Assembly (NCBI GenBank): GCA_003246755.1
Contig: QKDC01000165.1
Span: 1,651-65,650 of the forward strand
Length of the DNA stretch: 64,000 nucleotides
DNA from: Gemmatimonadota bacterium
GTDB lineage: Bacteria > Gemmatimonadota > Gemmatimonadetes > Gemmatimonadales > GWC2-71-9
Direction: 5' to 3'
The position numbers were made by a program, and so were the translations under genes. Below the pieces are notes generated by a model, which saw nothing but the letters and a program-made list of their open reading frames with translations, had not been told where the DNA came from and did no database searches. Below are positions 1 to 64,000 of the stretch, one piece after another. Each line of letters starts with the position of its first letter. Positions within the stretch are counted from its first letter, which is position 1.

Positions 1-43
1 CCGGCAAGAAGCAAGGCGGTCGAGCGTGGTCGACGATGCAACG

Positions 44-1114
44 TCATGCGATTAAGTCCCTGGTGATGGCACCAACAGTTGGTGCGCCCGTAAGAGCCAT
101 GGCGGTGTCGAATTCGTCCCTCAAGATTTCGAGTACTTGCGTGAGCCCCCCTTCGCCGGCGCATGCTAGGCCCCAAACCGCTGGTCGTCCGATCAACACG
201 GCTCGGGCCCCTAGGGCAATGGCCTTGAGAATGTCGGTACCTCGGCGAATCCCACCGTCGACCAGCACGTCCACCCTATCTCCAACCGCGTCGACGACTT
301 CTGGCAAGGCACGGATACCCGGAATCGCACCGTCGAGTTGCCGACCTCCGTGATTGGAGACGATAATGCCCTTGGCTCCGTGATCGACGCCGAGTGTGGC
401 ATCGTCTCCGCGAAGCACACCTTTGAGAATGACCGGGAGACGCGTCTTCGCCACCAGCCATTCCAGTTCCTTCCAACTGAACTGTGGTGCCCGCAGCCCC
501 CGGTGAAATGCGGCCAACCCCGACTCGCCTCCAGCATCGTGCAGGCCGGCCGATTGAGTGATGTCGAAGTTCGCCACGCGCAGGTCGGGGGGTAACACGA
601 ACTCGTTACGAACGTCCCGCTCACGTCGGCCAAGCACAGGAACGTCCACCGTCAGCACGATGGCTTCGTAGCCCGCAGATTCGGCCCGCTCCACCAAGCC
701 GGTCGTGAGGCCACGATCTTTGTGCACGTAGAGTTGAAACCAGAGCGGTCCCTCCACCTCGCCACGCACCTCTTCCAAGGAATAAGTGGAAAAGGTGCTG
801 AGGATCATGACGGTGCCGGCCTTGGCAGTGGCGCGCGCCGTGGCGAGCTCGCCATCTGCATGCGCCAGGGCCTGGAATCCGGTGGGCGCGATCAGGACGG
901 GCATAGAGAGGGGCGTTCCCAGGACCGTGGTTTCGAGAGATCGATGGCTCACATCCACCAGATAACGGGGCCGCAGGAAGATCTCTTCAAAGGCCGCTCG
1001 ATTGGCCCTGAGCGTGACTTCGTCTTCGGCACCACCACCGAAATAGTCGGCAGTGCCAATCGCTAGACGTTCTCGTGCGAGCCGCTCGATGTCGAAGAGA
1101 TTGAGCGGGTTCAT
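44..1114 (-). CDS. FMN-dependent alpha-hydroxy-acid dehydrogenase/oxidase (L-lactate dehydrogenase / glycolate oxidase family)
   Basis: Track ORF 44..1294 trimmed to the internal ATG at 1114 (MNPLNLFDIERLA...). That ATG overlaps the stop of the upstream gene (ATGA at 1111-1114). Family motif IIVSNHGGRQLDG is present. The Arg/Pro-rich extension upstream of 1114 does not look coding. Confidence 0.85.
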   Translation of the reverse strand: MNPLNLFDIERLARERLAIGTADYFGGGAEDEVTLRANRAAFEEIFLRPRYLVDVSHRSLETTVLGTPLSMPVLIAPTGFQALAHADGELATARATAKAGTVMILSTFSTYSLEEVRGEVEGPLWFQLYVHKDRGLTTGLVERAESAGYEAIVLTVDVPVLGRRERDVRNEFVLPPDLRVANFDITQSAGLHDAGGESGLAAFHRGLRAPQFSWKELEWLVAKTRLPVILKGVLRGDDATLGVDHGAKGIIVSNHGGRQLDGAIPGIRALPEVVDAVGDRVDVLVDGGIRRGTDILKAIALGARAVLIGRPAVWGLACAGEGGLTQVLEILRDEFDTAMALTGAPTVGAITRDLIA

Positions 1115-2253
1115 TTGATGGCCGCGAGCACGAGACCGATGAAGTCGTTGGTGCGGCTGCCGGCCATCCATCGGGTCACCACGAGGAGGTCGTGTTCCCG
1201 GTCGATCCAGATCATGTTGCCCCCGGATCCCAGGGCGAACACACTCGACTCCGGTGCGGCTCGATACCGCCTCCCCCCTGTGTTGAGCCACCACATGTAG
1301 CCATAGGTTGGTTGGATGTCCGTCGGGGTCTCAGCGAGTTTGATCCAACGCTCAGAAAGCAGTTGCCGATCGCCCCACTTGCCTCGGCGTAACATGAGAT
1401 ACCCGAACCGTGCGTGATCGAGGGTGCTGGCCATGAACCCCCCGCCCCAGTGTCCACCACCACTCACCGACTGAACCTCTTGGCCGCCGATATCGACGTA
1501 GGAGTTCCGGTAGCCGTGCCACTCCCAGGTGTCGGAGGCGCCGATCGGGTCCATGATCTCCTCATGAAGCACTTCCGGGAGTGCGCGACCCCAGACTCGC
1601 AGCAGAGAAAGTGCGAGGCGATTGACCCTGACGTCGTTGTACTCCCAAAATGTGCCGGCCGCCTGAAGCTCACGGTCACGTCCCCGACGCCGGTCAGCGC
1701 GGTCGGGCTTTCCCCAGAGTGTACCTTCCCACTCGCTGGTCTGGTTCAGGTGGTCATGCCAGGTAATGGCTGCGTTGTGGGGGCTATCGAAGCCTCCGTC
1801 GCGTACCAACTCACCCTCCGGAGCGTGGAGGTCGGGAATGAGGCCCCGGTCGAAGGCGAGCCCCGCGATCGTCGCGAGGTAACTCTTCGACACGCTAAAT
1901 GTCATGTCGACTCGGTCGAGGTCCCCCCACTCACCAATGATGTAGCCGTTCTTGATGATGACGCCACCTGTCGCGGCCCAGTCCCGCACCGGGCCGACGA
2001 TCTCACCGCTGCCCTCGCGTGCGGCCCGCCGTTCGAGTTCTTGTGTGATGTTCGTCGGCCAGTCAATGGCGCTCGCCCGCGCGAAGGCCACCGCCTCGTC
2101 CAGTTTCACCGGGTCCATTCCAACCTGGTTGGGTGAACGGCGTGCCCATTCGCCGCGCGGGGGGAAATACGGGGTCTGGGCAGCAAGCGTCCCTGCCGTC
2201 ACAACGAGAACCAAGCTCGCTGCCAGGGAACGCAGATGGAAATGGGCTCTCAC
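1111..2253 (-). CDS. Secreted serine hydrolase, beta-lactamase/transpeptidase-like family
   Basis: N-terminal signal-like segment (LAASLVLVVTAGTLAAQ). S-x-x-K motif (FSVSKSY). Length about 380 aa. Confidence 0.7.
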   Translation of the reverse strand: MRAHFHLRSLAASLVLVVTAGTLAAQTPYFPPRGEWARRSPNQVGMDPVKLDEAVAFARASAIDWPTNITQELERRAAREGSGEIVGPVRDWAATGGVIIKNGYIIGEWGDLDRVDMTFSVSKSYLATIAGLAFDRGLIPDLHAPEGELVRDGGFDSPHNAAITWHDHLNQTSEWEGTLWGKPDRADRRRGRDRELQAAGTFWEYNDVRVNRLALSLLRVWGRALPEVLHEEIMDPIGASDTWEWHGYRNSYVDIGGQEVQSVSGGGHWGGGFMASTLDHARFGYLMLRRGKWGDRQLLSERWIKLAETPTDIQPTYGYMWWLNTGGRRYRAAPESSVFALGSGGNMIWIDREHDLLVVTRWMAGSRTNDFIGLVLAAIK

Positions 2254-2355
2254 ACGCGCCTCTCGGGAGGGTTCGGATCATCATACCTCGCCGGTCTCCG
2301 GGTTGCCAACCGTGACGATCCGGTTCATGCTATCGGCGTCCCAACCGGCGGGCGC

Positions 2356-3000
2356 ATGCTCAAACGACCATTGATGATTGGTGTGGTGGGAGGGTCGGGC
2401 TCCGGCAAGACCACTGTGGCCCGCACTATCTACGAGTTCCTGGGAGTCGATGCGGCGTTCATTGATCAGGACGCCTACTATGCCGACCTTGGGCACCTCA
2501 GCCTCGATGAACGTCGCCGGGTCAACTTCGACCATCCGGATGCCTTCGACACCGAACTTCTGGTTCGGCACCTCGAAGAGTTGGCACGCGGCGAGATCGT
2601 CCAGAAACCGACCTATGACTACCCGGCGCACACACGTGCTGAAGCCACCGTGGAGGTCGAACCGAGGGAGGTCATCATTGTCGACGGGATCTTGCTTTTC
2701 GCCGATCCACGCATCCGAGCGCTCCTCGACATCAAGATCTTTGTCGATGTCGCCGAGGACGTCCGTTTCATTCGGCGATTGCAGCGAGACGTCGCTCACC
2801 GGGGCCGGACCATGGACGACGTGATCCGGCAGTACCTTTCGACGGTGCGACCGATGCACCTCGAGTTCATCGAACCTTCGAAGCGCTACGCCGACATCAT
2901 CCTCCCCGAGGGAGGCCACAACCGGATCGGGATCGAGATGATCCTTGCCCGTGTCGAACTTGAATTGAACCGCCGCCGTGACGGATCCCCGACCTCCTGA
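2356..3000 (+). CDS. udk: Uridine kinase
   Basis: Track ORF 2236..3000 trimmed to ATG 2356 (MLKRPLMIGVVGGSGSGKTT). P-loop followed by IDQDAYY and FDHPDAFD motifs typical of Udk. Confidence 0.9.
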   Translation: MLKRPLMIGVVGGSGSGKTTVARTIYEFLGVDAAFIDQDAYYADLGHLSLDERRRVNFDHPDAFDTELLVRHLEELARGEIVQKPTYDYPAHTRAEATVEVEPREVIIVDGILLFADPRIRALLDIKIFVDVAEDVRFIRRLQRDVAHRGRTMDDVIRQYLSTVRPMHLEFIEPSKRYADIILPEGGHNRIGIEMILARVELELNRRRDGSPTS

Positions 3001-3063
3001 GCTCATCGGAGGACTCATGACTCGCCATTCGGTGATCCTGATACCACCCCCCCATTCCGTAGG

Positions 3064-4782
3064 GTGCTCATGAATTGTCTCAGGGACACTGCCGCAGTGA
3101 GGATGGCCACTCTCGTCGTCCTCCTACTCCTGGGGGTGTCGCCACCGGCTCTCGGGCAGCAGGGGGGGAGGAGCCCCACCTATCGCCAACTGCATATGCT
3201 GTTCAACGAATGGCGCGCCTTCGAGGAGGCACCGCTGCTCGACGGCCTTGCCCCAGACTATCGAGCCGCGACCAACTCCCGACGCCTGGGGTCGCTGCGC
3301 CAGTATCAGGAGCGGCTAGACGCGATAGACACCACGGGTTGGTCTATTTCAGAACAGGTAGACTTTCACCTCGTCCGCGCCGAGATGAACGGCATGCTGT
3401 ACCACCTCACGGTGCTCCAGCCGTTCGCCCGCGACCCGGCTTTTTACGCCTCGGTGCGAACCAGCGAAAGCGACACGCCGGCGGAAGAGGGTCCTACGAT
3501 TGACGGCGCCATCCGGCTGTGGCGATACGCGATCTGGCCCCGCACCGCCCTCGATACGGTAACCCCTCTGTCGCCGGATGATTCGCGGCGGCTCGCTCTC
3601 CAATTGCGCACCGTCCCACCACTTCTCCAGCAGGCGCGGACCAACCTCGCCGGCTCGACCGCGCGCGACCTGTGGGTGGGGGGTATCCGGTCGTTCGAGG
3701 AACAGAGTGAGGCCTTGGGAGTCCTACTGGGGCGGGTAGGCTCGACTGACCCCGAACTGGTTCGGGCGATCACTGAAGCCCGAACAGCGACCGACTCCTT
3801 CGCCCAATGGCTACGCGATGAGGCACCGAGCCGCACCGGTCCGTCGGGGGTTGGGAAGGAGCAATACACCTGGTTTCTGAGGAACGTGTTGTTGCTGCCC
3901 TTCTCTTGGGCGGACGAGGTCACCATCACGAAGAGAGAGCTGGCGCGGGCCCATGCCTCGCTTCGACTCGAGGAAAACCGCAACCGGGGTCTTCCCGAGC
4001 TTCCCGTGGCAAACACTCCGGAGGATTTCGCTGCGCTGCAGGAGCGGACACTGCCAACCTATCTCCGGTTCATGGAAGAGAACCAGATCGTCACCATGCA
4101 TCCGGGGATGGAGCGTGCGATACGCGAGCGGTTCCAACAGTTTTCACCCGCGGAGACCCGCGACTTCTTCTCGCAGACCAGTCATCGCGATCCCCTCCCG
4201 CTCTGGACCCACTTCAACCACTGGTGGGACCACCTGCGCATGCGCACGGCGCCTCATCCGAGTCCCATTCGGCGATCTCCGCTGCTCTACAACATCTGGA
4301 TGCACCGCGCGGAGGGGATGGCGACGGCGATGGAGGAGTGGATGATGCACGCTGGGCTCTACGACCAGAGCCCACGTTCACGGGAAATTGTCTGGATCAT
4401 GTTGATCGCCCGGGCCGCACGCGGGCTCGGCAGTCTCTACGCGCAGTCGAACGATCTCACCATGGCCGAGGCGGGTGACATCCACGTCAACTGGATCCCC
4501 CGGGGTTGGATGCGGCGCGACCCATTGCTCGGATTCGAACAACATCTGTACTTGCGTCAGCCGGGCTACGGGCCAAGCTATGTCACTGGTGGTCGACTGA
4601 TGGAGGAGATTCTGATGGAGCGCGCGCGTCAGTTGGGTGATCAGTTCACCATCCAGCGATTCATGGACGAGGTGAATGGGGTGGGGATGATCCCGCCGTC
4701 GCTGATCTACTGGGAGCTCACAGGGGACGACCGCATGATCCGTGAGTTGCAGGAGGGAGTGGGGCCACTACCGCCCAGGTAG
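3064..4782 (+). CDS. Secreted DUF885-like protein (function unknown)
   Basis: Signal-like N-terminus (LVVLLLLGVSPPALGQQ). The C-terminal segment PGYGPSYVTGG...LGDQFTIQRFMDEVNGVGMIPPSLI resembles the conserved DUF885 C-terminus. The family call is from memory of that pattern only. Confidence 0.45.
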   Translation: MLMNCLRDTAAVRMATLVVLLLLGVSPPALGQQGGRSPTYRQLHMLFNEWRAFEEAPLLDGLAPDYRAATNSRRLGSLRQYQERLDAIDTTGWSISEQVDFHLVRAEMNGMLYHLTVLQPFARDPAFYASVRTSESDTPAEEGPTIDGAIRLWRYAIWPRTALDTVTPLSPDDSRRLALQLRTVPPLLQQARTNLAGSTARDLWVGGIRSFEEQSEALGVLLGRVGSTDPELVRAITEARTATDSFAQWLRDEAPSRTGPSGVGKEQYTWFLRNVLLLPFSWADEVTITKRELARAHASLRLEENRNRGLPELPVANTPEDFAALQERTLPTYLRFMEENQIVTMHPGMERAIRERFQQFSPAETRDFFSQTSHRDPLPLWTHFNHWWDHLRMRTAPHPSPIRRSPLLYNIWMHRAEGMATAMEEWMMHAGLYDQSPRSREIVWIMLIARAARGLGSLYAQSNDLTMAEAGDIHVNWIPRGWMRRDPLLGFEQHLYLRQPGYGPSYVTGGRLMEEILMERARQLGDQFTIQRFMDEVNGVGMIPPSLIYWELTGDDRMIRELQEGVGPLPPR

Positions 4783-4832
4783 TCCCCCGCCGGTTCAGGC
4801 AATCCCCCGGCTCGGATCGATTGGGCTGGCCC

Positions 4833-6023
4833 TCATCGTGCGAAGCGCTCCAGGTATTGCAGGTCGTCTTCATCCATGCGCACGACGTAGACCACACCCT
4901 TTCCAAACCCGACCACTCGGCTCCGAGGCCGGAGTTGTACCTCTCCCGTCCGGCGGCCCGTGCGGTCGAACACGTCGTACCGTGGTGTCTTGTCCGAAGC
5001 CTTGCGCGTGCGGGCCACCCAGACATCGCCTTCGGGCGTTACCTGGACTGCGTCCCCTCCCGTGAACGGAGGCATGGTCGTGGGCCACTCGGGTTCCGGG
5101 ATCTCTATCTGGGGAGAACTCACAGCGCGTCCCCCTCCGCCCGGACCCCCGATGGTCATCATGATCGGCGTCGCCCTGCTCATCTGGTCACGATATTCCT
5201 TCTTCTCGGCCTCCGTCACCTTGAGGGGGGTGTAGGGCACGGGCGGTCCGGCGACCACCCCGCGGGGTGTGAGCCAGGTCACCCTGAATGGTTCGGGGGA
5301 AACGAGGGCGATGCGTCCGTCTGGCGCAATGCCCCATTCCACCCGTGCGGGCCATGCAGTGCCACCGCCCATGCGCACATTCATCGAGTTCCCGGACCGT
5401 GTAACCTGAGGGCGGGCGTCCTGGAGAAGTGGTATCCAGCCGGCGGTGTCGATTTTCGTGGCCCGGTCCCATCGGACGATCGGGACGGAATCCAAGCTCT
5501 CGCCGCCTTCCGTGGCCGGGAAAGCCGACCCCTGGAAATAAAGATTCCCCGCCGCGTCGGAACCCCTCGGACTGAGGAACGCACCGATCATCATGAAGCC
5601 GCCGCGTTCATTCCCGCCGGCGGGTCTCGGTGGTGAGAGAATCTCCCCGGGGCTTCCATCGGGTCCGATGTTGAGGAATCGCTGGTTCCCGTAGTCTTGG
5701 AGCAGCGTCTTGCCACCAGGGAGAGGGAACAGACTTGCCGGGAGGGAATACTCTCCCGGTCCCTGGCCCTCTCGCCCAACGTTTGTCCCAGCACCGCGAT
5801 TGAAATCCACGAGCATGACGATCTTGTCGCGGAGGTCACTTACCAGAACCCTGCCGTCGGAGAGTTCCCGCACCCCACGAATCGCCGTGAAGGGTTCGTC
5901 GAAGGCGGCTTGTGGTGTTGAGAGCGCGACCGTCCGCTGCTGGCTGGGGAGCCACGGTGGGCTTCCCAAGGTCAGGAGGACAGTGACAACGGCCAGGCGA
6001 GACGTGATCGACTGCTGAGACAT
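4833..6023 (-). CDS. Secreted protein of unknown function (paralogue of 13004..14083)
   Basis: Track ORF 4833..6176 trimmed to ATG 6023 (MSQQSITSRLAVVTVLLTLG, signal-like). Several colinear blocks are shared with the 13004..14083 product (see findings). Confidence 0.55.
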   Translation of the reverse strand: MSQQSITSRLAVVTVLLTLGSPPWLPSQQRTVALSTPQAAFDEPFTAIRGVRELSDGRVLVSDLRDKIVMLVDFNRGAGTNVGREGQGPGEYSLPASLFPLPGGKTLLQDYGNQRFLNIGPDGSPGEILSPPRPAGGNERGGFMMIGAFLSPRGSDAAGNLYFQGSAFPATEGGESLDSVPIVRWDRATKIDTAGWIPLLQDARPQVTRSGNSMNVRMGGGTAWPARVEWGIAPDGRIALVSPEPFRVTWLTPRGVVAGPPVPYTPLKVTEAEKKEYRDQMSRATPIMMTIGGPGGGGRAVSSPQIEIPEPEWPTTMPPFTGGDAVQVTPEGDVWVARTRKASDKTPRYDVFDRTGRRTGEVQLRPRSRVVGFGKGVVYVVRMDEDDLQYLERFAR

Positions 6024-6061
6024 GGCTTCCGCTCCCGATGAGGACCTAACGATACTGAGAG

Positions 6062-6931
6062 ATGCCTCAAACCCCACAACCGTCGCAGCACGTGACGCGT
6101 TTTGCGCCAAGTCCGACCGGGGAGTTACACCTCGGTCATGTTGCGCATGCGATATGGGTATGGGGTATGGCGGCATCCCTCGGTGCGCGCGTGATTCTGC
6201 GGATCGAAGACCACGATCGAGGTCGCAGTCGCCCGGAGTACGAGAAGAGAATATTGGAGGACCTCAAGTGGCTGGGGTTCCCACTGGATCCCGAGTCGCT
6301 TACGAGCCTGGAGTCCGGTCCATCTCCGTTCCGTCAACAGGACTCCGAGGCGCATTACCAAGGGGTGCTCGATGCACTTGCCGACACGGGACTGGTATAT
6401 GGATGTACCTGTTCTCGTGCGATGATCGCCGAAGAAGTAGGTGACGGAATCGTGTCCGGTCAGGAGCTGCGTTACCCTGGCACATGCAGGGATCGTGGTA
6501 TACCGCTCGGGTCTGGTGTGGGTATTCGCGTTCGTTTGCGAGACGAGGTGGTCACCTTCAAGGATCGTTTCTTGGGTGACCGATCCCAGAGGCCGGCACG
6601 GCAGTGTGGAGATCTTCTCATCCGCGACCGTAACGGGAACTGGACGTATCAGTTCTGCGTCACGGTCGACGACCTGCGACATGGTGTTACGCTCGTTGTA
6701 CGCGGTGACGATCTCGTTTCCTCAACCGGGCGACAAATCCTGCTTGCGCGACTCCTCGGTCGGGAGAGCCCACCGACCTTCCTGCATCATCCCCTGGTGT
6801 ACAACCGCGAGGGGGTGAAGTTGTCGAAGCGGGATCGGAGTGTCACGCTTCGTGAGCTGCGTGAGAAGGGAATGTCGGCTCCAGAAGTGATTAGGCTGGC
6901 GCGTGCCGGTGGGCGGTGGCGCGAGGTGTGA
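6062..6931 (+). CDS. gluQ: Glutamyl-Q tRNA(Asp) synthetase (truncated GluRS paralogue)
   Basis: HIGH-type motif SPTGELHLGH. KMSKS-like VKLSKRD. About 289 aa with no anticodon-binding domain, as in YadB/GluQRS. Confidence 0.85.
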   Translation: MPQTPQPSQHVTRFAPSPTGELHLGHVAHAIWVWGMAASLGARVILRIEDHDRGRSRPEYEKRILEDLKWLGFPLDPESLTSLESGPSPFRQQDSEAHYQGVLDALADTGLVYGCTCSRAMIAEEVGDGIVSGQELRYPGTCRDRGIPLGSGVGIRVRLRDEVVTFKDRFLGDRSQRPARQCGDLLIRDRNGNWTYQFCVTVDDLRHGVTLVVRGDDLVSSTGRQILLARLLGRESPPTFLHHPLVYNREGVKLSKRDRSVTLRELREKGMSAPEVIRLARAGGRWREV

Positions 6932-6974
6932 GCAGGGGGGTTGCGGATGTGACCGGGGCTCGGTGTCGAGGACG

Positions 6975-9359
6975 TCAATCCTCGGTGTAGATGGACTCGT
7001 ATCTGGCGAGATTCACGAGAATCCGACGGACATAGTCTCGTGTTTCGGGTATCGGAATCCGTTCGACGAATAGCTCCGGATCGTTCATCCCTGATGTCTC
7101 GAGCCATCGCCGCACGCGCGTCGCACCCGCATTGTACGCGGCAAGGGCGTGCACCATGTGTTGGTACTCTCGGAGGCTCCCCGCCAGGTGCACCGTGCCC
7201 AGCCGGAGATTGACCTCCGGTTGATACAAGAGAACCGGCTCGAAAGCTCGAATCCCCAACTGAGGCGCCATCTGGCGTCCCACTGACGGTAGGACCTGCA
7301 TTAGGCCTCTGGCATCGGCACCCGAGCGTGCCCTCGGGTCGAAGGCTGATTCCTGCCGGATGATGCTCGCCACGAGCATTGGGTCGAGGCCTTGGCGCTT
7401 TGATTCGGATACCAGGAGGCTCGCGAACGGCATCGGGTAGAGCAACCGCACCAAGATCCGATCCGATGCTGCACCGCGTCCCTGAGCCCGAATCGCCAGT
7501 CGCACGGCCATGTCGTGACGCCCTGCCGAGTCTGCCACTCGAGCCGCTTCCACGGTTGTCTCCACCGAGCTCTCCGCACGATCCCGGATCCAGCCCAGTT
7601 CGTAGGAAGCCTCCGCCCCCAAGCCCAGGGTCTCGAGCAGGTCGACCCTCACCAACGCCTCTTCGAGCCACCCGAGGTGCGGGTGAGACCGAGTAGTCGT
7701 CGGCGGTCGCCAGCCCTCACGCCCCAAGGCGCGCACTGCGAGGAGAGCGTAGTACTCGTTCCTCATGGAGGCAGCGGCGGCCCAGCGCACACTCGCGGCG
7801 GCACTATCACCCGTCCGTGCCCATGCCCGACCCGCCCAGTACGTGGCCGCCCCCGTTTCGGCTCCGCTCAGGGACCGAAGTTCGTCGAGCTCCGCGGCGG
7901 CAGTGCTCGCGTCACCGGATTGGTATGCCAGGAGAGCAGCCCGAAGCCGGCCCGATTCGGCAAGTCGATGGCCAGGATACCGCTGCGCGAGTTGTCGGAA
8001 GGAGGCGCGCGCGGCCGAGTCTTCTCCTCGGTCATTCAACAGGTCCCCGAGCAGGTAGAGTGCCGTGCCTGCCGCTTCGGGATCCGGTCCGTAGGTCTGT
8101 ATCACCGAGCGCAAATCCCCCATCGCTGCGGTGACCTCCCCCATTCGCATCCGCGTTCTCGCGGACTGGTAGGCCGCCTCGCCCTGACGGGCATTACCCA
8201 CCAATCTGAACTGCGCAATCGCTTGGCGGTTGCGGCCAAGCCGGACCAGCACGGTGCCGAACCGAAATCGGTCGTCATCATCGAGCAGGCCGGCACCCGC
8301 AGCCCGTTCATACCCGACGGCAGCCCGACTGGCTGTGCCGGACACCACAGCTCGGCGTGCGACGCGCAGCTCCTCGCTGGGGGTTAGTGGCGCGAAATGG
8401 AGGTCCAGGAGGTCGATGACCGTGCGCGTGTCGTCAGACCCCAACCGGCCCTCCAGCGCCTGAAGAAGCTGACCGCGAATCACCGATCGTTCGTCCGCAC
8501 TTTTAGCCTCCTTCAACCGGACGGCCGTCGCCCGGAACGGCGCACCAAGTGCCAGATAGAGGCGTCTTGCCTCCCCCCACTGCGCCGCACCCTCGGCGCC
8601 CGCCACGTTTGCCCACATTCGCCGCCGCAAGGCCGGTGTCAGTGTAATGGTGGACAGCAGCTGACTCCGCTGTGCCGAGTCGTCGGTGACCCCCACCGCA
8701 CGAAGGATCAGCCAGTCGCGGACGAGGGGCAGGGCCTCTGCGGCACCGCGATAGGCGCGTGACGCGCTGTCACGGAGTGCCTTCCCTGTGGTTGAGTCGC
8801 GACGGGAAAGTCGATCGAAGCTTCGTGCCTCCAGGACGAGTCGTTGCCCCAAGTTCTCGTCAACCGCGAGGCGAACGGCAACGAGGGCATGAGTTGCCCC
8901 CATTCTCGGATCGCCGTTTTCCAACGCAGCTCTCGCCAAAAGGGCGTGTCCTTCCCCGCCAAGACTGTCGAGCCAACTCTCACCGGCAAGGAATTCCTCC
9001 ACCCGAGTCCATCCCCCCCATCCGGCTGCAGCCCGGGCGGCGACAAGGAGGAGACGGGGTGATTGCAGTCCGGGACGCCGGACCAATGAGTCGAGGAGTT
9101 CGGTGGCCTGCCAGGGCCGACCATCGCTGATGGCACGTTCGGCCATCACGATCGTCGCTTCAGGGTCGAGTCTTCCTCGCGATGAGCGAATGGACGGACC
9201 GAACGACAGCTGGCTCAGGGCGCCTGCCGAGAGGAGCAGAGGAAATACGAAGGAAAGCAAGTGCACACCCAAAACTATGACCCCGTCGGGTTCCGACCAA
9301 CGTTTACCCCCCATAGCACAATGACCAACCTTGCGGTTGGCCATTGCGTGCAAAGGCAC
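6975..9359 (-). CDS. Soluble lytic murein transglycosylase (Slt70-like, superhelical N-domain plus SLT domain)
   Basis: C-terminal SLT motifs IIRQESAFDPRARSGADARGLMQV and AYNAG. Long Ala/Leu/Arg-rich helical-repeat N-terminal region. Start uncertain: Met codons at 9359, 9344 and 9314 precede a hydrophobic segment. Confidence 0.8.
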   Translation of the reverse strand: MPLHAMANRKVGHCAMGGKRWSEPDGVIVLGVHLLSFVFPLLLSAGALSQLSFGPSIRSSRGRLDPEATIVMAERAISDGRPWQATELLDSLVRRPGLQSPRLLLVAARAAAGWGGWTRVEEFLAGESWLDSLGGEGHALLARAALENGDPRMGATHALVAVRLAVDENLGQRLVLEARSFDRLSRRDSTTGKALRDSASRAYRGAAEALPLVRDWLILRAVGVTDDSAQRSQLLSTITLTPALRRRMWANVAGAEGAAQWGEARRLYLALGAPFRATAVRLKEAKSADERSVIRGQLLQALEGRLGSDDTRTVIDLLDLHFAPLTPSEELRVARRAVVSGTASRAAVGYERAAGAGLLDDDDRFRFGTVLVRLGRNRQAIAQFRLVGNARQGEAAYQSARTRMRMGEVTAAMGDLRSVIQTYGPDPEAAGTALYLLGDLLNDRGEDSAARASFRQLAQRYPGHRLAESGRLRAALLAYQSGDASTAAAELDELRSLSGAETGAATYWAGRAWARTGDSAAASVRWAAAASMRNEYYALLAVRALGREGWRPPTTTRSHPHLGWLEEALVRVDLLETLGLGAEASYELGWIRDRAESSVETTVEAARVADSAGRHDMAVRLAIRAQGRGAASDRILVRLLYPMPFASLLVSESKRQGLDPMLVASIIRQESAFDPRARSGADARGLMQVLPSVGRQMAPQLGIRAFEPVLLYQPEVNLRLGTVHLAGSLREYQHMVHALAAYNAGATRVRRWLETSGMNDPELFVERIPIPETRDYVRRILVNLARYESIYTED

Positions 9360-9773
9360 GCCCGGGTGCGGAGGGGAAGGTTAGTGCTGATCGAATCCGG
9401 GCTGTGCGGGTTGAAGGAGGGTGGGCCGGAGCCGCGGAACTTCACGAGAAAGCAGCACTGTGCCCGAGTGGGGTCCAAGAAACTCCGTCCCACATGGGCG
9501 AACGATCCGGCCAATGATCCGACCGCTGTCGTCGCATACCTTGAAGATCTGTTCTTTGGCTCTTTCGCAAAGCATGACCATAACGTCCGTCCCTAACCAC
9601 GTTCAGTTCTGGTGCAACTCACGGCCACCGTTCCTTCATGTCCTTAGATGCTCCGATGTGGAGAAGCGTTGCATCGTTCGAGACGTTTCGGAGGTGAAAC
9701 CTGGAAGCGTTTCTCTTGTGAAACGTCCGGTTGGGCGTGAACTTCCTCCGTCCCCCGTGGAAGGGAGCAAACC

Positions 9774-12700
9774 GTGCGAAACATCTTGACGCTCTTCATC
9801 CTCTGGGCCACCGCCGCTGTCCCCAGCTTGGCACAGAGCCTCGATACCACGACCTATAGCCATCTCCGGTGGCGGAATGTTGGGATGCTGCGCGGCGGGA
9901 GGTCCGTGGCGGTCACCGGCTCTGCCGCCCGTCCCGATGAGTACTGGATGGGGACGACCGGGGGCGGGGTCTTCAAAACGACCGATGGGGGAACCTCGTG
10001 GACCCCGATGAGTGACAAGTATTTCGGGGGGACGATCGGGGCGATTGCCGTTGCGCCCTCCAATCCCAACATCGTGTATGTCGGCGGGGGGGAATTCCCG
10101 ATCCGGGGCAACGTCTCACACGGTGATGGGGTCTACAAGACCACCGATGGAGGCCGAACCTGGCGGTACATGGGACTCGTGGAGACACGGCACATCGCCA
10201 AGATCCGGATTCACCCGGGTAATCCCGACCTGGTGTACGTCGCGGCACTGGGTCAGGTCTTCAGCCCAAACGCCGAGAGAGGGATCTACAAGTCGATCGA
10301 TGGGGGAGAGACGTGGCGACGAGTCCTGTTCCGGAACGACTCGACAGGGGCGGTCGATCTCACGATGGATCCCAACGACCCGCGCATCCTCTACGCCGGT
10401 CTCTGGCAGGCGGGACGGACACCCTGGAAGCTGGTGAGTGGTGGTGTCGGAAGCGGGATCTTCAAGTCGACCGATGGTGGTGAAACGTGGACCGAGATCA
10501 CTCGGAACCCCGGACTTCCCGGTGGACTCATTGGGAACATCGGAATCAGTGTGTCACCGGTTCAACGGGGCAGGGTATGGGCCTTGATCGAAGCCGACAG
10601 CGGGGGAGTCTTCCTCAGCGACGACGCAGGGGCCACCTGGACCAAGGTGAATAGCGAACGGAAGCTTCGGCAGCGTGCCTGGTACTACTCCCGCATTTAT
10701 GCCGACACGAAGGACGCCAACACCGTGTACGCTAGCAATACCTCGTTCCAACGCTCGACAGACGGCGGTAGGACGTGGACCGGCATCCGGACTCCGCACG
10801 GGGATAGTCACGACATGTGGATGTCACCAGATGACAATCAGCGGTTCATCGAAGGGAATGACGGCGGGGGCAACATCACCCGTGACGCCGGTCGCACCTG
10901 GACCGAGCAGGATTACCGGACCGCCCAGTTCTATCACGTCACCACGACGAATCATTTCCCCTATCGCATCTGTGGGGCCCAGCAGGACAACAGCACACTC
11001 TGCGGTGCAAGTCGGCCGGTCTTCGGCAGCAACGTCGAGGATTGGTACGATGTTGGTGGTGGTGAGTCTGGGTATATCGCGGTCAGGCCGGACAACCCCG
11101 ACGTCGTGTACGCCGGGAGTTACGGCGGATATCTGAGCAGAAAGGACGTTCGTACCGGGATCACACGCTCGATCAACCCGTTTCCCATGAATCCGATGGG
11201 TCATTCTGCGGAGGATATTGGCTACCGGTTCCAGTGGACCTTCCCGATCGTGATTTCGCCGCACGACCCGTCCGTTCTCTACGCGGCGGCGAACGTGATC
11301 TTCCGGTCCAGGGACGAAGGACAGAGCTTCGAGATCATGAGTCCGGATCTCACGCGTCACGACCCTGCCACCCTGGGACCGTCGGGTGGTCCCATCACGA
11401 AGGACCAGACGAGTGTCGAGTACTACGCCACGATTTTTTCCTTGGCGGAGTCGCCCCTCGAACGCGGGGTGCTGTGGACGGGGTCTGACGACGGCATGAT
11501 CTACATCACTCGGGATGATGGTGAGACGTGGACGAATGTCACGCCGCCAGATCTTCCGGAGTGGACTCGGATTTCCATCATCGATGCATCTGCTCATCGG
11601 CGCGGTACAGCGTTCGTTGCAGGGAACAGGTATCAACTGGGAGACTTCAGCCCCTATCTCTATCGTACGACCGACTACGGCGCTTCCTGGACTCGCATCG
11701 ACTCTGGTATTCGCCGGTCCGATTTCACACGCGTCATCCGGGAAGACCCAGCGCGGGAAGGTCTCCTCTATGCGGGGACAGAGCGTGGAGTGTGGGTCTC
11801 GTTCGATGACGGTGCCCATTGGCAAACCCTCCAACTGAATCTGCCTCCCGTACCGGTGCATGATCTCGTCATTCACGATGCCGATGTGGTCATCGGAACG
11901 CACGGGCGCTCGTTCTGGGTCCTGGACGACATTTCCACACTCCGGCAACTCACCCCCGCCGTCGTGGAGTCTGACGTCAAGTTGTTCGCCCCCACGCCGG
12001 CGTACAGAATGTTCGGGACCGCCAAGGTGAGCTTCTGGCTCAAGGATGCTGGGAAGCGGGTGCAACTGGAGTTTCTCGATCCGGAGGGGAAGGTGGTTGG
12101 CACTTTCTCGAGCGATCGACCAGCCCAGCAAACAGCAGGTGCCTCGCGGGAAGAGGTGGACGAGGCTCGGGTGGACAGCCTCAGGAATCTCGGAGTTCTT
12201 CCTGCCTCCGTGCGCGCTGGTGGCCCACCCACCCCGAGCGTGACGGCTGTTCGTGGGCGGGGCCCGGCTCCGACCCCGAGGGTCACCGCCTCCAAAGGGA
12301 TGAACACGTTCTCCTGGAACATGCGGCACGCGGATGCCACTCGGTTTCCAGGGATGATCTTCTGGGCCGCTGGCACGTCGGGTCCCGTTGTTGCCCCAGG
12401 CTCCTACCAAGTACGTCTCACCGTGGGCGATGTGGTGCAGACCCAAGCCTTGAGAGTCCTCCGCGACCCCAGGACCGATGCCACGGACGCCGACGTACAG
12501 GAGCAAGTTGCCCTGCTACTCCAGATCCGGGACAAGACCACAGAAGCGAACGACGCGGTACGTCTAATCCGGCAAATCAAGAGCGACTTGGTGTCCCGCA
12601 CCGCCGATGCGGGAAGTCGGGCGGGTGGGTTGACGCGAACCACCGCGAGCTTCATCAGGGATCTCAGCGCCGTTGAAGGTGAGATCTATCAGGTGAGGAA

Positions 12701-13007
12701 CGAGAGCAACCAAGACCCGCTGAATTTCCCGATTCGGCTCAACAACAAAATCGCCGCCCTCGCCGGAGTCGTTGGTGGGGCGGAGGCGCGTCCTACGAAG
12801 CAGAGCTATGAGGTGTTCGAGATGCTCTCGGACTCACTCGCGATCCAGACCCGCCGGTTGGCAGAAGTCATCCGGGTCGGTCTTCCTCGAGTCAACGATG
12901 AGTTGGAGCGACTTGGACTGATCCCGATCGCCGCCGTGCTTCGCTCGGGAGATGACGAGGCTGAAGAACGTGAGGGGCAGGGAGAGTCGGAGGGAGCGTC
13001 TGAGTGA
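9774..13007 (+). CDS. Sortilin/VPS10-like BNR (Asp-box) repeat protein, secreted, 1077 aa
   Basis: GTG start followed by a signal peptide (LFILWATAAVPSLAQS). Repeated S/T-x-D-x-G-x-T-W Asp-boxes (TTDGGTSWTPM, TTDGGRTWRYM, SIDGGETWRRV, STDGGETWTEI, SDDAGATWTKV, STDGGRTWTGI, TRDDGETWTNV). Confidence 0.8.
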   Translation: MRNILTLFILWATAAVPSLAQSLDTTTYSHLRWRNVGMLRGGRSVAVTGSAARPDEYWMGTTGGGVFKTTDGGTSWTPMSDKYFGGTIGAIAVAPSNPNIVYVGGGEFPIRGNVSHGDGVYKTTDGGRTWRYMGLVETRHIAKIRIHPGNPDLVYVAALGQVFSPNAERGIYKSIDGGETWRRVLFRNDSTGAVDLTMDPNDPRILYAGLWQAGRTPWKLVSGGVGSGIFKSTDGGETWTEITRNPGLPGGLIGNIGISVSPVQRGRVWALIEADSGGVFLSDDAGATWTKVNSERKLRQRAWYYSRIYADTKDANTVYASNTSFQRSTDGGRTWTGIRTPHGDSHDMWMSPDDNQRFIEGNDGGGNITRDAGRTWTEQDYRTAQFYHVTTTNHFPYRICGAQQDNSTLCGASRPVFGSNVEDWYDVGGGESGYIAVRPDNPDVVYAGSYGGYLSRKDVRTGITRSINPFPMNPMGHSAEDIGYRFQWTFPIVISPHDPSVLYAAANVIFRSRDEGQSFEIMSPDLTRHDPATLGPSGGPITKDQTSVEYYATIFSLAESPLERGVLWTGSDDGMIYITRDDGETWTNVTPPDLPEWTRISIIDASAHRRGTAFVAGNRYQLGDFSPYLYRTTDYGASWTRIDSGIRRSDFTRVIREDPAREGLLYAGTERGVWVSFDDGAHWQTLQLNLPPVPVHDLVIHDADVVIGTHGRSFWVLDDISTLRQLTPAVVESDVKLFAPTPAYRMFGTAKVSFWLKDAGKRVQLEFLDPEGKVVGTFSSDRPAQQTAGASREEVDEARVDSLRNLGVLPASVRAGGPPTPSVTAVRGRGPAPTPRVTASKGMNTFSWNMRHADATRFPGMIFWAAGTSGPVVAPGSYQVRLTVGDVVQTQALRVLRDPRTDATDADVQEQVALLLQIRDKTTEANDAVRLIRQIKSDLVSRTADAGSRAGGLTRTTASFIRDLSAVEGEIYQVRNESNQDPLNFPIRLNNKIAALAGVVGGAEARPTKQSYEVFEMLSDSLAIQTRRLAEVIRVGLPRVNDELERLGLIPIAAVLRSGDDEAEEREGQGESEGASE

Positions 13008-14083
13008 TGCTCAGGATGTCGGGTGTCTGGCTCGTGGTGCTCTTCGTTGCGGGGTGTGGCGCGCCCGTGAGACGAGAAATCCCACTCGCGGAGTTTAGCC
13101 AGCCGCAGGATACGATTCTCACGCAGTACGTCAATCTCCCGGTGGCGGCTTGGGTACAGGGATCCCGCTGGGCGGTCGTATCGGGTGAGTTCAACGAGGC
13201 GGCCATTGTCGACTTTGCGACTGGGTCCCGTACCCTCCTTGGTGGAGCGGGAGGGCGGGAGATTCGGAATCCCTTCGACGTCTACACCTATGGTGACACG
13301 GTCACGGTGACCGATTGGGCGTTACGCCGCGCGACCATGTGGAACGCCGATGGCGATTTCATCGCCAGCATGCCGGCGGTGCCTGAGCTTCGCGGGGCCT
13401 TACCCAAAGGGCGGGACGCCGCAGGTCAACTCTACTTCGAGGTGTCACCACCCCCGGGACCCGCTGGAAGTGGCAATCGCGATTCTGCGGCAATCGTTCG
13501 GTCGGCCCAAAACCTCGCCAGGTTCGACACGGTGGGCCGTCTTTCACCTCTCGATCTCGCGGAAATCGAGGATGCGACAGGCCGCCGACTCGAGCGACGC
13601 ATTTTCAGTGGATCGGACGAGTGGGGTGTCCTGCGCGATGGTGCGGTTTGGATTGCCAGAGTCTATCCACCCCGTACCTACTGGATTCTCCCCAACGGGG
13701 AGATCATCAAAGGGGATGCTCTTCCCGACCGACTCCACGAGGTCACCCAGGTCGATCGACAGCAATGGTTACAGCAGTTTCCTGAGGAACTCCGATCGAC
13801 GGCCGAGAACCTGCCGTTCTCCCCTCTCAAGCCAGCCTTCGAAGCAGGGTTTTCCTCCCATGACGGGACGATCTTTCTGGAGCGGAGCCGCGCGACCGTC
13901 GACACCGTTCGAGAGTATCATGTGGTGGATCGGGAGGGGATGTTACGCTATATCGCGGTCTTGCCCCTGCGCCATGGTCACGTGATTGCGGTCGGCGACT
14001 CCGTCGCACTCGTGGCGGAGCAATACCGGGAAGGGGTACGTCTCATGCAGGTGAACATCCCTCGGCCAGCCCCCCTCCCGTAG
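13004..14083 (+). CDS. Lipoprotein of unknown function (paralogue of 4833..6023)
   Basis: Start overlaps the stop of the BNR gene (GTGATG at 13004-13009). Lipobox-like LFVAGC. Colinear similarity to the 4833..6023 product. Confidence 0.6.
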   Translation: MMLRMSGVWLVVLFVAGCGAPVRREIPLAEFSQPQDTILTQYVNLPVAAWVQGSRWAVVSGEFNEAAIVDFATGSRTLLGGAGGREIRNPFDVYTYGDTVTVTDWALRRATMWNADGDFIASMPAVPELRGALPKGRDAAGQLYFEVSPPPGPAGSGNRDSAAIVRSAQNLARFDTVGRLSPLDLAEIEDATGRRLERRIFSGSDEWGVLRDGAVWIARVYPPRTYWILPNGEIIKGDALPDRLHEVTQVDRQQWLQQFPEELRSTAENLPFSPLKPAFEAGFSSHDGTIFLERSRATVDTVREYHVVDREGMLRYIAVLPLRHGHVIAVGDSVALVAEQYREGVRLMQVNIPRPAPLP

Positions 14084-14773
14084 TCACTCGGGGGGTAGTT
14101 CCGGTTCCGAAGTGGGCTCGGGCAACGGTGGTGTGACCTTTGTACGCCCCCGCTCGTACCATCGCCGAGTGATCTCTCCGGCCAACTCTCTATTACCCAG
14201 CCCAAAAGCCAGCCCAGCCGCCAAGGCGATGGAGCCGAAGACGAGTGTGAACGTCGCCGTGACTATTTCTTCCCCGACACCCAGTTGTTGGAGAGCCATG
14301 AACACGCTGACAAGAACGATGGCCGACTTGGCGAGCCGACCGACGGTGGGGGCACCTTCGGCACCACCTGCCGAGGCCAGGATTACGGCCCGAATGAACT
14401 CACCGGCAATCACCCCGAGGATGATGGTGATGGCAGCCCCTAGGAGCGTCGGGACGTAACCGACGAAGAGTTCAAGTAGTTGACCCACCGTTTCGAACCC
14501 CAAAGCCGTGCTGGACAGCAGGATGACGAGCAGCATCACCAGCCAGAAGAGCAACCGAGCCATCGTTTGGGCTGGGTCTACCCCACCAATCTTGCTCGGT
14601 GATCCCACCAACCTGCCGAAATTCCAGCGCTTGAGGAGGTCACGCGTCCACCTCTGGGCTTGCCTGGCGACCAAATAGCCTGTCAAGAGGATGAGGGCGG
14701 CCGCGACGAGAGCCGGGGCCACGGATTTCAGTTGTTCGGCGCCGACGCCGAGACGGTTCAGCAGGTCATTCAT
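14084..14773 (-). CDS. Polytopic membrane protein with repeated 'conserved TM helix'-type segments
   Basis: Repeated hydrophobic segments each preceded by a P-x-LLGA-like motif (VAPALVAAALILLTG, YVPTLLGAAITIILG). No enzymatic motif seen. Confidence 0.45.
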   Translation of the reverse strand: MNDLLNRLGVGAEQLKSVAPALVAAALILLTGYLVARQAQRWTRDLLKRWNFGRLVGSPSKIGGVDPAQTMARLLFWLVMLLVILLSSTALGFETVGQLLELFVGYVPTLLGAAITIILGVIAGEFIRAVILASAGGAEGAPTVGRLAKSAIVLVSVFMALQQLGVGEEIVTATFTLVFGSIALAAGLAFGLGNRELAGEITRRWYERGRTKVTPPLPEPTSEPELPPE

Positions 14774-14986
14774 GGGATACTCTCGTGGACGAATCGGTGA
14801 TTGTATCTCGCGTCGTCACTTCGTGCGAATGTGATGCCATGACCTCAGACAATGGAACGTGTTGTAATACAAAGAGATACGCGTTCGCCCAGAACGATGA
14901 ATCTTCAGAGAACCGGCCTTGTCTTGCACAGAGACCCTCGTCTCGCAAGATATATGGGGCTCGTGTCTTCCTCAGGAGGATGGTTT

Positions 14987-15313
14987 ATGGTGGCGTTTCG
15001 GAGCATGGAGATGGGGTGGTCTGGACAGGGCTGGATGGATCCGATGCCCTCGATGCCCGCACTGCCTGTGGAAGAAGCCGAACCCAATCCACCGCCCGCT
15101 TCGCCGCCTGGCCTCCAACGGCAGGCCAAGAAGAACACGAAGAAGGCCGTCAAGCAGGCCACGCAAAAACCTGCGAGGAAAGCCGCGAAGAAGAAAGTCA
15201 CGAAGAAGGCTGCGCCAAAGAGGGCGACGAAGAAGGCTGCGCCAAAGAAGGCGACGAAGAAAGCGACCAAGAAGCGTGGCGCGAAGAAGGCCAAGCCGGC
15301 CCGGAAGAAGTAA
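14987..15313 (+). CDS. Histone H1-like Lys/Ala-rich basic protein
   Basis: Frame of track ORF 14852..15313 trimmed to ATG 14987. That ATG lies 6 nt after AGGAGGA (14974-14980). C-terminal half is KKAVKQATQKPARKAAKKKVTKKAAPKRATKKAAPKKATKKATKKRGAKKAKPARKK. Confidence 0.65.
   Translation: MVAFRSMEMGWSGQGWMDPMPSMPALPVEEAEPNPPPASPPGLQRQAKKNTKKAVKQATQKPARKAAKKKVTKKAAPKRATKKAAPKKATKKATKKRGAKKAKPARKK
15200..15253 (+). repeat. 27-bp tandem direct repeat (2 copies, 1 mismatch) inside the Lys/Ala-rich gene
   Basis: acgaagaaggctgcgccaaagagggcg (15200-15226) is followed directly by acgaagaaggctgcgccaaagaaggcg (15227-15253). A degenerate third unit follows. Each unit encodes TKKAAPKRA / TKKAAPKKA. Confidence 0.85.
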
Positions 15314-15316
15314 CCG

Positions 15317-16027
15317 CTAGGGGGATGCGGCTTTCCAGAGCCACCACAGTCCCACGACGATGCCCGCAACACCGACCATCCGGGAGACTCTTCTGCCGGT
15401 TTCGACCGAAGGGTCGGAGACTCGACCAATCGCCTTCGCTACCACGGCCGCGAAGAGTGTCATCGATCCCGTCACACCGATTCCGAATACGATCAAATAG
15501 GCGAATCCCAGCGAGGTCCGGTCGATCAACGTGACCGGGAGCAGTGCGACGGCTGCTGTCGTCCCCGCAAGACCATGGAGCATGCCGACGAGCGTTACAC
15601 CGCCGGCCTCATGTGCGTGGGACGATGACGATGGGTTGGAGTGATGGTGGTGATCGTGGCCGCCCGTGCCCTTGGGGTGCGTGTGGAGATGCGCATGGTC
15701 ACCATGTTCTGCCGGGAGGTGCACATGTAAGTTGCGGGTTGATCGCATGGACCAGAGTCCGATGCCAACCAGCATCAGACCTACGCCTCCCTCTGCGACC
15801 CGGTCCCAATGCGCTCCCCAACGCAGCCCGGTGATGAGAATCACACCCCCGGCTGCGAGGACCGCAAGGGAATGTCCAAGGCCCCAGCGGAAGCCAAACT
15901 GGATGGCCGTTCGCAGGGCCGGTCTTCGGCTGACGAAGGCAGTGACCGCCAGCATGTGGTCCACATCGAGCGCGTGCAGAAACCCCAGCACGGCCGCCGT
16001 GGCAAGCAGGATCAAGGTAGACGACAT
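15317..16027 (-). CDS. NiCoT/RcnA-like nickel/cobalt transporter with His-rich loop
   Basis: Track ORF 15317..16408 trimmed to ATG 16027 (MSSTLILLATAAVLGFLHALDVDHM). H-x4-D-H signature (HALDVDH). Central loop HLPAEHGDHAHLHTHPKGTGGHDHHHHSNPSSSSHAHE. The discarded N-terminal extension is antisense to selD. Confidence 0.75.
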   Translation of the reverse strand: MSSTLILLATAAVLGFLHALDVDHMLAVTAFVSRRPALRTAIQFGFRWGLGHSLAVLAAGGVILITGLRWGAHWDRVAEGGVGLMLVGIGLWSMRSTRNLHVHLPAEHGDHAHLHTHPKGTGGHDHHHHSNPSSSSHAHEAGGVTLVGMLHGLAGTTAAVALLPVTLIDRTSLGFAYLIVFGIGVTGSMTLFAAVVAKAIGRVSDPSVETGRRVSRMVGVAGIVVGLWWLWKAASP

Positions 16028-16058
16028 GCAGGCATCCACGTTCAGGGCGAGGTAAGAT

Positions 16059-17126
16059 ATGCCGACACCACCTCGTGACGCGCGGCCGCGTATCCGATTG
16101 TCCCATCTGTCACATGGCGCTGGTTGAGCCTGCAAGCTCGGCAGTGCCGAACTGGCGCAGGTGCTGCGCCACCTCCCCACGACCCCCGACCCGAACATCC
16201 TGGTCGACGCGGCGAGCCGAGATGACGCTGCCGTGATCAGGATCGGTTCGGACCGGGCGCTCATCGCCACGGTGGATTTCTTCACGCCGATCGTCGATGA
16301 TGCCGCTGCATGGGGAGGGATCACCGCGGCGAACGCTCTGAGCGATGTGTACGCCATGGGTGGCCGACCGCTCTTCTGTCTCAGTGTGGTCGGGTGGCCC
16401 AGGGACACGCTCCCGTTCGAACTATTGGGTGAAGCGATGCAGGGCGCGATTCGTGTCCTCGAGGGCGCGGGGTGCCCGATCGTGGGTGGTCACTCGGTGG
16501 ACGACCCCGAGCCGAAGTTGGGATTTGCGGTGATCGGCGAGGTTCATCCCGACCGCATGCTCACCAACACGGGTGCGAGTCCCGGTGATCGGTTGATTCT
16601 CACCAAACCTCTCGGAACCGGCATTCTCACGACCGCTTTGAAGCAGGACATCCTCGGAGAGACGGAACTGGAAGAGGCAGTCCACTGCATGATGGGCCTC
16701 AATATGGAGGCCGGGCGTCTCGCCGTGGAGCATCAGGCGACAGCGGCCACCGACGTGACCGGTTTTGGCCTCATCGGGCATCTTGCCAACATGGTGCAAG
16801 AGAATGGTCTCGGTGTCGATGTCGCCTTCGAGCGACTCCCGTTGTTGTCGAGGGCGCTTGCGTTGGCAGGCGAGGGTGTTGTGCCGGGTGGGTCGCGGCG
16901 GAATCTCGAAGCGTCGGCCGTCGAGTGGGACCCCTCGCTCACGGAGGCAGAACGGCTGATCTGCGCCGATGCACAAACCTCGGGAGGGCTGCTGATCGCC
17001 ATTCCCGAGAATCGCACCCGAGCATTGGTTGAGGCACTCGAGGCCGCTGGCACCCAGGCCGCGGCGGTGATCGGTCGGTTTTCTGCTGGATCTGGACTGC
17101 GAGTGTTCCGCTCGGTGTCGTGGTGA
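16059..17126 (+). CDS. selD: Selenide, water dikinase (selenophosphate synthetase), Sec-containing form with in-frame UGA at 16125-16127
   Basis: Track ORF 16161..17126 matches SelD from about residue 30 onward (DDAAVIRIG, TVDFFTPIVDD, ALSDVYAMGG, GGHSVDDPEPK, LTKPLGTG). Extending the same frame upstream gives ATG 16059 MPTPPRDARPRIRLSHLSHGAG-UGA-ACKLGSAELAQVLRHL. This aligns with the E. coli SHGAGCGCK loop. An in-frame TAA lies at 16053. Confidence 0.85.
16125..16171 (+). promoter_or_regulatory. Sec-UGA plus candidate bacterial SECIS hairpins
   Basis: UGA at 16125-16127. Hairpin A: tcgg (16138-16141) / loop cagtg / ccga (16147-16150). Hairpin B: tggcgcag (16153-16160) / loop gtg / ctgcgcca (16164-16171), 8 perfect bp. 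Both loops contain GU. Confidence 0.5.
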
Positions 17127-17356
17127 CTCGACGTATCCATCGTTGGACCCCGGCGAGGATGTCCGATCTCGAAGCGGCCGTGACGGCTCGTCGTCGGGTG
17201 GCCCTCACCAGGAGGGGCACGGAGTACGTCGTGATTGCTCAGGGCCTTCGGGTACACGGCCGTGAGGAAGTGTTGATCGCGAGACTCCCCATGACGGGGG
17301 AGGATCTCGAATTCGTGCTCGATGAAATCGAGACCTTCGACGTGCTCGGAGTCTGA
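17120..17356 (+). CDS. Small hypothetical protein (78 aa)
   Basis: GTG GTG at 17120-17125 overlaps the selD stop (GTGA). No recognisable motif. Kept because of the coupling and its position between selD and rnhA. Confidence 0.4.
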   Translation: MVTRRIHRWTPARMSDLEAAVTARRRVALTRRGTEYVVIAQGLRVHGREEVLIARLPMTGEDLEFVLDEIETFDVLGV

Positions 17357-17359
17357 GCG

Positions 17360-17983
17360 TTGGTGCGTCGTCCGGTCGTGGTGTATCTGGATGAGAGTTG
17401 TCTCGTCAACGATCGGAGCCGCATCAGTCCGGGCGGCGCAGGAGGCTTGATTGAAACCCGATCGCATGGGGTGGTGGAGCGACGAGAGTTCTTCCTCTCG
17501 GAACCGAATACGACCAACAACCGGATGGCGCTCACGGGAGCCATCACCGCTCTCCGCCTGCTCGAAGCTGTATCGTCTCGGTCGCAATTCCTTCTGGTGA
17601 GCGATTCGGAGTACCTGGTGCGTGGGATCCGGGAGTGGGTTCCCAATTGGATCGTTCGTGGCTGGCGGCGCCGGAGTGGAGCGATCGAAAACGTCGAACT
17701 CTGGAAGACCTTCGCCAGTACGAGCATGCGATTCGATGTGCAGTTCACCTGGGTGCGAGGACATGCAGGTCACCCGAAGAACGAATACGCCGACGCCCTC
17801 GCAGTCGGGGCCGCCAAAGCCCAGGGAAACTCGGACGGGATCAGGGCTTCGCGGTTCCTGGAGTGGCTGGAGGGGTGCCGGGCGGCTGGCAGGTACCTCG
17901 ATTATGATGCAGATGCTGCATTTGGCGCATTGGAGAGACGGCTTGTGGCCGGTGAAAAGTTCCGACTTGACGCTGGTGCGTGA
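17360..17983 (+). CDS. rnhA: Ribonuclease HI with about 60-aa C-terminal extension
   Basis: DEDD catalytic blocks are present: VVVYLDESC, TTNNRMALTGAI, LVSDSEYLV, GHAGHPKNEYADALA. The start is TTG 17360 or GTG 17363. Confidence 0.85.
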   Translation: MVRRPVVVYLDESCLVNDRSRISPGGAGGLIETRSHGVVERREFFLSEPNTTNNRMALTGAITALRLLEAVSSRSQFLLVSDSEYLVRGIREWVPNWIVRGWRRRSGAIENVELWKTFASTSMRFDVQFTWVRGHAGHPKNEYADALAVGAAKAQGNSDGIRASRFLEWLEGCRAAGRYLDYDADAAFGALERRLVAGEKFRLDAGA

Positions 17984-18004
17984 TTCCATCGTTCACCGTT
18001 TCCG

Positions 18005-18613
18005 TTGAGGACCCTCGTGACTGATTTGGAGCGGTTTTTTGAGCGGCTTGCCCGCAACGTGATTGCCTTGGACCCTGCTCGTGTGAACCAGCCCATCCCG
18101 ATCATGGATATCAAGCAGCAGATTCTTCCCTACCGTACCAATCGCCGGGCGCTCGCTCTGGAGAGCAACGATGAGTATGAGGAGTTGCTCATCAGGCTCG
18201 TGGGCGAGGAGGGAGGATACGTGAAGACAGAACCCCCTGAGGTCGCTGAATGGTGTCAGCGGCAGGTGGCGAGTCTCACTCCCGACCTGTCAGGGATCCC
18301 GGGCCAGGCCAGCGCGGTCTTGGTGATCAACCCGGAAGCGATGGTCCGGGTCTTTGGTGAAGACGCTGTCGCCGAGCTCGTGCAGGCCGGTCCCGAGGGT
18401 CTGTCAGCTGGCGCCCTGGCGCTACCGCCTGAAAAGTGCCCGCACTGCGATACGGCGCTTCCGCGGGAACGGGCCATCAATTTCTGCCAAGCCTGCGGGC
18501 GCAGCGTCATCATGGTACCATGTGACCACTGTGGGGCCGACATGGAGCCAGGATGGCGATTCTGTGTTTCCTGTGGCCAGGAAACCACGGAAACATCGCA
18601 GGGCGCCCACTAG
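18005..18613 (+). CDS. Double zinc-ribbon protein with unknown N-terminal domain
   Basis: C-terminal CPHCDTALPRERAINFCQACG...CDHCGADMEPGWRFCVSCG (four CxxC pairs). Start codon uncertain (TTG 18005 or GTG 18017). Confidence 0.55.
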   Translation: MRTLVTDLERFFERLARNVIALDPARVNQPIPIMDIKQQILPYRTNRRALALESNDEYEELLIRLVGEEGGYVKTEPPEVAEWCQRQVASLTPDLSGIPGQASAVLVINPEAMVRVFGEDAVAELVQAGPEGLSAGALALPPEKCPHCDTALPRERAINFCQACGRSVIMVPCDHCGADMEPGWRFCVSCGQETTETSQGAH

Positions 18614-18622
18614 TCTCCACCA

Positions 18623-19810
18623 ATGGTCGTGTTCCTGTCCGGTGTGCGGACCGGCTTCGGTGCATTCGGCGGGAGTCTGCGAGGCCAATCCGCAACCGAT
18701 CTCGGCGCCTTGGCCGCCACCGCTGCCGTAGTGCGTTCCGGACTCGCCGCTGATCGCATCGGACACGTGATCTTCGGGAATGTCGTTCAGACTTCCGCGG
18801 ACGCTGCTTACCTAGCCAGACACGTTGGTCTCCGCGCTGGACTCCCCATCCAAACACCCGCCGTCACCGTGAACAGGCTTTGCGGCTCAGGCTTCGAAGC
18901 GATTGTCCAGGGAGCTCATCGCATCCTGCTCGGCGAAGTGGAGGCGGTACTCGCGGGTGGAGCCGAGTCGATGAGCATGGCCCCTCACGTGGTACGAGGT
19001 GCGCGCTGGGGGATGCGTCTGGGTTCGCCACCTCCGCTCGAGGACTCGCTCTGGGCTGCGTTGACCGATGCCCAGTGCGGACTCTCCATGGCCGAAACGG
19101 CGGAAGGCCTCGCGGACCGGTACGCGCTCACCCGGGAGGAGGTAGACCAGGTCGCACTCCGGAGCCAGGAGACGGCCCGGGCAGCCTGGGAGGGCGGAGC
19201 GTTTCAGGAGGAAGTCGTCCCCATAGATCTCATGCACCCCAAAACCAAGAAGGTCTCGCCCTGGATCGCAGACGAGCACATGCGGCCCGAGACCACTGCC
19301 GAGGTCCTGGCGACTCTTCCGCCCTATTTCCGGAAAGACGGGGTGGTCACGGCGGGGAATGCCTCAGGAATCGTTGATGGCGCAGCGGCGGTGGTGTTGG
19401 GGAGCGAAAAACTCGCCGAGACCCTTGGGCTCGAACCGTTGGGCCGACTGGTGTCCTGGGGGGTGGTTGGGGTCGATCCCGCGGTGATGGGCATCGGTCC
19501 CGTTCCCGCCTCGCGTCAGGCCCTCGACCGAGGGGGCCTGACGCTGGACCAGATGGATCTGATTGAGATCAACGAAGCGTTCGCAGCGCAGTATCTTGCG
19601 GTAGAGCGCGAACTCGAGTTGGATCGCTCTCGGACGAATACCGAAGGGGGCGCGATCGCCATCGGGCATCCTCTCGGCGCGACCGGAACGCGGATCGCGC
19701 TGCACCTGCTGCATGCATTACGTCGGAGCGGTGGAAAATATGGACTCGGCGCCGCCTGTATCGGTGGGGGGCAAGGCGCCGCGCTGGTTGTCGAAGCATT
19801 CCCCGCCTGA
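18623..19810 (+). CDS. Acetyl-CoA C-acetyltransferase (thiolase II)
   Basis: Active-site [28 protein letters not shown]-terminal [18 protein letters not shown]. Confidence 0.9.
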
Positions 19811-19823
19811 AGGAGAACGCATC

Positions 19824-20690
19824 ATGGGAGTCCTACTCGCCCTGCTCGGTGGATTGGTTGCCTACTCGTTCCTGAGCCTTCGTGTGCTGAAGCAGTACGA
19901 GCGGGCTGTGGCGTTTTTCTTGGGTCGCTACTGGGGGACCAAGGGCCCAGGGCTGATCTTCCTGCCCGTCGGATTTGCGAGTCAGAAACGGGTCTCCTTG
20001 CGGATCGTCGCCATGGATATCCCACCCCAGGATGTCATCACTCGAGACAACGTGTCCGTGAAGGTGAATGCGGTGCTGTACATGCGGGTGCAAAGCCCCG
20101 CAGAGGCGATTATCGAAATCGAGGATTACCGGTATGCAACGAGCCAACTCGCCCAGACCACCCTGCGATCGGTGCTCGGCGAGGTTGAGTTGGACGAACT
20201 GCTCTCCGATCGCGAAAAGATCAACGGGATTCTCAAGGGGATCATCGACAGTCGAACCGACGCCTGGGGAATCGAAGTGGCCGCCGTCGAAGTCAAGGAC
20301 GTTGATCTCCCCCAAGAGATGAAACGCGCGATGGCACGACAAGCGGAGGCGGAGCGGGAGCGACGAGCCAAGGTCATTGCAGCCCAGGGAGAGTTGCAGG
20401 CATCTCAGACCTTGGCGGAGGCAGCCAAGGTGCTCGCCCAAGAGCCCACGGCGCTCCAGCTCCGGTATTTGCAGACCGTCGTGGAGATCGCAGCAGAGAA
20501 CAACTCAACAACCATTTTCCCTGTGCCCATCGAGATGATCCGACCGTTCATTCCGGAACTGCGCCGACAGGACACCTCCGCGGCGGCGGCGAACAAGGGG
20601 ACCGATGCCCTCCCCGCCCCTGACCTGTCTGCACTCTTGCCGCAGTTCAAGACCGGGGAAAAGACCAAGAAGCCCGACGCGGAGCAGTGA
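19824..20690 (+). CDS. SPFH/Band 7 (stomatin-like) membrane protein
   Basis: Track ORF 19713..20690 trimmed to ATG 19824 ([16 protein letters not shown]...). [13 protein letters not shown] and [20 protein letters not shown] blocks. AE/R-rich coiled-coil tail. Confidence 0.9.
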
Positions 20691-21583
20691 CCAACGGACC
20701 TCCAGCTCGAATAGATCGGGAGGCGCTGGAGCGGATTCTTCAGCGGGCGGCGGAGCTCCAGGCCATCGAGGGTGACCCCGGCGACGAACTCTCGACCCAA
20801 GAGGTCTTGGCCCTCGGCAAAGAAGTCGGCATTCCCGCCATGTATCTCCAACGCGCCATGGTCGAGGAACAGTCACGGCTCCAGTTGTCACTCTCCGGGG
20901 CTTCAGGGCTGCTGGATCGAGCCGTCGGTCCTGCTGAGATCTCCGCGTTGCGCGTCGTGAACGCAGAGCCCGATGTGATCGAACGCGAGCTGATCGCCTG
21001 GATGGAGAAGAATGAGCTGTTGGTCGTGCAGCGTCATCAGTCTGGACGCGTATCGTGGGAACGAATGAGAGGTATGCAGGCGGCCCTGAGAAGGGGGATG
21101 TCCGGTCTGCAATCAGGGCCTGTTCGGTTCATGCTGATGCGGGCCGACACGGTCAGGGCCTCCATCACACCTCTGGAAACCGGTTACAGCCACGTCAGTC
21201 TCATCGCCACACTCGGCAGCGCCCGTTCGTCCTACATCGGCGGGGCCCTGGCGGTCGGATCCATCGGTCTGGCTGGCGCCGCCGTTCTCTTCGCCTTCGG
21301 ACTGGGCCTCCTCGCCCTCGCTCCGCTCCCGGCAGCCTTCGGCGCAGGTTGGGGTATTACTCGCCTCTTTTCTCCCGTTGCTCGTCGTGTACAACTCGGC
21401 CTCGAAAGGGCCCTTGACCACGTCGAGGCCGTGGGTCAGCGCGGTGGACAGGGAAAGGTGCTTCCGCCCAAGACGACAGGGTTACTGGAGGTCCTCGCCG
21501 GGGAGGTCCGCAAAGCGATCGCGGCCTCCACCTCTCGGCCACCTTCCCAACCTCCGCGCTCTGCACCACCTCGCCGACGATGA
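20687..21583 (+). CDS. Membrane protein of unknown function, translationally coupled to the SPFH gene
   Basis: GTGA overlap at 20687-20690. Soluble helical N-terminus. Two Gly/Ala-rich TM segments ([40 protein letters not shown]). Pro/Arg-rich tail. Confidence 0.55.
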
Positions 21584-22464
21584 GCTCCTTTACCCGGATC
21601 GGGGTTGTGGGCGCGGGTTTGATGGGACATGGCATAGCCCAGGTGGCTTCGGTTGCCGGTTTTGAGACCGTCGTGCGCGACCTCGACGAGAGGGTTCTGG
21701 ATCGGGCCAAGCGGGGGATCGCGCGGTCACTCGAGAAGTTCGTCGAGAAGGGGTCCCTGCAGGCCGCCGAGCGAGCCGGCGCTCTCGAGCGACTCACCTT
21801 CACCACCGATCTGGCAACCATGGCCGAGGCGGATCTGGTGATCGAGGCCATTCCCGAGGACCTGACTCTCAAGAACGCGCTTTGGGAAACGTTGGCCGGA
21901 ATCGCCCCGGCTGAAACCGTCTTTGCCACCAACACATCGAGTCTTGCGATCGCGGACATGGCGCCCTCCTCGGGGCGACCCGAGCGATTTCTGGGACTGC
22001 ATTTCTTCAGTCCGGTACCGATGATGCCACTCGTAGAGGTCGTGCGAGGAGTGGGAACCTCCGCCGAAACCGTCGATCGGGTTTCAGAATTCGCTCGGCG
22101 ACTCGGCAAACAAGTGATCGTGGCCCGGGACGCTCCGGGCTTCATCGTGAACCGGTTGCTGGTTCCTTACCTGATGGATGCCGTTCGAGTAGTCGAAGAG
22201 GGTTTGGGCACGATCCCAGACATCGACCTTGGGATGAAACTCGGTTGTGGGCACCCGATGGGGCCACTGACGCTGCTGGATATGATCGGGTTGGACACGG
22301 CCTGTCGGGTGGCCGAGGTGCTGCACTCGGGGCTCCATGAGGAACGGTTTGCCCCGCCGGCTCTTCTGCGACGCCTGGTTGAGGAGGGCCACTTGGGGCG
22401 GAAGACCGGGCGTGGGTTCTACGACTATGCGACGGAGCCTCCCGTGGCGATGGTCATCGAGTGA
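21580..22464 (+). CDS. hbd: 3-hydroxybutyryl-CoA dehydrogenase
   Basis: ATGA overlap at 21580-21583. NAD fold IGVVGAGLMGHGIAQV. Typical HBD length and C-terminal domain. Confidence 0.9.
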   Translation: MSSFTRIGVVGAGLMGHGIAQVASVAGFETVVRDLDERVLDRAKRGIARSLEKFVEKGSLQAAERAGALERLTFTTDLATMAEADLVIEAIPEDLTLKNALWETLAGIAPAETVFATNTSSLAIADMAPSSGRPERFLGLHFFSPVPMMPLVEVVRGVGTSAETVDRVSEFARRLGKQVIVARDAPGFIVNRLLVPYLMDAVRVVEEGLGTIPDIDLGMKLGCGHPMGPLTLLDMIGLDTACRVAEVLHSGLHEERFAPPALLRRLVEEGHLGRKTGRGFYDYATEPPVAMVIE

Positions 22465-22985
22465 GACGCTGGCTCGGGGTGCTCTTGGTTGCCGTCCTTC
22501 CGGCCTGCCAGGCGAGCACGACTCGCCCCGGCTTCATGCCCATGCCGGAGGAACAGAGCTACGAAGTCCGACTCACCGTGCCGGAGGCCACCCGACTTCT
22601 CGCCGCTGCAATCGCGGACAGCTTTCCTCTGAAGCGGGTGGAGGAACGGGACGGGTATCTGGAAACCGAATGGTTTTCCGTGCCGGGGTTTACGCCAGTG
22701 AAGGGGCGCGCGCTGAACTCAGCCGTGGACAAGATCCGGGGATGGATTGACCCCGGGCCCCCGTTCCACAGTGTGATCACCGTCGAGATCGTCTACCGGT
22801 TCGCCGATGACCCCTCGCGCGATCCGCGCGAGTTCGAACGCTCGGTCCATGAGACCCACACCGCTCGACGGATGATGCTCGGAATCCTCAAGGGACTGAC
22901 CGATAGGTACGGAGACACCGCGGGCGAAGTGATCTTGTTCGGGAGCGACACCCTGCGGGTCCAACCCGATACGGCAGGAAACTAG
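22461..22985 (+). CDS. Lipoprotein of unknown function
   Basis: GTGA overlap at 22461-22464. Lipobox-like LVAVLPAC. Confidence 0.5.
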   Translation: MRRWLGVLLVAVLPACQASTTRPGFMPMPEEQSYEVRLTVPEATRLLAAAIADSFPLKRVEERDGYLETEWFSVPGFTPVKGRALNSAVDKIRGWIDPGPPFHSVITVEIVYRFADDPSRDPREFERSVHETHTARRMMLGILKGLTDRYGDTAGEVILFGSDTLRVQPDTAGN

Positions 22986-23776
22986 GCGACGTAGGCCCGG
23001 ACCCAATCCTCCAACTGCCCCAGATCGACGACGGCATCTTTGCAGGGCCCGCTCGGCAGTTGCATGGTGAGCCCGAGGACCGGCACTCGACCGGCCACGT
23101 CGTGCAGTCCGCTGACCATGTCTCGCTCACACGCAACCGCAACGACCGCGCGCGGTCGTCGCTCGCGAATGGCCCTTCGAGCCATTTGTCCCCGTGTCGC
23201 GACGAACACGGGGACCGTGTACTTCCCCGCCACGGAGAGCACGCCTTCGAGGGTTTCGCGAGAGAGGCAGCGGGGGACCAACAAGAGGAGCTCACCTTCC
23301 CCCACCTTCCTCTTGCGGAGACGGGCGAGAGTATTGAACACCTTGACCGACGCATTCTCTACGCGATCTCGCCATCCGAACCGATCGGCGATACGTGAAG
23401 TGAGCCGCATGAGACGGAGGAACGGACCGCGCTCCGCGAGGCGTTCGGGAAGCAGGGGGAGGCCGAGGGCGAATGAGAGCGACAGCAGAACCCACCAAAC
23501 GCCGATCGTCCCGGCGATGATCGCGAATCCCACCGTGAGCACGGAAGTCGCGCCCGGTTCCACCGCCGTGAGGTGTGGTTCCAGCAGGAAGATCACGACG
23601 CGCAGGACCCCCAGCGCGAACACCGCAGCCACTGCTGACCACACGAAGAACCACACGGGTGAGGAATCGAAGTTGCCCTGGTTGGGCAACGGTGTCCCGT
23701 CCCATTCGTCCCACTCGTGGCCCAGTCGCCGGTCGGTCTCCAGGTGAATGAGCTGGGCCTTGGGGTGGTCTGCCAT
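22982..23776 (-). CDS. DUF116-like membrane protein
   Basis: N-terminal TM segments. C-terminal LLLLVPRCL...AVVAVACERDMVSG...GPCKD resembles the DUF116 pattern (recalled, not searched). Its stop shares the palindrome CTAG with the convergent gene. Confidence 0.45.
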   Translation of the reverse strand: MADHPKAQLIHLETDRRLGHEWDEWDGTPLPNQGNFDSSPVWFFVWSAVAAVFALGVLRVVIFLLEPHLTAVEPGATSVLTVGFAIIAGTIGVWWVLLSLSFALGLPLLPERLAERGPFLRLMRLTSRIADRFGWRDRVENASVKVFNTLARLRKRKVGEGELLLLVPRCLSRETLEGVLSVAGKYTVPVFVATRGQMARRAIRERRPRAVVAVACERDMVSGLHDVAGRVPVLGLTMQLPSGPCKDAVVDLGQLEDWVRAYVA

Positions 23777-23870
23777 GAGGAAAACATAGCGCTGCAGTCG
23801 GCTTTTGCCGACTGTGCCTCAGGACTACCTTTGCCGGAGTAGCCGACCGACTCTTCCCGGGGAGAGGAGC

Positions 23871-24665
23871 ATGCAGCAACATCTGGATCTGATGCGTTTG
23901 ATTCTGGACCGTGGATGCACCAGAGCCGACAGGACCGGCACCGGGACCCTCAGTGTGTTCGGCCATCAGATGCGTTTCGACCTCGCCGACCGTTTCCCGT
24001 TGCTCACCACCAAGAAGGTCCACCTCAAGTCGATCATCCACGAACTCCTCTGGTTCCTCCGGGGGGAAACCAACGTCTCGTCACTCCGGGCGGAGGGGGT
24101 CACTATCTGGGACGAGTGGGCGGACGAACATGGGGATCTGGGGCCGGTCTACGGGTCGCAATGGAGGTCGTGGCCGGCGGCGGATGGTTCCCGGATCGAT
24201 CAGATTGCCCAGGTGGTGAAGGGGATTCGGGAAACGCCGGATTCCCGTCGCCTGATCGTGAGTGCCTGGAATGTGGCCGACATTCCCCGGATGGCCCTGG
24301 CGCCCTGCCACGTGCTGTTCCAATTCCACGTGACGGAGGGGCGCCTCTCCTGTCAGCTGTATCAACGCAGCGCGGATGTCTTCCTGGGTGTGCCGTTCAA
24401 CATCGCGTCCTACGCGCTCCTCACCATGATGATCGCTCAGGTGACCGGACTGACTCCCGGTGAGCTGATCATCAGTCTGGGCGACTGTCATCTCTACCTG
24501 AACCACATGGAGCAGGCGCGTCTTCAGCTGAGCAGGGAACCCAGGGCGGGACCCACGATGCGTCTCAACCCGGCGGTGGTCGAACTCGACCAATTCCGAT
24601 ACGAGGACTTCACCCTCGAGGGCTACCACCCACACCCACGGATTCCTGCACCGGTCGCAGTGTGA
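23871..24665 (+). CDS. thyA: Thymidylate synthase
   Basis: Track ORF trimmed to ATG 23871, 1 nt after [20 protein letters not shown] motif. Active-site [13 protein letters not shown]. Confidence 0.95.
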
Positions 24666-25171
24666 TCGTCTCCCTGGTGGCTGCCGTTGCCCAGAACGGC
24701 GTGATCGGGTCCGCTGGTGGTTTGCCCTGGAGTCTTCCGGATGATCTGCGCCACTTCAAGCGCCTCACCTTGGATCACACGGTTATCATGGGCCGCCGCA
24801 CCTTCGAGGAAATCAGGCATCCGCTCGCCAACCGCCGCAACGTGGTGATTTCGAGGAATCCCAACTTCTCTCCGTTGGGTGTCACCGTCGTTCCGAACTT
24901 GCAGGAGGCTCTGGCCCTGGGTGCCACCGAGGCAGAGGTCTTCGTAATCGGTGGTGGCGAGATCTATCGGCTCGCGCTTCCTTGGGCCGATCGGCTCTAT
25001 CTGACCTTCGTTCATGCGACCGTCGAAGGCGACACCACCTTCCCCGCGTTTGATGATGACGCCTGGGCGCTCGTCAGCGAGGAGTACCATCCACCGGACG
25101 ACCGCCATGCCCACGGGTTCACCTTCCGGGAGTACCACCGCCTTCGAAATTCGTCGCGACCCCCGTGCTGA
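24662..25171 (+). CDS. folA: Dihydrofolate reductase
   Basis: GTGA overlap with thy[41 protein letters not shown]. Confidence 0.9.
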
Positions 25172-26438
25172 CCCCCCGAAGGACGGGTGGTGCTGCGAGG
25201 AACGCCCCTGCCGCGAACACGAGTGCTGAGCCCCACACCAGAGAGGCATCACCCAGGACCATTCCCCCACCTACTCCGAGGATCCCGACTGCCAGGGCCA
25301 CCACCGAGCTCCATTGCCAGCGACTCGGTGACCAGACCGCGGTTGCGGCTTTGGGCCGTGCGCCGTGCGCAGCGGCGAGGAGCGTTGCCACACGAGGGAC
25401 CACCCGGGTCATCACGCCGAGCGCCATCAGACAAAGCCAACCGACGATGGCGAAGAATGCATATGCGGCCCAGATCCGCCCGCCGGTGACCTGCGTGCCG
25501 AGAAGCACCAAGCCGAGCACCAGGGTGACGCCATAGCTGCTGACCGCCAGCAGAATGGTGCCGAGGGAGGCATCGAGAGCGCTCCGCCGGGTACGGAAGT
25601 GTCCCAGCATCATGCGAAGGTGGATACCGACCGCGAGCGCCATGACGATCGATCCGAGCGTCGTCAGCGGCCGCCATTGGAGCAGCACTCCGGTGACGTA
25701 GAGGATCAGACCCGAGCTCGCCCACCGCTGGAATCGCGTCAGACTGCCTTCAGGAGCTGACGCTGCTTGGAGGAACGCGGGAAGCATCCTGCTTCCCACA
25801 CCGGCAATCGTGAGACTCCCGAAACCCAAAACGCCCAGGTGGAAGTGTGCGGCAAGGAGCGTGTCTCGGCCGACCGACCACCATCCGAAACCGGCACCGA
25901 TGCGCGCGCCGGCGAGCAGCAGCACCAACCCTAGCGCCGAGTGTCCGAGGGAAAGGGAATTCCCCACGTCCCGGTTTCGCTTCGCCTTCCTCCGGGCTGG
26001 GAGTGTATTCCAGGAGGCGAACCCCACACCGCAGAGGAGGACGGTCCACCCCACCGCTTGTCCGGCGAGATTCCATCGCCACAACGAGGCCACGAGGGTG
26101 ACTACCCCGGCCTCGAAGGTGAGGAACCCGAGGATTGCCACCCACCACCGCCGGATTGGGACACCCATCACTGCCGGGACGAACTGATGACTTGCGCCGA
26201 AGATGACGGATGCCACCATACCCAACGTGAAGGCGTGGGTTACGGCGAAGACCCTCGGCGAGCTGAGCTGACCGGCGGCGAGGTCGGGTGCGATCACTAC
26301 GAGACCCAGCGCCCCAATCAGGAACCAGAGTTGTCCCGCACCGAAAAACGCCAGGGGTAGGACGTGTGCGGTCTCGACGTCCTGACCGGCCTGAGGAAGG
26401 GGGCTCCCAGTGCGTCTCAACGGGGGAGACGGTGTCAC
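25119..26438 (-). CDS. Polytopic membrane protein (about 12 TM) of unknown function, coupled to padR
   Basis: Track ORF 25119..26603 trimmed to GTG 26438, which overlaps the padR stop (GTGA at 26435-26438). Highly hydrophobic throughout. The 3' end overlaps folA convergently by 53 nt. Confidence 0.6.
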   Translation of the reverse strand: MTPSPPLRRTGSPLPQAGQDVETAHVLPLAFFGAGQLWFLIGALGLVVIAPDLAAGQLSSPRVFAVTHAFTLGMVASVIFGASHQFVPAVMGVPIRRWWVAILGFLTFEAGVVTLVASLWRWNLAGQAVGWTVLLCGVGFASWNTLPARRKAKRNRDVGNSLSLGHSALGLVLLLAGARIGAGFGWWSVGRDTLLAAHFHLGVLGFGSLTIAGVGSRMLPAFLQAASAPEGSLTRFQRWASSGLILYVTGVLLQWRPLTTLGSIVMALAVGIHLRMMLGHFRTRRSALDASLGTILLAVSSYGVTLVLGLVLLGTQVTGGRIWAAYAFFAIVGWLCLMALGVMTRVVPRVATLLAAAHGARPKAATAVWSPSRWQWSSVVALAVGILGVGGGMVLGDASLVWGSALVFAAGAFLAAPPVLRGVSTGVATNFEGGGTPGR

Positions 26439-26803
26439 GAAGTGGAGGCCTGTGCCCAGAGCGCGGGGTGACCATAGCGGGCGACCCGATTCACGGCATC
26501 GACGTACCGGTCCCACTCGCTCAACAACTGGGGCAGTCTGGCTCGACCGGCGGGAGTCAGATGGTAGAACCGGGCGCGGCGCCCATGTTCGGAGACCCCC
26601 CATTCCGAATCGATCAGGCCACGTCGCTGCAGTCGATGCAGGGCGGGGTAGAGCGTGCCTTCCTCAAGGCTGAACGCCCGATCGGTGACCAGGCGAATCC
26701 ATTCCCCGATTCCAGTTCCGTGCGTGGGTTCCCAGCGTAATGCACGCAGGATGCAGAGTTCCAGGGTTCCGGGGAGCAGGGTGAGTGTGGGCGGACCGGA
26801 CAT
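26435..26803 (-). CDS. PadR family transcriptional regulator
   Basis: Trimmed to ATG 26803 (MSGPPTLTLLPGTLELCILRAL). Winged-helix block EGTLYPALHRLQRRGLI...YHLTPAGR. Confidence 0.85.
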   Translation of the reverse strand: MSGPPTLTLLPGTLELCILRALRWEPTHGTGIGEWIRLVTDRAFSLEEGTLYPALHRLQRRGLIDSEWGVSEHGRRARFYHLTPAGRARLPQLLSEWDRYVDAVNRVARYGHPALWAQASTS

Positions 26804-26808
26804 GGTCT

Positions 26809-26845
26809 GGGTAAGGTACTCAATTACCCCTAGTTGCTCTAGGGG
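26809..26845. promoter_or_regulatory. Two overlapping inverted repeats in the padR / glnN divergent intergenic region
   Basis: GGGTAA (26809-26814) N9 TTACCC (26824-26829). CCCCTAG (26827-26833) N5 CTAGGGG (26839-26845). Both sit in a locally AT-richer patch. Confidence 0.3.
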
Positions 26846-26886
26846 AGAAACTGGAGCCGGTCGCCCTGGGTGGCTAGACTTGCCGG

Positions 26887-29082
26887 ATGCCCGTGGTATG
26901 GGCCACACCTCCGTCCCGAAAGGAAACCGCCGTGACCACCACCGCCCCAGCCAGCACGACCGATGCTCACGCTGCCGTCGATCGCATCTTCGGCGCCGAT
27001 GTCTTCACCCAACGGGTCATGCAGCAACGCTTGCCCAAGGAGATCTACCGCAGCTTGGTGAACACGATTCGGATGGGGGATCCTCTCGATCCCGCGGTGG
27101 CCGACGTGGTTGCGGCAACGATGAAGGACTGGGCGGTTGAAAACGGGGCGACGCACTTCACCCATTGGTTTCAGCCACTGACGGGATCCACGGCCGAGAA
27201 GCATGACTCCCTCATCGCGCCAGACGGGGCTGGTGGGGTGATGTACAATTTTTCGGGGGCCGAACTCGTGCAAGGGGAACCGGACGCTTCGAGTTTTCCC
27301 TCGGGCGGGATTCGCGCGACGTTCGAGGCCAGGGGCTACACCGCCTGGGACCCGACGAGCCCGGCTTTCCTGGTGCGGGGCCAGAAGAATGTTACCCTCT
27401 GTATTCCGACTGCCTTCGTCTCCTGGACTGGTGAGGCGCTCGATACCAAGATCCCGCTCCTCCGATCCATGGAGGCGCTCTCGCACCAGGCACTTCGCAT
27501 CCTGCAACTCTTCCAGACGGACGCAGGTGTCCGCCGGGTAACCACGACCGTTGGTCCGGAGCAGGAGTACTTCCTGGTGGACCGGGAGCTGTACTTTCGG
27601 CGCCCTGATCTGGTCACCTGTGAACGCACTCTCTTCGGGGCGCGTCCCCCCAAGGGGCAACAGCTGGAAGACCATTACTTCGGCACCATCCCTCCGCGTG
27701 TCCTCGCCTTCATGTCTGACGTGGAGCGTGAACTCTGGCGCTTCGGGGTCCCGGTCAAGACCCGTCACAATGAGGTTGCGCCGGGCCAATACGAGATCGC
27801 ACCCGTCTTCGAGTCGAGTCACATCGCCTCAGATCATCAGATGCTATTGATGGAAACGCTCCGACGGGTGGCCCCCCAGCACGGTCTCAAGGTCCTGCTG
27901 CACGAGAAACCCTTTGCCGGGATCAATGGATCGGGGAAACACAACAACTGGTCGATGTCGACCGATACTGGCGTCAACCTGCTCGACCCGCAGGATGCCG
28001 CGCACACCAACCTGCAATTCCTGGTTTTTCTCTGTGCCGTGGTTCGTGCCGTCGACCTTCATGCGGATCTCCTTCGAGCCAGCATCGCGTCGGCGGGGAA
28101 CGATCATCGCCTCGGTGCAAACGAGGCACCACCCGCCATCATCTCCGTTTTCCTGGGCGACATGTTGCAGGACATCCTGGATCAGGTCGAAAAAGGATTA
28201 CCCAAGCGCACTCTGGGTGGAGGGGTGATCGACCTCGGTGCCCGGACGTTGCCTCAGCTCCCACGCCACTCCAGCGACCGCAATCGCACCTCACCGTTCG
28301 CGTTCACAGGCAACAAGTTCGAGTTTCGCGCCGTGGGATCGTCGGCCAGCATCGCGTGGCCGAACACCGTCCTGAACCTGATCGTCGCGGAGTCGCTGGA
28401 CGTGATAGCTACCGATCTCCAGAAGGCGGCGGGGAAGAACCCCACGCCAGCCAAACTTCAGAGCGCGACCCTGGCGGTCCTGAAGAAAGTGATCCACCAG
28501 CACAAGCGGGTGGTCTTCGCAGGGGACAACTACTCCGCGGAATGGCACGAGGAAGCGGCGCGTCGGGGGCTCCCCATCCTGGACGACTCTGTGGACAGCT
28601 TCCCGGTTCTCCAGAGCAAGAAGAACCTCGATCTGTTCAAGAAGTACGGAGTCTTGTCGAAGGCTGAGTTGTCCTCTCGGACCCATATCGTGTTGGAGAA
28701 GTTCGTCAAGCAACTGGCCATCGAAGCGGAAACCATGATCTCGATCGGGCGCACCATGGTCTTGCCTGCCGCGTTGCGTCATCAGACCATTCTCGCGGGG
28801 ACTGTCGCCGCCACGACGGCGACCGGGGTGAAGGCAGCGGGGGTGACCAAGACGCTGCGGGGCTTCTCGGCGCTGCTCGATCGTTTCCAGGAGGCACTCG
28901 AGAAACTCGAGAAGGTGACCGCCGCGGAGCATGAATCGACGATGCGTCACGCCATCTATATCAAGAAGTCCGTCCGCCCGGCGATGAATGAGTTGCGGGT
29001 TCTGGTCGACCAGTTGGAGACCCACGTTGCGGCAGACCTTTGGCCCTTGCCGACCTACGGAGAACTCACGACGCTGAAGTAG
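26887..29082 (+). CDS. glnN: Glutamine synthetase type III
   Basis: About 730 aa. N-terminal [19 protein letters not shown] block typical of GSIII. Exact start uncertain (ATG 26887 or the downstream GTG). Confidence 0.85.
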
Positions 29083-29147
29083 CGCTGGGGGGGAGGGAGG
29101 GTGGCTGCCGGCAAGACGGACAGCCACCCTGGGTCTATCTTCAAGCA

Positions 29148-30734
29148 ATGAAACGTTGGCGTGGCCTCCTCCGGATCGGTCCACAGACCCTCACGGTTCT
29201 GTCGACATTCATCATTGCGGTCGGAGTCTACTACGCCTTCCAGGGGTCGCAGTTGGGAGTCATTCTCCCAGGAGTGGCCGTAGCCATTGGTCTCATGGTG
29301 ATGCGGCGTCACGAACACGTCTCCCGGCACCAGCAGAGCATTCTCGAGGCCACGAGGACGCGTGAGGCCGAACGGAACCGGCAGCTTGTGATCCTCCGAG
29401 AGCTTGCCGGGACACTGCTTCAGGTCGAGACCATGAACGAGTTGTTCTCCGAAGTCGTTGGGGTCGCTCGATCGCTCTTTGATGCCGAGGGGGCGAGTGC
29501 CATGGTTCTGGCTGAGGAGGGTCGTTTTCTCAGGGTCGCCGCCGGAAGTGGACTCTACGCCAATCATACTGGCGTCCTGATACCGATGGATACGTCGTTG
29601 GCCGGCTGGGTCCTGAGCCACGACGAGGGCGTGATCTCCGATGACGCGTCCGCCGACCCCCGGGTCTACCAGACACCAGGTGTCGACCTGCGGCGTCGTC
29701 GCCTGGTGTGCGCCCCCCTCCGGTCTTCTGGTATCGTGCTGGGGTGCCTCGCGGTAACCAGTCGTGGCACCAGCCCGCCGTTCACATCCTCCGATCTGGA
29801 AGTCCTCCAAACACTCGCCGATCAGGTCGCCCTCGGCATGGACCGTACACGAACCCTCGAGGAAAGCCATCAAAATGCTATGGCACTCGAGACCAAGAAT
29901 CGGGAACTGACCGAGGCGACCAAACTCAAGAGTGAGTTCCTTGCGAACATGAGTCACGAGTTGCGAACACCATTGAACGCCATCATTGGTTTTTCGGATC
30001 TTCTGCTGTATCAGGGCGCGGACTCGCTCGACCCTCAACAGCTTGATTTCCTGCAGTCGATATCTCGCAACGGCAGTCACTTACTCGGCCTGATCAATGA
30101 CGTGCTCGATCTCTCGAAGATCGAAGCGGGGCAGATGGCCTATACGCTTACGGCCACTGATCTTCGATTGGCGATCGAGGCTGCGGTCGCGGACACCGAA
30201 AGCCTCAGATCCGCCAAGGAACAGGTCTGTGATGTGACACTCGACGAAGGCTCGCTCGTGGTCCAAGCTGATCGCGGACGCATTCGCCAAGTCCTGTTCA
30301 ACTTGCTGTCCAACGCGTCGAAGTTCACTCCCCCTGGCGGACACATTGCCGTCTCGGCTCTCCGCACCCGCGCCCCCCTTCCGGTCCCGGCACAGAGAGC
30401 CTCCGATGCTGCCGGTGTGTCCACCCGGGATGCCGTGTGGGTTGCCATCAGTGATGATGGGATTGGGATACGCCAGGAGGACATGCACAGACTCTTTCTC
30501 GAATTCAGCCAGGTCGACAGTTCCGCTGGACGACAAGTCCAAGGCACGGGGCTCGGCCTCGCGCTCAGCAAACGGTTCGTGGAGCTTTTTGGTGGGGCCA
30601 TCGGGTGCGAATCGGTTTACCAGCAGGGGAGCACCTTTTGGTTTCTCCTACCTGTCGACGGACCCCTCCGCCGTCCGGAGGTCACGGACGTGGAGGCAGG
30701 GCAGGAGTTGGAACCAGCTCCCCCGACCCAGTAG
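29148..30734 (+). CDS. Membrane-anchored GAF-domain sensor histidine kinase (no adjacent response regulator)
   Basis: Trimmed to ATG 29148 (MKRWRGLL..., two TM segments). H-box SHELRTPLNAIIGFSDLL. G-boxes DDGIGI and GTGLGLALSKRFVELFGG. Confidence 0.85.
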   Translation: MKRWRGLLRIGPQTLTVLSTFIIAVGVYYAFQGSQLGVILPGVAVAIGLMVMRRHEHVSRHQQSILEATRTREAERNRQLVILRELAGTLLQVETMNELFSEVVGVARSLFDAEGASAMVLAEEGRFLRVAAGSGLYANHTGVLIPMDTSLAGWVLSHDEGVISDDASADPRVYQTPGVDLRRRRLVCAPLRSSGIVLGCLAVTSRGTSPPFTSSDLEVLQTLADQVALGMDRTRTLEESHQNAMALETKNRELTEATKLKSEFLANMSHELRTPLNAIIGFSDLLLYQGADSLDPQQLDFLQSISRNGSHLLGLINDVLDLSKIEAGQMAYTLTATDLRLAIEAAVADTESLRSAKEQVCDVTLDEGSLVVQADRGRIRQVLFNLLSNASKFTPPGGHIAVSALRTRAPLPVPAQRASDAAGVSTRDAVWVAISDDGIGIRQEDMHRLFLEFSQVDSSAGRQVQGTGLGLALSKRFVELFGGAIGCESVYQQGSTFWFLLPVDGPLRRPEVTDVEAGQELEPAPPTQ

Positions 30735-30743
30735 ATTGAGCGC

Positions 30744-31097
30744 ATGCAAGCCTCTGGCAGGAACCTGGTGCAACGGCTCTGGTCATTGGTCATCCTCGGA
30801 GCCTTCCTTGCGGCGGGGCCTGGGGTGTCAGGGCTAGAGGCGGGTTACCATCTCCTGCACCCCGAGGGGCCGAGCCACGGTGTTGGCACACACGTCGAGC
30901 AGGCAGGACTGAGCACCCACGCCGACCACTGCCAGGTCGGTTTGTCGTCGGCGACTCGCAGCGCGCCTCCCAGTACCACACCACGCCATCTTCTGTTGGT
31001 TATTACCCGCCATGACGTGAATCCGTGGCAGGCCTTACGTGCGGCCACTCAACCCCTTCTCCAGCCTTTTTCGAGAGGTCCTCCCTCCTTGGTCTGA
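30744..31097 (+). CDS. Small exported His/Cys-containing protein (unknown function)
   Basis: Signal/anchor LWSLVILGAFLAAGPGVSG followed by HLLHPEGPSHGVGTHVEQAGLSTHADHC. Lies 9 nt after the kinase stop. Coding status is moderately supported only. Confidence 0.4.
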   Translation: MQASGRNLVQRLWSLVILGAFLAAGPGVSGLEAGYHLLHPEGPSHGVGTHVEQAGLSTHADHCQVGLSSATRSAPPSTTPRHLLLVITRHDVNPWQALRAATQPLLQPFSRGPPSLV

Positions 31098-31167
31098 TTG
31101 TTCTCACCAGACACCCAGACAACGAGGAGACTTCCACCCACCGGCTTCGGTCAGGGGGTGGTGACCC

Positions 31168-32637
31168 ATGCGAAAACCAAAGAAACCTCTCAAGCCGCCG
31201 GACCAGGACCACCAGGGTCTGTGGTGGATCACGCGCGTGAGCCTCGTGGTCCTCATTCTGGGGTGGGGCGCTGCCTTGGCTTCCCCCGTCCGGGCTCAGG
31301 ACAGACCATCGCCCCGGATCCCGCCCAGTGTATCCAGTGACTCCCTCCTCGCTCGGCTCCGAAGCCTCTCCGCCCGTCTCGAGCTTCTCGAGGCGGGGAC
31401 CTGTCCCGCCGTCCCTGATTCCGCCCCGCCCGAACCCGTCCCGACAGGAGTGGCTGCCACTGATTCTCTCGTCCGACAGCTCTGGCGGCTCGAAGGGCGG
31501 GCTCGTCTCCTCATGCTTCGGGGGTGCTCCCCGACGAGACCCGATACCGGTGCGGTGGAATCGGGGATCGATGACCTGGACGCTCTGCGAGCCGCTGCCG
31601 CTGCGGCCGCAGCCGCGGCAGTCGAGGGTGATACGGCCACGGTGGCCGCTCCCGTTCGATTCGTGGGGCGACAGCGAAGCGGAAGTGCCCTCAACCCCGA
31701 GATCAGTGCGACGGGTAACCTCCATCTTTCCGTGGAGAGTGGCCCAGGGCCGCAGAAGGACAACGCGGTGGCTCGTGAATTCGAGTTCTCGTTCCAGAGC
31801 GCGCTCGATCCCTACTCGCACACGAAGGTCTTCCTGAGCGTTTCGGAGGACGGCGTCGGAGTTGAAGAAGGCTATGTCTATTGGATCGGGTTGCCCGGAA
31901 AGGTGCGTCTGGATGGAGGGATGATTCGACAGCAAGTCGGTGATCTGAATCGTTGGCACCTGCATGCGCTACCGGAAACGGACTACCCCTTGGTCTACCA
32001 GCGCTATCTCGGGGAAGAGGGATTGGCGGCCGTGGGCCTTTCCCTTTACACAGCGATCCCGATGTCGCTCGGGGGGGGGACCCACGAGCTGTGGGTCCAG
32101 GGAACCAGCGCGGAGAGTGAGCCCCTCTTCGGCGAGAGTCATCAGCCGACCCTCCTCGGGAGAGTCCTGAATTTCTGGCAAGTGAGCCGAAGTACCTTCC
32201 TTCAAGTCGGTTTCACGGGTTTGGGTGGGAACAACAGTGACTTGGATCTGCAGAGCAGACTCGTCGGTGTGGATTTGCGCCTCACAGTCCGTCCCCCCAA
32301 CACCGGCACGCGCCGGGAGTTCACGCTGCGAGCCGAGGGTTATCGGTTGCACTCCGTGCAGGAAGGGGCGACGACCAATCGATATGGGGCATTCGCGGAC
32401 GCTCAGTTTCGCTTGAACACGCGAGTCGTACTTGGCACGCGCTACGATTGGGTCGAGGCCGCCCGTGGGGCGTATGCTCGTGAGTGGCAAGTCGTGCCGA
32501 CGCTCACGTGGTGGCAGAGTGAGTGGGTATACCTCCGGCTGGAGGGTCGCCATGGCCGGATCGGCGGGGACATGATGTCGAAACTCGTAGCTCAAGTCGT
32601 TTGGGCGATGGGTCCGCACAAGCACGAGAATTACTAG
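31168..32637 (+). CDS. Outer-membrane beta-barrel (porin-like) candidate with N-terminal coiled coil
   Basis: Signal/anchor sequence, then heptad-like SLLARLRSLSARLELLE. Alternating-hydrophobicity strands. C-terminal aromatic residue (…KHENY). Internal poly-Ala run (LRAAAAAAAAAAVEG). Confidence 0.45.
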   Translation: MRKPKKPLKPPDQDHQGLWWITRVSLVVLILGWGAALASPVRAQDRPSPRIPPSVSSDSLLARLRSLSARLELLEAGTCPAVPDSAPPEPVPTGVAATDSLVRQLWRLEGRARLLMLRGCSPTRPDTGAVESGIDDLDALRAAAAAAAAAAVEGDTATVAAPVRFVGRQRSGSALNPEISATGNLHLSVESGPGPQKDNAVAREFEFSFQSALDPYSHTKVFLSVSEDGVGVEEGYVYWIGLPGKVRLDGGMIRQQVGDLNRWHLHALPETDYPLVYQRYLGEEGLAAVGLSLYTAIPMSLGGGTHELWVQGTSAESEPLFGESHQPTLLGRVLNFWQVSRSTFLQVGFTGLGGNNSDLDLQSRLVGVDLRLTVRPPNTGTRREFTLRAEGYRLHSVQEGATTNRYGAFADAQFRLNTRVVLGTRYDWVEAARGAYAREWQVVPTLTWWQSEWVYLRLEGRHGRIGGDMMSKLVAQVVWAMGPHKHENY

Positions 32638-32649
32638 GACGGAGGTCCT

Positions 32650-33687
32650 ATGCTGTCATGGATGCTCTCACTCGCCCTGCTTCACCCCGGTGTGACGCCC
32701 GGCGAGGCGCGGACGGAGGAAGTGGCCCCGGTAAAGGTGGTGACCAGTCTCACCACGTATGCCGCCATCGCTCGAGAAATCGTTGGCGCTCTCGGGACGG
32801 TGACATCAATCGCGCAAGGTGATGAGGATCCGCACTTTGTCCAACCCAAACCCAGTTTTGTTGCCCTCCTCCGTGACGCCGATGTCTTCGTCACCACGGG
32901 GCTGGACCTGGAGTTGTGGGTGCCGGCTCTCCTCGACCGGGCAGGAAACCGGAAGATCTCCGAGGGCGGACCAGGGTACGTAACCGCCTATACCGGGGTG
33001 ACGCTCCTCGAAGTGCCGGTCGTGGTCAGTCGATCGGCGGGGGACATCCATCTGCAGGGGAATCCGCACATTCACACTGACCCGGTAAATGCGATCCTGA
33101 TTTCCCGGAACATCCTCACTGGCCTGCAACGAGTCGCTCCAGCCCAAGCCGCGGAGTTTGGTCGTCGTCAGGAGGACTTCCAACGACGGGTGCTCGAGGC
33201 GCTCTTGGGGTCAGAATTGGTGGCGGCGCTGACACCCGCGACCGCTTTCACACTCATTCGCAATGGGCAGTTGGATGGATTCCTGACCAAAACGATCTTC
33301 CAGGGGGCGCCTCTTTCGACTCGACTCGGCGGGTGGCTGAAGAAAGCCGCACCGCTGCGTGGTCAGGAAATGGTATGCTATCACAAGGAGTGGGCCTACT
33401 TCACGACGCGTTTCGGGATCACCTGTGCGGAGTTCATCGAGGCCAAGCCAGGGATTCCTCCCACTCCCGGTCATGTGCGGGATGTGATCGCTCTGATGCG
33501 CGAGAGGAAGATCAAGGCACTGTTCGCTTCCAACTATTTCAGCAGGGCCCAGATCATGTTGGTCGCCGAGCGCACCGGAGCCTCTGCGGTGATCGTCCCT
33601 GAGAACACCAGTGGTGCACCTGGTGTCGACACCTACTTTCAATTGGTTGATACCTGGTTGAACGGCTTGCTGGCCGTGTACAGGTAG
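32650..33687 (+). CDS. Metal (Zn/Mn-type) ABC transporter substrate-binding protein, ZnuA/TroA family
   Basis: VKVVTSLTTYAAIAREI, GDEDPHFVQPKPS, DVFVTTGLDLELW, IHLQGNPHIHTDP blocks. Confidence 0.8.
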   Translation: MLSWMLSLALLHPGVTPGEARTEEVAPVKVVTSLTTYAAIAREIVGALGTVTSIAQGDEDPHFVQPKPSFVALLRDADVFVTTGLDLELWVPALLDRAGNRKISEGGPGYVTAYTGVTLLEVPVVVSRSAGDIHLQGNPHIHTDPVNAILISRNILTGLQRVAPAQAAEFGRRQEDFQRRVLEALLGSELVAALTPATAFTLIRNGQLDGFLTKTIFQGAPLSTRLGGWLKKAAPLRGQEMVCYHKEWAYFTTRFGITCAEFIEAKPGIPPTPGHVRDVIALMRERKIKALFASNYFSRAQIMLVAERTGASAVIVPENTSGAPGVDTYFQLVDTWLNGLLAVYR

Positions 33688-33698
33688 GAGCGGCGCCG

Positions 33699-34523
33699 AT
33701 GCTCGAATTGATGTTTCCCCCAATCGTGGCCTGCATGGTCATCGTCGCCATGCATTCCTACCTCGGTCTCCATGTGATCGCACGCGAAGTGATCTTCGTC
33801 GATCTTGCCCTCGCCCAGATGGCTGCGCTCGGTTCGACGATTGCCATCCTGGAGGGCTTTCTCCCCGGATCGACCTGGTCATTCGTCTATGCCCTTGCCT
33901 TCACCACCTTCGGTGCCGCGTTGTTTGCCATGACACGAACGGACCAACGCAAAACGCGCGTGCCTCACGAAGCGATCATCGGAATCGTGTATGTCGTTGC
34001 GTCGGCCGCTGCGATTCTCGTCGCCGATCGCAGCGCGCACGGTGGGGAAGCCATCAAGGACATCTTGGTTGGAAGCCTGTTGTGGGTTACCTGGCCCACG
34101 ATTATGCGCCTGGCGATCCTCTACGCGATCATCGGAGTGATTCACTTCCTGCTCAGGCGCCGATTTCTCACGATTTCCTTCGAACCCGAAAAGGCGGCAG
34201 CCCAAGGATGGCACATCCGTTGGTGGGACTTCTGGTTCTATCTCTCCTTCGGGTTGGTAATCACCTTCTCAGTGCCGGTGGCTGGCGTCCTTCTGGTGTT
34301 TTCCTTCTTGGTCGTCCCCGCGGCCATTGCCTTCATGTTCACGCAGAATCTGCGCAAACTCCCTCTCATCGCATGGGGTGCGGGCGTCCTTGCGTCGGCG
34401 AGCGGTATCGGGATCTCGTTTCAGTACGATCTTCCCACTGGTCCGCTGATCGTCGTGATGTTCGGGGTGCTGCTGGTGACGGCGTTTCTCTTCAACGGGG
34501 TGCTCCGGAGGCGATCGAGTTAG
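33699..34523 (+). CDS. Metal ABC transporter permease (ABC-3 / ZnuB family)
   Basis: About 274 aa with 8-9 TM segments. The N-terminal block MHSYLGLHVIAREVIFVDLALAQMAALG is typical of ABC-3 permeases. Confidence 0.8.
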   Translation: MLELMFPPIVACMVIVAMHSYLGLHVIAREVIFVDLALAQMAALGSTIAILEGFLPGSTWSFVYALAFTTFGAALFAMTRTDQRKTRVPHEAIIGIVYVVASAAAILVADRSAHGGEAIKDILVGSLLWVTWPTIMRLAILYAIIGVIHFLLRRRFLTISFEPEKAAAQGWHIRWWDFWFYLSFGLVITFSVPVAGVLLVFSFLVVPAAIAFMFTQNLRKLPLIAWGAGVLASASGIGISFQYDLPTGPLIVVMFGVLLVTAFLFNGVLRRRSS

Positions 34524-36034
34524 GACTTTGCTCGGGCCTCTGCCCTTGATACGGCAGGATCAGGGAGAGCGCTTCGTCGGAGCAATTCGAGGTGGGGGGC
34601 GATGACATCGGCAAGCTGTTGGGCATCGGTCACCGGGTGACCGGACACTCCCGGAGCCCCATCCAACAACTCCAGTGCGCCGACAGTGCGATCAGCCAGG
34701 CGGAGCGGCACCGCCAGGTTTTCACCTTCGTCGCCGTAGACCAAGAACGGTGCGCGCCCGGCCACGACAGGTCCGACCGGTGAGAAATCCTGTGGGGCGT
34801 CGTCCAACGCCGTCAGCGGTCGGTGGTCACCGGGATCGACCTGGATCAGACGATCCGACCCCAATCGCAATGCGAAACGCAAAGAGCGGTATCCGAGTGC
34901 CTTGCACGCCTCCTCTGCGAAGGTGCGGGAAGCATCCCCCCAATGCGACGTGGCCGCCAGGAGTGTGACGAGTCGGGCTACGCGAGGTTGGCTTGCTTTG
35001 AGAGTAGAGAGTTGAGCCTGTCCCACCTCGCTGGTGAGTGCCTGTCGCAACCCGTGCACTCGGAGAGCCACGATGGGTGCAATGCGCTTGAGGACCTCTC
35101 GGTCTGCAGTACCGAACATCCCCTTACGTGGCCCACCAACCAGGAGCCACGCCGCGGAGGCGCCGGCCACCGTGAGTCGCACACCAATGGCCGATCGAAC
35201 GCGACGCGACGATCGCGTGACAGCGTAGGAAGGCCAACTGGTTGCGGGGCCGAGTTCTGGCAACATCAACACACCCTCATCGTCCGCCGATCCGAGAAGG
35301 GCCTCAATCGCTTCAGTGACCTGGGCTGATGATTCAGGTCCCGACCACCGTTGTCCCTCCATGCGGCCACTCAATAGGGCCCAGGTCCCAGACGGTGAAG
35401 GGACAGCGACCTCGATCCGTTCGTGAGGTAGGACGGAGAGCAGACTGCCCGATAGCAGCCGAAGGAGTTCTGGCCCATTCCGCGCCTCGATGGCCGCCTC
35501 TGCGATGGCCGAGAGCAGGTTCTCCGGGCCAGGGCTGCCTGCCGATACCGTGGGAAGAGGAGGTGACACTCCCAGACCCTCGAAAGTCGGAACCAGGCCG
35601 CGCAAGACGGAGTGAAGGCGAACGGCCTGGGAAACGCCGTACACACCCGGTCGCAGTGCGGCGAAGAGGGCGAGGCCATGATCCGCAGCTTCACCACGCA
35701 CGGGGATGGCAATGGCAGACCCGTACCCCGCCTGGCGAACGCGTTCTTCCAATGCGTACAGTTGATGCTGGGCCAGGCGAGGTGTGGGGACCGGGACCAC
35801 GAGGTGATCGGCGTTCAATTCCTTTGGCGCAAGGAGGATCACCCCGCCGGCCACCGGGAAAAGCCAGAGGCCAAGGAGGTCATGTTGGACCTCGGCGCTG
35901 AGGAGATTCGACAGCGCAAGGTGCCACGCCTCTACGGTGGCCGCATCGGGTGGGCCATCCTCGAGGGGTAACACCGGGATCAGCAAGCCCGTCGGGTCAC
36001 CTGTGGTGCGGGTCTCTCGGTCGCCATGGGTCAT
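34520..36034 (-). CDS. Large cytoplasmic protein, GAF-like repeats suspected (unknown function)
   Basis: Trimmed to ATG 36034 (MTHGDRETR...). No catalytic or DNA-binding motif recognised. The GAF-like call is based on composition and architecture impression only. Confidence 0.4.
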   Translation of the reverse strand: MTHGDRETRTTGDPTGLLIPVLPLEDGPPDAATVEAWHLALSNLLSAEVQHDLLGLWLFPVAGGVILLAPKELNADHLVVPVPTPRLAQHQLYALEERVRQAGYGSAIAIPVRGEAADHGLALFAALRPGVYGVSQAVRLHSVLRGLVPTFEGLGVSPPLPTVSAGSPGPENLLSAIAEAAIEARNGPELLRLLSGSLLSVLPHERIEVAVPSPSGTWALLSGRMEGQRWSGPESSAQVTEAIEALLGSADDEGVLMLPELGPATSWPSYAVTRSSRRVRSAIGVRLTVAGASAAWLLVGGPRKGMFGTADREVLKRIAPIVALRVHGLRQALTSEVGQAQLSTLKASQPRVARLVTLLAATSHWGDASRTFAEEACKALGYRSLRFALRLGSDRLIQVDPGDHRPLTALDDAPQDFSPVGPVVAGRAPFLVYGDEGENLAVPLRLADRTVGALELLDGAPGVSGHPVTDAQQLADVIAPHLELLRRSALPDPAVSRAEARAKS

Positions 36035-36168
36035 CGCATCCCGTCGGTGCAGAAAGCATACCTTTCCCCAGGGCTCCCGACGGGGAGTCAAGTTTGGCCG
36101 CTACCAACCGATGGCTGGTGACATAAAGTGTTTTGAATCAGCAACTTACATGACCGTATCGCGACCTC

Positions 36169-36197
36169 TTGACATACCCCCCTCCCCTATATATGAT
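36169..36197 (+). promoter_or_regulatory. Near-consensus sigma-70-type promoter of the cop operon with a C-tract spacer
   Basis: TTGACA (36169-36174). 17-nt spacer TACCCCCCTCCCCTATA. TATGAT (36192-36197). Located about 48 nt upstream of the copZ ATG, inside an AT-rich island. Confidence 0.6.
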
Positions 36198-36244
36198 GGA
36201 CAGGGTGCCGAAACGATCTCCGTCTCACCTGTTGGGAGGGCAAC

Positions 36245-36457
36245 ATGCGATCACTGACGCTACACATCGAGGGAATGACCTGTGGGCATTGCCTGCAGGC
36301 GGTTCGTGGGGTACTGGAGAGGGCCCCGGGCGTGCGAGTGGATACAGTCAGCATGGGGAGGGCGGAACTCGCCTACGATGAAGCGGTGACCCAGCCCGAC
36401 CAGATTGCTGCGATGGTCGCGGACGAGGGGTACCCGGCGACAACGCAACCAGTATGA
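36245..36457 (+). CDS. copZ: Copper chaperone, heavy-metal-associated domain
   Basis: 70 aa with GMTCGHC motif. GGGAGGG lies 5 nt upstream of the ATG. Confidence 0.9.
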
Positions 36458-36552
36458 GTTTCTCGGACTGGGTTGTTTTGGTCCTCGGAGTCGTCTCGAT
36501 CGTGTGGGTGAATTGGTACTTCTTCCTCGCTTCCAGGACTCCCCGTCAATGA
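36454..36552 (+). CDS. 32-aa single-TM micro-protein ORF between copZ and copA (not in ORF track)
   Basis: Hand translation gives [32 protein letters not shown]. Its ATG overlaps the copZ stop (ATGA 36454-36457). Its TGA overlaps the copA ATG (ATGA 36549-36552). Confidence 0.5.
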
Positions 36553-38888
36553 CGGTGGCTTCGCCCGACCTCCGCACCGAGCGGTCGACGCTGATGGTGA
36601 CGGGCATGACCTGCGCCGCCTGCAGTGGTCGGGTGCAGCGGGCCCTCGAGCGGGAAGAGGGTGTTCGCTCGGCGCATGTGAACCTCATGACCGGGCAGGC
36701 CGAAATCGTCTACCAGCCCGACGTGGTGAGTCCCGACGCGCTGGTGTCGGTCGTGACGGCGACGGGATACGGGGCTTCGGTGCCGGCGCCAGGATCAGAT
36801 GCCATCGCCGATACCGAGGCCCTTGATCGCACCCGATCGGACGAATTGCACGAACTGGCCTCCAAACTCAAGTTCGCGGTTGCCGTCGCCATCCTGAGCA
36901 TGGTGATGATGCCATTTGCCGAAGTGCCCGACGCGATGACAGGCGACCCCATGATGCGGCTCATCGCACCACTGGCAGACGGGCTTCGCTCGTTGGTTCC
37001 GGCTCTCGGCCAATTGCATCCTTCCGCGTGGAGGTGGATCCTCCTCGCCCTGACGCTGCCGACCGTGCTGTGGGCAGGCCGTCATTTCTACACCCGTGCA
37101 TGGGCCGCCTTTCGCCACCACAGTGCGGACATGAATACCCTGATCGCAGTCGGAACCGGTGCCGCGTTGGTGTTCAGTATCGCGATGACGGTGGGTGGCG
37201 ATTGGTTTGGAGCCCATGGTATTCGACCCGTGGTTTACTACGAGGCGGTCAACACGATCATCGCGCTGATCCTCGTTGGCAACTACCTGGAAACCAGGGC
37301 AAAGCGACAGACGACTGGAGCGATTCGTCGGCTCATCGGGCTGAGGCCGAAGACGGCGCGGATACGGAGGAATGGGAGCGACCATGAAGTCGCGTTGGAG
37401 GACGTTCAGGTCGGTGACGAGGTCATCGTTCGTCCAGGGGAGCGGGTCCCGGTGGATGGTGAAGTGCTCGAGGGTCGCAGTTCCATCGACGAAGCGATGC
37501 TGACCGGCGAACCCCTTCCCGTGGGCAAGGAACCGGGAGACGAAGTCACTGGGGGCACGGTGAATCTGACCGGCGCCGTGGTGTTTCGAGCCACTCGCGT
37601 GGGCCGTGACACGGTGCTGGCAAACATCATTCGAATGGTACAGGAAGCACAGGGCTCCCGAGCTCCGATCCAGGCGCTTGCCGATCGCGTGTCGGCCGTC
37701 TTCGTCCCCGTGGTGATCTCGATAGCCATCGCGACGTTTGTGGTCTGGTTCATCATGGCGCCGCCGCCGTCCTCCGGTGTCCGTGCTCTTGCCGCGGCAG
37801 TGACCGTGCTGATCATCGCGTGTCCTTGCGCGATGGGTCTCGCGGTTCCGACGGCGGTGATGGTCGCGACCGGTCGAGGGGCGGAACGGGGGCTCTTGAT
37901 CAAAGGTGGTGAGCCCTTGCAACGGGTTGCATCCCTCGATGTCGTCGTTCTTGACAAGACCGGGACGATCACGGAAGGACGTCCTGCGGTGGCGGTCATG
38001 CGGGTCGCCGAAGGGGTGGATCAGGCTGAATTCCTTCGGTTGGCGGCCTCGATCGAGCGCAGGAGCGAGCATCCGCTCGCGGAGGCCATCGTTCGCTCTG
38101 CGCAGGAAGGAGGCGTCACCCTGCACGAACCGGAGTTCTTTGAGGCCGTCCCTGGAAAGGGGATCCGTGGGCGTGTCGAAGGAAGCGACGTGCTTGTGGG
38201 GACCGTTCGTTTCCTGGAAGAGGAGGGAGTGGAGACCCTCCCCTTCGCAACGGTGGCCAAGGAACTCTCGGCACAGGCCCATACGCCGGTTGCCGTGGCA
38301 GTCAATGGCCGTCTCGTGGGCCTGCTCGGTATCGCGGATCCCGTGCGGGGGACGAGTCGGGATGCCGTGCTGGCGCTCCAGGATCTTGACCTCGACGTCG
38401 TCATGTTGACGGGGGACAATCGGTACACCGCAGAGGTGGTGTCGCACGAGGTGGGCATCGGGACGGTCATTGCGGAGGTGTTGCCCGACCGAAAGCTGGA
38501 CGAGGTGCGTGCCCTCCAAGCGACCGGACAGGTGGTGGCAATGGTGGGAGACGGCATCAACGATGCACCGGCACTGGCCGCGGCCGATGTGGGCATCGCC
38601 CTGGGGAGCGGCACCGACGTGGCCATCGAGTCAGCGGATATCACGTTGATCAGCGGGGATCTCATGGGGGTTGCGCGGGTCGTGAAGCTCTGTCGGCAGA
38701 CCATGGCCGTGATGCGGCAGAATCTGTTCTGGGCCTTCGCCTACAACGTGATCGGGATCCCTGTTGCTGCCGGAGTGTTGTACCCGGCTTTCGGGATTCT
38801 CCTGACCCCGACGATGGCCGCGACTGCGATGGCGGTCAGTTCGGTCAGCGTCGTGACCAATAGCCTGAGGCTTCGAAAAGCAGCATGA
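36549..38888 (+). CDS. copA: Copper-translocating P1B-type ATPase
   Basis: Track ORF 36405..38888 trimmed to ATG 36549 ([29 protein letters not shown]). Motifs CPC ([13 protein letters not shown]), [15 protein letters not shown]. Confidence 0.95.
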
Positions 38889-39232
38889 ACGAGCGCACAC
38901 TCACCCCTTCGCCTTGTGGTTGTGGCACGATGTCGTCAGAGGGGCGGCATGCCGTCGCCGTGGATCCAGAAATCAAGAGAGCCGTACTGCATCGGTTGCG
39001 GCGGATCGAAGGACAGGTTCGCGGTCTCCAACGGATGACGGAAGACGAACGGTACTGTGCGGATATCCTGACCCAGATCTCAAGTGTGCAAGAGGCGCTG
39101 CGTGCCACAGCCAAGGCACTTCTCCACAACCATCTCCGTCATTGTGCCAGTGCGGCGATTCGCTCCGGTGACCCTCACGCGGAAGAGGCTATGTATCAGG
39201 AGTTGGTCGACCTGATCGGACGCACTCGCTGA
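38885..39232 (+). CDS. csoR: CsoR/RcnR-family metal-sensing repressor (Cu-type C-H-C ligands)
   Basis: ATGA overlap with cop[16 protein letters not shown] core. Cys in YCADIL plus H-x3-C in NHLRHC. Confidence 0.85.
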
Positions 39233-39242
39233 ATCGGCGAAC

Positions 39243-40733
39243 TTAGGACGAGGCCCGGTCCATGTCGCGCCCCACCGTCCGAACCGACCCTAGCACCACG
39301 ATCCCTCCCAACAACGCCACCAACGGCAGCAGCAGCACTGCCGTCGCTATACCAAACCGATCGGAGAGCATCCCGACCAAAGGGAACGCGATCGCATCGC
39401 CCGCGAGGTGAATGAAGAGGAGGTAGGCTCCGACGACGGTGGTACTGATCCGCTGGGGAACGACATCGAAGATGACTGAGGTCAGGGGGCCATTGTACCA
39501 GGTCGTGAAGAAGAATGCCGCACTGAACACCCAGCTAAATAGGGTGAGGTCGCGGATAGTGAGGAGCCAGAGGGTCAGGGGCGCGCCGATCAGGAAGCCG
39601 ACGGCCGAAACGAAGACCCGTCCCCAGGAATAGCGTTTCTGGATCCAATCCGCCAAGAAGCCACCGGCGAGAGTCCCGGCGATACCCATCGTCAATCCAG
39701 CCTTCCCGAGGAGGACCGTCGCCTCGGCGACCGTCAGGCCGAGTTCGCGCGTCATGAATGCGGGGGCCCAGCCTACCAGCCCGTTCATCCCGAACGAGAT
39801 GAAGGCACCTCCAATGAACACGTACACCAGGGTTGGCGTGCGGAGAACGGTCTCGAACCCGTTGACGAGCTCAGCGAGGGCGGAATGCATCCCGAGGCTG
39901 ACGCGATCGCCCACGCCTCCCATTGCCGCCCGGCGTACCCAACTGCGGATATTCAACGCCAGACCGGCTCCCGCGCAGATGGCGAAGACCGCCGAATCCA
40001 CGGCGGAGTCCGCCCCGAAGTACTGATCGAGGACGAACGCGGCGGCCGCTCCAATCCCCAGGCTGGTCAGGAGCGGGATGCATGCGAAGACAATCGCGCG
40101 AGTCTCCAGCCCGAGATGCCGCACCTGGTCGCGGATCGAAGGAAGCGGGGTGGCCTTGATGGGGTCGCGCAGGCGGGAAATCAGAAAGGCGAGGCCGAAT
40201 CCGGGAAGGCCCAGCGCCATGAAGGCCACACGCCATCCGTATTGGGCTTCGAGTTGTCCGGCGATCAGCAACCCGAGCACCCCGCCGAGGGCGAGACCCG
40301 CCGTAAAGACGCTCATCGCTGCCGCACGCCGCATTCCTGGGAAGTAATCGGCCACCAGTGCGGTGCTGGCGGCATTGCCCGCAGCGCCACCAAATCCCAC
40401 CATGGCGCGGCTCACCAGGAGTTGGAAGAAGTTCCGGGCCAGCCCCCCCAGGCTGGTGAACGCGCTCCAAAGTGACACGCCCCACGCCGTGACGGTCGTT
40501 CGGGACGAGAGGTCGGACATGACACCAACCGGGAACGCGGCGATGGAAAACACCAGGACGTATGCGGACGCCAACCAGCCTAAGTGCGCGTCGGAGAGTC
40601 CCAGGTCTCGCTTGATGGGTTCGAACAACGCAAAAATGGCGTTGCGCTCGATATAGTTGACCACATTGATGACAGTCAAAAGCCCGAGGGCATACCCCCC
40701 GTAGGCCTTCGTAATCGGTCGGGTCTCGCTCAC
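39243..40733 (-). CDS. MFS transporter
   Basis: About 496 aa, 12-14 TM segments. N-terminal [32 protein letters not shown] block typical of Spinster-like MFS proteins. GTG start overlaps the upstream stop (GTGA 40730-40733). Confidence 0.8.
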
Positions 40734-41866
40734 CTGGTGGTTGTTGCCTCCGTCGCACGTTGATCTCTGAACTCGCGCGACGCACCGTACTCCTTCACGA
40801 GCGCTGCCATCAGAGCCTCGCGTCGCTGATAGAGTCGGCGGAGGGGACGGGCTGGGTGGACGCTCAAGGCGTACGAGGTGAGGAGTGGCAGAGCGATCGT
40901 CGTGTCGAGGTAGGCCACGACGGTCTCGGACAACATGTCGGGGTCGACCTTACCCCAGGAGACCGCTTCGCCGGGGGTGGCACCGGACAGGCCTCCAGTA
41001 TCGGGGCGAGCGTCGGTGAATTGGATGAAGTAGTCGTGCCCCTTTTCGTCAATGCCGAGCACCTCTTGAATTTGCGGCTCGGTCTGCAGGAGGAAGTTCT
41101 TCGGGCTTCCGCCACCCACGATCAACGCAGCGCTCTTGCCCCCAGAACGCTTTGCACCCAATACGATCGCCGCTGTTTCGTTGACATCGGCAGAGACATC
41201 GAACCGGAGCTTGTTCCCGTCGAGAGCAAGCTCCGCCACGTTCATGCCGATCGAACTGTCACCGGGGGAACTCGTATAAACCGGGATGTCGAGATCGTGC
41301 GCCGTGCTCAGCACCGACCGACGGGCGAGACCCAGGGCGCTTTCCCGTTCACGCAAGTAGCCGCCGAGGAGGTAGTGGTACTCGGCGGAACTCATGGGCC
41401 GCTGGAATTGGTCATGCTGGGAGACTTCTCGGAGGAAGGCGTCGGTGGACAACAGAACGTCGAAGTCGAACACGATATCGTAAATCCGAACGACGCCCTC
41501 GGCGTGAAGCTCCACGTCGTCGGCAAAGGGAGATCCCTGATGCAGACTCAATCCCAGTGCAAAGTGCGCATCATGGTAGAGATTGGCCCCTGTGGAGATG
41601 ATCCAGTCGACAAATCCCGCCTCCATCAACGGAATGAGGGAACTCATTCCGAGACCCGCTGGAGTCATCGCCCCAGTCAGACTCATGCCCACGGTGACAT
41701 CGGGTTGCAACACCTGCCTCACGAACAACTGGCATGCCTCGCGGAGGCGACCCGCGTTGTAGGCCAGGAAGGTGTTGTCGATGAGATCGGACACGGTCTC
41801 CTTGCCGGCGATCCCGGCAGGTGAGATCCGTGGGCCGCGCAAATGCTTGTCCGATGGTCGGGACAT
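40730..41866 (-). CDS. Deoxyhypusine synthase-like protein
   Basis: About 378 aa. Blocks [37 protein letters not shown] as in the DHS / homospermidine-synthase-like family. Confidence 0.8.
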
Positions 41867-41905
41867 TGAGTTCTCCTCGAGGGGACTATGCGAGAGGCGT
41901 TCGTG

Positions 41906-44900
41906 CTAGCGCCTCGAAGGCGCGATGATCCGGGTTTGGTAGGTACGAAGGTACTCCTGGTACGGGGCGCCTGCCGGGAAGCGTTCGTCGGGCCCGTAGG
42001 GGTACTCCGTCATCCCATGAAACGGCAGCGGTTCCACAGCGGTACCGAGCGCGGTATTGAGATCGGAGTCCTTGATCCACCCGTCCGTGTAAAGCAGGAA
42101 GTCACGCCTCCAACCATTGGGCAGTGCGGGGGCAGCGGCAGCGTCGAATTCGATGGTTGTCTCATCCCCCGGGGCCATCACGATGTATTGGTCGTCCGCA
42201 GTACCAAGGAGGGAGACGACGTCCCCGTAACGGGTAAACGCACCGGTAATCGGTCGCCACCGCGGCTCGGTGGCCACCGTTCCGTAGTCGAACCAGTGAG
42301 GGCCGTATCGTCCACCTTTCCGGAAGGTGCGGGAGAACCCACGGTAGTGCAGGTCCGCCGAGACCGGAACGAGAGTCGTGACTCGGACTGGACTGCTCGA
42401 TGCGGTCCCGGCGATAAAGGCCTGATCCCAATAGATCTGCATGTTGGATCGTATTCTGACCCGGTGATCATCGGTCGGAAACTTTCCAGTGAGGTCGGCA
42501 ATCACGGTCTTCGCCTTCCCGGAGGGAAAGCCAAGGTCGGGGATCACGGTCTGCCATCGGCCGGACGCGTCAACGACATCGAGCGACGGCCATTGGACCT
42601 GGAACGCGCTCGACTGAGCAACCGCGACGTTGATGCTGGCGTCGGAGGGGAAGATCCAGCCATTGAGGAAGAGGAAGAGGCTGTCCGCCGCGGGAACCTC
42701 TCCGAGATCGAGGATCAACTCATGTGGTGTGGTGATCCCCTGGTATCGCGTCGGTGTGAGGTACGGCGCGTAGCGGTGATCCCTGTCGGTGAGAGCCGAC
42801 AAGACGTCCATGCCCTGACCATCGATCGCCGACACCGGTGGGCGGGCTCCAGGGACGTGGTAGAGGCGGAGGCTCGTCGGCCCCGGTGGCACGAAGCGCT
42901 CGTTGACGTAAACTTCAACCGAATCCGGATGATCCAGCACCAGCAGTTTGACTTCATCGAGGTAAGCGGTTTCCCAGAGCTCTTCGGTGACTTGCAGGGA
43001 GTATCGGCCGTTCTTCGGTCGAAGCAGTTCTCCCGCAATACGCACGTATTCTGTCGACGCCGCCGCCGGAGCGTACTTGGTGTTCCCACCCATGATTCCC
43101 AGGGGCATCCCGATCGCGCTGCGCCACATGACGTCCGTCACGAACTCATACCGCTCGCCATTCCATGCGTACGTGAAGGCGCATGACCCCTTGAGTACAT
43201 CCTGCTCGATGATCTCTCCCGAACTCCCAGGCGAGAGGACCTGGGGCACCCCGTTGGGCCAGGTGACCCGGATGACGTCGGCCGTTCGGTGCGTCGCGAG
43301 CCCGAAATGGGTGACTCGCTCGGTGACCACTCGGGACTGGTAGAGGTCGCCTGATCGAATCTCGACCCGCGCACCGATCCCGAACGCGTTGTTCTTCCCA
43401 CTTCCGGTCCGCAAGGCCGTGAGTTGAACCTTCACGTAGAAATTGGTGTTACCCCCATCGTTTCGGAGCACACGCACCCCGGTCGGCATGGAGACGAGTA
43501 GGTCCTCGTCCCCGTCGAGATCGTAGTCGGTGACGGCCAAAGCACCGCCGCCGACGTTCGGGAGTATCTCGGAGCGATCCTCGAAGCGTCCCCGCCCGTC
43601 GTTGGCCAGCAGGACAGTCCCTCGCGCCTGATCTGCCAAAGGTCGTCCCGTGACGATGAGGTCCAAATCTCCATCGTTGTCATAGTCGATCGTGCCGAGG
43701 GCCTGTGGGGATATCGTCGCCAGGACGCGACTGAGTTGGCTGTCATCGCCTCGGGAGAAAGAGCCATCTCCACGGTTGGTAAACATCCATCCCGCTCCCG
43801 CACTCTCCCCGACCACGATGAGGTCGAGATCTCCATCGCCATCATAGTCACCGGCCGTCACTGCCTTGGCGGGTCCGGGAGGGGTGAAGCCCGCGGCTGA
43901 GCCTTCGGCAAACCGGGACTGTCCCAGGTTCAGGTGCACACGATGATTGTCTTCCGCACCGACCGTGACGAGATCGATCAGTCCGTCATCGTCGAAGTCA
44001 CCGATCGCGGCCCCATTGGTCGATGCTGGAAGACCGGCAAGTCCGGTTTCGGATCCCAGGGGCGTGAAGGTGCCGTCGAGGTTGTTGCGGAAGACTCGGT
44101 CGAGATCTTCCGTGCCCAGGAAGAGGTCCAGGTCGCCGTCGTGATCGAAATCAAACCACAAGGCGACTCGTTCCGGGCCGATGACCCCCGCAAGGCGAGC
44201 GCTGGCATCGCGAAGCCCGCCGTCCGCCGGACGGAGAAAGAGGTGTCGTCCGTCCGAGCCACTCGTGTACAGGTCGAGCCGGCCGTCGTTGTCCGTATCG
44301 GCGAATACGGCGGTCAGTGGGAGATTGGTTGCCCCCAATTCCACCTCAACCGTGCTTGCGACATAGCGTCCACCCGCATTCCGAAAGAGCGTCGATCCGG
44401 TGAGGACGTCATCCACCCCGTCACCATCGAAGTCCCCCACCGCCAGGGACCTGGGTTGTCCTCCCCCCAGTGCCGAAAGGGCTCCCAGACCGGCTTCGGT
44501 CGTGGCGTCCCGAAACGCTATCGTCCGTCGCACGAGGTCGCTCCGTCCGGGGAGCTGAAGGATCGGGCTGTACGTCAGGACGGGAAAGCCCTCGAGGGGT
44601 CCACCGACGCCCGGTCCCTGTATCGAGCGCAGGTTGGACTGAAACTCTGGCGTGAGTTCCAGAAAACGCTGGAACCGAGCGAGCGGGGCCAGAGCAGCTT
44701 CCCAGTCACTCGATCGCAGATGTCGGAGCGCTTGCTCGAGGGTCGTCATCATCTCCCCCGGGGGCTGGGGGATCAGCCCCTGCAGCGCTTCGAGCTGCCC
44801 GAGGGCGCTGTCGGCATTTCCACGAGTCGCGAGCCCGACGGCCAATCGCAAGCGCGCTGCCAAGTTCCCCGGTGCCCCGACGACGACCCGACTCAGGTAA

Positions 44901-45376
44901 TCCAGGGATTCGCTGGACCCCGGGTCGTCGGCCTGCGCCAGTTCGGCAAGGCTGAAGAGAACCTTTGGGTTCGCGGGTTCACGCTGGGCGAGCCGCAGCA
45001 GCTCGCGACGGGATTCCTCCGGGCGTCCCGTGAGTTCGTAGATCTTGGCCAGCAGGAGGTAGGTGGAGACTTCGGTCGTGTCGCGATCGAGGGCTCGGTG
45101 GAGTTGGGTCTCCGCCTCTCGATAGCGCCCGGATCGAACGAATACCAGGGCCAGATTGGAATAGCCAGAAGCAGCCCGAGGCAGCAAGTCGATGACCTGG
45201 CGAAACTCCGTTTCGGCCTCGTGAAGCCTCCCTTCCTGGAGGTATACCGACCCGAGTGTAGTTGCCGTCATGGCGCGGCCCACGGCGTCGGGCGCCTCGC
45301 GATTGCATGCGCTCGAAACCAGAACCCAAGACGCCAGAAGCGTCATGAGGTGCCGTGGGGTAGAACGAATTGGCAT
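41906..45376 (-). CDS. Lipoprotein: TPR + FG-GAP/VCBS repeats + UnbV/ASPIC domain + about 430-aa uncharacterised C-terminal region (CRTAC1 family, 1156 aa)
   Basis: Lipobox-like LVSSAC. TPR-like helical N-terminus. Repeats DFDGDGVDDV, DTDNDGRLDLY, DFDHDGDLDLF, DFDDDGLIDLV, DYDGDGDLDLIV, DYDNDGDLDLIV, DYDLDGDEDLLV. UnbV-like NAFGIGARVEIRSG. Confidence 0.8.
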   Translation of the reverse strand: MPIRSTPRHLMTLLASWVLVSSACNREAPDAVGRAMTATTLGSVYLQEGRLHEAETEFRQVIDLLPRAASGYSNLALVFVRSGRYREAETQLHRALDRDTTEVSTYLLLAKIYELTGRPEESRRELLRLAQREPANPKVLFSLAELAQADDPGSSESLDYLSRVVVGAPGNLAARLRLAVGLATRGNADSALGQLEALQGLIPQPPGEMMTTLEQALRHLRSSDWEAALAPLARFQRFLELTPEFQSNLRSIQGPGVGGPLEGFPVLTYSPILQLPGRSDLVRRTIAFRDATTEAGLGALSALGGGQPRSLAVGDFDGDGVDDVLTGSTLFRNAGGRYVASTVEVELGATNLPLTAVFADTDNDGRLDLYTSGSDGRHLFLRPADGGLRDASARLAGVIGPERVALWFDFDHDGDLDLFLGTEDLDRVFRNNLDGTFTPLGSETGLAGLPASTNGAAIGDFDDDGLIDLVTVGAEDNHRVHLNLGQSRFAEGSAAGFTPPGPAKAVTAGDYDGDGDLDLIVVGESAGAGWMFTNRGDGSFSRGDDSQLSRVLATISPQALGTIDYDNDGDLDLIVTGRPLADQARGTVLLANDGRGRFEDRSEILPNVGGGALAVTDYDLDGDEDLLVSMPTGVRVLRNDGGNTNFYVKVQLTALRTGSGKNNAFGIGARVEIRSGDLYQSRVVTERVTHFGLATHRTADVIRVTWPNGVPQVLSPGSSGEIIEQDVLKGSCAFTYAWNGERYEFVTDVMWRSAIGMPLGIMGGNTKYAPAAASTEYVRIAGELLRPKNGRYSLQVTEELWETAYLDEVKLLVLDHPDSVEVYVNERFVPPGPTSLRLYHVPGARPPVSAIDGQGMDVLSALTDRDHRYAPYLTPTRYQGITTPHELILDLGEVPAADSLFLFLNGWIFPSDASINVAVAQSSAFQVQWPSLDVVDASGRWQTVIPDLGFPSGKAKTVIADLTGKFPTDDHRVRIRSNMQIYWDQAFIAGTASSSPVRVTTLVPVSADLHYRGFSRTFRKGGRYGPHWFDYGTVATEPRWRPITGAFTRYGDVVSLLGTADDQYIVMAPGDETTIEFDAAAAPALPNGWRRDFLLYTDGWIKDSDLNTALGTAVEPLPFHGMTEYPYGPDERFPAGAPYQEYLRTYQTRIIAPSRR

Positions 45377-45479
45377 CGTGTGTGGACTCCCCTCGTGGGG
45401 AACTTAGATGATGATCGGGGAGCACGCCAAGCGGATCCTTCGCTTGTCCGTCGACGCTCGGTCATGATATGGTTCCGCC

Positions 45480-47240
45480 GTGACTTCCCTCGACCGTCGA
45501 CGGCTCATCGTGAGTGGCCTCTTTCTCGGCGCCATCGGACTGGTAGCCTATCTCGGCCAGGCCCGTGACGCCTCGCTGGCCGGGATCGGTCACCCGGGAT
45601 TTCGGCTCGAAGAGGTCTCCGCCGATGTTGGGATCGATTTTCGTCATCATCGGCCTACGCTCGATCCTGTCTTCGACAACATCGCGCCCCACATCGCGGG
45701 AGTTGGCGCGGGGGTCTCCGTAACCGACGCTAACCGTGACGGTTGGCCCGACCTCTACTTCACCAATAGCCGGTTCGATGAGCCCAACGCGTTGTACCTC
45801 AATCAAGGTGACGGCCGGTTCGTGGAGATGGCCGCCTCGGCGGGTGTCGCGAATCTCAACCAGAAGAGCGAGGGCGTGTCGATGGGGTCGGTCTGGGGCG
45901 ACTACGATAACGACGGCCTCGAAGATCTCCTGGTGTATCGGTACGGTTATCTCCGGCTCTACCGGAACCTCGGAAGCCTTCAATTCGAGGATGTGACCGC
46001 CTCGGCGGGCCTTCGTCGTTGGGTCAACAGCAACGGAGCGATCTGGTTCGATTTCGATCGCGATGGTCTGCTGGACCTGTACGTGACGGCGTACTTCCGC
46101 TCCGATGTGAACCTGTGGAATCCGGTCACCACACGGATCATGCACAACAGCTTCGAGTTTGCAGCCAACGGAGGGAGAAATCTCCTCTTCCGGAATGTTG
46201 GGGACGGGCGATTCGAAGATGTCACCGAGCGCATGGGAGTGGGGAGCACGCGCTGGACCCTTGCCGCAGCATCGGCAGACTTCAACGCCGACGGGTGGCC
46301 CGACTTGTACCTCGCGAACGACTACGGCCCCGAGGAGTTCTTCGTCAACGAGGGGGGGACACGGTTTGTCCTCACGCGGGCGGGGCTCGAAACCGATTCC
46401 AAGAGCGGGATGTCGGTTTCTCTCGGGGACATGTCCAATCGCGGGCGCCTCGACGTCTTTGTCACCAACATTTCCGAGCGCGGGTATCTCTTCCAGGACA
46501 ACAACCTGCGGCTCAACCTCCTTGCAGAGGTGGGACGGTTCGAGGACGTGGCGAGCGGCGTGGTGGCGGATGCCGGATGGGCTTGGGGTGCACAGTTCGG
46601 TGACTTGAACAACGACGGATGGAACGATCTCTATGTCCTCAATGGATTCGTCTCGGCCGACAGGGACAAGAGCTACTGGTATGAGATGTCGAAGGTGGCC
46701 GGAGCAAACGGTAACATCTTCGAAGACGCTCGGAACTGGCCTGCGATGGGCTCGACGAGCCTCTCAGGTTATGAGCGGTCTCGTGTCCTCCTCAATCTCG
46801 GTGCCTCGGGCTGGGTGGACGTGGCTGACTCCGTCGGGGTGACGGACGAGTACGATGGTCGCGCGGTCGCGCTGGTCGATCTCTTCAATCGCGGCGTCCT
46901 CGATGTGGTGATCGCCAATCAAGATCAGCCTGCCACGGTTTACCGAAATACCGTGACCCCGGGAAACCACTGGATAGGCTTCGCCCTGGAGGGAACCCGA
47001 AGTAACCGGAGTGCCATCGGTGCGGAAGTCGTGATCGAGTTTTCTGGGGGGCACCAACGGAAGGTTGTTGATGGCGGGATGGGCTTTGCCAGTCAGAATG
47101 ACCGCAGGCTCCATTTTGGTCTGGGATCGGCGGGTCGTGTGGAACGGGCGGTGATCCATTGGCCCTCGGGGATGACGCAGATCTTGACGGATCTCGCTGT
47201 CGATCGACTGCACCATGTGGTCGAGCCCGATAGGCTGTGA
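45480..47240 (+). CDS. CRTAC1-family FG-GAP/VCBS + UnbV/ASPIC protein (586 aa)
   Basis: GTG start. N-terminal DRRRLIVSGLFLGAIGLVAYLG anchor/signal. Repeats DANRDGWPDLYF, DYDNDGLEDLLV, DFDRDGLLDLYV, DFNADGWPDLYL, DLNNDGWNDLYV. UnbV-like NRSAIGAEVVIEFSG...ASQNDRRLHFGLG. Confidence 0.85.
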   Translation: MTSLDRRRLIVSGLFLGAIGLVAYLGQARDASLAGIGHPGFRLEEVSADVGIDFRHHRPTLDPVFDNIAPHIAGVGAGVSVTDANRDGWPDLYFTNSRFDEPNALYLNQGDGRFVEMAASAGVANLNQKSEGVSMGSVWGDYDNDGLEDLLVYRYGYLRLYRNLGSLQFEDVTASAGLRRWVNSNGAIWFDFDRDGLLDLYVTAYFRSDVNLWNPVTTRIMHNSFEFAANGGRNLLFRNVGDGRFEDVTERMGVGSTRWTLAAASADFNADGWPDLYLANDYGPEEFFVNEGGTRFVLTRAGLETDSKSGMSVSLGDMSNRGRLDVFVTNISERGYLFQDNNLRLNLLAEVGRFEDVASGVVADAGWAWGAQFGDLNNDGWNDLYVLNGFVSADRDKSYWYEMSKVAGANGNIFEDARNWPAMGSTSLSGYERSRVLLNLGASGWVDVADSVGVTDEYDGRAVALVDLFNRGVLDVVIANQDQPATVYRNTVTPGNHWIGFALEGTRSNRSAIGAEVVIEFSGGHQRKVVDGGMGFASQNDRRLHFGLGSAGRVERAVIHWPSGMTQILTDLAVDRLHHVVEPDRL

Positions 47241-48064
47241 CGGACACCATCTTGAGACGCCTCGACCCTAAGCACTTCATCATCATTCTCATCACCCTCG
47301 TGCTCGTGCTGGGCGAGGCGAAGTACTCAGTCCTCGGTGGCTACGACCGCCTGGCCATGACGCTCAGCGTCTGTGTTGCCACGGAGCTAGCGTTCTCGTG
47401 GTTCATCCGCGGGAAGATGCCGGGCCTCCAGAGCGCCTACGTGAGTGGAATCAGTCTGGCGCTCCTCACCAAGCCGCAAGGTCATCTCCTCTGGCCGTTT
47501 GCGTTGGGAGCGTTTCTCGCCATCGCCTCCAAGTACGTCGTTCAGGTCCACGGTCGCCACCTGTGGAACCCGTCGAATTTCTCGATCAGTCTGCTCCTGC
47601 TCCTCGCCCCCGGCCGGATGAGTGTTCTGAGCCATCAGTGGGGCAACGACCTCTTCACCAATGCCATCATCTGGGGAATCGGCCTCCTCGTGGTCTCACG
47701 CGCCAAGGTGCTACACGTCACATTGACCTATGTCGCAAGCTTCTTCACACTCGGCTTCATCCGGAGTCAGCTCGTGGGGACTCCACTGCTTCCCGAGGTA
47801 GCTCCGATCACAGGGCCCATGTACCAGCTCTTCGTCTTCTTCATGGTGACCGATCCGCGAACCACGGTCCGGAGCAGGAGGGGGCGCATGCTGGTTGTTG
47901 GGATTGTGGCGCTGGTCGAGGCCGCAATTCGGCTGGCTTCCGATTTCCATCTGCCCGTCCCGGCCGCGCTCTCGGCGTCGCCCCCCATCCTGGCTCTCGC
48001 AATCGTCGGGCCCATCGCGATGTGGATCGACCTACGACGCACGCCGGCTGCCGCGGCGGTGTAG
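47237..48064 (+). CDS. Polytopic membrane protein, UnbU-like / RnfD-NqrB-like (tentative)
   Basis: GTGA overlap with the upstream CRTAC1 gene. About 8 TM segments. HLWNPSNFSISLLLL resembles the (F/L)NPA-type loop of RnfD/NqrB-like proteins. The family call is tentative, from memory. Confidence 0.45.
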   Translation: MTDTILRRLDPKHFIIILITLVLVLGEAKYSVLGGYDRLAMTLSVCVATELAFSWFIRGKMPGLQSAYVSGISLALLTKPQGHLLWPFALGAFLAIASKYVVQVHGRHLWNPSNFSISLLLLLAPGRMSVLSHQWGNDLFTNAIIWGIGLLVVSRAKVLHVTLTYVASFFTLGFIRSQLVGTPLLPEVAPITGPMYQLFVFFMVTDPRTTVRSRRGRMLVVGIVALVEAAIRLASDFHLPVPAALSASPPILALAIVGPIAMWIDLRRTPAAAAV

Positions 48065-48084
48065 CTCCTGGTCCGGTCGCGTGG

Positions 48085-48103
48085 CGCGTTGAGTCTCGAC
48101 GCG
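48085..48103. terminator. Hairpin between convergent genes (possible bidirectional terminator)
   Basis: cgcgttga (48085-48092) / loop gtc / tcgacgcg (48096-48103). 8 bp including one G-U pair. No clear U-tract. Confidence 0.3.
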
Positions 48104-50689
<2,586 letters not shown>

Positions 50690-50698
50690 GGAGAGAGG

Positions 50699-52783
50699 TT
50701 ACCGCATTCCGGTCGTCACGGGAATCGTGGCGTGGTCCTCGGACATGACCGTGACTGGTGCGGTGATCCCGGCTTCCTCGGTGAAGAGGAAGTTGAGCAA
50801 GAATTGGTCTGTCTTCCGGTACAGGAGGCGCGCGGTCACACGCAATTCCGTCACCGCGTCGGTGGGAGGGGGCACGGCGACCACCCGGTCGAGTGCGGCC
50901 AGCGCGGTCTCCGTTCCCGCAGTCACGATGGCACCCGGGTACAAGAAGGTGAATTCGGCCTGGTCGGAGAGACCGGGGAAGAGCGACCGTCGGTAGCGGA
51001 CGCCGACCATCTCCCAGAGGTTGTGCCGATCGATGAGGTTACCGTATTGGTCGACCGGCTCGGCCTTGAGGATGAACGATCCGGGTGCGATGAAGTGTGA
51101 GGAGTCACGCTGCCCAGTCCGGTAGACCACGTTCCCGTTTTGATCCGTGACCTCCACTTCCACCCAGGCCTGGATGATGTCGAGCGGCCCAGTGGGGAAG
51201 TCATGGCCCACTTTGTTGTTGGTGAGTACTGTCTGGATCGTGACCGGCTCTCCGGGGCTGACCTGGGGCGGAGCCACGATGCGTATGGGGACGGCGGGGC
51301 CCTCGCGCCACTTATCCGCAATCTCCGGGACGTCGATCTCACCTCGAAGCCACTTTTCGGTCAGGGCGACGTGTTCCGCGGCCCCGGGAAGTTCGAGGGC
51401 GAGGGGCATGAATTGGTTCGCGGCCAGGAACCTGTGACTTCGGTGTTTCCCATCGGTGGGAGAACGGTTGTAGTCGAGATCGTCACCGCGGCCAGGGTCC
51501 TCCGAGGCCACGAGCGGCATATGGCATTCGCGACACTCCACCGTTTTGGTGGGGTCCCCGGGGGTATTCCAACGGCTCTTGCGCCAGTTATCGAACTGAT
51601 TCTGAAGCTGGACCCACCCAACCTGGTTGATCTCTTCGTCGATGAACTGCTTATGGCAGGCCGCGCAGAACTCTGGGCTCTTGAAGAGCTTGTGCTGGAG
51701 GCTCTTGACGTGATACCGCGGGTATGCCTTGATGAGAAATTCGCCAATCAATTGCCTGGGCCCGCCGTCGGCACCTTCGAACAGGTAGCGGCCGGGTTGG
51801 GAAATGACATAGTTCGCATTCCCCTGAACATCCGTCTCCGAAATCGAATGACAGGAAACGCACGAAATGCCTTCCTGATAGCCGCTCAGGGACGTGAGAT
51901 CCTCGACGAAGATGTTCTTGGTACCTGAAAAGAGGGAGATGGGGTCATGACATCCGCCACAATAGCGAGTGGATTCCGCCCCGTTTTGTTTTCCCATGAC
52001 GGATTGGACCGCCAGAAACGCAGCATCCATTGCCGAATAGCGATGCGCGCTGACTGCCCATTCGTCGTAGATCGCCTTGTGGCAACCTGCGGTGCCACAT
52101 GAAGCCGAACCCGACAACGACCGCGCGTCGAAGGCCCCTCCCGTACTGGTCCGGGCCAGGCTCGGTGCAAAAGGACGTTCGGGGCCGTAGAGGTAGCTGT
52201 AATCTTCTGGAAGTTCGTTGACGAACGGGGCGGGAGCCACCCACAGGGCTCCCACCACCGCTACCGCTATCAATCCGCCCGTCCAGAGCATTGTGCTCAG
52301 ACCGAATCCCTTGACTGCGCGTGCCAGTGCGGGTTCCCGAGTCGCTGGTGCGAGGGCCCGTACGATGACCGTGGCGAGATGTGGGACGACCGACGCCACC
52401 AGGGCAAACGTTGCCACGATATGGCTGAGATCCCACACACGCCCAATTCGGGTTCCCACGACGGACTGCCAGGTGAGGACCAGCCCGGAGATGACGAGCA
52501 CGAGCGTCGCCCCCAGGGCGAAATACCCCGTGAGCGTCTCATGGCTGAGCCGCAACGAGCGATAGGTGCGCCAATGCCGGACCAGATACCACACGAATGG
52601 GAGGATGCAAACCAGCCCGATCCCCGTATGGAGGATGACCATCACCTGGTTGGAGACACTGAAGGGGAGCAGGAAGATCGAGAGACCGGTCAGGGTCTCG
52701 AACACCATCAGACCGGAGACCGACCGCAAGAGCCGGCTTTGCCATTCCGAGGATTTTTGGGCCGCGTAGCCAGGTTTGACCAC
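50699..52783 (-). CDS. Fusion of a 5-TM His-containing membrane domain with a periplasmic multihaem c-type cytochrome (cytochrome c554-like) and a C-terminal beta-rich domain
   Basis: Haem motifs CGGCH, CVSCH, CAACH, CRECH plus CGTAGCH (nt 52079-52099), the last followed by KAIYDEWAVSAH. TM region has His residues in ILHTGIG, LVRHWRT, DLSHIVA, VVPHLAT. Start uncertain: GTG 52783 preferred, ATG 52708 possible; the track ORF runs to 53038. Confidence 0.75.
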   Translation of the reverse strand: MVKPGYAAQKSSEWQSRLLRSVSGLMVFETLTGLSIFLLPFSVSNQVMVILHTGIGLVCILPFVWYLVRHWRTYRSLRLSHETLTGYFALGATLVLVISGLVLTWQSVVGTRIGRVWDLSHIVATFALVASVVPHLATVIVRALAPATREPALARAVKGFGLSTMLWTGGLIAVAVVGALWVAPAPFVNELPEDYSYLYGPERPFAPSLARTSTGGAFDARSLSGSASCGTAGCHKAIYDEWAVSAHRYSAMDAAFLAVQSVMGKQNGAESTRYCGGCHDPISLFSGTKNIFVEDLTSLSGYQEGISCVSCHSISETDVQGNANYVISQPGRYLFEGADGGPRQLIGEFLIKAYPRYHVKSLQHKLFKSPEFCAACHKQFIDEEINQVGWVQLQNQFDNWRKSRWNTPGDPTKTVECRECHMPLVASEDPGRGDDLDYNRSPTDGKHRSHRFLAANQFMPLALELPGAAEHVALTEKWLRGEIDVPEIADKWREGPAVPIRIVAPPQVSPGEPVTIQTVLTNNKVGHDFPTGPLDIIQAWVEVEVTDQNGNVVYRTGQRDSSHFIAPGSFILKAEPVDQYGNLIDRHNLWEMVGVRYRRSLFPGLSDQAEFTFLYPGAIVTAGTETALAALDRVVAVPPPTDAVTELRVTARLLYRKTDQFLLNFLFTEEAGITAPVTVMSEDHATIPVTTGMR

Positions 52784-52932
52784 CGTACGTGGGCTCCGTT
52801 GTGCAAGGGGGGGGAACAGATTCGTCGTGAAGTGATACTGGCCCTCATCTGAAGCAGTCGTGAACCCCGTATGAAGCGGGTGTGTAAGGTGTGTGGGCCC
52901 ACGGACTTCACTTCTTACCGGAGTGTGCCATC

Positions 52933-53337
52933 GTGATCGCCAGACTCTCACTCTTATCCCTGTTGGTGTGCCTTGGCTGCTCCACTTCCAGCCCAGGAGG
53001 CCCGAACCCCCCGCCTCCCCCTGGCCCTCCACCACCACCGCCTCCTTCCCCGTCGCCCGCAGTTACCGTCACGGTGCAGAACAACCTCTTCACGCCTGAG
53101 ATCGCCAGTGTGAATGTCGGAGGGACGGTGACCTGGAACTGGGTCAGCAGTGACCATACGGTCACTTCGGTGCTCTCTCCCGCCTTCAACGCCAACACGG
53201 GGGTCCAGAACACCGGGTTCACCCTTGGCCCGTTGACGTTCAACACCGCGGGGACATTCGCCTACATCTGTACGGTTCACGGCTCCGTCAGTGGAAACTC
53301 GACTTCGGGAATGGCAGGGACTGTGGTGGTTCAGTAA
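52933..53337 (+). CDS. Lipoprotein cupredoxin (type-1 blue copper protein) with poly-Pro linker
   Basis: GTG 52933 (VIARLSLLSLLVCLGC lipobox). Linker PNPPPPPGPPPPPPPSPSP. Ligand pattern H (SSDHTV) ... C-x2-H-x11-M (ICTVHGSVSGNSTSGM). Confidence 0.75.
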   Translation: MIARLSLLSLLVCLGCSTSSPGGPNPPPPPGPPPPPPPSPSPAVTVTVQNNLFTPEIASVNVGGTVTWNWVSSDHTVTSVLSPAFNANTGVQNTGFTLGPLTFNTAGTFAYICTVHGSVSGNSTSGMAGTVVVQ

Positions 53338-53344
53338 CCGGAAC

Positions 53345-53377
53345 TCGGTGGGCACTGGTGAGGAGCCAGCCCACCGA
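53345..53377 (+). terminator. Strong hairpin after the cupredoxin stop (terminator candidate, no U-tract)
   Basis: tcggtgggc(ac)tgg (53345-53358) / loop tgaggag / ccagcccaccga (53366-53377). 12 bp with a 2-nt bulge. Confidence 0.35.
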
Positions 53378-53457
53378 AGAGCTTCTCCCTGGCGTCCGGG
53401 GCAAACCCTGGATACTCTAGCGGGCAGATTCCTTCACCTGCGATCCCTGGAGTAACC

Positions 53458-56343
53458 ATGGACTTGTCCCTCACGCTCAGGCGCCTCTCGTGTCTGATCC
53501 TCGTTGGTCTCCTGATCCCGTTCTCCGATGTCTCGGCGCAGGACCTCCTCAATCAAACCTCTGACCCTCTGCTCCGTGGTTTCCGCTGGCGTTCGATCGG
53601 CCCGGCGGGACAGGGCGGTCGCGTCGATGACATCGAGGCGGTCGAAACCGATCCCACCACCTTCTACGTGGGCTTCGCGACGGGGGGCCTTTGGAAGACT
53701 ACGAATCAGGGCATCACCTTCGAGCCGATCTTCGACAGATACGGAACACATTCTGTTGGTGATATCGCGATTGCTCCATCCAACCCGGATGTGGTCTACG
53801 TCGGCACGGGCGAGGCCAACAATCGGCAGAGTTCCTCGTTCGGTGACGGCGTGTACAAGACGACCGATGGAGGCAAGACGTTTGCCCACGTTGGTTTGCG
53901 GAACACGCAGTCGATCGCGCGGGTCGTCGTGCACCCCACGAACCCGGATGTGGTCTGGGTCGCTGCCATCGGTCACCTGTTTGGTCCCAACCCAGACCGA
54001 GGCGTCTTCCTGACCACCGATGGGGGGAGGACCTGGACCAAGACGCTCTTCGTGGACGACAATACAGGAGCGACGGACCTCATCATCCACCCCACCAACC
54101 CCCAGGTTCTGTTCGCGGCCACCTACGAGAGGCGGCGAACCGCATGGGGGTTCGCGAGCGGCGGATCCGCCACGGGGATCTGGAAGAGCGCCGATGGAGG
54201 CCGCAGTTGGACCCGCCTCCGCGGGAATGGGCTGCCCGAGGGGACGATGGGGAGGATCGGCCTGGCGATCAGCCGGTCGAATCCAGACGTCGTGTACATC
54301 CAAGCGGAAGTGGCGCCCGACAGGGAACCGCAGGATCGAAGCGCGGCTCCCAGTCAGGGTGGTCCGGGAGGGGGGGGATTCGGCCAGCAGGATGAGCCAC
54401 CCGACGACAAGGTGAGCGGGGTATGGCGATCGGATGATGGCGGCAACAGCTGGAGCTTCATGAGTAACGAGAACAACCGCCCCATGTATTACAGCCAGAT
54501 CAGGGTCGATCCACGTGACCCGATGACGGTGTACGTTGGCGGGCAGCAGGCCTCGAAATCGGTGGATGGCGGCAAGACCTTCGAACCGATGCGAGGCATG
54601 GGCCATGTGGACAACCACGCGATCTGGATCGACCCCAACGACAGTCGCCATGTGATGTACGGAAACGACGGCTCGGTGGACGTTTCGTGGGATGGTGGCG
54701 AGAACTGGGAGTCGCTTCGGTCCTGGGCGGTGGGCCAGCCGTATCATGCGTCGGTGGATATGCGCCACCCGTACTACGTCTGCACCGGTCTGCAAGACAA
54801 TGGGAGTTGGTGTGGACCCAGTTCCGCGCGAAGTGGTTCGATCCTTTCGCAGGATTGGTATCGAGTCGGGGGCGGGGATGGGTTCTACACGCTCGTTGAT
54901 CCGACCGACCCCAACACGATCTACAGCGAGTCACAAAACGGCAATGTCCGACGCGTGGATCTTGGTACCGGGGAGTCCGTCTCGATCCGACCGAGGATCG
55001 GTGGAGGAGGCGGTGGCGGATTCGGTGGTGGCGGAACCCCCAACATCGTCCCCATCCCGGACGACAATCCGCGGATCAGGTGGAACTGGAACACGCCGTT
55101 GGTGATGTCCGCCCATACTCCGACGACGATCTACGCGGGTGGAAATGCCCTTTTCATTTCGCGTGACCGGGGTACCACCTGGACCATGACGTCCGACCTG
55201 ACCAAGGGCATCGACAAAGACGAGCGAAGCATTCTCGGCATGAGGGGGACCATGCCTCGATGCAGCCGACAGCGGAGTGGCGCGTGTATTCACTCGCGCA
55301 ACGACGGTGTGAATGCCTACGGCACGATCGTATCCATCTCAGAGTCATCAATCACCCCTTCCATACTCTGGGTGGGAACGGACGATGGGAACATCCAAGT
55401 GTCCAGGGATGGGGGAACGACCTGGACGGAAGTAGGAAAGAATCTCCCCGGCGGTCCGAAGGAGTATTACGTCTCTCGGGTTGAAGCGTCCCATTTCGAT
55501 CGGTCGACGGCCTATGCCTCACTGGACGGGCATCGGAGCGATGACCTGAATCCATATGTCTTCGTGACCCGAGACTATGGCGCCACCTGGTCGTCCATTT
55601 CTGCGGGGCTCCCATCGGTTGGAAACGTCAATACCGTTCGAGAGGACCCCCGGAATTCCAACTTGCTATATGTCGGGACCGAGTTTGGTGTCTTCGTATC
55701 GCTCGATGCCGGCGGGCACTGGAAGCGCTTCATGAGCGGTCTCCCCGTGGTGCGCATCGACGATATCCTGGTCCATCCGCGAGAGAATGATCTCGTGCTC
55801 GCATCGCACGGCCGCAGTGTCTGGATCATGGACGACGTGACGGCCCTCCAGCAGCTGGCCGGCACCACACCGCGGGAACCGGTGCTTCTCCAGCCTCAGA
55901 ACACCGTGCGCTGGAAGCAGGACGTCCGACAGCAGCGATCGGTCACCGGCGCGAAGAACTTCGAGGGCGAGAATGCGCCACGGGGGACTGCGATCGGTTA
56001 CTATCTGCCCGCCGCCGCTCGGGGCGATGTCAAGATCACGATTCGTGCGTTGGGGAGTGATTCTGTCTTTCGGACTATCGAGGGAACCCGGGAGGCCGGA
56101 CTCAACCGGTTGCAGTGGGATCTCTGCAGCGATCCCCGGCCAGTGCAGCAGGGTCAGGGTGGATTCGGCGGCTTCGGTGGTGGTGGGTGTGGCGGAGGAG
56201 GCTTTGGTGGCGGGCAACAGGGTCAGCGACGCATCGCACGACTCGCCGATCCTGGTTCCTACGTCGTCACCCTCGAGGTGGGTGGCCGAGAATACGCCAA
56301 AGGCGTGACGGTGCTCGAGGACATCTGGCTGAACGAGCGCTAA
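53458..56343 (+). CDS. Sortilin/VPS10-like BNR (Asp-box) repeat protein, secreted, 961 aa (paralogue of 9774..13007)
   Basis: Signal peptide. Asp-boxes TTDGGKTFAHV, TTDGGRTWTKT, SADGGRSWTRL, SDDGGNSWSFM, SVDGGKTFEPM, SWDGGENWESL, SRDRGTTWTMT, SRDGGTTWTEV. Two Gly/Phe-rich inserts. Confidence 0.8.
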   Translation: MDLSLTLRRLSCLILVGLLIPFSDVSAQDLLNQTSDPLLRGFRWRSIGPAGQGGRVDDIEAVETDPTTFYVGFATGGLWKTTNQGITFEPIFDRYGTHSVGDIAIAPSNPDVVYVGTGEANNRQSSSFGDGVYKTTDGGKTFAHVGLRNTQSIARVVVHPTNPDVVWVAAIGHLFGPNPDRGVFLTTDGGRTWTKTLFVDDNTGATDLIIHPTNPQVLFAATYERRRTAWGFASGGSATGIWKSADGGRSWTRLRGNGLPEGTMGRIGLAISRSNPDVVYIQAEVAPDREPQDRSAAPSQGGPGGGGFGQQDEPPDDKVSGVWRSDDGGNSWSFMSNENNRPMYYSQIRVDPRDPMTVYVGGQQASKSVDGGKTFEPMRGMGHVDNHAIWIDPNDSRHVMYGNDGSVDVSWDGGENWESLRSWAVGQPYHASVDMRHPYYVCTGLQDNGSWCGPSSARSGSILSQDWYRVGGGDGFYTLVDPTDPNTIYSESQNGNVRRVDLGTGESVSIRPRIGGGGGGGFGGGGTPNIVPIPDDNPRIRWNWNTPLVMSAHTPTTIYAGGNALFISRDRGTTWTMTSDLTKGIDKDERSILGMRGTMPRCSRQRSGACIHSRNDGVNAYGTIVSISESSITPSILWVGTDDGNIQVSRDGGTTWTEVGKNLPGGPKEYYVSRVEASHFDRSTAYASLDGHRSDDLNPYVFVTRDYGATWSSISAGLPSVGNVNTVREDPRNSNLLYVGTEFGVFVSLDAGGHWKRFMSGLPVVRIDDILVHPRENDLVLASHGRSVWIMDDVTALQQLAGTTPREPVLLQPQNTVRWKQDVRQQRSVTGAKNFEGENAPRGTAIGYYLPAAARGDVKITIRALGSDSVFRTIEGTREAGLNRLQWDLCSDPRPVQQGQGGFGGFGGGGCGGGGFGGGQQGQRRIARLADPGSYVVTLEVGGREYAKGVTVLEDIWLNER

Positions 56344-56347
56344 GGCC

Positions 56348-56836
56348 GTGAAGCCGATCGCCCCCGGAACCACGATCGGGCATGTGCATCTGAAGGTTGC
56401 GGACCTCGAGCGCGCCATTGGCTTCTACTCTGGCGTGCTGGGGTTCGAGGTCACGCAGCGCATGGGTGATCAGGCGGCTTTCCTCGCAGCCGGGGGCTAC
56501 CACCACCATCTGGGATTGAACACCTGGGAGAGTGCCGGTGGACTACCGCCACCACGGGGTTCCACCGGACTCTATCACACGGCGATTCGATATCCCACCC
56601 GTGCTGCCCTCGCCGACGCCCTTCGGCGTGTGAGGAGTGCGGGAATGACCCTTCAAGGGGCGTCGGATCATGGTGTGAGCGAGGCACTCTATCTCAAGGA
56701 CCCGGACCAGAATGGTGTGGAGTTGTATTGGGACAAACCCGAGGCAGAGTGGCCACGAGACACGGACGGGAGATTGATGATGGTGACCCGTCCACTCGAC
56801 CTCACGAATCTCCTCGCCGAGCCCCCGATGGATTGA
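56348..56836 (+). CDS. VOC (glyoxalase / extradiol dioxygenase-like) family protein
   Basis: IGHVHLKVADLERAIGFYSGVLGFEV and HHHLGLNTWES blocks. Confidence 0.75.
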   Translation: MKPIAPGTTIGHVHLKVADLERAIGFYSGVLGFEVTQRMGDQAAFLAAGGYHHHLGLNTWESAGGLPPPRGSTGLYHTAIRYPTRAALADALRRVRSAGMTLQGASDHGVSEALYLKDPDQNGVELYWDKPEAEWPRDTDGRLMMVTRPLDLTNLLAEPPMD

Positions 56837-56895
56837 GGTCCTCCGCGCGTTGGTGGATAGGATCTCCCGTGCGCTCCTGATACAATTCCTGTTCG

Positions 56896-58086
56896 ATGCT
56901 CAAAACCACTCCATTCCACCCACGAACGGCCCCCCTTGTTCGGGCACAAACCTGGCGTCGTTGGGCGGGGTACCAGGTCGCGAGTTCGTACGAACCCCAC
57001 CCGGATCGTGAGTACGCGGCCGTGCGCAATGGGGCGGCACTCTTCGACGTCTCTCCATTGCACAAGTACATGATCAGCGGCCCCGATGCCGAACGACTGC
57101 TTGACCGGATGGTGACCAGGGACGTCACGAAGTGTCGGGTCGGGCAGGTGCTGTACACTCCGTGGTGCGACGCCTCCGGCAAGATCATCGATGATGGAAC
57201 AATCAGCCGGCTCGAGGAGATGCGGTTTCGGTTGACGGCGGCTGAGCCCAATCTGCGGTGGCTTACGATGAATGCCGTCGGTCTCGATGTCACCATCGAG
57301 GATGTATCCGAACGGACGGCGGCCCTCGCGCTCCAGGGTCCCCTGTCTCGGGCGGTGCTCGAGCAGGTGTCCCCAGCCGACCTTGCGGCACTCAGGTACT
57401 TCAGGCTCGTGGAGACGACGATTCGCAAGATTCCGGTCACCATTTCGCGTACGGGATACACGGGCGACCTGGGATATGAGTTGTGGGTCGATGCGACCCG
57501 CGCTCTCGACCTGTGGGACGCGTTGTCCGACGCGGGGGCGGCTTACGGAATCACACCAGCAGGTATCTGGGCACTCGATCTTGCGCGCATCGAGGCAGGG
57601 CTAGTCATGCTCGACGTCGATTATCACTCCGCGCATCATGCACTGATCGAGGCCCAGAAGTCGTCGCCCTTCGAACTCGGCCTCGGCTGGACGGTCCCCG
57701 CGACAAAGCCTGGACCGTACAACGGGCGCCAGGCGCTCCGGTCAGAACGGGAAAGCCCACGGGCGTGGGCATTCGTGGGTCTCGAAGTGTCGTGGGAATC
57801 GTTCGAGGCCCTCCACTTGGATCGAGGTCTTCCCCCGCACCTTCCCGTGATCGCCTGGCGCGTCAGTCAGCCGGTCTATCGAAATGGCGCACAGGTCGGG
57901 TATGCCTCGAGTGGGTGCTGGTCGCCGCTCCTCAAACGTTATATCGCACTCGCCCATCTCGAAGCATCCAACTCTGACCCTGGAACCGCAGTCACCATGG
58001 AGGTCACGGTCGAACATCGCCGGTGTCAGGCTAGAGCGGTGGTGCGCTCGCTCCCCTTCTTCGACCCCGAGCGCAAACGCGCATGA
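56896..58086 (+). CDS. Aminomethyltransferase-family (GcvT-like) folate-binding protein
   Basis: EYAAVRNGAALFDVSPLHKYMISGPDAERLLDRMVTRDV and YTGDLGYELWV blocks typical of the GcvT/DmdA-type fold. Confidence 0.8.
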   Translation: MLKTTPFHPRTAPLVRAQTWRRWAGYQVASSYEPHPDREYAAVRNGAALFDVSPLHKYMISGPDAERLLDRMVTRDVTKCRVGQVLYTPWCDASGKIIDDGTISRLEEMRFRLTAAEPNLRWLTMNAVGLDVTIEDVSERTAALALQGPLSRAVLEQVSPADLAALRYFRLVETTIRKIPVTISRTGYTGDLGYELWVDATRALDLWDALSDAGAAYGITPAGIWALDLARIEAGLVMLDVDYHSAHHALIEAQKSSPFELGLGWTVPATKPGPYNGRQALRSERESPRAWAFVGLEVSWESFEALHLDRGLPPHLPVIAWRVSQPVYRNGAQVGYASSGCWSPLLKRYIALAHLEASNSDPGTAVTMEVTVEHRRCQARAVVRSLPFFDPERKRA

Positions 58087-59663
58087 CGACATCACGGTAC
58101 GATGCCATCCTGATTGGGGGTGGGCACAACGGTCTGGTCGCTGCTGCGTATCTCGCCCGTGCTGGTCGCAAGGTCCTGGTGCTCGAGAAACGGCCCGTCC
58201 TCGGGGGCGCGGCCGTCACCGAGGAAATTTTTCCGGGGTTCAAGTTTTCGGTGTTTTCCTACGTCGTGAGCCTGCTACGTCCGGAGATTATCCGAGACCT
58301 CGACCTCCCCCGCCACGGCCTGCAGATTCTCCCGCTCGAGAGTACCGTGACCCCTTTGGAGAACGGGGACTACTTGGGTTCCTGGGCCGATCCGGACGAG
58401 AACCGCAGGGAACTGTGCAGACACTCCCCCCGGGATGCCGAGGCCATGTCGCAATTCGGGCGGTTGATGCAGCATATGGCGATGGCGGTCAAGCCCATTC
58501 TGGGAATGATGCCGCCAGACCCCACGTCGCTCGCACCCTCAGACCTGGCGGGGATGCTCAAACTCGGCAACCACTTTCGGTCGCTCGGTCCCGATCGGTT
58601 CCATGCCCTGTTCAAGCTGATGACGATGAGCAGTGCCGACTACCTCGACGAGTGGTACGAATTCGACCCACTGAAAGCGACGAAATCGGCGAGTGGCATC
58701 ATCGGGACGTTCCTTGGTCCTCGATCCCCTGGCTCCGCCTACGTGCTGTTGCATCATTATATGGGTGAAATCGATGGAGCCTTCCGGGCGTGGGGATTCC
58801 AGAAGGGGGGCACCGGGGCCATTAGTGAGGCGATTGCCGGCGCTGCCCGTGGCCATGGTGCGGAGATCAGGACCGATGCGGGGGTCGCGCAGGTCGTGGT
58901 GCGCAGTGGCCGGGTGACTGGCGTGGCACTCGAGAACGGCGACGAGATCGAAGCTCCGATGGTCATCTCTGGGCTCGATCCGCGGCGCACCCTCTTGCAG
59001 TTGGTCGAGGAGAAGGAACTGCCGGGAGATGTCGTCGATGCCGTCAAGCGCTTCAAGTTCCGCGGTTCCTCCGGGAAGGTAAACCTGGCCTTGGACGGCC
59101 TTCCCGATCTTCACTGTTTGCCGGGGGCAGGTCCCCACCTCAAGGGGGCGATTTCCATCAGCCCGAGCCTCGACTATCTCGAGCGGGCCTATGATGACGC
59201 CAAGTATGGAGAGTTTTCCCGGCACCCCTACATGGATGTGGTGATTCCTTCGATGATCGATCCAGGAATGGCCCCGCCCGGGAAACATGTAATGAGCATC
59301 TTCGTGCAGTACGCACCCTATAACCTGAACGGTGGATGGAACAACGACCGGCGAGAGGCATTCGGCGATGCGGTCGTGAACACCCTGGCGCGGTACATGC
59401 CGAATCTCAAGGACAGGATCTTGTACCGACAGGTGCTCACCCCGGCAGACATCGAACGCATCACCGGCTTGAGCGAGGGCAACATTTTCCAGGGAGAACT
59501 CGCCCTTCACCAGCTCTTCTTCCTCCGTCCGGTTCCCGCCTGGGCGAAATACCGGACACCCATCAGGGGGTATTGGCAGTGTGGCGCGGGCACGCACCCC
59601 GGAGGAGGGATCATGGGTGCCTCGGGTCACCTCGCGGCACGAGCCATTCTGGGCGAGCGCTGA
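58083..59663 (+). CDS. FAD-dependent oxidoreductase, phytoene-desaturase (CrtI)-like family
   Basis: ATGA overlap at 58083-58086. Dinucleotide fold YDAILIGGGHNGLVAAAYLARAGRKVLVLEKRPVLGG. C-terminal GAGTHPGGGIMGASG. Confidence 0.8.
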   Translation: MTTSRYDAILIGGGHNGLVAAAYLARAGRKVLVLEKRPVLGGAAVTEEIFPGFKFSVFSYVVSLLRPEIIRDLDLPRHGLQILPLESTVTPLENGDYLGSWADPDENRRELCRHSPRDAEAMSQFGRLMQHMAMAVKPILGMMPPDPTSLAPSDLAGMLKLGNHFRSLGPDRFHALFKLMTMSSADYLDEWYEFDPLKATKSASGIIGTFLGPRSPGSAYVLLHHYMGEIDGAFRAWGFQKGGTGAISEAIAGAARGHGAEIRTDAGVAQVVVRSGRVTGVALENGDEIEAPMVISGLDPRRTLLQLVEEKELPGDVVDAVKRFKFRGSSGKVNLALDGLPDLHCLPGAGPHLKGAISISPSLDYLERAYDDAKYGEFSRHPYMDVVIPSMIDPGMAPPGKHVMSIFVQYAPYNLNGGWNNDRREAFGDAVVNTLARYMPNLKDRILYRQVLTPADIERITGLSEGNIFQGELALHQLFFLRPVPAWAKYRTPIRGYWQCGAGTHPGGGIMGASGHLAARAILGER

Positions 59664-59664
59664 C

Positions 59665-61233
59665 GTGGGAATCGAGTCCTTCGACGCAATCGTGATCGGC
59701 GCCGGCATAAACGGCCTGGTGGCGGCGGCCGCTCTCGGTAGAGCAGGTCGGAAAGTTCTCGTCCTCGAACGAGCGGAGCGGATAGGGGGGCAGGTCAGGG
59801 TCGAGGAATTCGCTCCCGGGTTCAAGGCGGGATCGTGGTCCTCCGATGCCGGGTGGGTCCCGCCTTCGATTATCGAGACATTCAACCTGAAGCTGGATCT
59901 GGTCACGCCGGATGTACCGCTCTCCGTCAGGGGCCCAGCTGGATCGCTCGCGCTGGCCAGCGATCCCGGGCGCCTGTCGGAAACACTCCGTCCCCTCTCC
60001 CGAACCGACGCAGACCGATGGCCTCAGTTTGCCACTCGAGTTCACCGAGTCGCGGGATTCCTCGAAGCACTCTACCAACTCCCGGCAATCGATATCGCGA
60101 CCACTTCGCTGCGAGAACTCGTGGCACTGCTCGGGGTGGGACGACGGTTTCGGTCGCTCGGCCGCGAAGACATGACGGAGGTGCTCCGGATCCTGCCGAT
60201 GTCGATCCAGGAATTGCTCGATGATTGGTTTGAGACCTCACTCTTGAAGGCAGCACTCGGTGTGGGGGGAGTCCAGGATCTTCGGCAAGGACCACGGTCC
60301 GGGGGCACTGCGTTCGTGTTCCTGCATCATTTGACCGGAGCGCCGCTCGGGAGCATGAGAGGGCGGGGGTACTGGCGTGCCGGGCCGGATGCCCTGGTCG
60401 GGGCACTCGACGAGCGGGCCAAAGGGTACGGTGTGTCGATCAGATCTCAGGCGAAGGTGGCGCAGATCCTGGTGCGGGAGGACGCCGTGGCCGGCGTGAT
60501 GCTCGAAACCGGCGAGGAGATTCGCGCCTCCGTCGTAGTCTCGACCGCGGATCCGGCGACAACCCTTCGGGGCATGGTGGATCCGGTGTGGCTCGACCCC
60601 GAGTTCCTCCGTGCCGTGGGGAATATCAAGTACCGAGGTTGTACGGCGTTTGTGCTCTACGCCATGGAACGCTTGCCGGAATCGCTCGGTGGGCCTGACC
60701 CTCTCGATGGAGTGGTCAGTCTCACGACCGACCTGGTCTCACTCGAGCGAGCTTCGGATGCGGCCAAGTATGGAGCCGTCTCCGACCACCCGCACGTCGA
60801 GTACATCGTTCCGACGGCCCGGTGGCCTGCCCTGGCCCCTCCGGGAAAGCATGTGATCCTCGCGCGAGTGCAGTATGCTCCCTATGCACTCGGTGAGGGT
60901 GCTGAGTGGGATGCGTCTGCCTCGGATCGACTCGGTCACGTGATCACGACCGCCCTCGAACGGGCTCATCCCGAGTTCGAGGATAGGGTGCTATACCGCC
61001 AGGTGGTGACTCCTCGAGATCTCGAACGGCGTGATGGGTTGACCCAAGGGGCCTTGAGCCAGGGTGAATTGACGCTCGACCAGATCCTGTTCATGCGGCC
61101 GGTACCGGGCTGGGCCAGGCATCGGATGCCCATTGCGGGGTTGTATCTTGGCGGTTCCGGCACGCATCCCGGACCCGGCATCGCCGGTGGTGCGGGGTGG
61201 CTTGCGGCGCGCGCCGTACTCGACGATCGGTAG
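59665..61233 (+). CDS. FAD-dependent oxidoreductase, CrtI-like (tandem paralogue of 58083..59663)
   Basis: Track ORF trimmed to GTG 59665, 1 nt after the upstream TGA. FDAIVIGAGINGLVAAAALGRAGRKVLVLERAERIGG. C-terminal GSGTHPGPGIAGGAG. Colinear with the preceding gene. Confidence 0.8.
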   Translation: MGIESFDAIVIGAGINGLVAAAALGRAGRKVLVLERAERIGGQVRVEEFAPGFKAGSWSSDAGWVPPSIIETFNLKLDLVTPDVPLSVRGPAGSLALASDPGRLSETLRPLSRTDADRWPQFATRVHRVAGFLEALYQLPAIDIATTSLRELVALLGVGRRFRSLGREDMTEVLRILPMSIQELLDDWFETSLLKAALGVGGVQDLRQGPRSGGTAFVFLHHLTGAPLGSMRGRGYWRAGPDALVGALDERAKGYGVSIRSQAKVAQILVREDAVAGVMLETGEEIRASVVVSTADPATTLRGMVDPVWLDPEFLRAVGNIKYRGCTAFVLYAMERLPESLGGPDPLDGVVSLTTDLVSLERASDAAKYGAVSDHPHVEYIVPTARWPALAPPGKHVILARVQYAPYALGEGAEWDASASDRLGHVITTALERAHPEFEDRVLYRQVVTPRDLERRDGLTQGALSQGELTLDQILFMRPVPGWARHRMPIAGLYLGGSGTHPGPGIAGGAGWLAARAVLDDR

Positions 61234-61243
61234 GAGGCTTCGG

Positions 61244-61807
61244 ATGAAGATCGCGTTCATCGGGTCGCACGGGGTCGGGAAGACGACACTGTGTTTCGAT
61301 CTTGCCTCCCGGTTGAAGCGCCTCGATCTCGGCGTGGAGATTGTTCGGGAGGTGGCGCGACTCTGTCCTCTCCCCATCAACCGGGAGACCACCCTCGAAG
61401 CGCAGGCTTGGATCCTCCACACCCAGATCGCCCATGAACTGGCCGCGTCGAGCCAGTACCAGGCGGTGATTTGCGATCGCTCCGTTCTCGACAACTACGC
61501 TTACCTCGTGCATCGGGTGGGTCCGAGGCCGGAGTATCACGCCCTGGTAGGGCACTGGATGAGTACCTACGACGCCCTGTTCAAAGTCCCGGTGATTCAG
61601 CACCCCTCTTTCGATGGGACCCGCGATATCGGGAGCGACTTCCAGGAGGCCATCGATCGCACCATCGATCGGCTCCTCGAGGAGTTTGCCATCCCCATCC
61701 ACCATCTCGAGGCTGGCGAACGCGAAGGCTGGGTAGATTCCGTTCTCTCGGTCATGCAGCTTCCGTTGCGACCCCCACAAATCGACATCTTCACGACCGC
61801 GCAATGA
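61244..61807 (+). CDS. P-loop NTPase (AAA_28 / NadR-kinase-like)
   Basis: Trimmed to ATG 61244, 5 nt after AGGAGG. Walker A IAFIGSHGVGKTT. Walker B-like AVICDRS. Confidence 0.6.
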   Translation: MKIAFIGSHGVGKTTLCFDLASRLKRLDLGVEIVREVARLCPLPINRETTLEAQAWILHTQIAHELAASSQYQAVICDRSVLDNYAYLVHRVGPRPEYHALVGHWMSTYDALFKVPVIQHPSFDGTRDIGSDFQEAIDRTIDRLLEEFAIPIHHLEAGEREGWVDSVLSVMQLPLRPPQIDIFTTAQ

Positions 61808-62925
61808 CCTTCCATTCGACGACCGCAACGTTCAAACAGGGAGCCCGCACCCTCCCCGGCGAGTACTACACGTCCCTGGAAGTCCTCGCCGAGGAACAGG
61901 ACCGCATCTTCGCTCGTCACTGGAACTGTGTCGGTCGAAGCGATCGGTTTCGTGTCCCCGGCGATTATGTCTTGTGCGCAGTGGCAGGGGAGTCGCTCAT
62001 CGTCGTGCGGGATGGTGGAGGCATCCTTCGAGCCTTCTTCAACCTATGCCGGCACCGTGGGACCCAGCTCTGTCAGGCACCTGCAGGGCACCTTCCGGGC
62101 ACGATTCAGTGTCCCTACCACGCCTGGACCTATTCCACCGATGGGCGTCTCCTCGGTGCGCCCCATATGCAAGATGTCGACGGGTTCGAACGCGGCGATT
62201 ACCCGCTGCATCAGGCCGCTGTGGCGGAGTGGGAGGGATTCGTTTTCGTGAATCTCGCCGAGAATCCGACGCCGTTCGACGAAGCGTGGGAGCCTCTCCT
62301 GGGACGGTGGGACCGGTTCAATCTCGGCGGGCTCGTCGTCGGGCATCGGGTCTCGTACGACGTCGCCGCGAACTGGAAACTGGTCTTCCAGAACTATTCG
62401 GAGTGTGTGCACTGTCCGATGATTCATCCCGAGTTGAGCAACGTATTACCCTTCCAAAGCGGTGCCAACGACCTCACCGAGGGACCCTACCTCGGGGGGT
62501 ACATGGAAATCACCGTCCCGAACGAAAGCGCGACGCTCAGCGGCAAGGCATGTGGTCAATTGGTCAACCCCGAGTTGCCCGAGGAGGATCGGCAGAGGGG
62601 GTACTACTACTCACTGATGCCGAACATGCTCCTCAGCCTCCAACCGGACTACGTCAACTACTACCTCCTCACTCCGACGGCCCCTGACCGGACCCTCGTC
62701 GCATCGGAATGGCTCTTCCATCCGGATACCCTCAGCGATCCCACCGCCAATCGAGAGGATGCGATCGGGTTCTGGGATGTGACCAATCGGCAAGACTGGG
62801 ACATCGTGGAACGGAGCCAACTCGGCATCAACTCGCGACGCTATGCGCCCGGACCCTACTCCGCCCGTGAAAGTGTCCCCGCCGCCTGGGACCGGGAGTA
62901 CCTCAGGCTGCTCGGGCGGAGGTAG
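61804..62925 (+). CDS. Rieske [2Fe-2S] aromatic-ring-hydroxylating-oxygenase alpha-subunit-like protein
   Basis: ATGA overlap at 61804-61807. Rieske motif CRHRG-x17-CPYHAW. Mononuclear-iron-like region ECVHCPMIHPEL. Confidence 0.85.
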   Translation: MTFHSTTATFKQGARTLPGEYYTSLEVLAEEQDRIFARHWNCVGRSDRFRVPGDYVLCAVAGESLIVVRDGGGILRAFFNLCRHRGTQLCQAPAGHLPGTIQCPYHAWTYSTDGRLLGAPHMQDVDGFERGDYPLHQAAVAEWEGFVFVNLAENPTPFDEAWEPLLGRWDRFNLGGLVVGHRVSYDVAANWKLVFQNYSECVHCPMIHPELSNVLPFQSGANDLTEGPYLGGYMEITVPNESATLSGKACGQLVNPELPEEDRQRGYYYSLMPNMLLSLQPDYVNYYLLTPTAPDRTLVASEWLFHPDTLSDPTANREDAIGFWDVTNRQDWDIVERSQLGINSRRYAPGPYSARESVPAAWDREYLRLLGRR

Positions 62926-62928
62926 CGA

Positions 62929-63201
62929 TTGTCGACTCCCGGGAAGCAATCGTGGCCGAAAGTGCTCCTCGGGCTGACGCTTCGGGCGGCGGTCAATCCT
63001 CGACTGGCGGTGGATCTTCTCCGGACCGGGTGGGCCTTTCGGCGCCGCGCATGGTGGCGCAGCTCACCGTTCCTCCCGACCCCCGACCGGGCCTACCTCC
63101 GCTGGCGGATGTACACAGCCTACGCCGATGAGGATGCGGTGCCACCGGTGCGGGACATCATCGCGTTCGCTCGGTGGCGTCGGGAGACGATGCATCTGTG
63201 A
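62929..63201 (+). CDS. Small Arg/Trp-rich hypothetical protein (90 aa)
   Basis: TTG start 3 nt after the Rieske gene stop. Its stop overlaps the ndh GTG. No motif recognised. Confidence 0.35.
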   Translation: MSTPGKQSWPKVLLGLTLRAAVNPRLAVDLLRTGWAFRRRAWWRSSPFLPTPDRAYLRWRMYTAYADEDAVPPVRDIIAFARWRRETMHL

Positions 63202-64000
63202 CCGAGCCCCATGTGGTGATCGTAGGGGGTGGGTTCGCAGGGCTGGAGGCCGCAAAGTCATTCCGGGGTGCCGCCGTGCAGGTCACGCTGGTGGACAAGA
63301 CCAATCACCATCTCTTTCAACCCCTCCTCTACCAGGTCGCGACCGCAGCTCTCTCCCCCGGGGAAATCGCCCGACCCATTCGCTCCATTCTGCGCCGTCA
63401 CCGGAATATCACGGTCGTTCTCGGTGAGGCGACTCGTGTCGATGTCGAAACGCATTCCCTCGTCATGTCGGATGATTCCACTCTGTCCTACGACTACCTC
63501 ATTCTGGCACCGGGGACACGACATTCGTACTTCGCCCACCCCGAGTGGGAGCCTCTGGCCCCCGGTCTCAAGACCGTGGAGGACGCCCTCGAGGTCCGTC
63601 GCCGGATTCTGATGGGATTCGAACGTGCGGAACGGGAGCCCGATCCGGTCGAGCGGCAACGACATCTCACCTTTGTGGTCATCGGTGGAGGACCAACGGG
63701 GGTGGAAGTGGCTGGCGCGATCGCGGAAATCAAACGCTTTGCCCTGGCCAGAGACTTTCGGCGGATTGATCCTCGGGATGCCACCGTGGTGTTGCTCGAA
63801 GGCGGCAAACGCCTGTTGCCGAGCTACCCAGGCGAATTGAGTCAGAAGGCGAAGGAAAAGCTACGGCGGCTCGGGGTGGAGGTCCGCACCGAGACGATGG
63901 TTACCGCCGTCGAACCCGGAGCGGTGATCGCCGGTGGCTGGCGCATCCCCACCGATACGGTAGTTTGGGCCGCCGGCAACCTCGCTCACCCCCTGTTGCA
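63198..64000 (+). CDS. ndh: Type II NADH dehydrogenase (NDH-2), 3'-truncated by the window end
   Basis: Absent from the ORF track because no stop falls in the window. Hand translation from GTG 63198 gives VTEPHVVIVGGGFAGLEAAKSF...NHHLFQPLLYQVATAAL...FVVIGGGPTGVEVAGAIAE. GTGA overlap with the upstream ORF. Confidence 0.85.
   Translation, partial: MTEPHVVIVGGGFAGLEAAKSFRGAAVQVTLVDKTNHHLFQPLLYQVATAALSPGEIARPIRSILRRHRNITVVLGEATRVDVETHSLVMSDDSTLSYDYLILAPGTRHSYFAHPEWEPLAPGLKTVEDALEVRRRILMGFERAEREPDPVERQRHLTFVVIGGGPTGVEVAGAIAEIKRFALARDFRRIDPRDATVVLLEGGKRLLPSYPGELSQKAKEKLRRLGVEVRTETMVTAVEPGAVIAGGWRIPTDTVVWAAGNLAHPLL

Follow-up and report, generated by a model that had tools for sequence, protein, structure and literature searches.

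UnbV_ASPIC, the Pfam domain named after UnbV, accompanies an FG-GAP propeller in human CRTAC1 (9etn), as it does in the bacterial proteins described here; the latter differ in being membrane-anchored or lipoproteins, in carrying TPR repeats and in their genetic tie to membrane proteins of redox type. Enediyne cassettes retain UnbV (E4) and UnbU (E5) as a pair, a piece of background for which the backing in the present data is the JGI name 'E5' alone. To our knowledge, no biochemical role has been proven for E4 or E5, and we know of no CRTAC1-family protein that is redox-active. Neither a function nor a redox activity for bacterial CRTAC1 proteins was found in the searchable literature, in agreement with the sequence-only reading of this DNA, which knew of no experimentally defined function for bacterial CRTAC1/ASPIC proteins. 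For CalU15, only an acetylenase proposal is given in a review (PMC8341276). A CRTAC1-family FG-GAP gene lies between multihaem or haem-c genes in hydrazine-synthase-homologue clusters of Planctomycetota, Syntrophobacter and Paludibaculum (PMC12758564), and the ExtKL/Gsu2801 'PHC' family of pentahaem proteins has also been described (PMC11976967).

The window is the whole stretch of 64,000 nucleotides analysed, from a Gemmatimonadota bacterium. All six ORFs of its region 41906-53337 are present at the coordinates that the sequence-only reading had given, and the domain calls made there agree with a Pfam profile search of each product. Module A denotes positions 41906-48064 and module B positions 48104-52783 (minus strand), with the following features:

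41906..45376, minus strand: module A divergent gene, encoding a probable lipoprotein of 1156 aa that has TPR, FG-GAP and UnbV_ASPIC domains and a C-terminal 437 aa
45377..45479, no strand: divergent intergenic region of module A, 103 bp, between its two arms (from the ORF coordinates)
45480..47240, plus strand: module A gene 1, encoding a 586-aa protein (enediyne 'E4/UnbV' type) that has a hydrophobic anchor at its N-terminus and FG-GAP and UnbV_ASPIC domains
47237..48064, plus strand: module A gene 2, encoding a 275-aa polytopic RnfD/NqrB-fold membrane protein of the enediyne 'E5/UnbU' type
48104..50689, minus strand: module B gene 2, encoding an 861-aa membrane-anchored CRTAC1-type protein
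50699..52783, minus strand: module B gene 1, encoding a 694-aa fusion cytochrome
52079..52099, minus strand: first c-haem motif of the cytochrome, CGTAGCH (CX4CH), residues 229-235
52933..53337, plus strand: cupredoxin, 134 aa, lipoprotein-like, adjoining the cytochrome gene and divergent from it

The region is two separately conserved gene pairs side by side, next to an unrelated copper protein. As had been noted from the window, no PKS or other biosynthetic gene is found among the ORFs scanned there.

The module B cytochrome consists of an N-terminal cytochrome-b-like (b561-like) domain with five transmembrane (TM) helices (~52214-52783), a periplasmic pentahaem c domain of the c552/ExtKL type (~51344-52201) and a C-terminal Ig-like beta domain (~50714-51301). 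The start at 52783 (694 aa) is correct: the database contains an identical entry of 694 aa, and homologues measure 670-715 aa; the longer ORF to 53038 is an over-extension. The count of five haem motifs made previously stands, but not all are of the CXXCH type: four are (residues 275, 308, 373 and 417), while the first, at residue 229, is CX4CH. This first motif aligns with the CANCH motif of Thermochromatium tepidum (T. tepidum) c552, and its C229, C234 and H235 are invariant among 45 sequences, down to 24% identity. All five motifs and the candidate distal His are conserved in the same 45-sequence alignment. Within the TM domain, H52, H70 and H121 are invariant both there and in a 24-sequence TM alignment, and H135 is invariant in the latter and at least 90% conserved in the former. 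In a Foldseek search with the AF2 model (pLDDT 88.9), 5ze8, the structure of c552, ranks first (E 2.4e-11, target-normalised TM-score 0.69); it is also the best sequence match of the c domain (E 0.003). Matches to family models are a Cytochrome_C554 hit of 30.7 bits (Pfam) and a weak ExtKL NCBIfam hit (25 bits against a cut-off of 250). None of the b-cytochrome Pfam models matches the window cytochrome above threshold, its DUF4405 match having an E value of 0.07; among 24 TM domains of the family, DUF4405 is matched by 14, Ni_hydr_CYTB by 11 and Ferric_reduct by three, and the helix with H121-x13-H135 can be aligned to the one that bears two His in actinobacterial cytochrome b (E ~6e-4). The TM domain probably binds two b-type haems, which would bring the total to seven.

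In having five c haems followed by an Ig-like domain, the cytochrome resembles both T. tepidum c552 and the ExtKL/Gsu2801 'PHC' family. It differs from c552 in its CX4CH rather than CXXCH first motif and in its near-obligate downstream propeller gene, and its 5-TM domain with four His has no counterpart in 5ze8, judging from the 385-435-residue chain and an alignment confined to the periplasmic part. In CbcL-type proteins, FdnI/HydC and MsrQ, a dihaem b membrane domain links the quinone pool with periplasmic haems or an enzyme, and the general design of the cytochrome is similar to that of these anchors, as seen from the Pfam matches of the family's TM domains and a comparison with CbcL and MsrQ from general knowledge. 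By contrast with these anchors, its b-then-c order, its five-haem c552-type domain and its CRTAC1 propeller partner are all different.

The cytochrome has more than 3400 homologues (3122 clusters at 50% identity) and occurs in at least 564 species; its neighbourhood was studied in 80 loci. In 70 of 72 GTDB species-level loci, the next gene downstream has the same orientation and encodes a D-type propeller, one of the 861-aa type, and the adjacency is retained with cytochrome homologues of 29-33% identity, bearing out the suggestion that a transmembrane haem conduit is linked to a CRTAC1/UnbV propeller. The pair is found in Gemmatimonadota, Bacteroidota (including Rhodothermales, Cyclobacteriaceae and Saprospiraceae), KSB1, Calditrichaceae, Marinimicrobia and Krumholzibacteriia. 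Gaps between the two genes are 1-9 nt among the called genes of three long contigs, and direct reading confirms the 9-nt gap previously reported in the window (TAA-cctctctcc-ATG, 50690-50698). Cytochrome and propeller form a very widespread operon that has apparently not been described.

The 861-aa propeller protein matches FG-GAP_3 (161 bits) and UnbV_ASPIC (60.6 bits; 48914-49114), and has DxDxDG calcium-type loops in its FG-GAP propeller, TPR repeats (~48320-48859) and a signal anchor (50591-50647); an N-terminal hydrophobic segment is present in all 66 orthologues. As a correction to the earlier description, N-terminal hydrophobic anchors are carried by the propeller proteins of both the 45480 and the 48104 genes. 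The TPR part, present in 61 of 62 module B loci, moves among three genes: in the window it forms a fusion with the propeller, in 35 loci it has a gene of its own (~289 aa), and in two (L092 and L093) it is fused to the cytochrome. In L091, the propeller carries HEAT repeats in place of TPR.

The reading favoured here, with confidence about evenly divided for and against, is that module B forms a membrane-bound electron-transfer complex, with module A a separate E4/E5-like pair outside a polyketide pathway. Extracytoplasmic electron transfer, as the sequence-only reading proposed, seems reasonable for the cytochrome operon. The 5-TM domain would bind two b haems through the four conserved His on TM2 and TM4 and provide a link with the quinone pool or with the cytoplasmic side, and electrons would run along the five c-type haems of the c552/ExtKL-type periplasmic domain. 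The propeller may dock via its TPR domain as a partner subunit that binds or transforms the substrate, the whole acting as a quinol-linked haem conduit that serves a periplasmic propeller subunit. That the proteins physically associate, and which way the electrons flow, are predictions of this model, in which the propeller would be a redox or catalytic subunit and not a scaffold. The published hydrazine-synthase-homologue clusters provide an independent case of CRTAC1-haem-c association that speaks for this reading, although they encode HZS alpha-like and beta-gamma-like haem proteins, have no b-type membrane domain and belong to other phyla (PMC12758564).

That the propeller and TPR repeats instead form a scaffold, adhesin or assembly factor appears unlikely, but is the best of the alternatives. 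An integrin-like propeller with TPR would then only position, stabilise or mature the cytochrome, itself a b/c conduit exchanging electrons with an acceptor in the periplasm or outside the cell, be it a metal, humic substance, oxygen species or soluble carrier such as the cupredoxin. Binding of proteins and ligands is the classic role of FG-GAP propellers and TPR repeats. The TPR parts weakly match the CcmH/CycH apocytochrome-chaperone TPR model, and in the 861-aa propeller no site for a redox cofactor can be recognised: there is no conserved Cys among the 66 orthologues, and only two His and two Met are conserved, the remaining conserved residues being mostly Gly and Asp/Asn. Electron carriage and a part in extracellular electron transport have both been discussed for pentahaem proteins of the c552/ExtKL type (PMC11976967). 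The adjacency of a single propeller family down to 29-33% cytochrome identity is, however, more than would be expected of a generic scaffold. Propellers of this family are also found paired with another, unrelated membrane protein that has the fold of a redox complex, and with other haem-c proteins (PMC12758564). Across the 80 cytochrome loci there is no recurrent outer-membrane porin and no other recurrent component for extracellular transfer.

For module A, the favoured reading of two separate modules envisages a second propeller of the same family, acting with an RnfD/NqrB-fold protein devoid of the covalent-flavin motif and with a divergent lipoprotein paralogue, such that the enediyne E4/E5 pair would be employed outside any polyketide pathway. 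The 586-aa protein matches FG-GAP_3 (136 bits), UnbV_ASPIC (72.6 bits) and human CRTAC1 (9etn, E 4e-18), and the previously described GTGA overlap of its stop with the UnbU-like start (47237-47240) is confirmed by direct reading. The two families, their order and their translational coupling are as for UnbV and UnbU; in contrast to enediyne cassettes, no enediyne PKS, thioesterase or UnbL-type gene is found in the scanned window ORFs or among the genes called in those UnbU neighbourhoods that were examined. The assignment of the 275-aa protein as UnbU/RnfD-like holds: PF03116 (NQR2_RnfD_RnfE) is matched at 41.8 bits against a cut-off of 27.7, some of its more than 6250 homologues are JGI-named 'enediyne biosynthesis protein E5', and the best Foldseek matches are RnfD chains (9eri_D, TM-score 0.71, query-normalised; 8ahx_D, 0.70), followed by NqrB chains (0.56-0.63, query-normalised). 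It shares fold and above-cut-off PF03116 match with RnfD/NqrB of Rnf and Na+-NQR, but no other subunit genes lie nearby, it is shorter than the matched chains (304-412 residues), it reaches 25 bits against a cut-off of 207 with TIGR01946, and its family has invariant motifs of its own (LSHQWGN and FMVTDPRTT). It also lacks the S/T-G-A-T covalent-FMN motif, [STG]GA[TS] being present in none of 32 UnbU-like sequences.

The UnbV and UnbU-like genes form a conserved pair: in 17/17 and 41/42 loci (58/59 together), the gene directly before the UnbU-like one is an UnbV orthologue. At least 576 metagenome stretches carry the pair. Divergently oriented, the 1156-aa protein has TPR repeats, FG-GAP_3 (132.6 bits) and UnbV_ASPIC (28.4 bits) domains, and a last 437 aa that are conserved and match no Pfam or other family. 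Orthologues of ~1100 aa likewise stand divergent from UnbV/UnbU pairs; one is found upstream in 9 of 22 UnbU loci, and 30 of the 80 cytochrome loci have one in the vicinity of the operon. The 103-bp intergenic region (45377-45479) shows no promoter consensus of the sigma-70 type.

Somewhat less probable again is a role in nutrient acquisition of the polysaccharide-utilisation-locus type, with no redox chemistry, for the UnbV/UnbU module and possibly for each of the three propellers, the periplasmic propellers binding or cleaving an imported polymer or small molecule and the RnfD-fold protein moving the product across the inner membrane. SusC/SusD genes beside module A in two of four distinct UnbU contexts point to nutrient uptake and away from redox; in these two, L006 and L087, the genes for a TonB-dependent receptor and SusD are directly adjacent, and L001 has a Plug fragment. 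The scanned window region, however, holds no SusC/SusD genes. The missing covalent-FMN motif would suit transport, as would the urea and Amt channels found after RnfD/NqrB in the Foldseek list, although these are much weaker matches (query-normalised TM-score 0.41-0.50 against 0.56-0.71 for RnfD/NqrB). Such a role would also leave unexplained why the D-type propeller has a cytochrome as its near-obligate partner and why enediyne cassettes retain the same pair.

Tight spacing in the window, the adjacency of the two modules, in varying gene order, at 11 of 80 cytochrome loci, a relative of the window of 90-94% identity (L096) whose contig, over the part that it covers, is arranged in the same way, and cupredoxin homologues beside a c-type cytochrome elsewhere would suit one integrated envelope redox module of all five units, cupredoxin included, but this is very improbable and already largely refuted by the neighbourhood counts, since in 69 of the 80 cytochrome loci no UnbU-like gene lies within 10 kb of the operon, 25 of 26 UnbU loci have no cytochrome, the cupredoxin is found in none of 80 cytochrome and 80 UnbU loci, and the cytochrome beside it elsewhere is of another family, CytoC_RC. 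The single 11.5-kb module of five units first proposed is therefore not upheld, the two modules being neighbours in 11/80 cytochrome and 1/26 UnbU loci. The 11 linked loci, all in Gemmatimonadota, show at least five different gene orders, and linkage among cytochrome loci with full flanks is 6/32. The best explanation is that modules A and B are autonomous, widely conserved envelope modules which are chance neighbours here, and sometimes so in Gemmatimonadota.

The cupredoxin, likewise first taken as a member of the module, is a neighbour by position only, being absent from all 160 loci and having homologues that adjoin the CytoC_RC-type cytochrome in two other genomes (L094 and L095). Its own cupredoxin and halocyanin matches are weak (Cupredoxin_1, 23.3 bits, below the cut-off of 27); its homologues carry PF00127, and H75, C113, H116 and M127 are conserved, making a type-1 copper protein plausible.

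Comparison with homologous loci from other genomes shows that the genes between 41906 and 53337 form two separately conserved units, hereafter modules A and B, together with a small cupredoxin-like protein that recurs with neither. The six open reading frames of the sequence-only reading were found in the same places by ORF calling and Pfam/NCBIfam searches, with the domains it had assigned. Its GTGA start/stop overlap between the 586-aa and 275-aa genes, and its 9-nt gap between the cytochrome and 861-aa genes, were both read directly. The letters are used for gene orders below.

Genes of the two modules and the adjoining cupredoxin
41906-45376, minus strand: large lipoprotein paralogue (A; module A), 1156 aa, with TPR, FG-GAP and UnbV_ASPIC domains and a C-terminal 437 aa without a Pfam match
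45480-47240, plus strand: propeller (B; module A), 586 aa, with FG-GAP and UnbV_ASPIC domains
47237-48064, plus strand: UnbU-like membrane protein (C; module A), 275 aa, matching PF03116 (NQR2_RnfD_RnfE) at 41.8 bits
48104-50689, minus strand: propeller-TPR protein (D; module B), 861 aa, with FG-GAP, UnbV_ASPIC and TPR domains
50699-52783, minus strand: multihaem cytochrome (E; module B), 694 aa
52933-53337, plus strand: small cupredoxin-like lipoprotein, 134 aa

All three propeller proteins in the window pass the Pfam cut-offs for both FG-GAP and UnbV_ASPIC, and the similarity of the 586-aa protein to human CRTAC1 (9etn) reaches E = 4e-18. A promoter and terminator scan of 41500-53800 returned no promoters and one terminator-like site, which lies inside a gene. 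The C-terminal 437 aa of the large lipoprotein (41909-43219, minus strand) has no Pfam match even at E ≤ 1, and its conservation is evident from full-length orthologues at 43-49% identity.

The most regular association is that between the cytochrome and the propeller gene behind it. Relatives of the cytochrome were sought in one genome per GTDB species, using a profile of a 14-sequence subset of 45 diverse cytochromes, and were present in at least 564 species. The neighbourhoods of the best 80 loci among these (cytochrome identity 59-69%), every one of them from a MAG, were then compared, 54 of them from Gemmatimonadota and the remainder from Bacteroidota (Rhodothermales, Cyclobacteriaceae, Saprospiraceae and 'Cytophagia'), KSB1, Calditrichaceae, Marinimicrobia, Krumholzibacteriia and a few unclassified MAGs. 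As ORF calling at times chose antisense ORFs, neighbours were counted by tblastn with the window proteins. A D-type propeller gene lies directly downstream of the cytochrome, on the same strand, at 70 of the 72 loci with enough sequence, and a TPR part is present at 61 of 62. On three long contigs the FG-GAP/UnbV(/TPR) gene begins 1-9 nt after the cytochrome within flanks that are otherwise unrelated. De novo clustering of neighbouring ORFs across the 80 loci identified a stand-alone TPR gene (about 289 aa) at 35 of them, and no other widely recurrent neighbour family; the large A-type paralogue is present at 30. Genes for 2-hydroxyacyl-CoA dehydratase, enoyl-CoA hydratase and Rrf2 regulators recur at 5-8 loci, reflect lineage-specific synteny only and were rejected as parts of the system.

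FG-GAP genes again adjoin three distant homologues of the cytochrome (29-33% identity). In one locus (L090) an FG-GAP/UnbV gene lies upstream of the cytochrome and a TPR-FG-GAP-UnbV gene downstream; in another (L091, 2386-10001) a 1185-aa FG-GAP-UnbV-HEAT protein is followed by two tandem cytochrome paralogues; and in two more (L092, 2022-4748; L093, 1974-4700) an FG-GAP gene precedes a 908-aa cytochrome to which the TPR part is itself fused. Across loci the TPR part resides in the propeller gene, in a separate gene or in the cytochrome gene, and such shuffling is what would be expected if the proteins were subunits of a single complex. A hydrophobic segment stands at the N-terminus of each of the 66 D-type propellers in the alignment, and no Cys is conserved among them. 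At L090 (165-2662; cytochrome 33% identical), a gene for a membrane FA_hydroxylase, of the di-iron hydroxylase/desaturase family, directly precedes the FG-GAP/UnbV and cytochrome genes. Cytochromes of MAGs labelled as Bacteroidota (L019, L037, L052, L056, L061, L066 and others) are 60-66% identical to the Gemmatimonadota protein; this is unusually high for a comparison across phyla and may stem from strong constraint, from horizontal transfer or from errors of binning.

The cytochrome belongs to a large family, with more than 3400 matches in a 90% clustered collection and 3122 clusters in a 50% clustered library (461 at E < 1e-30), in which the full-length architecture persists down to about 25-30% identity. 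An identical entry in the database, together with the range of homologue lengths, bears out the start of the 694-aa protein. Its haem motifs, a CX4CH at residue 229 and CXXCH at 275, 308, 373 and 417, are kept as five c-haem motifs in conserved order across the 45 aligned cytochromes. The same alignment shows conservation of C229, C234 and H235 of the CX4CH motif, of the four CXXCH motifs and of H247, H358, H450 and H527. An AF2 model built from it (pLDDT 88.9, pTM 0.86) comprises five long TM helices, a haem domain that is mostly helical, and a beta domain at the C terminus. A Foldseek search with this model picked out a single clear match in the pentahaem c552 of Thermochromatium tepidum (5ze8; E = 2.4e-11), over the haem and C-terminal Ig-like domains, with a target-normalised TM-score of 0.69. 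The same structure is the sole sequence match in the PDB, and its CANCH aligns with the CX4CH of the cytochrome. A paper on cable bacteria (PMC11976967) places the c552 protein in one pentahaem family, which has an Ig-like domain, along with ExtKL and Gsu2801. The window cytochrome is related to these proteins, but is no ExtKL equivalog, scoring 25.1 bits against the NCBIfam ExtKL model (NF040886), for which the cut-off is 250.

The TM domain of the cytochrome was not identified by the whole-protein Foldseek search. Across 24 diverse TM domains of the family, four histidines are invariant, which the AF2 model places on TM2 (H52 and H70) and TM4 (H121 and H135); H135 is at least 90% conserved in the 45-sequence alignment, and the spacing of 14 positions between H121 and H135 is that of cytochrome b. 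When a TM-only family profile was used, the H121/H135 helix aligned with the two-His helix of actinobacterial QcrB (E about 6e-4). The only b-cytochrome profile matched by the window protein itself is DUF4405, weakly (E = 0.07); among the 24 TM domains, 14 match DUF4405 (best E 7e-6), 11 Ni_hydr_CYTB (best E 2.8e-5) and 3 Ferric_reduct. On the strength of the TM histidines, the QcrB helix alignment, these family matches and the c552 fold, we read the cytochrome as a dihaem b-type membrane domain fused to a pentahaem c552-type domain, with seven haems in total, those of the b type being inferred. Its design is like that of CbcL/MsrQ-type anchors, yet it lies outside those families.

Module A is also well conserved. 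A B-type FG-GAP/UnbV gene lies directly upstream of the UnbU-like gene at 17 of 17 loci and at 41 of 42 metagenome loci, often beside a divergent paralogue about 1100 aa long. Database homologues of the 275-aa protein number more than 6250, some carrying the JGI name 'enediyne biosynthesis protein E5'; the protein's own PF03116 score compares with a cut-off of 27.7 bits. Its AF2 model (pLDDT 75.6) matches RnfD best (query-normalised TM-score 0.71), then NqrB, with urea and ammonium channels weaker. A PDB search with a sequence profile of the family retrieved no RnfD or NqrB chain; the fold comparison alone did so, hence the flavin site cannot be aligned residue by residue. A motif scan found the covalent-FMN motif of RnfD/NqrB (S/T-G-A-T) in none of 32 aligned UnbU-like proteins; nor did the scanned window ORFs or the UnbU contexts contain RnfA, B, C, E or G or NqrA or C-F families. 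The protein shares the fold of RnfD and NqrB but has neither the flavin motif nor the partner subunits that help to define them; it scores 25 bits against TIGR01946 (cut-off 207). Two motifs invariant in all 32 sequences, LSHQWGN (residues 131-137; window 47627-47647) and FMVTDPRTT (residues 202-210), may mark a ligand site.

As in the enediyne cassette (E, E10, E3/UnbL, E4/UnbV and E5/UnbU), the window has adjoining, overlapping E4-type and E5-type genes, but this pair is without the synthase of the cassette. The sequence-only reading had noted no PKS or other biosynthetic gene, and none is present among the scanned window ORFs; PKS and thioesterase families are likewise absent from these ORFs and from the called genes of four other loci (L001, L002, L006 and L087). 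On two other Gemmatimonadota contigs (L006, 1-3577; L087, 1-3370) a TonB-dependent receptor and SusD/RagB pair lies directly beside the UnbV/UnbU genes, and L001 has a 91-aa Plug fragment at the same position. The receptor/SusD pair is found in two of four distinct contexts of module A.

The proposal that the whole 11.5 kb forms a single module is not upheld by these distributions. An UnbU-like gene lies within 10 kb of the cytochrome, and modules A and B adjoin, at only 11 of 80 cytochrome loci (6 of the 32 with full flanks), and a cytochrome lies near the UnbU-like gene at one of the 26 loci where the flank is 10 kb or longer, this being L096, a 90-94% relative of the window. All 11 cases are from Gemmatimonadota, and their gene orders differ:

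Gene orders where modules A and B adjoin (> and < give the strand)
E> D> C< B< A> (window)
C< B< E> D> A<
E> D> A< B> C>
A> B> C> ... E> D>
A< E> D> B> C>

With 1-3 UnbU genes per 4-Mb genome, about 0.5-1.5% of loci would be expected to show such proximity by chance, a rough figure uncorrected for shared ancestry, against the 14-19% observed. This excess suggests a loose functional or regulatory link between the modules in Gemmatimonadota that is not obligate.

It is probable that the cytochrome and the propeller act together in an electron-transfer complex of the membrane. In the reading that we prefer, while judging its chances to be evenly balanced, electrons would pass between the b-type domain and either the quinone pool or the cytoplasmic side and would travel through the periplasmic domain along its five c haems, and the membrane-anchored propeller, held by TPR contacts, would be the partner that binds or converts a substrate. 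A redox-linked role for the propeller is favoured by the translational coupling of the same family, in module A, to a second membrane protein with a respiratory-complex fold. It is also favoured by the report that clusters of hydrazine-synthase homologues have a CRTAC1-family gene flanked by genes for haem-c proteins (PMC12758564). In the leading alternative, the propeller-TPR protein would be only a scaffold or assembly factor for the electron conduit. Against the preferred reading, no cofactor site is recognisable in the propeller, and the SusC/SusD genes beside module A would suit a role in nutrient uptake. We also know of no CRTAC1 protein that is redox-active. A broader and rather doubtful extension of the preferred reading is that calcium propellers of the CRTAC1/UnbV type handle the substrate in an unrecognised class of periplasmic oxidoreductases, in which they are wired to the membrane either by a heptahaem b/c cytochrome or by an RnfD/NqrB-like protein lacking the flavin motif; on this view, enediyne E4/E5 would be a specialised branch of that widespread machinery of the envelope and would act on a hydrophobic substrate at the membrane's outer face.

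Proteins of the bacterial CRTAC1/ASPIC/UnbV type are abundant in soil and marine bacteria. The searchable literature, outside which subscription journals lie, holds almost nothing relevant on UnbV/UnbU, or on CRTAC1 with cytochromes. It contains no account of the cytochrome-propeller operon and, as the sequence-only reading had held, no tested function for these bacterial proteins, or likewise for the E4/E5 proteins of enediyne antibiotic clusters. We rate the operon as being of a known general kind, in which a multihaem conduit anchored in the membrane has a periplasmic partner; the family to which the partner belongs is unexpected. The near-constant order of propeller behind cytochrome offers a concrete, testable handle on CRTAC1-type proteins. 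The cytochromes themselves constitute a large, unnamed family of inner-membrane multihaem proteins, whose hosts are mostly uncultured and not known metal reducers, and which could be miscounted in gene surveys of 'extracellular electron transfer'.

The cupredoxin, which had been counted as part of the module, was found at none of 160 related loci (none of the 80 cytochrome loci). Its His-Cys-His-Met ligand set (H75, C113, H116 and M127) is conserved in 18 homologues, some of which carry PF00127; the window protein itself falls below the Pfam and NCBIfam cut-offs, and its His-Met loop is unusually long (x10). Homologues at 64-69% identity in two other genomes (L094, 7120-8423; L095, 7121-8423) are divergent from a 252-265-aa CytoC_RC-type cytochrome, a reaction-centre-like tetrahaem protein, which suggests a separate conserved pair. 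The cupredoxin's place beside the cytochrome here is best regarded as a coincidence, while it could conceivably act as a general periplasmic carrier.

The genes around both modules are housekeeping and metal-homeostasis genes. Just upstream lies a metal-homeostasis stretch, comprising a ZnuA/ABC-3 metal uptake pair (32650-34523) and a copper-type P1B ATPase (HMA and E1-E2 ATPase) with a CsoR-like metal-sensitive repressor (PF02583) directly behind it (36405-39232). A copper theme uniting the CopA-type ATPase, this repressor and the cupredoxin was dropped, as the genes are 3-14 kb distant and co-conservation is absent. Two adjacent, partly overlapping genes for amine-oxidase/phytoene-desaturase-like flavoproteins, followed by the alpha subunit of a Rieske ring-hydroxylating oxygenase (58083-62925), may form a cluster for the modification of carotenoids or aromatic compounds; the idea that they tie the modules to carotenoids or lipids was set aside because they do not recur. 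The window also encodes two large proteins with Sortilin/Vps10 and BNR/Asp-box repeats (9774-13007, 1077 aa; 53458-56343, 961 aa), one of whose genes lies directly downstream of the cupredoxin.

Follow-up and report, generated by a model that had tools for sequence, protein, structure and literature searches.

The PHC family of multihaem cytochromes includes ExtKL/MccSep, Gsu2801 and the sPHC and lPHC proteins of cable bacteria (PMC11976967, bioRxiv 10.1101/2025.11.18.688581). In these proteins, as in the c552 of Thermochromatium tepidum (5ZE8), five c haems are followed by an Ig-like β-sandwich. Another described system is CbcL of Geobacter sulfurreducens, an inner-membrane b/c cytochrome regarded as a quinone-pool oxidoreductase (PMC9129911), in which a dihaem b-type membrane domain and a periplasmic multihaem c domain share one polypeptide. 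Proteins like CbcL, in which one polypeptide connects the quinone pool with haem chains of the periplasm, are key points of entry into unusual respirations. Finally, cytochrome c554 of Nitrosomonas europaea (PF13435) is a soluble tetrahaem protein. Fusions between a cytochrome b and a multihaem domain are already known from CbcL; what is new in the locus described here is that a PF01292-like bundle is combined with a fifth helix and with a pentahaem module of the PHC type.

The window, i.e., the whole stretch of 64,000 nucleotides that was analysed, contains on its minus strand a real open reading frame (50699..52783), which according to the list of open reading frames and its translation runs from a GTG start to a TAA stop and encodes a protein of 694 aa. 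The GTG start at 52783 is consistent with the N-termini of 25 homologues, and the gene is present in a single copy in the genome. In the product, five long helices are followed by the motif CGTAGCH and four CXXCH motifs and then by a β-sandwich domain; its AlphaFold2 (AF2) model is confident (mean pLDDT 92.5, pTM 0.89). The original prediction that a single polypeptide joins a domain with five transmembrane helices to a c-type cytochrome with five haem motifs was borne out by the reading frame, the positions of the motifs, the hydropathy profile and the model. In this respect the protein differs from the PHC proteins, which are soluble and periplasmic, carry a signal peptide and have no membrane domain. 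Some homologues bear the NCBI name “cytochrome b/b6 domain-containing protein”. In the same genome, two matches to PF01578, a cytochrome c assembly protein family, were found above the cut-off.

This cytochrome family is common in the collections that were searched: a representative library yielded 462 matches to it at E ≤ 1e-30, and in a one-genome-per-species collection at least 579 stretches encode a relative. The MAGs that carry it have at least seven phylum-level names, and its presence within the phylum of the window is patchy (approximately 9% of the sampled genomes). We lean towards the reading that the protein is an inner-membrane b/c cytochrome linked to the quinone pool, in which a b-type bundle and a pentahaem c module serve the propeller protein encoded by the adjacent gene.

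Pentahaem and Ig-like domains

The haem domain comprises approximately residues 205–495 (51299..52171, minus strand). The Pfam model PF13435 (Cytochrome_C554 and c-prime) matched residues 233–313 with 31.1 bits, above its gathering cut-off of 20.8, and a match to this model was also observed in 61 of 62 relatives. Hence, the c554-family character that had been proposed holds for the first ~80 residues of the domain, but not for its overall fold. A profile search of the PDB retrieved 5ZE8 (E = 3.7e-5), and a Foldseek search with the AF2 model as the query gave a single significant match, again 5ZE8 (E = 6e-12, target-normalised TM 0.68, 508 aligned columns); c554 was not among the significant matches. 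As in 5ZE8, on which both parts can be superposed, the haem domain precedes a C-terminal Ig-like domain. Judging from the predicted structure, the fold of the haem domain is that of pentahaem c552/PHC (the class of 5ZE8 and ExtKL/MccSep) and not that of c554 proper. The MccSep/ExtKL family itself (NCBIfam NF040886) does not include this protein, whose score of 26.3 bits is below the model cut-off of 250.

The haem c motifs, all on the minus strand, were found exactly at the positions that had been given for them: CGTAGCH (haem 1, residues 229–235, 52079..52099), CGGCH (haem 2, residue 275, 51947..51961), CVSCH (haem 3, residue 308, 51848..51862), CAACH (haem 4, residue 373, 51653..51667) and CRECH (haem 5, residue 417, 51521..51535). 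The Cys and His residues of the five motifs, including C229, C234 and H235 of the first and the two Cys and the His of the second, are invariant among diverse relatives, and the number of motifs is that of the PHC/pentahaem c552 family. The first motif has the spacing CX4CH, whereas that of 5ZE8 is a canonical CXXCH. The segment CANCHEDIYRQWKGSMH of the 5ZE8 chain was aligned with C-GTAG-CH-KAIYDEWAVSAH of the window protein, and the stretch CH-x4-W-x2-S-x-H that follows haem motif 1 in the sequence profile is common to both; from this alignment, the CX4CH site takes the place of a canonical first CXXCH and is two residues longer. A tree of 89 family representatives, 37 of which have CX4CH, placed the window protein inside a clade in which all members have this spacing (SH-aLRT 95–96), and indicated that the family switched between CX4CH and CXXCH at least four times. 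As CX4CH was found unchanged in 25 close orthologues and throughout the clade, a sequencing error or a local oddity was ruled out, and CX4CH represents a clade trait. The unusual first motif is thus conserved in the close orthologues, but it is not singular, since it characterises a whole clade and CX4CH is a recognised variant haem c motif.

The C-terminal domain (approximately residues 496–694, 50702..51298, minus strand) had been described as β-rich. In agreement with this, the AF2 model shows strands from around residue 500 to 689, and the fold searches gave matches to 5ZE8 and to Ig-like and CARDB-type folds. Its loop NNKVGHDFPTG contains the invariant pair G526-H527, H527 being conserved in all 62 relatives. 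When the diverse alignment was used to search the PDB, TPR matches contributed by the long relatives swamped the result, which said nothing on this Ig loop. Outside the haem motifs, only four His residues are invariant (H247, H358, H450 and H527) and could act as distal ligands of the five c haems. This count raises the alternative, which we consider unlikely, that the protein is a quinol-dependent haem enzyme in which the distal site of one c haem is open or unusual and faces the H527-bearing loop that lines it; the pentahaem module would then be catalytic, the b domain would feed it with electrons from quinol, and the propeller would be no more than a scaffold or a substrate-presenting partner. 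A precedent is found in MccSep, where haem 2 serves as the active site and is flanked by the D-G-U-P loop of the Ig-like domain, which lines it; the loop with G526-H527 would be the equivalent one. However, the window protein, in which C59 is the sole cysteine outside the haem motifs, lacks the two features by which MccSep is defined, namely the catalytic Cys that acts as the distal ligand of haem 2 and the Sec/Cys in the loop of the Ig domain. In addition, the fifth distal ligand may be a His, Met or Lys that is less conserved.

The membrane domain and its histidines

The membrane domain (52241..52735, minus strand) was delimited by hydropathy, by the helices of the AF2 model and, over TM1–4, by an hhalign alignment to PF01292. 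As originally proposed, it has five transmembrane helices, seen as five hydrophobic segments in the hydropathy profile and as helices at residues 17–38, 43–74, 81–108, 115–144 and 151–181 in the model. The N-terminal tail and the loops 67–82 and 142–163 are rich in Arg and Lys, a distribution that fits an N-in/C-out topology and therefore leaves the c-haem domain in the periplasm, where the attachment of c haems requires it to be. The charge pattern thus supports the periplasmic location that had been predicted for the haem domain. In PF01292-type bundles such as FdnI both termini are cytoplasmic, so that a fifth helix is needed to take the chain outward.

The original prediction pointed to four histidines in or near the helices as probable haem b ligands. 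These residues, H52, H70, H121 and H135, are kept across the family, as was determined with 62 diverse relatives of 23–54% identity. H52 (codon 52628..52630, minus strand), on the periplasmic side of TM2, is conserved in 62/62 and aligns with the TM2 haem His of PF01292; H121 (52421..52423, minus strand), on the periplasmic side of TM4, is also present in 62/62 and aligns with the first TM4 His of this family; and H135 (52379..52381, minus strand), on the cytoplasmic side of TM4, is present in 61/62 and aligns with the second. The remaining one, H70 (52574..52576, minus strand), at the cytoplasmic end of TM2, is conserved in all 62 and has no counterpart in PF01292. A fifth histidine of the domain, H81, is kept among close relatives only. 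H121 and H135 are 14 residues apart in the same helix. Two histidines with this spacing in one helix are a feature of dihaem b cytochromes such as FdnI and cytochrome b; the distance between H52 and H70 is 18 residues, not 14. Overall, none of the results that would have refuted the original prediction was obtained: the membrane histidines are conserved, the close orthologues keep CX4CH, and the topology favours a periplasmic haem domain.

The comparison with cytochrome b-like domains that had been suggested for this region covered the window protein and its relatives. With the N-terminal domain of the window protein itself no Pfam family was matched at E ≤ 1, and the gathering cut-off of PF01292 (30.1 bits) was not reached. 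In contrast, relatives matched PF01292 over almost the whole profile when only their N-terminal domains were used (best E = 5e-5, at most 23.6 bits), and sub-threshold matches were recurrent, 6 of the 62 relatives matching PF01292 and 6 matching DUF4405 (PF14358); we take both families to belong to the dihaem-cytochrome clan of Pfam. When hhalign was run against genuine PF01292 proteins, an alignment of 128 columns covering TM1–4 was obtained (Prob 63%, P = 7e-5), in which H52, H121 and H135 fall on haem His of the template, whereas reversed, shuffled and unrelated controls did not exceed a Prob of 3%. The putative resemblance of the window protein to PF01292 and DUF4405 consists of a four-helix bundle in which a single TM2 His and a pair of TM4 His, separated by 14 residues, align. 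The protein differs from PF01292 in that the fourth His of the latter, located in TM1, is absent, the conserved H70 at the end of TM2 being found instead, and from both families in its fifth helix, its fused c-type domain and its scores below threshold. From these sequence comparisons, the membrane domain is probably a remote relative of the prokaryotic cytochrome b561/FdnI family (PF01292), and its bundle may bind two b haems through the four histidines.

A fold search with the isolated membrane domain gave no significant match, the top one being the dihaem protein human Dcytb (E = 0.27), and a PDB sequence-profile search with this domain gave no matches. The lack of a significant fold match, together with the failure of the N-terminus to reach a Pfam threshold, would agree with a membrane-tethered pentahaem cytochrome without b haems, whose helices are only an anchor and which receives electrons from other carriers, such as soluble cytochromes or the cupredoxin-like lipoprotein encoded divergently upstream. 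We find this improbable, because four histidines fixed in 61 or 62 of 62 relatives are not expected in a plain anchor, which does not need five helices either; besides, the PF01292 match exceeds all the controls, and the cupredoxin gene is found in none of 80 related loci.

Pairing with a CRTAC1-like propeller gene

Nine nucleotides downstream of the cytochrome gene (gap 50690–50698), we found a gene for a CRTAC1-like protein of 861 aa (48104..50689, minus strand). Its product has an N-terminal anchor composed of RRRR and a hydrophobic segment, as assessed also from the conservation of the N-terminus, followed by an FG-GAP propeller, a UnbV_ASPIC domain and a C-terminal TPR. The Pfam scores of FG-GAP_3 (161 bits) and UnbV_ASPIC (PF07593, 60.6 bits) are above the cut-offs, as expected for a CRTAC1-like protein. 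Its conserved residues include no Cys and just two His, and no redox-cofactor site is evident among them. An orthologue of this gene lies directly downstream of the cytochrome gene in 75 of the 76 loci with room for it, among 80 related loci, and the pairing was seen in MAGs labelled Gemmatimonadota, Bacteroidota, KSB1, Calditrichaceae, Marinimicrobia, Latescibacterota and Krumholzibacteriia; at finer ranks, MAGs with the labels Rhodothermales, Cyclobacteriaceae or Gemmatimonadales have it. FG-GAP genes also adjoin cytochrome relatives with 28–32% identity. The TPR is part of the propeller protein in about half of the orthologous pairs and part of the cytochrome in long paralogues, and this distribution over the two partners is a pattern of fusion and fission that is typical of interacting proteins. 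The cytochrome had been proposed to be a self-contained electron conduit; this view was not sustained, since its gene is the first of a strictly conserved pair. The PHC proteins have no CRTAC1-like partner, and full-text searches of the literature retrieved no published account of the pairing.

Apart from their shadows in overlapping frames, the cytochrome and the propeller account for all the open reading frames of at least 150 aa that are shared across the 80 loci, so that no third conserved gene was found. Simple scans of the region 47900–53500 detected no sigma-70-type promoter-like or intrinsic-terminator-like site. A convergent second pair, whose two genes overlap by 4 nt, is located at 45480..48064 (plus strand); according to Pfam it encodes a CRTAC1-like protein of 586 aa and an RnfD/NqrB-like membrane protein of 275 aa. 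Both of these proteins are encoded near the cytochrome in 8 of the 80 loci, and in some Gemmatimonadota the cluster includes them as accessory members. A cupredoxin-like lipoprotein gene is divergently oriented upstream of the cytochrome gene; it was discarded as a conserved partner, having a match in 0/80 loci.

The resemblance to CbcL, whose design of a dihaem b membrane domain and a multihaem c domain is similar, b haems being presumed here from sequence, also brings up the idea that the protein is the inner-membrane entry of a chain for extracellular electron transfer, with minerals as the acceptor or the source, and CbcL-like fusions do occur in related genomes. Nevertheless, we consider this very improbable: the conserved partner is a propeller and not a porin or an outer-membrane cytochrome, and apart from frame shadows the cytochrome and the propeller are the only reading frames of this size (150 aa or more) conserved in the 80 loci. 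The partners of CbcL are also different, and its six helices and nine c haems, the latter in an unrelated fold, contrast with the five helices and five haems of the window protein. Moreover, the CbcL-like genes seen in a related genome have the c domain ahead of the b domain, while in the window protein the b-like domain comes first and the fifth helix leads out. Related genomes also contain open frames of ~1000 aa that match PF01292; these were considered as long forms of the family but were rejected, since they have the c domain before the b domain and constitute a separate CbcL-like family.

Proposed electron path and its significance

In the quinone-linked cytochrome that we favour, TM1–4 would form a four-helix bundle holding two b haems, that of the periplasmic side ligated by H52 and H121 and that of the cytoplasmic side by H135 and H70. 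TM5 would take the chain to the periplasm, where the first c haem would be attached through CX4CH and the pentahaem module would be followed by the Ig-like domain. We infer that the b domain trades electrons with the membrane quinone pool and that the five c haems pass them to or from the periplasm. The cytochrome and the membrane-anchored calcium β-propeller (FG-GAP and UnbV/ASPIC, with or without TPR) would be co-transcribed and would most likely form one complex, in which the propeller may bind or act on a periplasmic substrate. A broader and more tentative proposal, which we consider less likely than not, is that quinone-linked b/c cytochromes of this kind form a class not recognised before, with CRTAC1-type propellers as the partners that bind the substrate or catalyse its reaction.

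The strict pairing of the cytochrome with the propeller suggests a membrane redox complex that has yet to be studied, and it gives a functional lead, open to testing, for the many bacterial propellers of this large family without a known activity. If the proposal is true, the conserved two-gene module would represent a new enzyme system of the periplasm, serving respiration or detoxification, and this would be the first redox function for the CRTAC1/ASPIC family in bacteria.

Gene structure, topology and haem c motifs of the cytochrome

The cytochrome is encoded on the minus strand at 50699-52783 by a 694-codon open frame with a GTG start. A longer open frame extending up to 53038 was rejected as the start, since 25 homologues (65-71% identity) begin at the position of the shorter one; the ORF list also places the start of a divergent gene upstream, at 52891. 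The hydropathy profile revealed five hydrophobic segments, and a confident AlphaFold2 model (77-sequence alignment, mean pLDDT 92.5, pTM 0.89) showed long helices at residues 17-38, 43-74, 81-108, 115-144 and 151-181, so that both analyses bear out the five transmembrane helices of the original prediction. These are followed by a mostly helical domain up to about residue 495, and by a beta-sandwich that extends to the C-terminus. Arg and Lys are abundant in the N-terminal tail and in loops 67-82 and 142-163, which, according to the positive-inside rule, gives a predicted N-in/C-out topology; the haem c domain would thus be periplasmic, in agreement with its earlier placement. Covalent attachment of haem c takes place in the periplasm, and the genome contains two matches above the cut-off to PF01578, the cytochrome c assembly protein family.

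Five haem c motifs were read from the sequence of this gene: CGTAGCH (residues 229-235, nt 52079-52099, the position originally assigned to it), CGGCH (residue 275), CVSCH (308), CAACH (373) and CRECH (417), all on the minus strand; C59 is the only Cys outside them. When the family profile was compared with PDB, the 5ZE8 chain CANCHEDIYRQWKGSMH aligned with C-GTAG-CH-KAIYDEWAVSAH of the cytochrome, indicating that the CX4CH site is the module's initial CXXCH, lengthened by an insertion of two residues. A sequence error at this site was ruled out, because the CX4CH form is kept in 25 of 25 close orthologues and the clade of the cytochrome (12-15 representatives, SH-aLRT 95-96) is entirely CX4CH. 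Of 89 representatives at least 600 aa long, CX4CH is carried by 37 and CXXCH by 52; on a tree built from them with the motif columns left out, the two states were clustered (13 changes vs. a shuffle mean of about 28), and at least four changes were forced by well-supported branches. Genome surveys routinely count CX3CH and CX4CH as haem c motifs. Taken together, the conservation, the clustering and this usage argue that CX4CH is a real, inherited form, interchangeable with CXXCH, and on present evidence it is no special catalytic feature.

The membrane domain and its probable binding of haem b

The family of this cytochrome is large. A word-indexed search, which scored only the 8000 candidates with most words in common with the query, returned 3423 matches at E<=0.001, and an exhaustive phmmer search of 1.84 billion representatives returned 3122 at this threshold and 462 at E<=1e-30, with full-length relatives reaching as low as about 25-30% identity. 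Across 62 diverse relatives spanning 23-54% identity, the Cys and His residues of all five haem motifs are invariant, as are H247, H358, H450 and H527. The four membrane His residues singled out in the original prediction proved to be exactly the conserved set, H52, H70 and H121 being present in all 62 relatives and H135 in 61; H81 is conserved among close relatives only.

No Pfam family matched the N-terminus of the cytochrome at E<=1, and a sequence-profile search of the membrane domain against PDB gave no match. A fold search with a separate model of residues 1-205 (pLDDT 84) retrieved nothing significant, the top match being the dihaem cytochrome b561 Dcytb (E 0.27). Nevertheless, the family as a whole does seem to point to dihaem b cytochromes. 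PF01292, the prokaryotic cytochrome b561/FdnI/HydC family, was matched by 6 of the 62 relatives, and DUF4405 also by 6; with the isolated N-terminal domains of relatives, matches covered nearly the full PF01292 profile (best E 5e-5) and, for DUF4405, TM3-TM4, in both cases below the curated cut-off. Some homologues are named "cytochrome b/b6 domain-containing protein" by the NCBI pipeline. Additionally, hhalign was run with a profile of 77 N-terminal domains of the family against one of ten genuine PF01292 domains from related genomes. The two aligned over 128 columns covering TM1-TM4 (probability 63%, P 7e-5), whereas no control exceeded 3%, whether the template was reversed, its columns were shuffled (eight times) or an unrelated membrane protein was compared. 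In this alignment, the His residue in TM2 of the template is matched by H52, and the two in its TM4 by H121 and H135. The template His in TM1 finds no equivalent in the family, where an invariant His, H70, is located instead at the end of TM2 facing the cytoplasm. In FdnI, a pair of His spaced 14 residues apart along a single helix provides ligands to two haems, one close to either face of the membrane. Bundles of this four-helix type have both termini in the cytoplasm, and therefore a fifth helix is needed ahead of a periplasmic domain. From these sequence comparisons, we consider it quite likely that the cytochrome binds haem b.

The periplasmic domain and its relation to MccSep

PF13435 (Cytochrome_C554) covers only the first ~80 residues of the haem domain (31.1 bits vs. 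a cut-off of 20.8). One solved structure was matched by the family profile (E 3.7e-5), 5ZE8, the pentahaem cytochrome c552 of Thermochromatium tepidum, which was also the sole significant fold match of the whole model (E 6e-12, TM 0.68 over the target). 5ZE8 has been grouped in a PHC family, defined by five haems and an Ig-like domain, together with ExtKL/MccSep and Gsu2801 of Geobacter and cytochromes of cable bacteria (PMC11976967). MccSep is a polysulfide reductase; its active site is haem 2, which has a Cys ligand and is bordered by a D-G-U-P loop that the Ig-like domain contributes. The cytochrome has this fold, yet it stands outside the ExtKL/MccSep enzyme family, since the Cys and Sec residues of MccSep are absent from it and its score with the ExtKL model (26.3 bits) is far under the cut-off of 250. 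In the 62 relatives, the five c haems have just four invariant His that could serve as distal ligands. One of these, H527, sits within the Ig-like domain in an invariant G-H loop, and we infer that this loop corresponds to the D-G-U-P loop. These two features leave room for a reactive c haem.

Genomic association with CRTAC1-like propellers

The TAA codon of the cytochrome gene is followed, after nine bases, by the ATG of an 861-aa protein (48104-50689, minus strand), whose FG-GAP repeats, UnbV_ASPIC domain and C-terminal TPRs identify it as CRTAC1-like. The spacer (50690-50698, CCTCTCTCC) contains no Shine-Dalgarno-like purine run, and simple consensus scans of 47900-53500 detected no sigma-70-type promoter-like or intrinsic-terminator-like sites. 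When one genome per species was scanned, at least 599 stretches matched, at least 579 of them encoding a relative of the cytochrome. The best 80 of these loci (59-69% identity) come from MAGs labelled Gemmatimonadota, KSB1, Calditrichaceae, Marinimicrobia, Latescibacterota and Krumholzibacteriia, and also Bacteroidota (Cyclobacteriaceae, Saprospiraceae, Rhodothermales). Counting these 80 and locus L001, 76 had room downstream, and in 75 the cytochrome gene is directly followed, in the same orientation, by a partner orthologue (46-65% identity), although in two of the 75 it begins about 1.5 kb past the cytochrome; the exception, locus L053, has a partial match only, after a gap of ~600 nt. FG-GAP genes also flank relatives at 28-32% identity, upstream or on both sides, and comparison of the related loci revealed no third conserved gene.

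The partner occurs in two sizes, ~600 aa without TPR and ~850 aa with TPR, and long relatives of the cytochrome (850-970 aa) bear the TPR themselves. A domain that is carried now by one, now by the other of two neighbouring genes classically indicates that their products interact, and we take it to mean that cytochrome and propeller may interact. In 40 orthologues inspected, the N-terminus of the partner conserves RR(K/R)R followed by a hydrophobic stretch and shows no obvious cleavage site, for which reason it is read as a putative uncleaved signal anchor that may be of the twin-arginine type. Conserved Cys are absent from the partner, and its conserved His number only two, so that a redox cofactor site is not evident from its conserved residues.

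The cytochrome gene is single-copy, and orthologues at >=60% identity are present in 18 of 201 genomes sampled from the phylum; some others have only a distant, longer paralogue (~33% identity). This patchy distribution, together with ~60% identity between MAGs labelled as different phyla, may reflect horizontal spread. In many orthologue-less genomes, the ~33%-identical match lies within an open frame of ~1000 aa (e.g., G129:C2:3240110-3241390), which, by analogy with the 850-970-aa TPR-fused representatives, may be a TPR-fused form.

A second pair, at 45480-48064 on the plus strand, comprises a 586-aa CRTAC1-like protein and a 275-aa RnfD/NqrB-like membrane protein, translationally coupled by a 4-nt overlap, and is found again close to the cytochrome in eight other Gemmatimonadota loci (L002, L004, L008, L015, L024, L042, L062 and L066); a second propeller, too, is thus coupled to a membrane protein, one from a redox-associated family. 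Both CRTAC1-like proteins open with an Arg cluster and a hydrophobic stretch, TRRRRLL (48104-50689, minus) and DRRRLIV (45480-47240, plus). The third and largest paralogue (1156 aa, 41906-45376, minus) has N-terminal TPRs, FG-GAP repeats and UnbV_ASPIC, and ~430 further residues without Pfam match. Divergent from the cytochrome gene, a cupredoxin-like lipoprotein with weak halocyanin and amicyanin matches is encoded at 52891-53337 (plus); as it occurs in 0 of 80 related loci, this juxtaposition is specific to this genome.

We propose that the cytochrome would connect the quinone pool with the periplasm from within the inner membrane: electrons would cross the membrane dielectric by way of two b haems in TM1-4 and travel through the periplasmic domain along five c haems. 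The end point could be either the anchored propeller, which would hold or transform a substrate, or a reactive c haem bordered by the Ig loop. The closest working analogue is CbcL of Geobacter, with a dihaem b domain of six helices and nine c haems (PMC9129911), although its c part is not homologous and the domain order differs. CbcL-like genes, c domain first, form a separate family in a related Gemmatimonadota genome, where locus L095 (G127:C157:9000-18784) contains three in tandem, each with a multihaem c domain, a TM helix and a PF01292 domain above the Pfam cut-off, distinct from the family described here.

The general b/c fusion design and the periplasmic fold are already known. Full-text literature searches found no published description of this fusion or of its pairing with CRTAC1-like proteins; the new elements are the specific fusion and, in the first place, the strict pairing of the cytochrome with these propellers. 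One paper describes CRTAC1-family genes that, in non-anammox bacteria, are flanked by genes for haem proteins related to hydrazine synthase subunits; this neighbourhood represents a second haem context for the propeller family.
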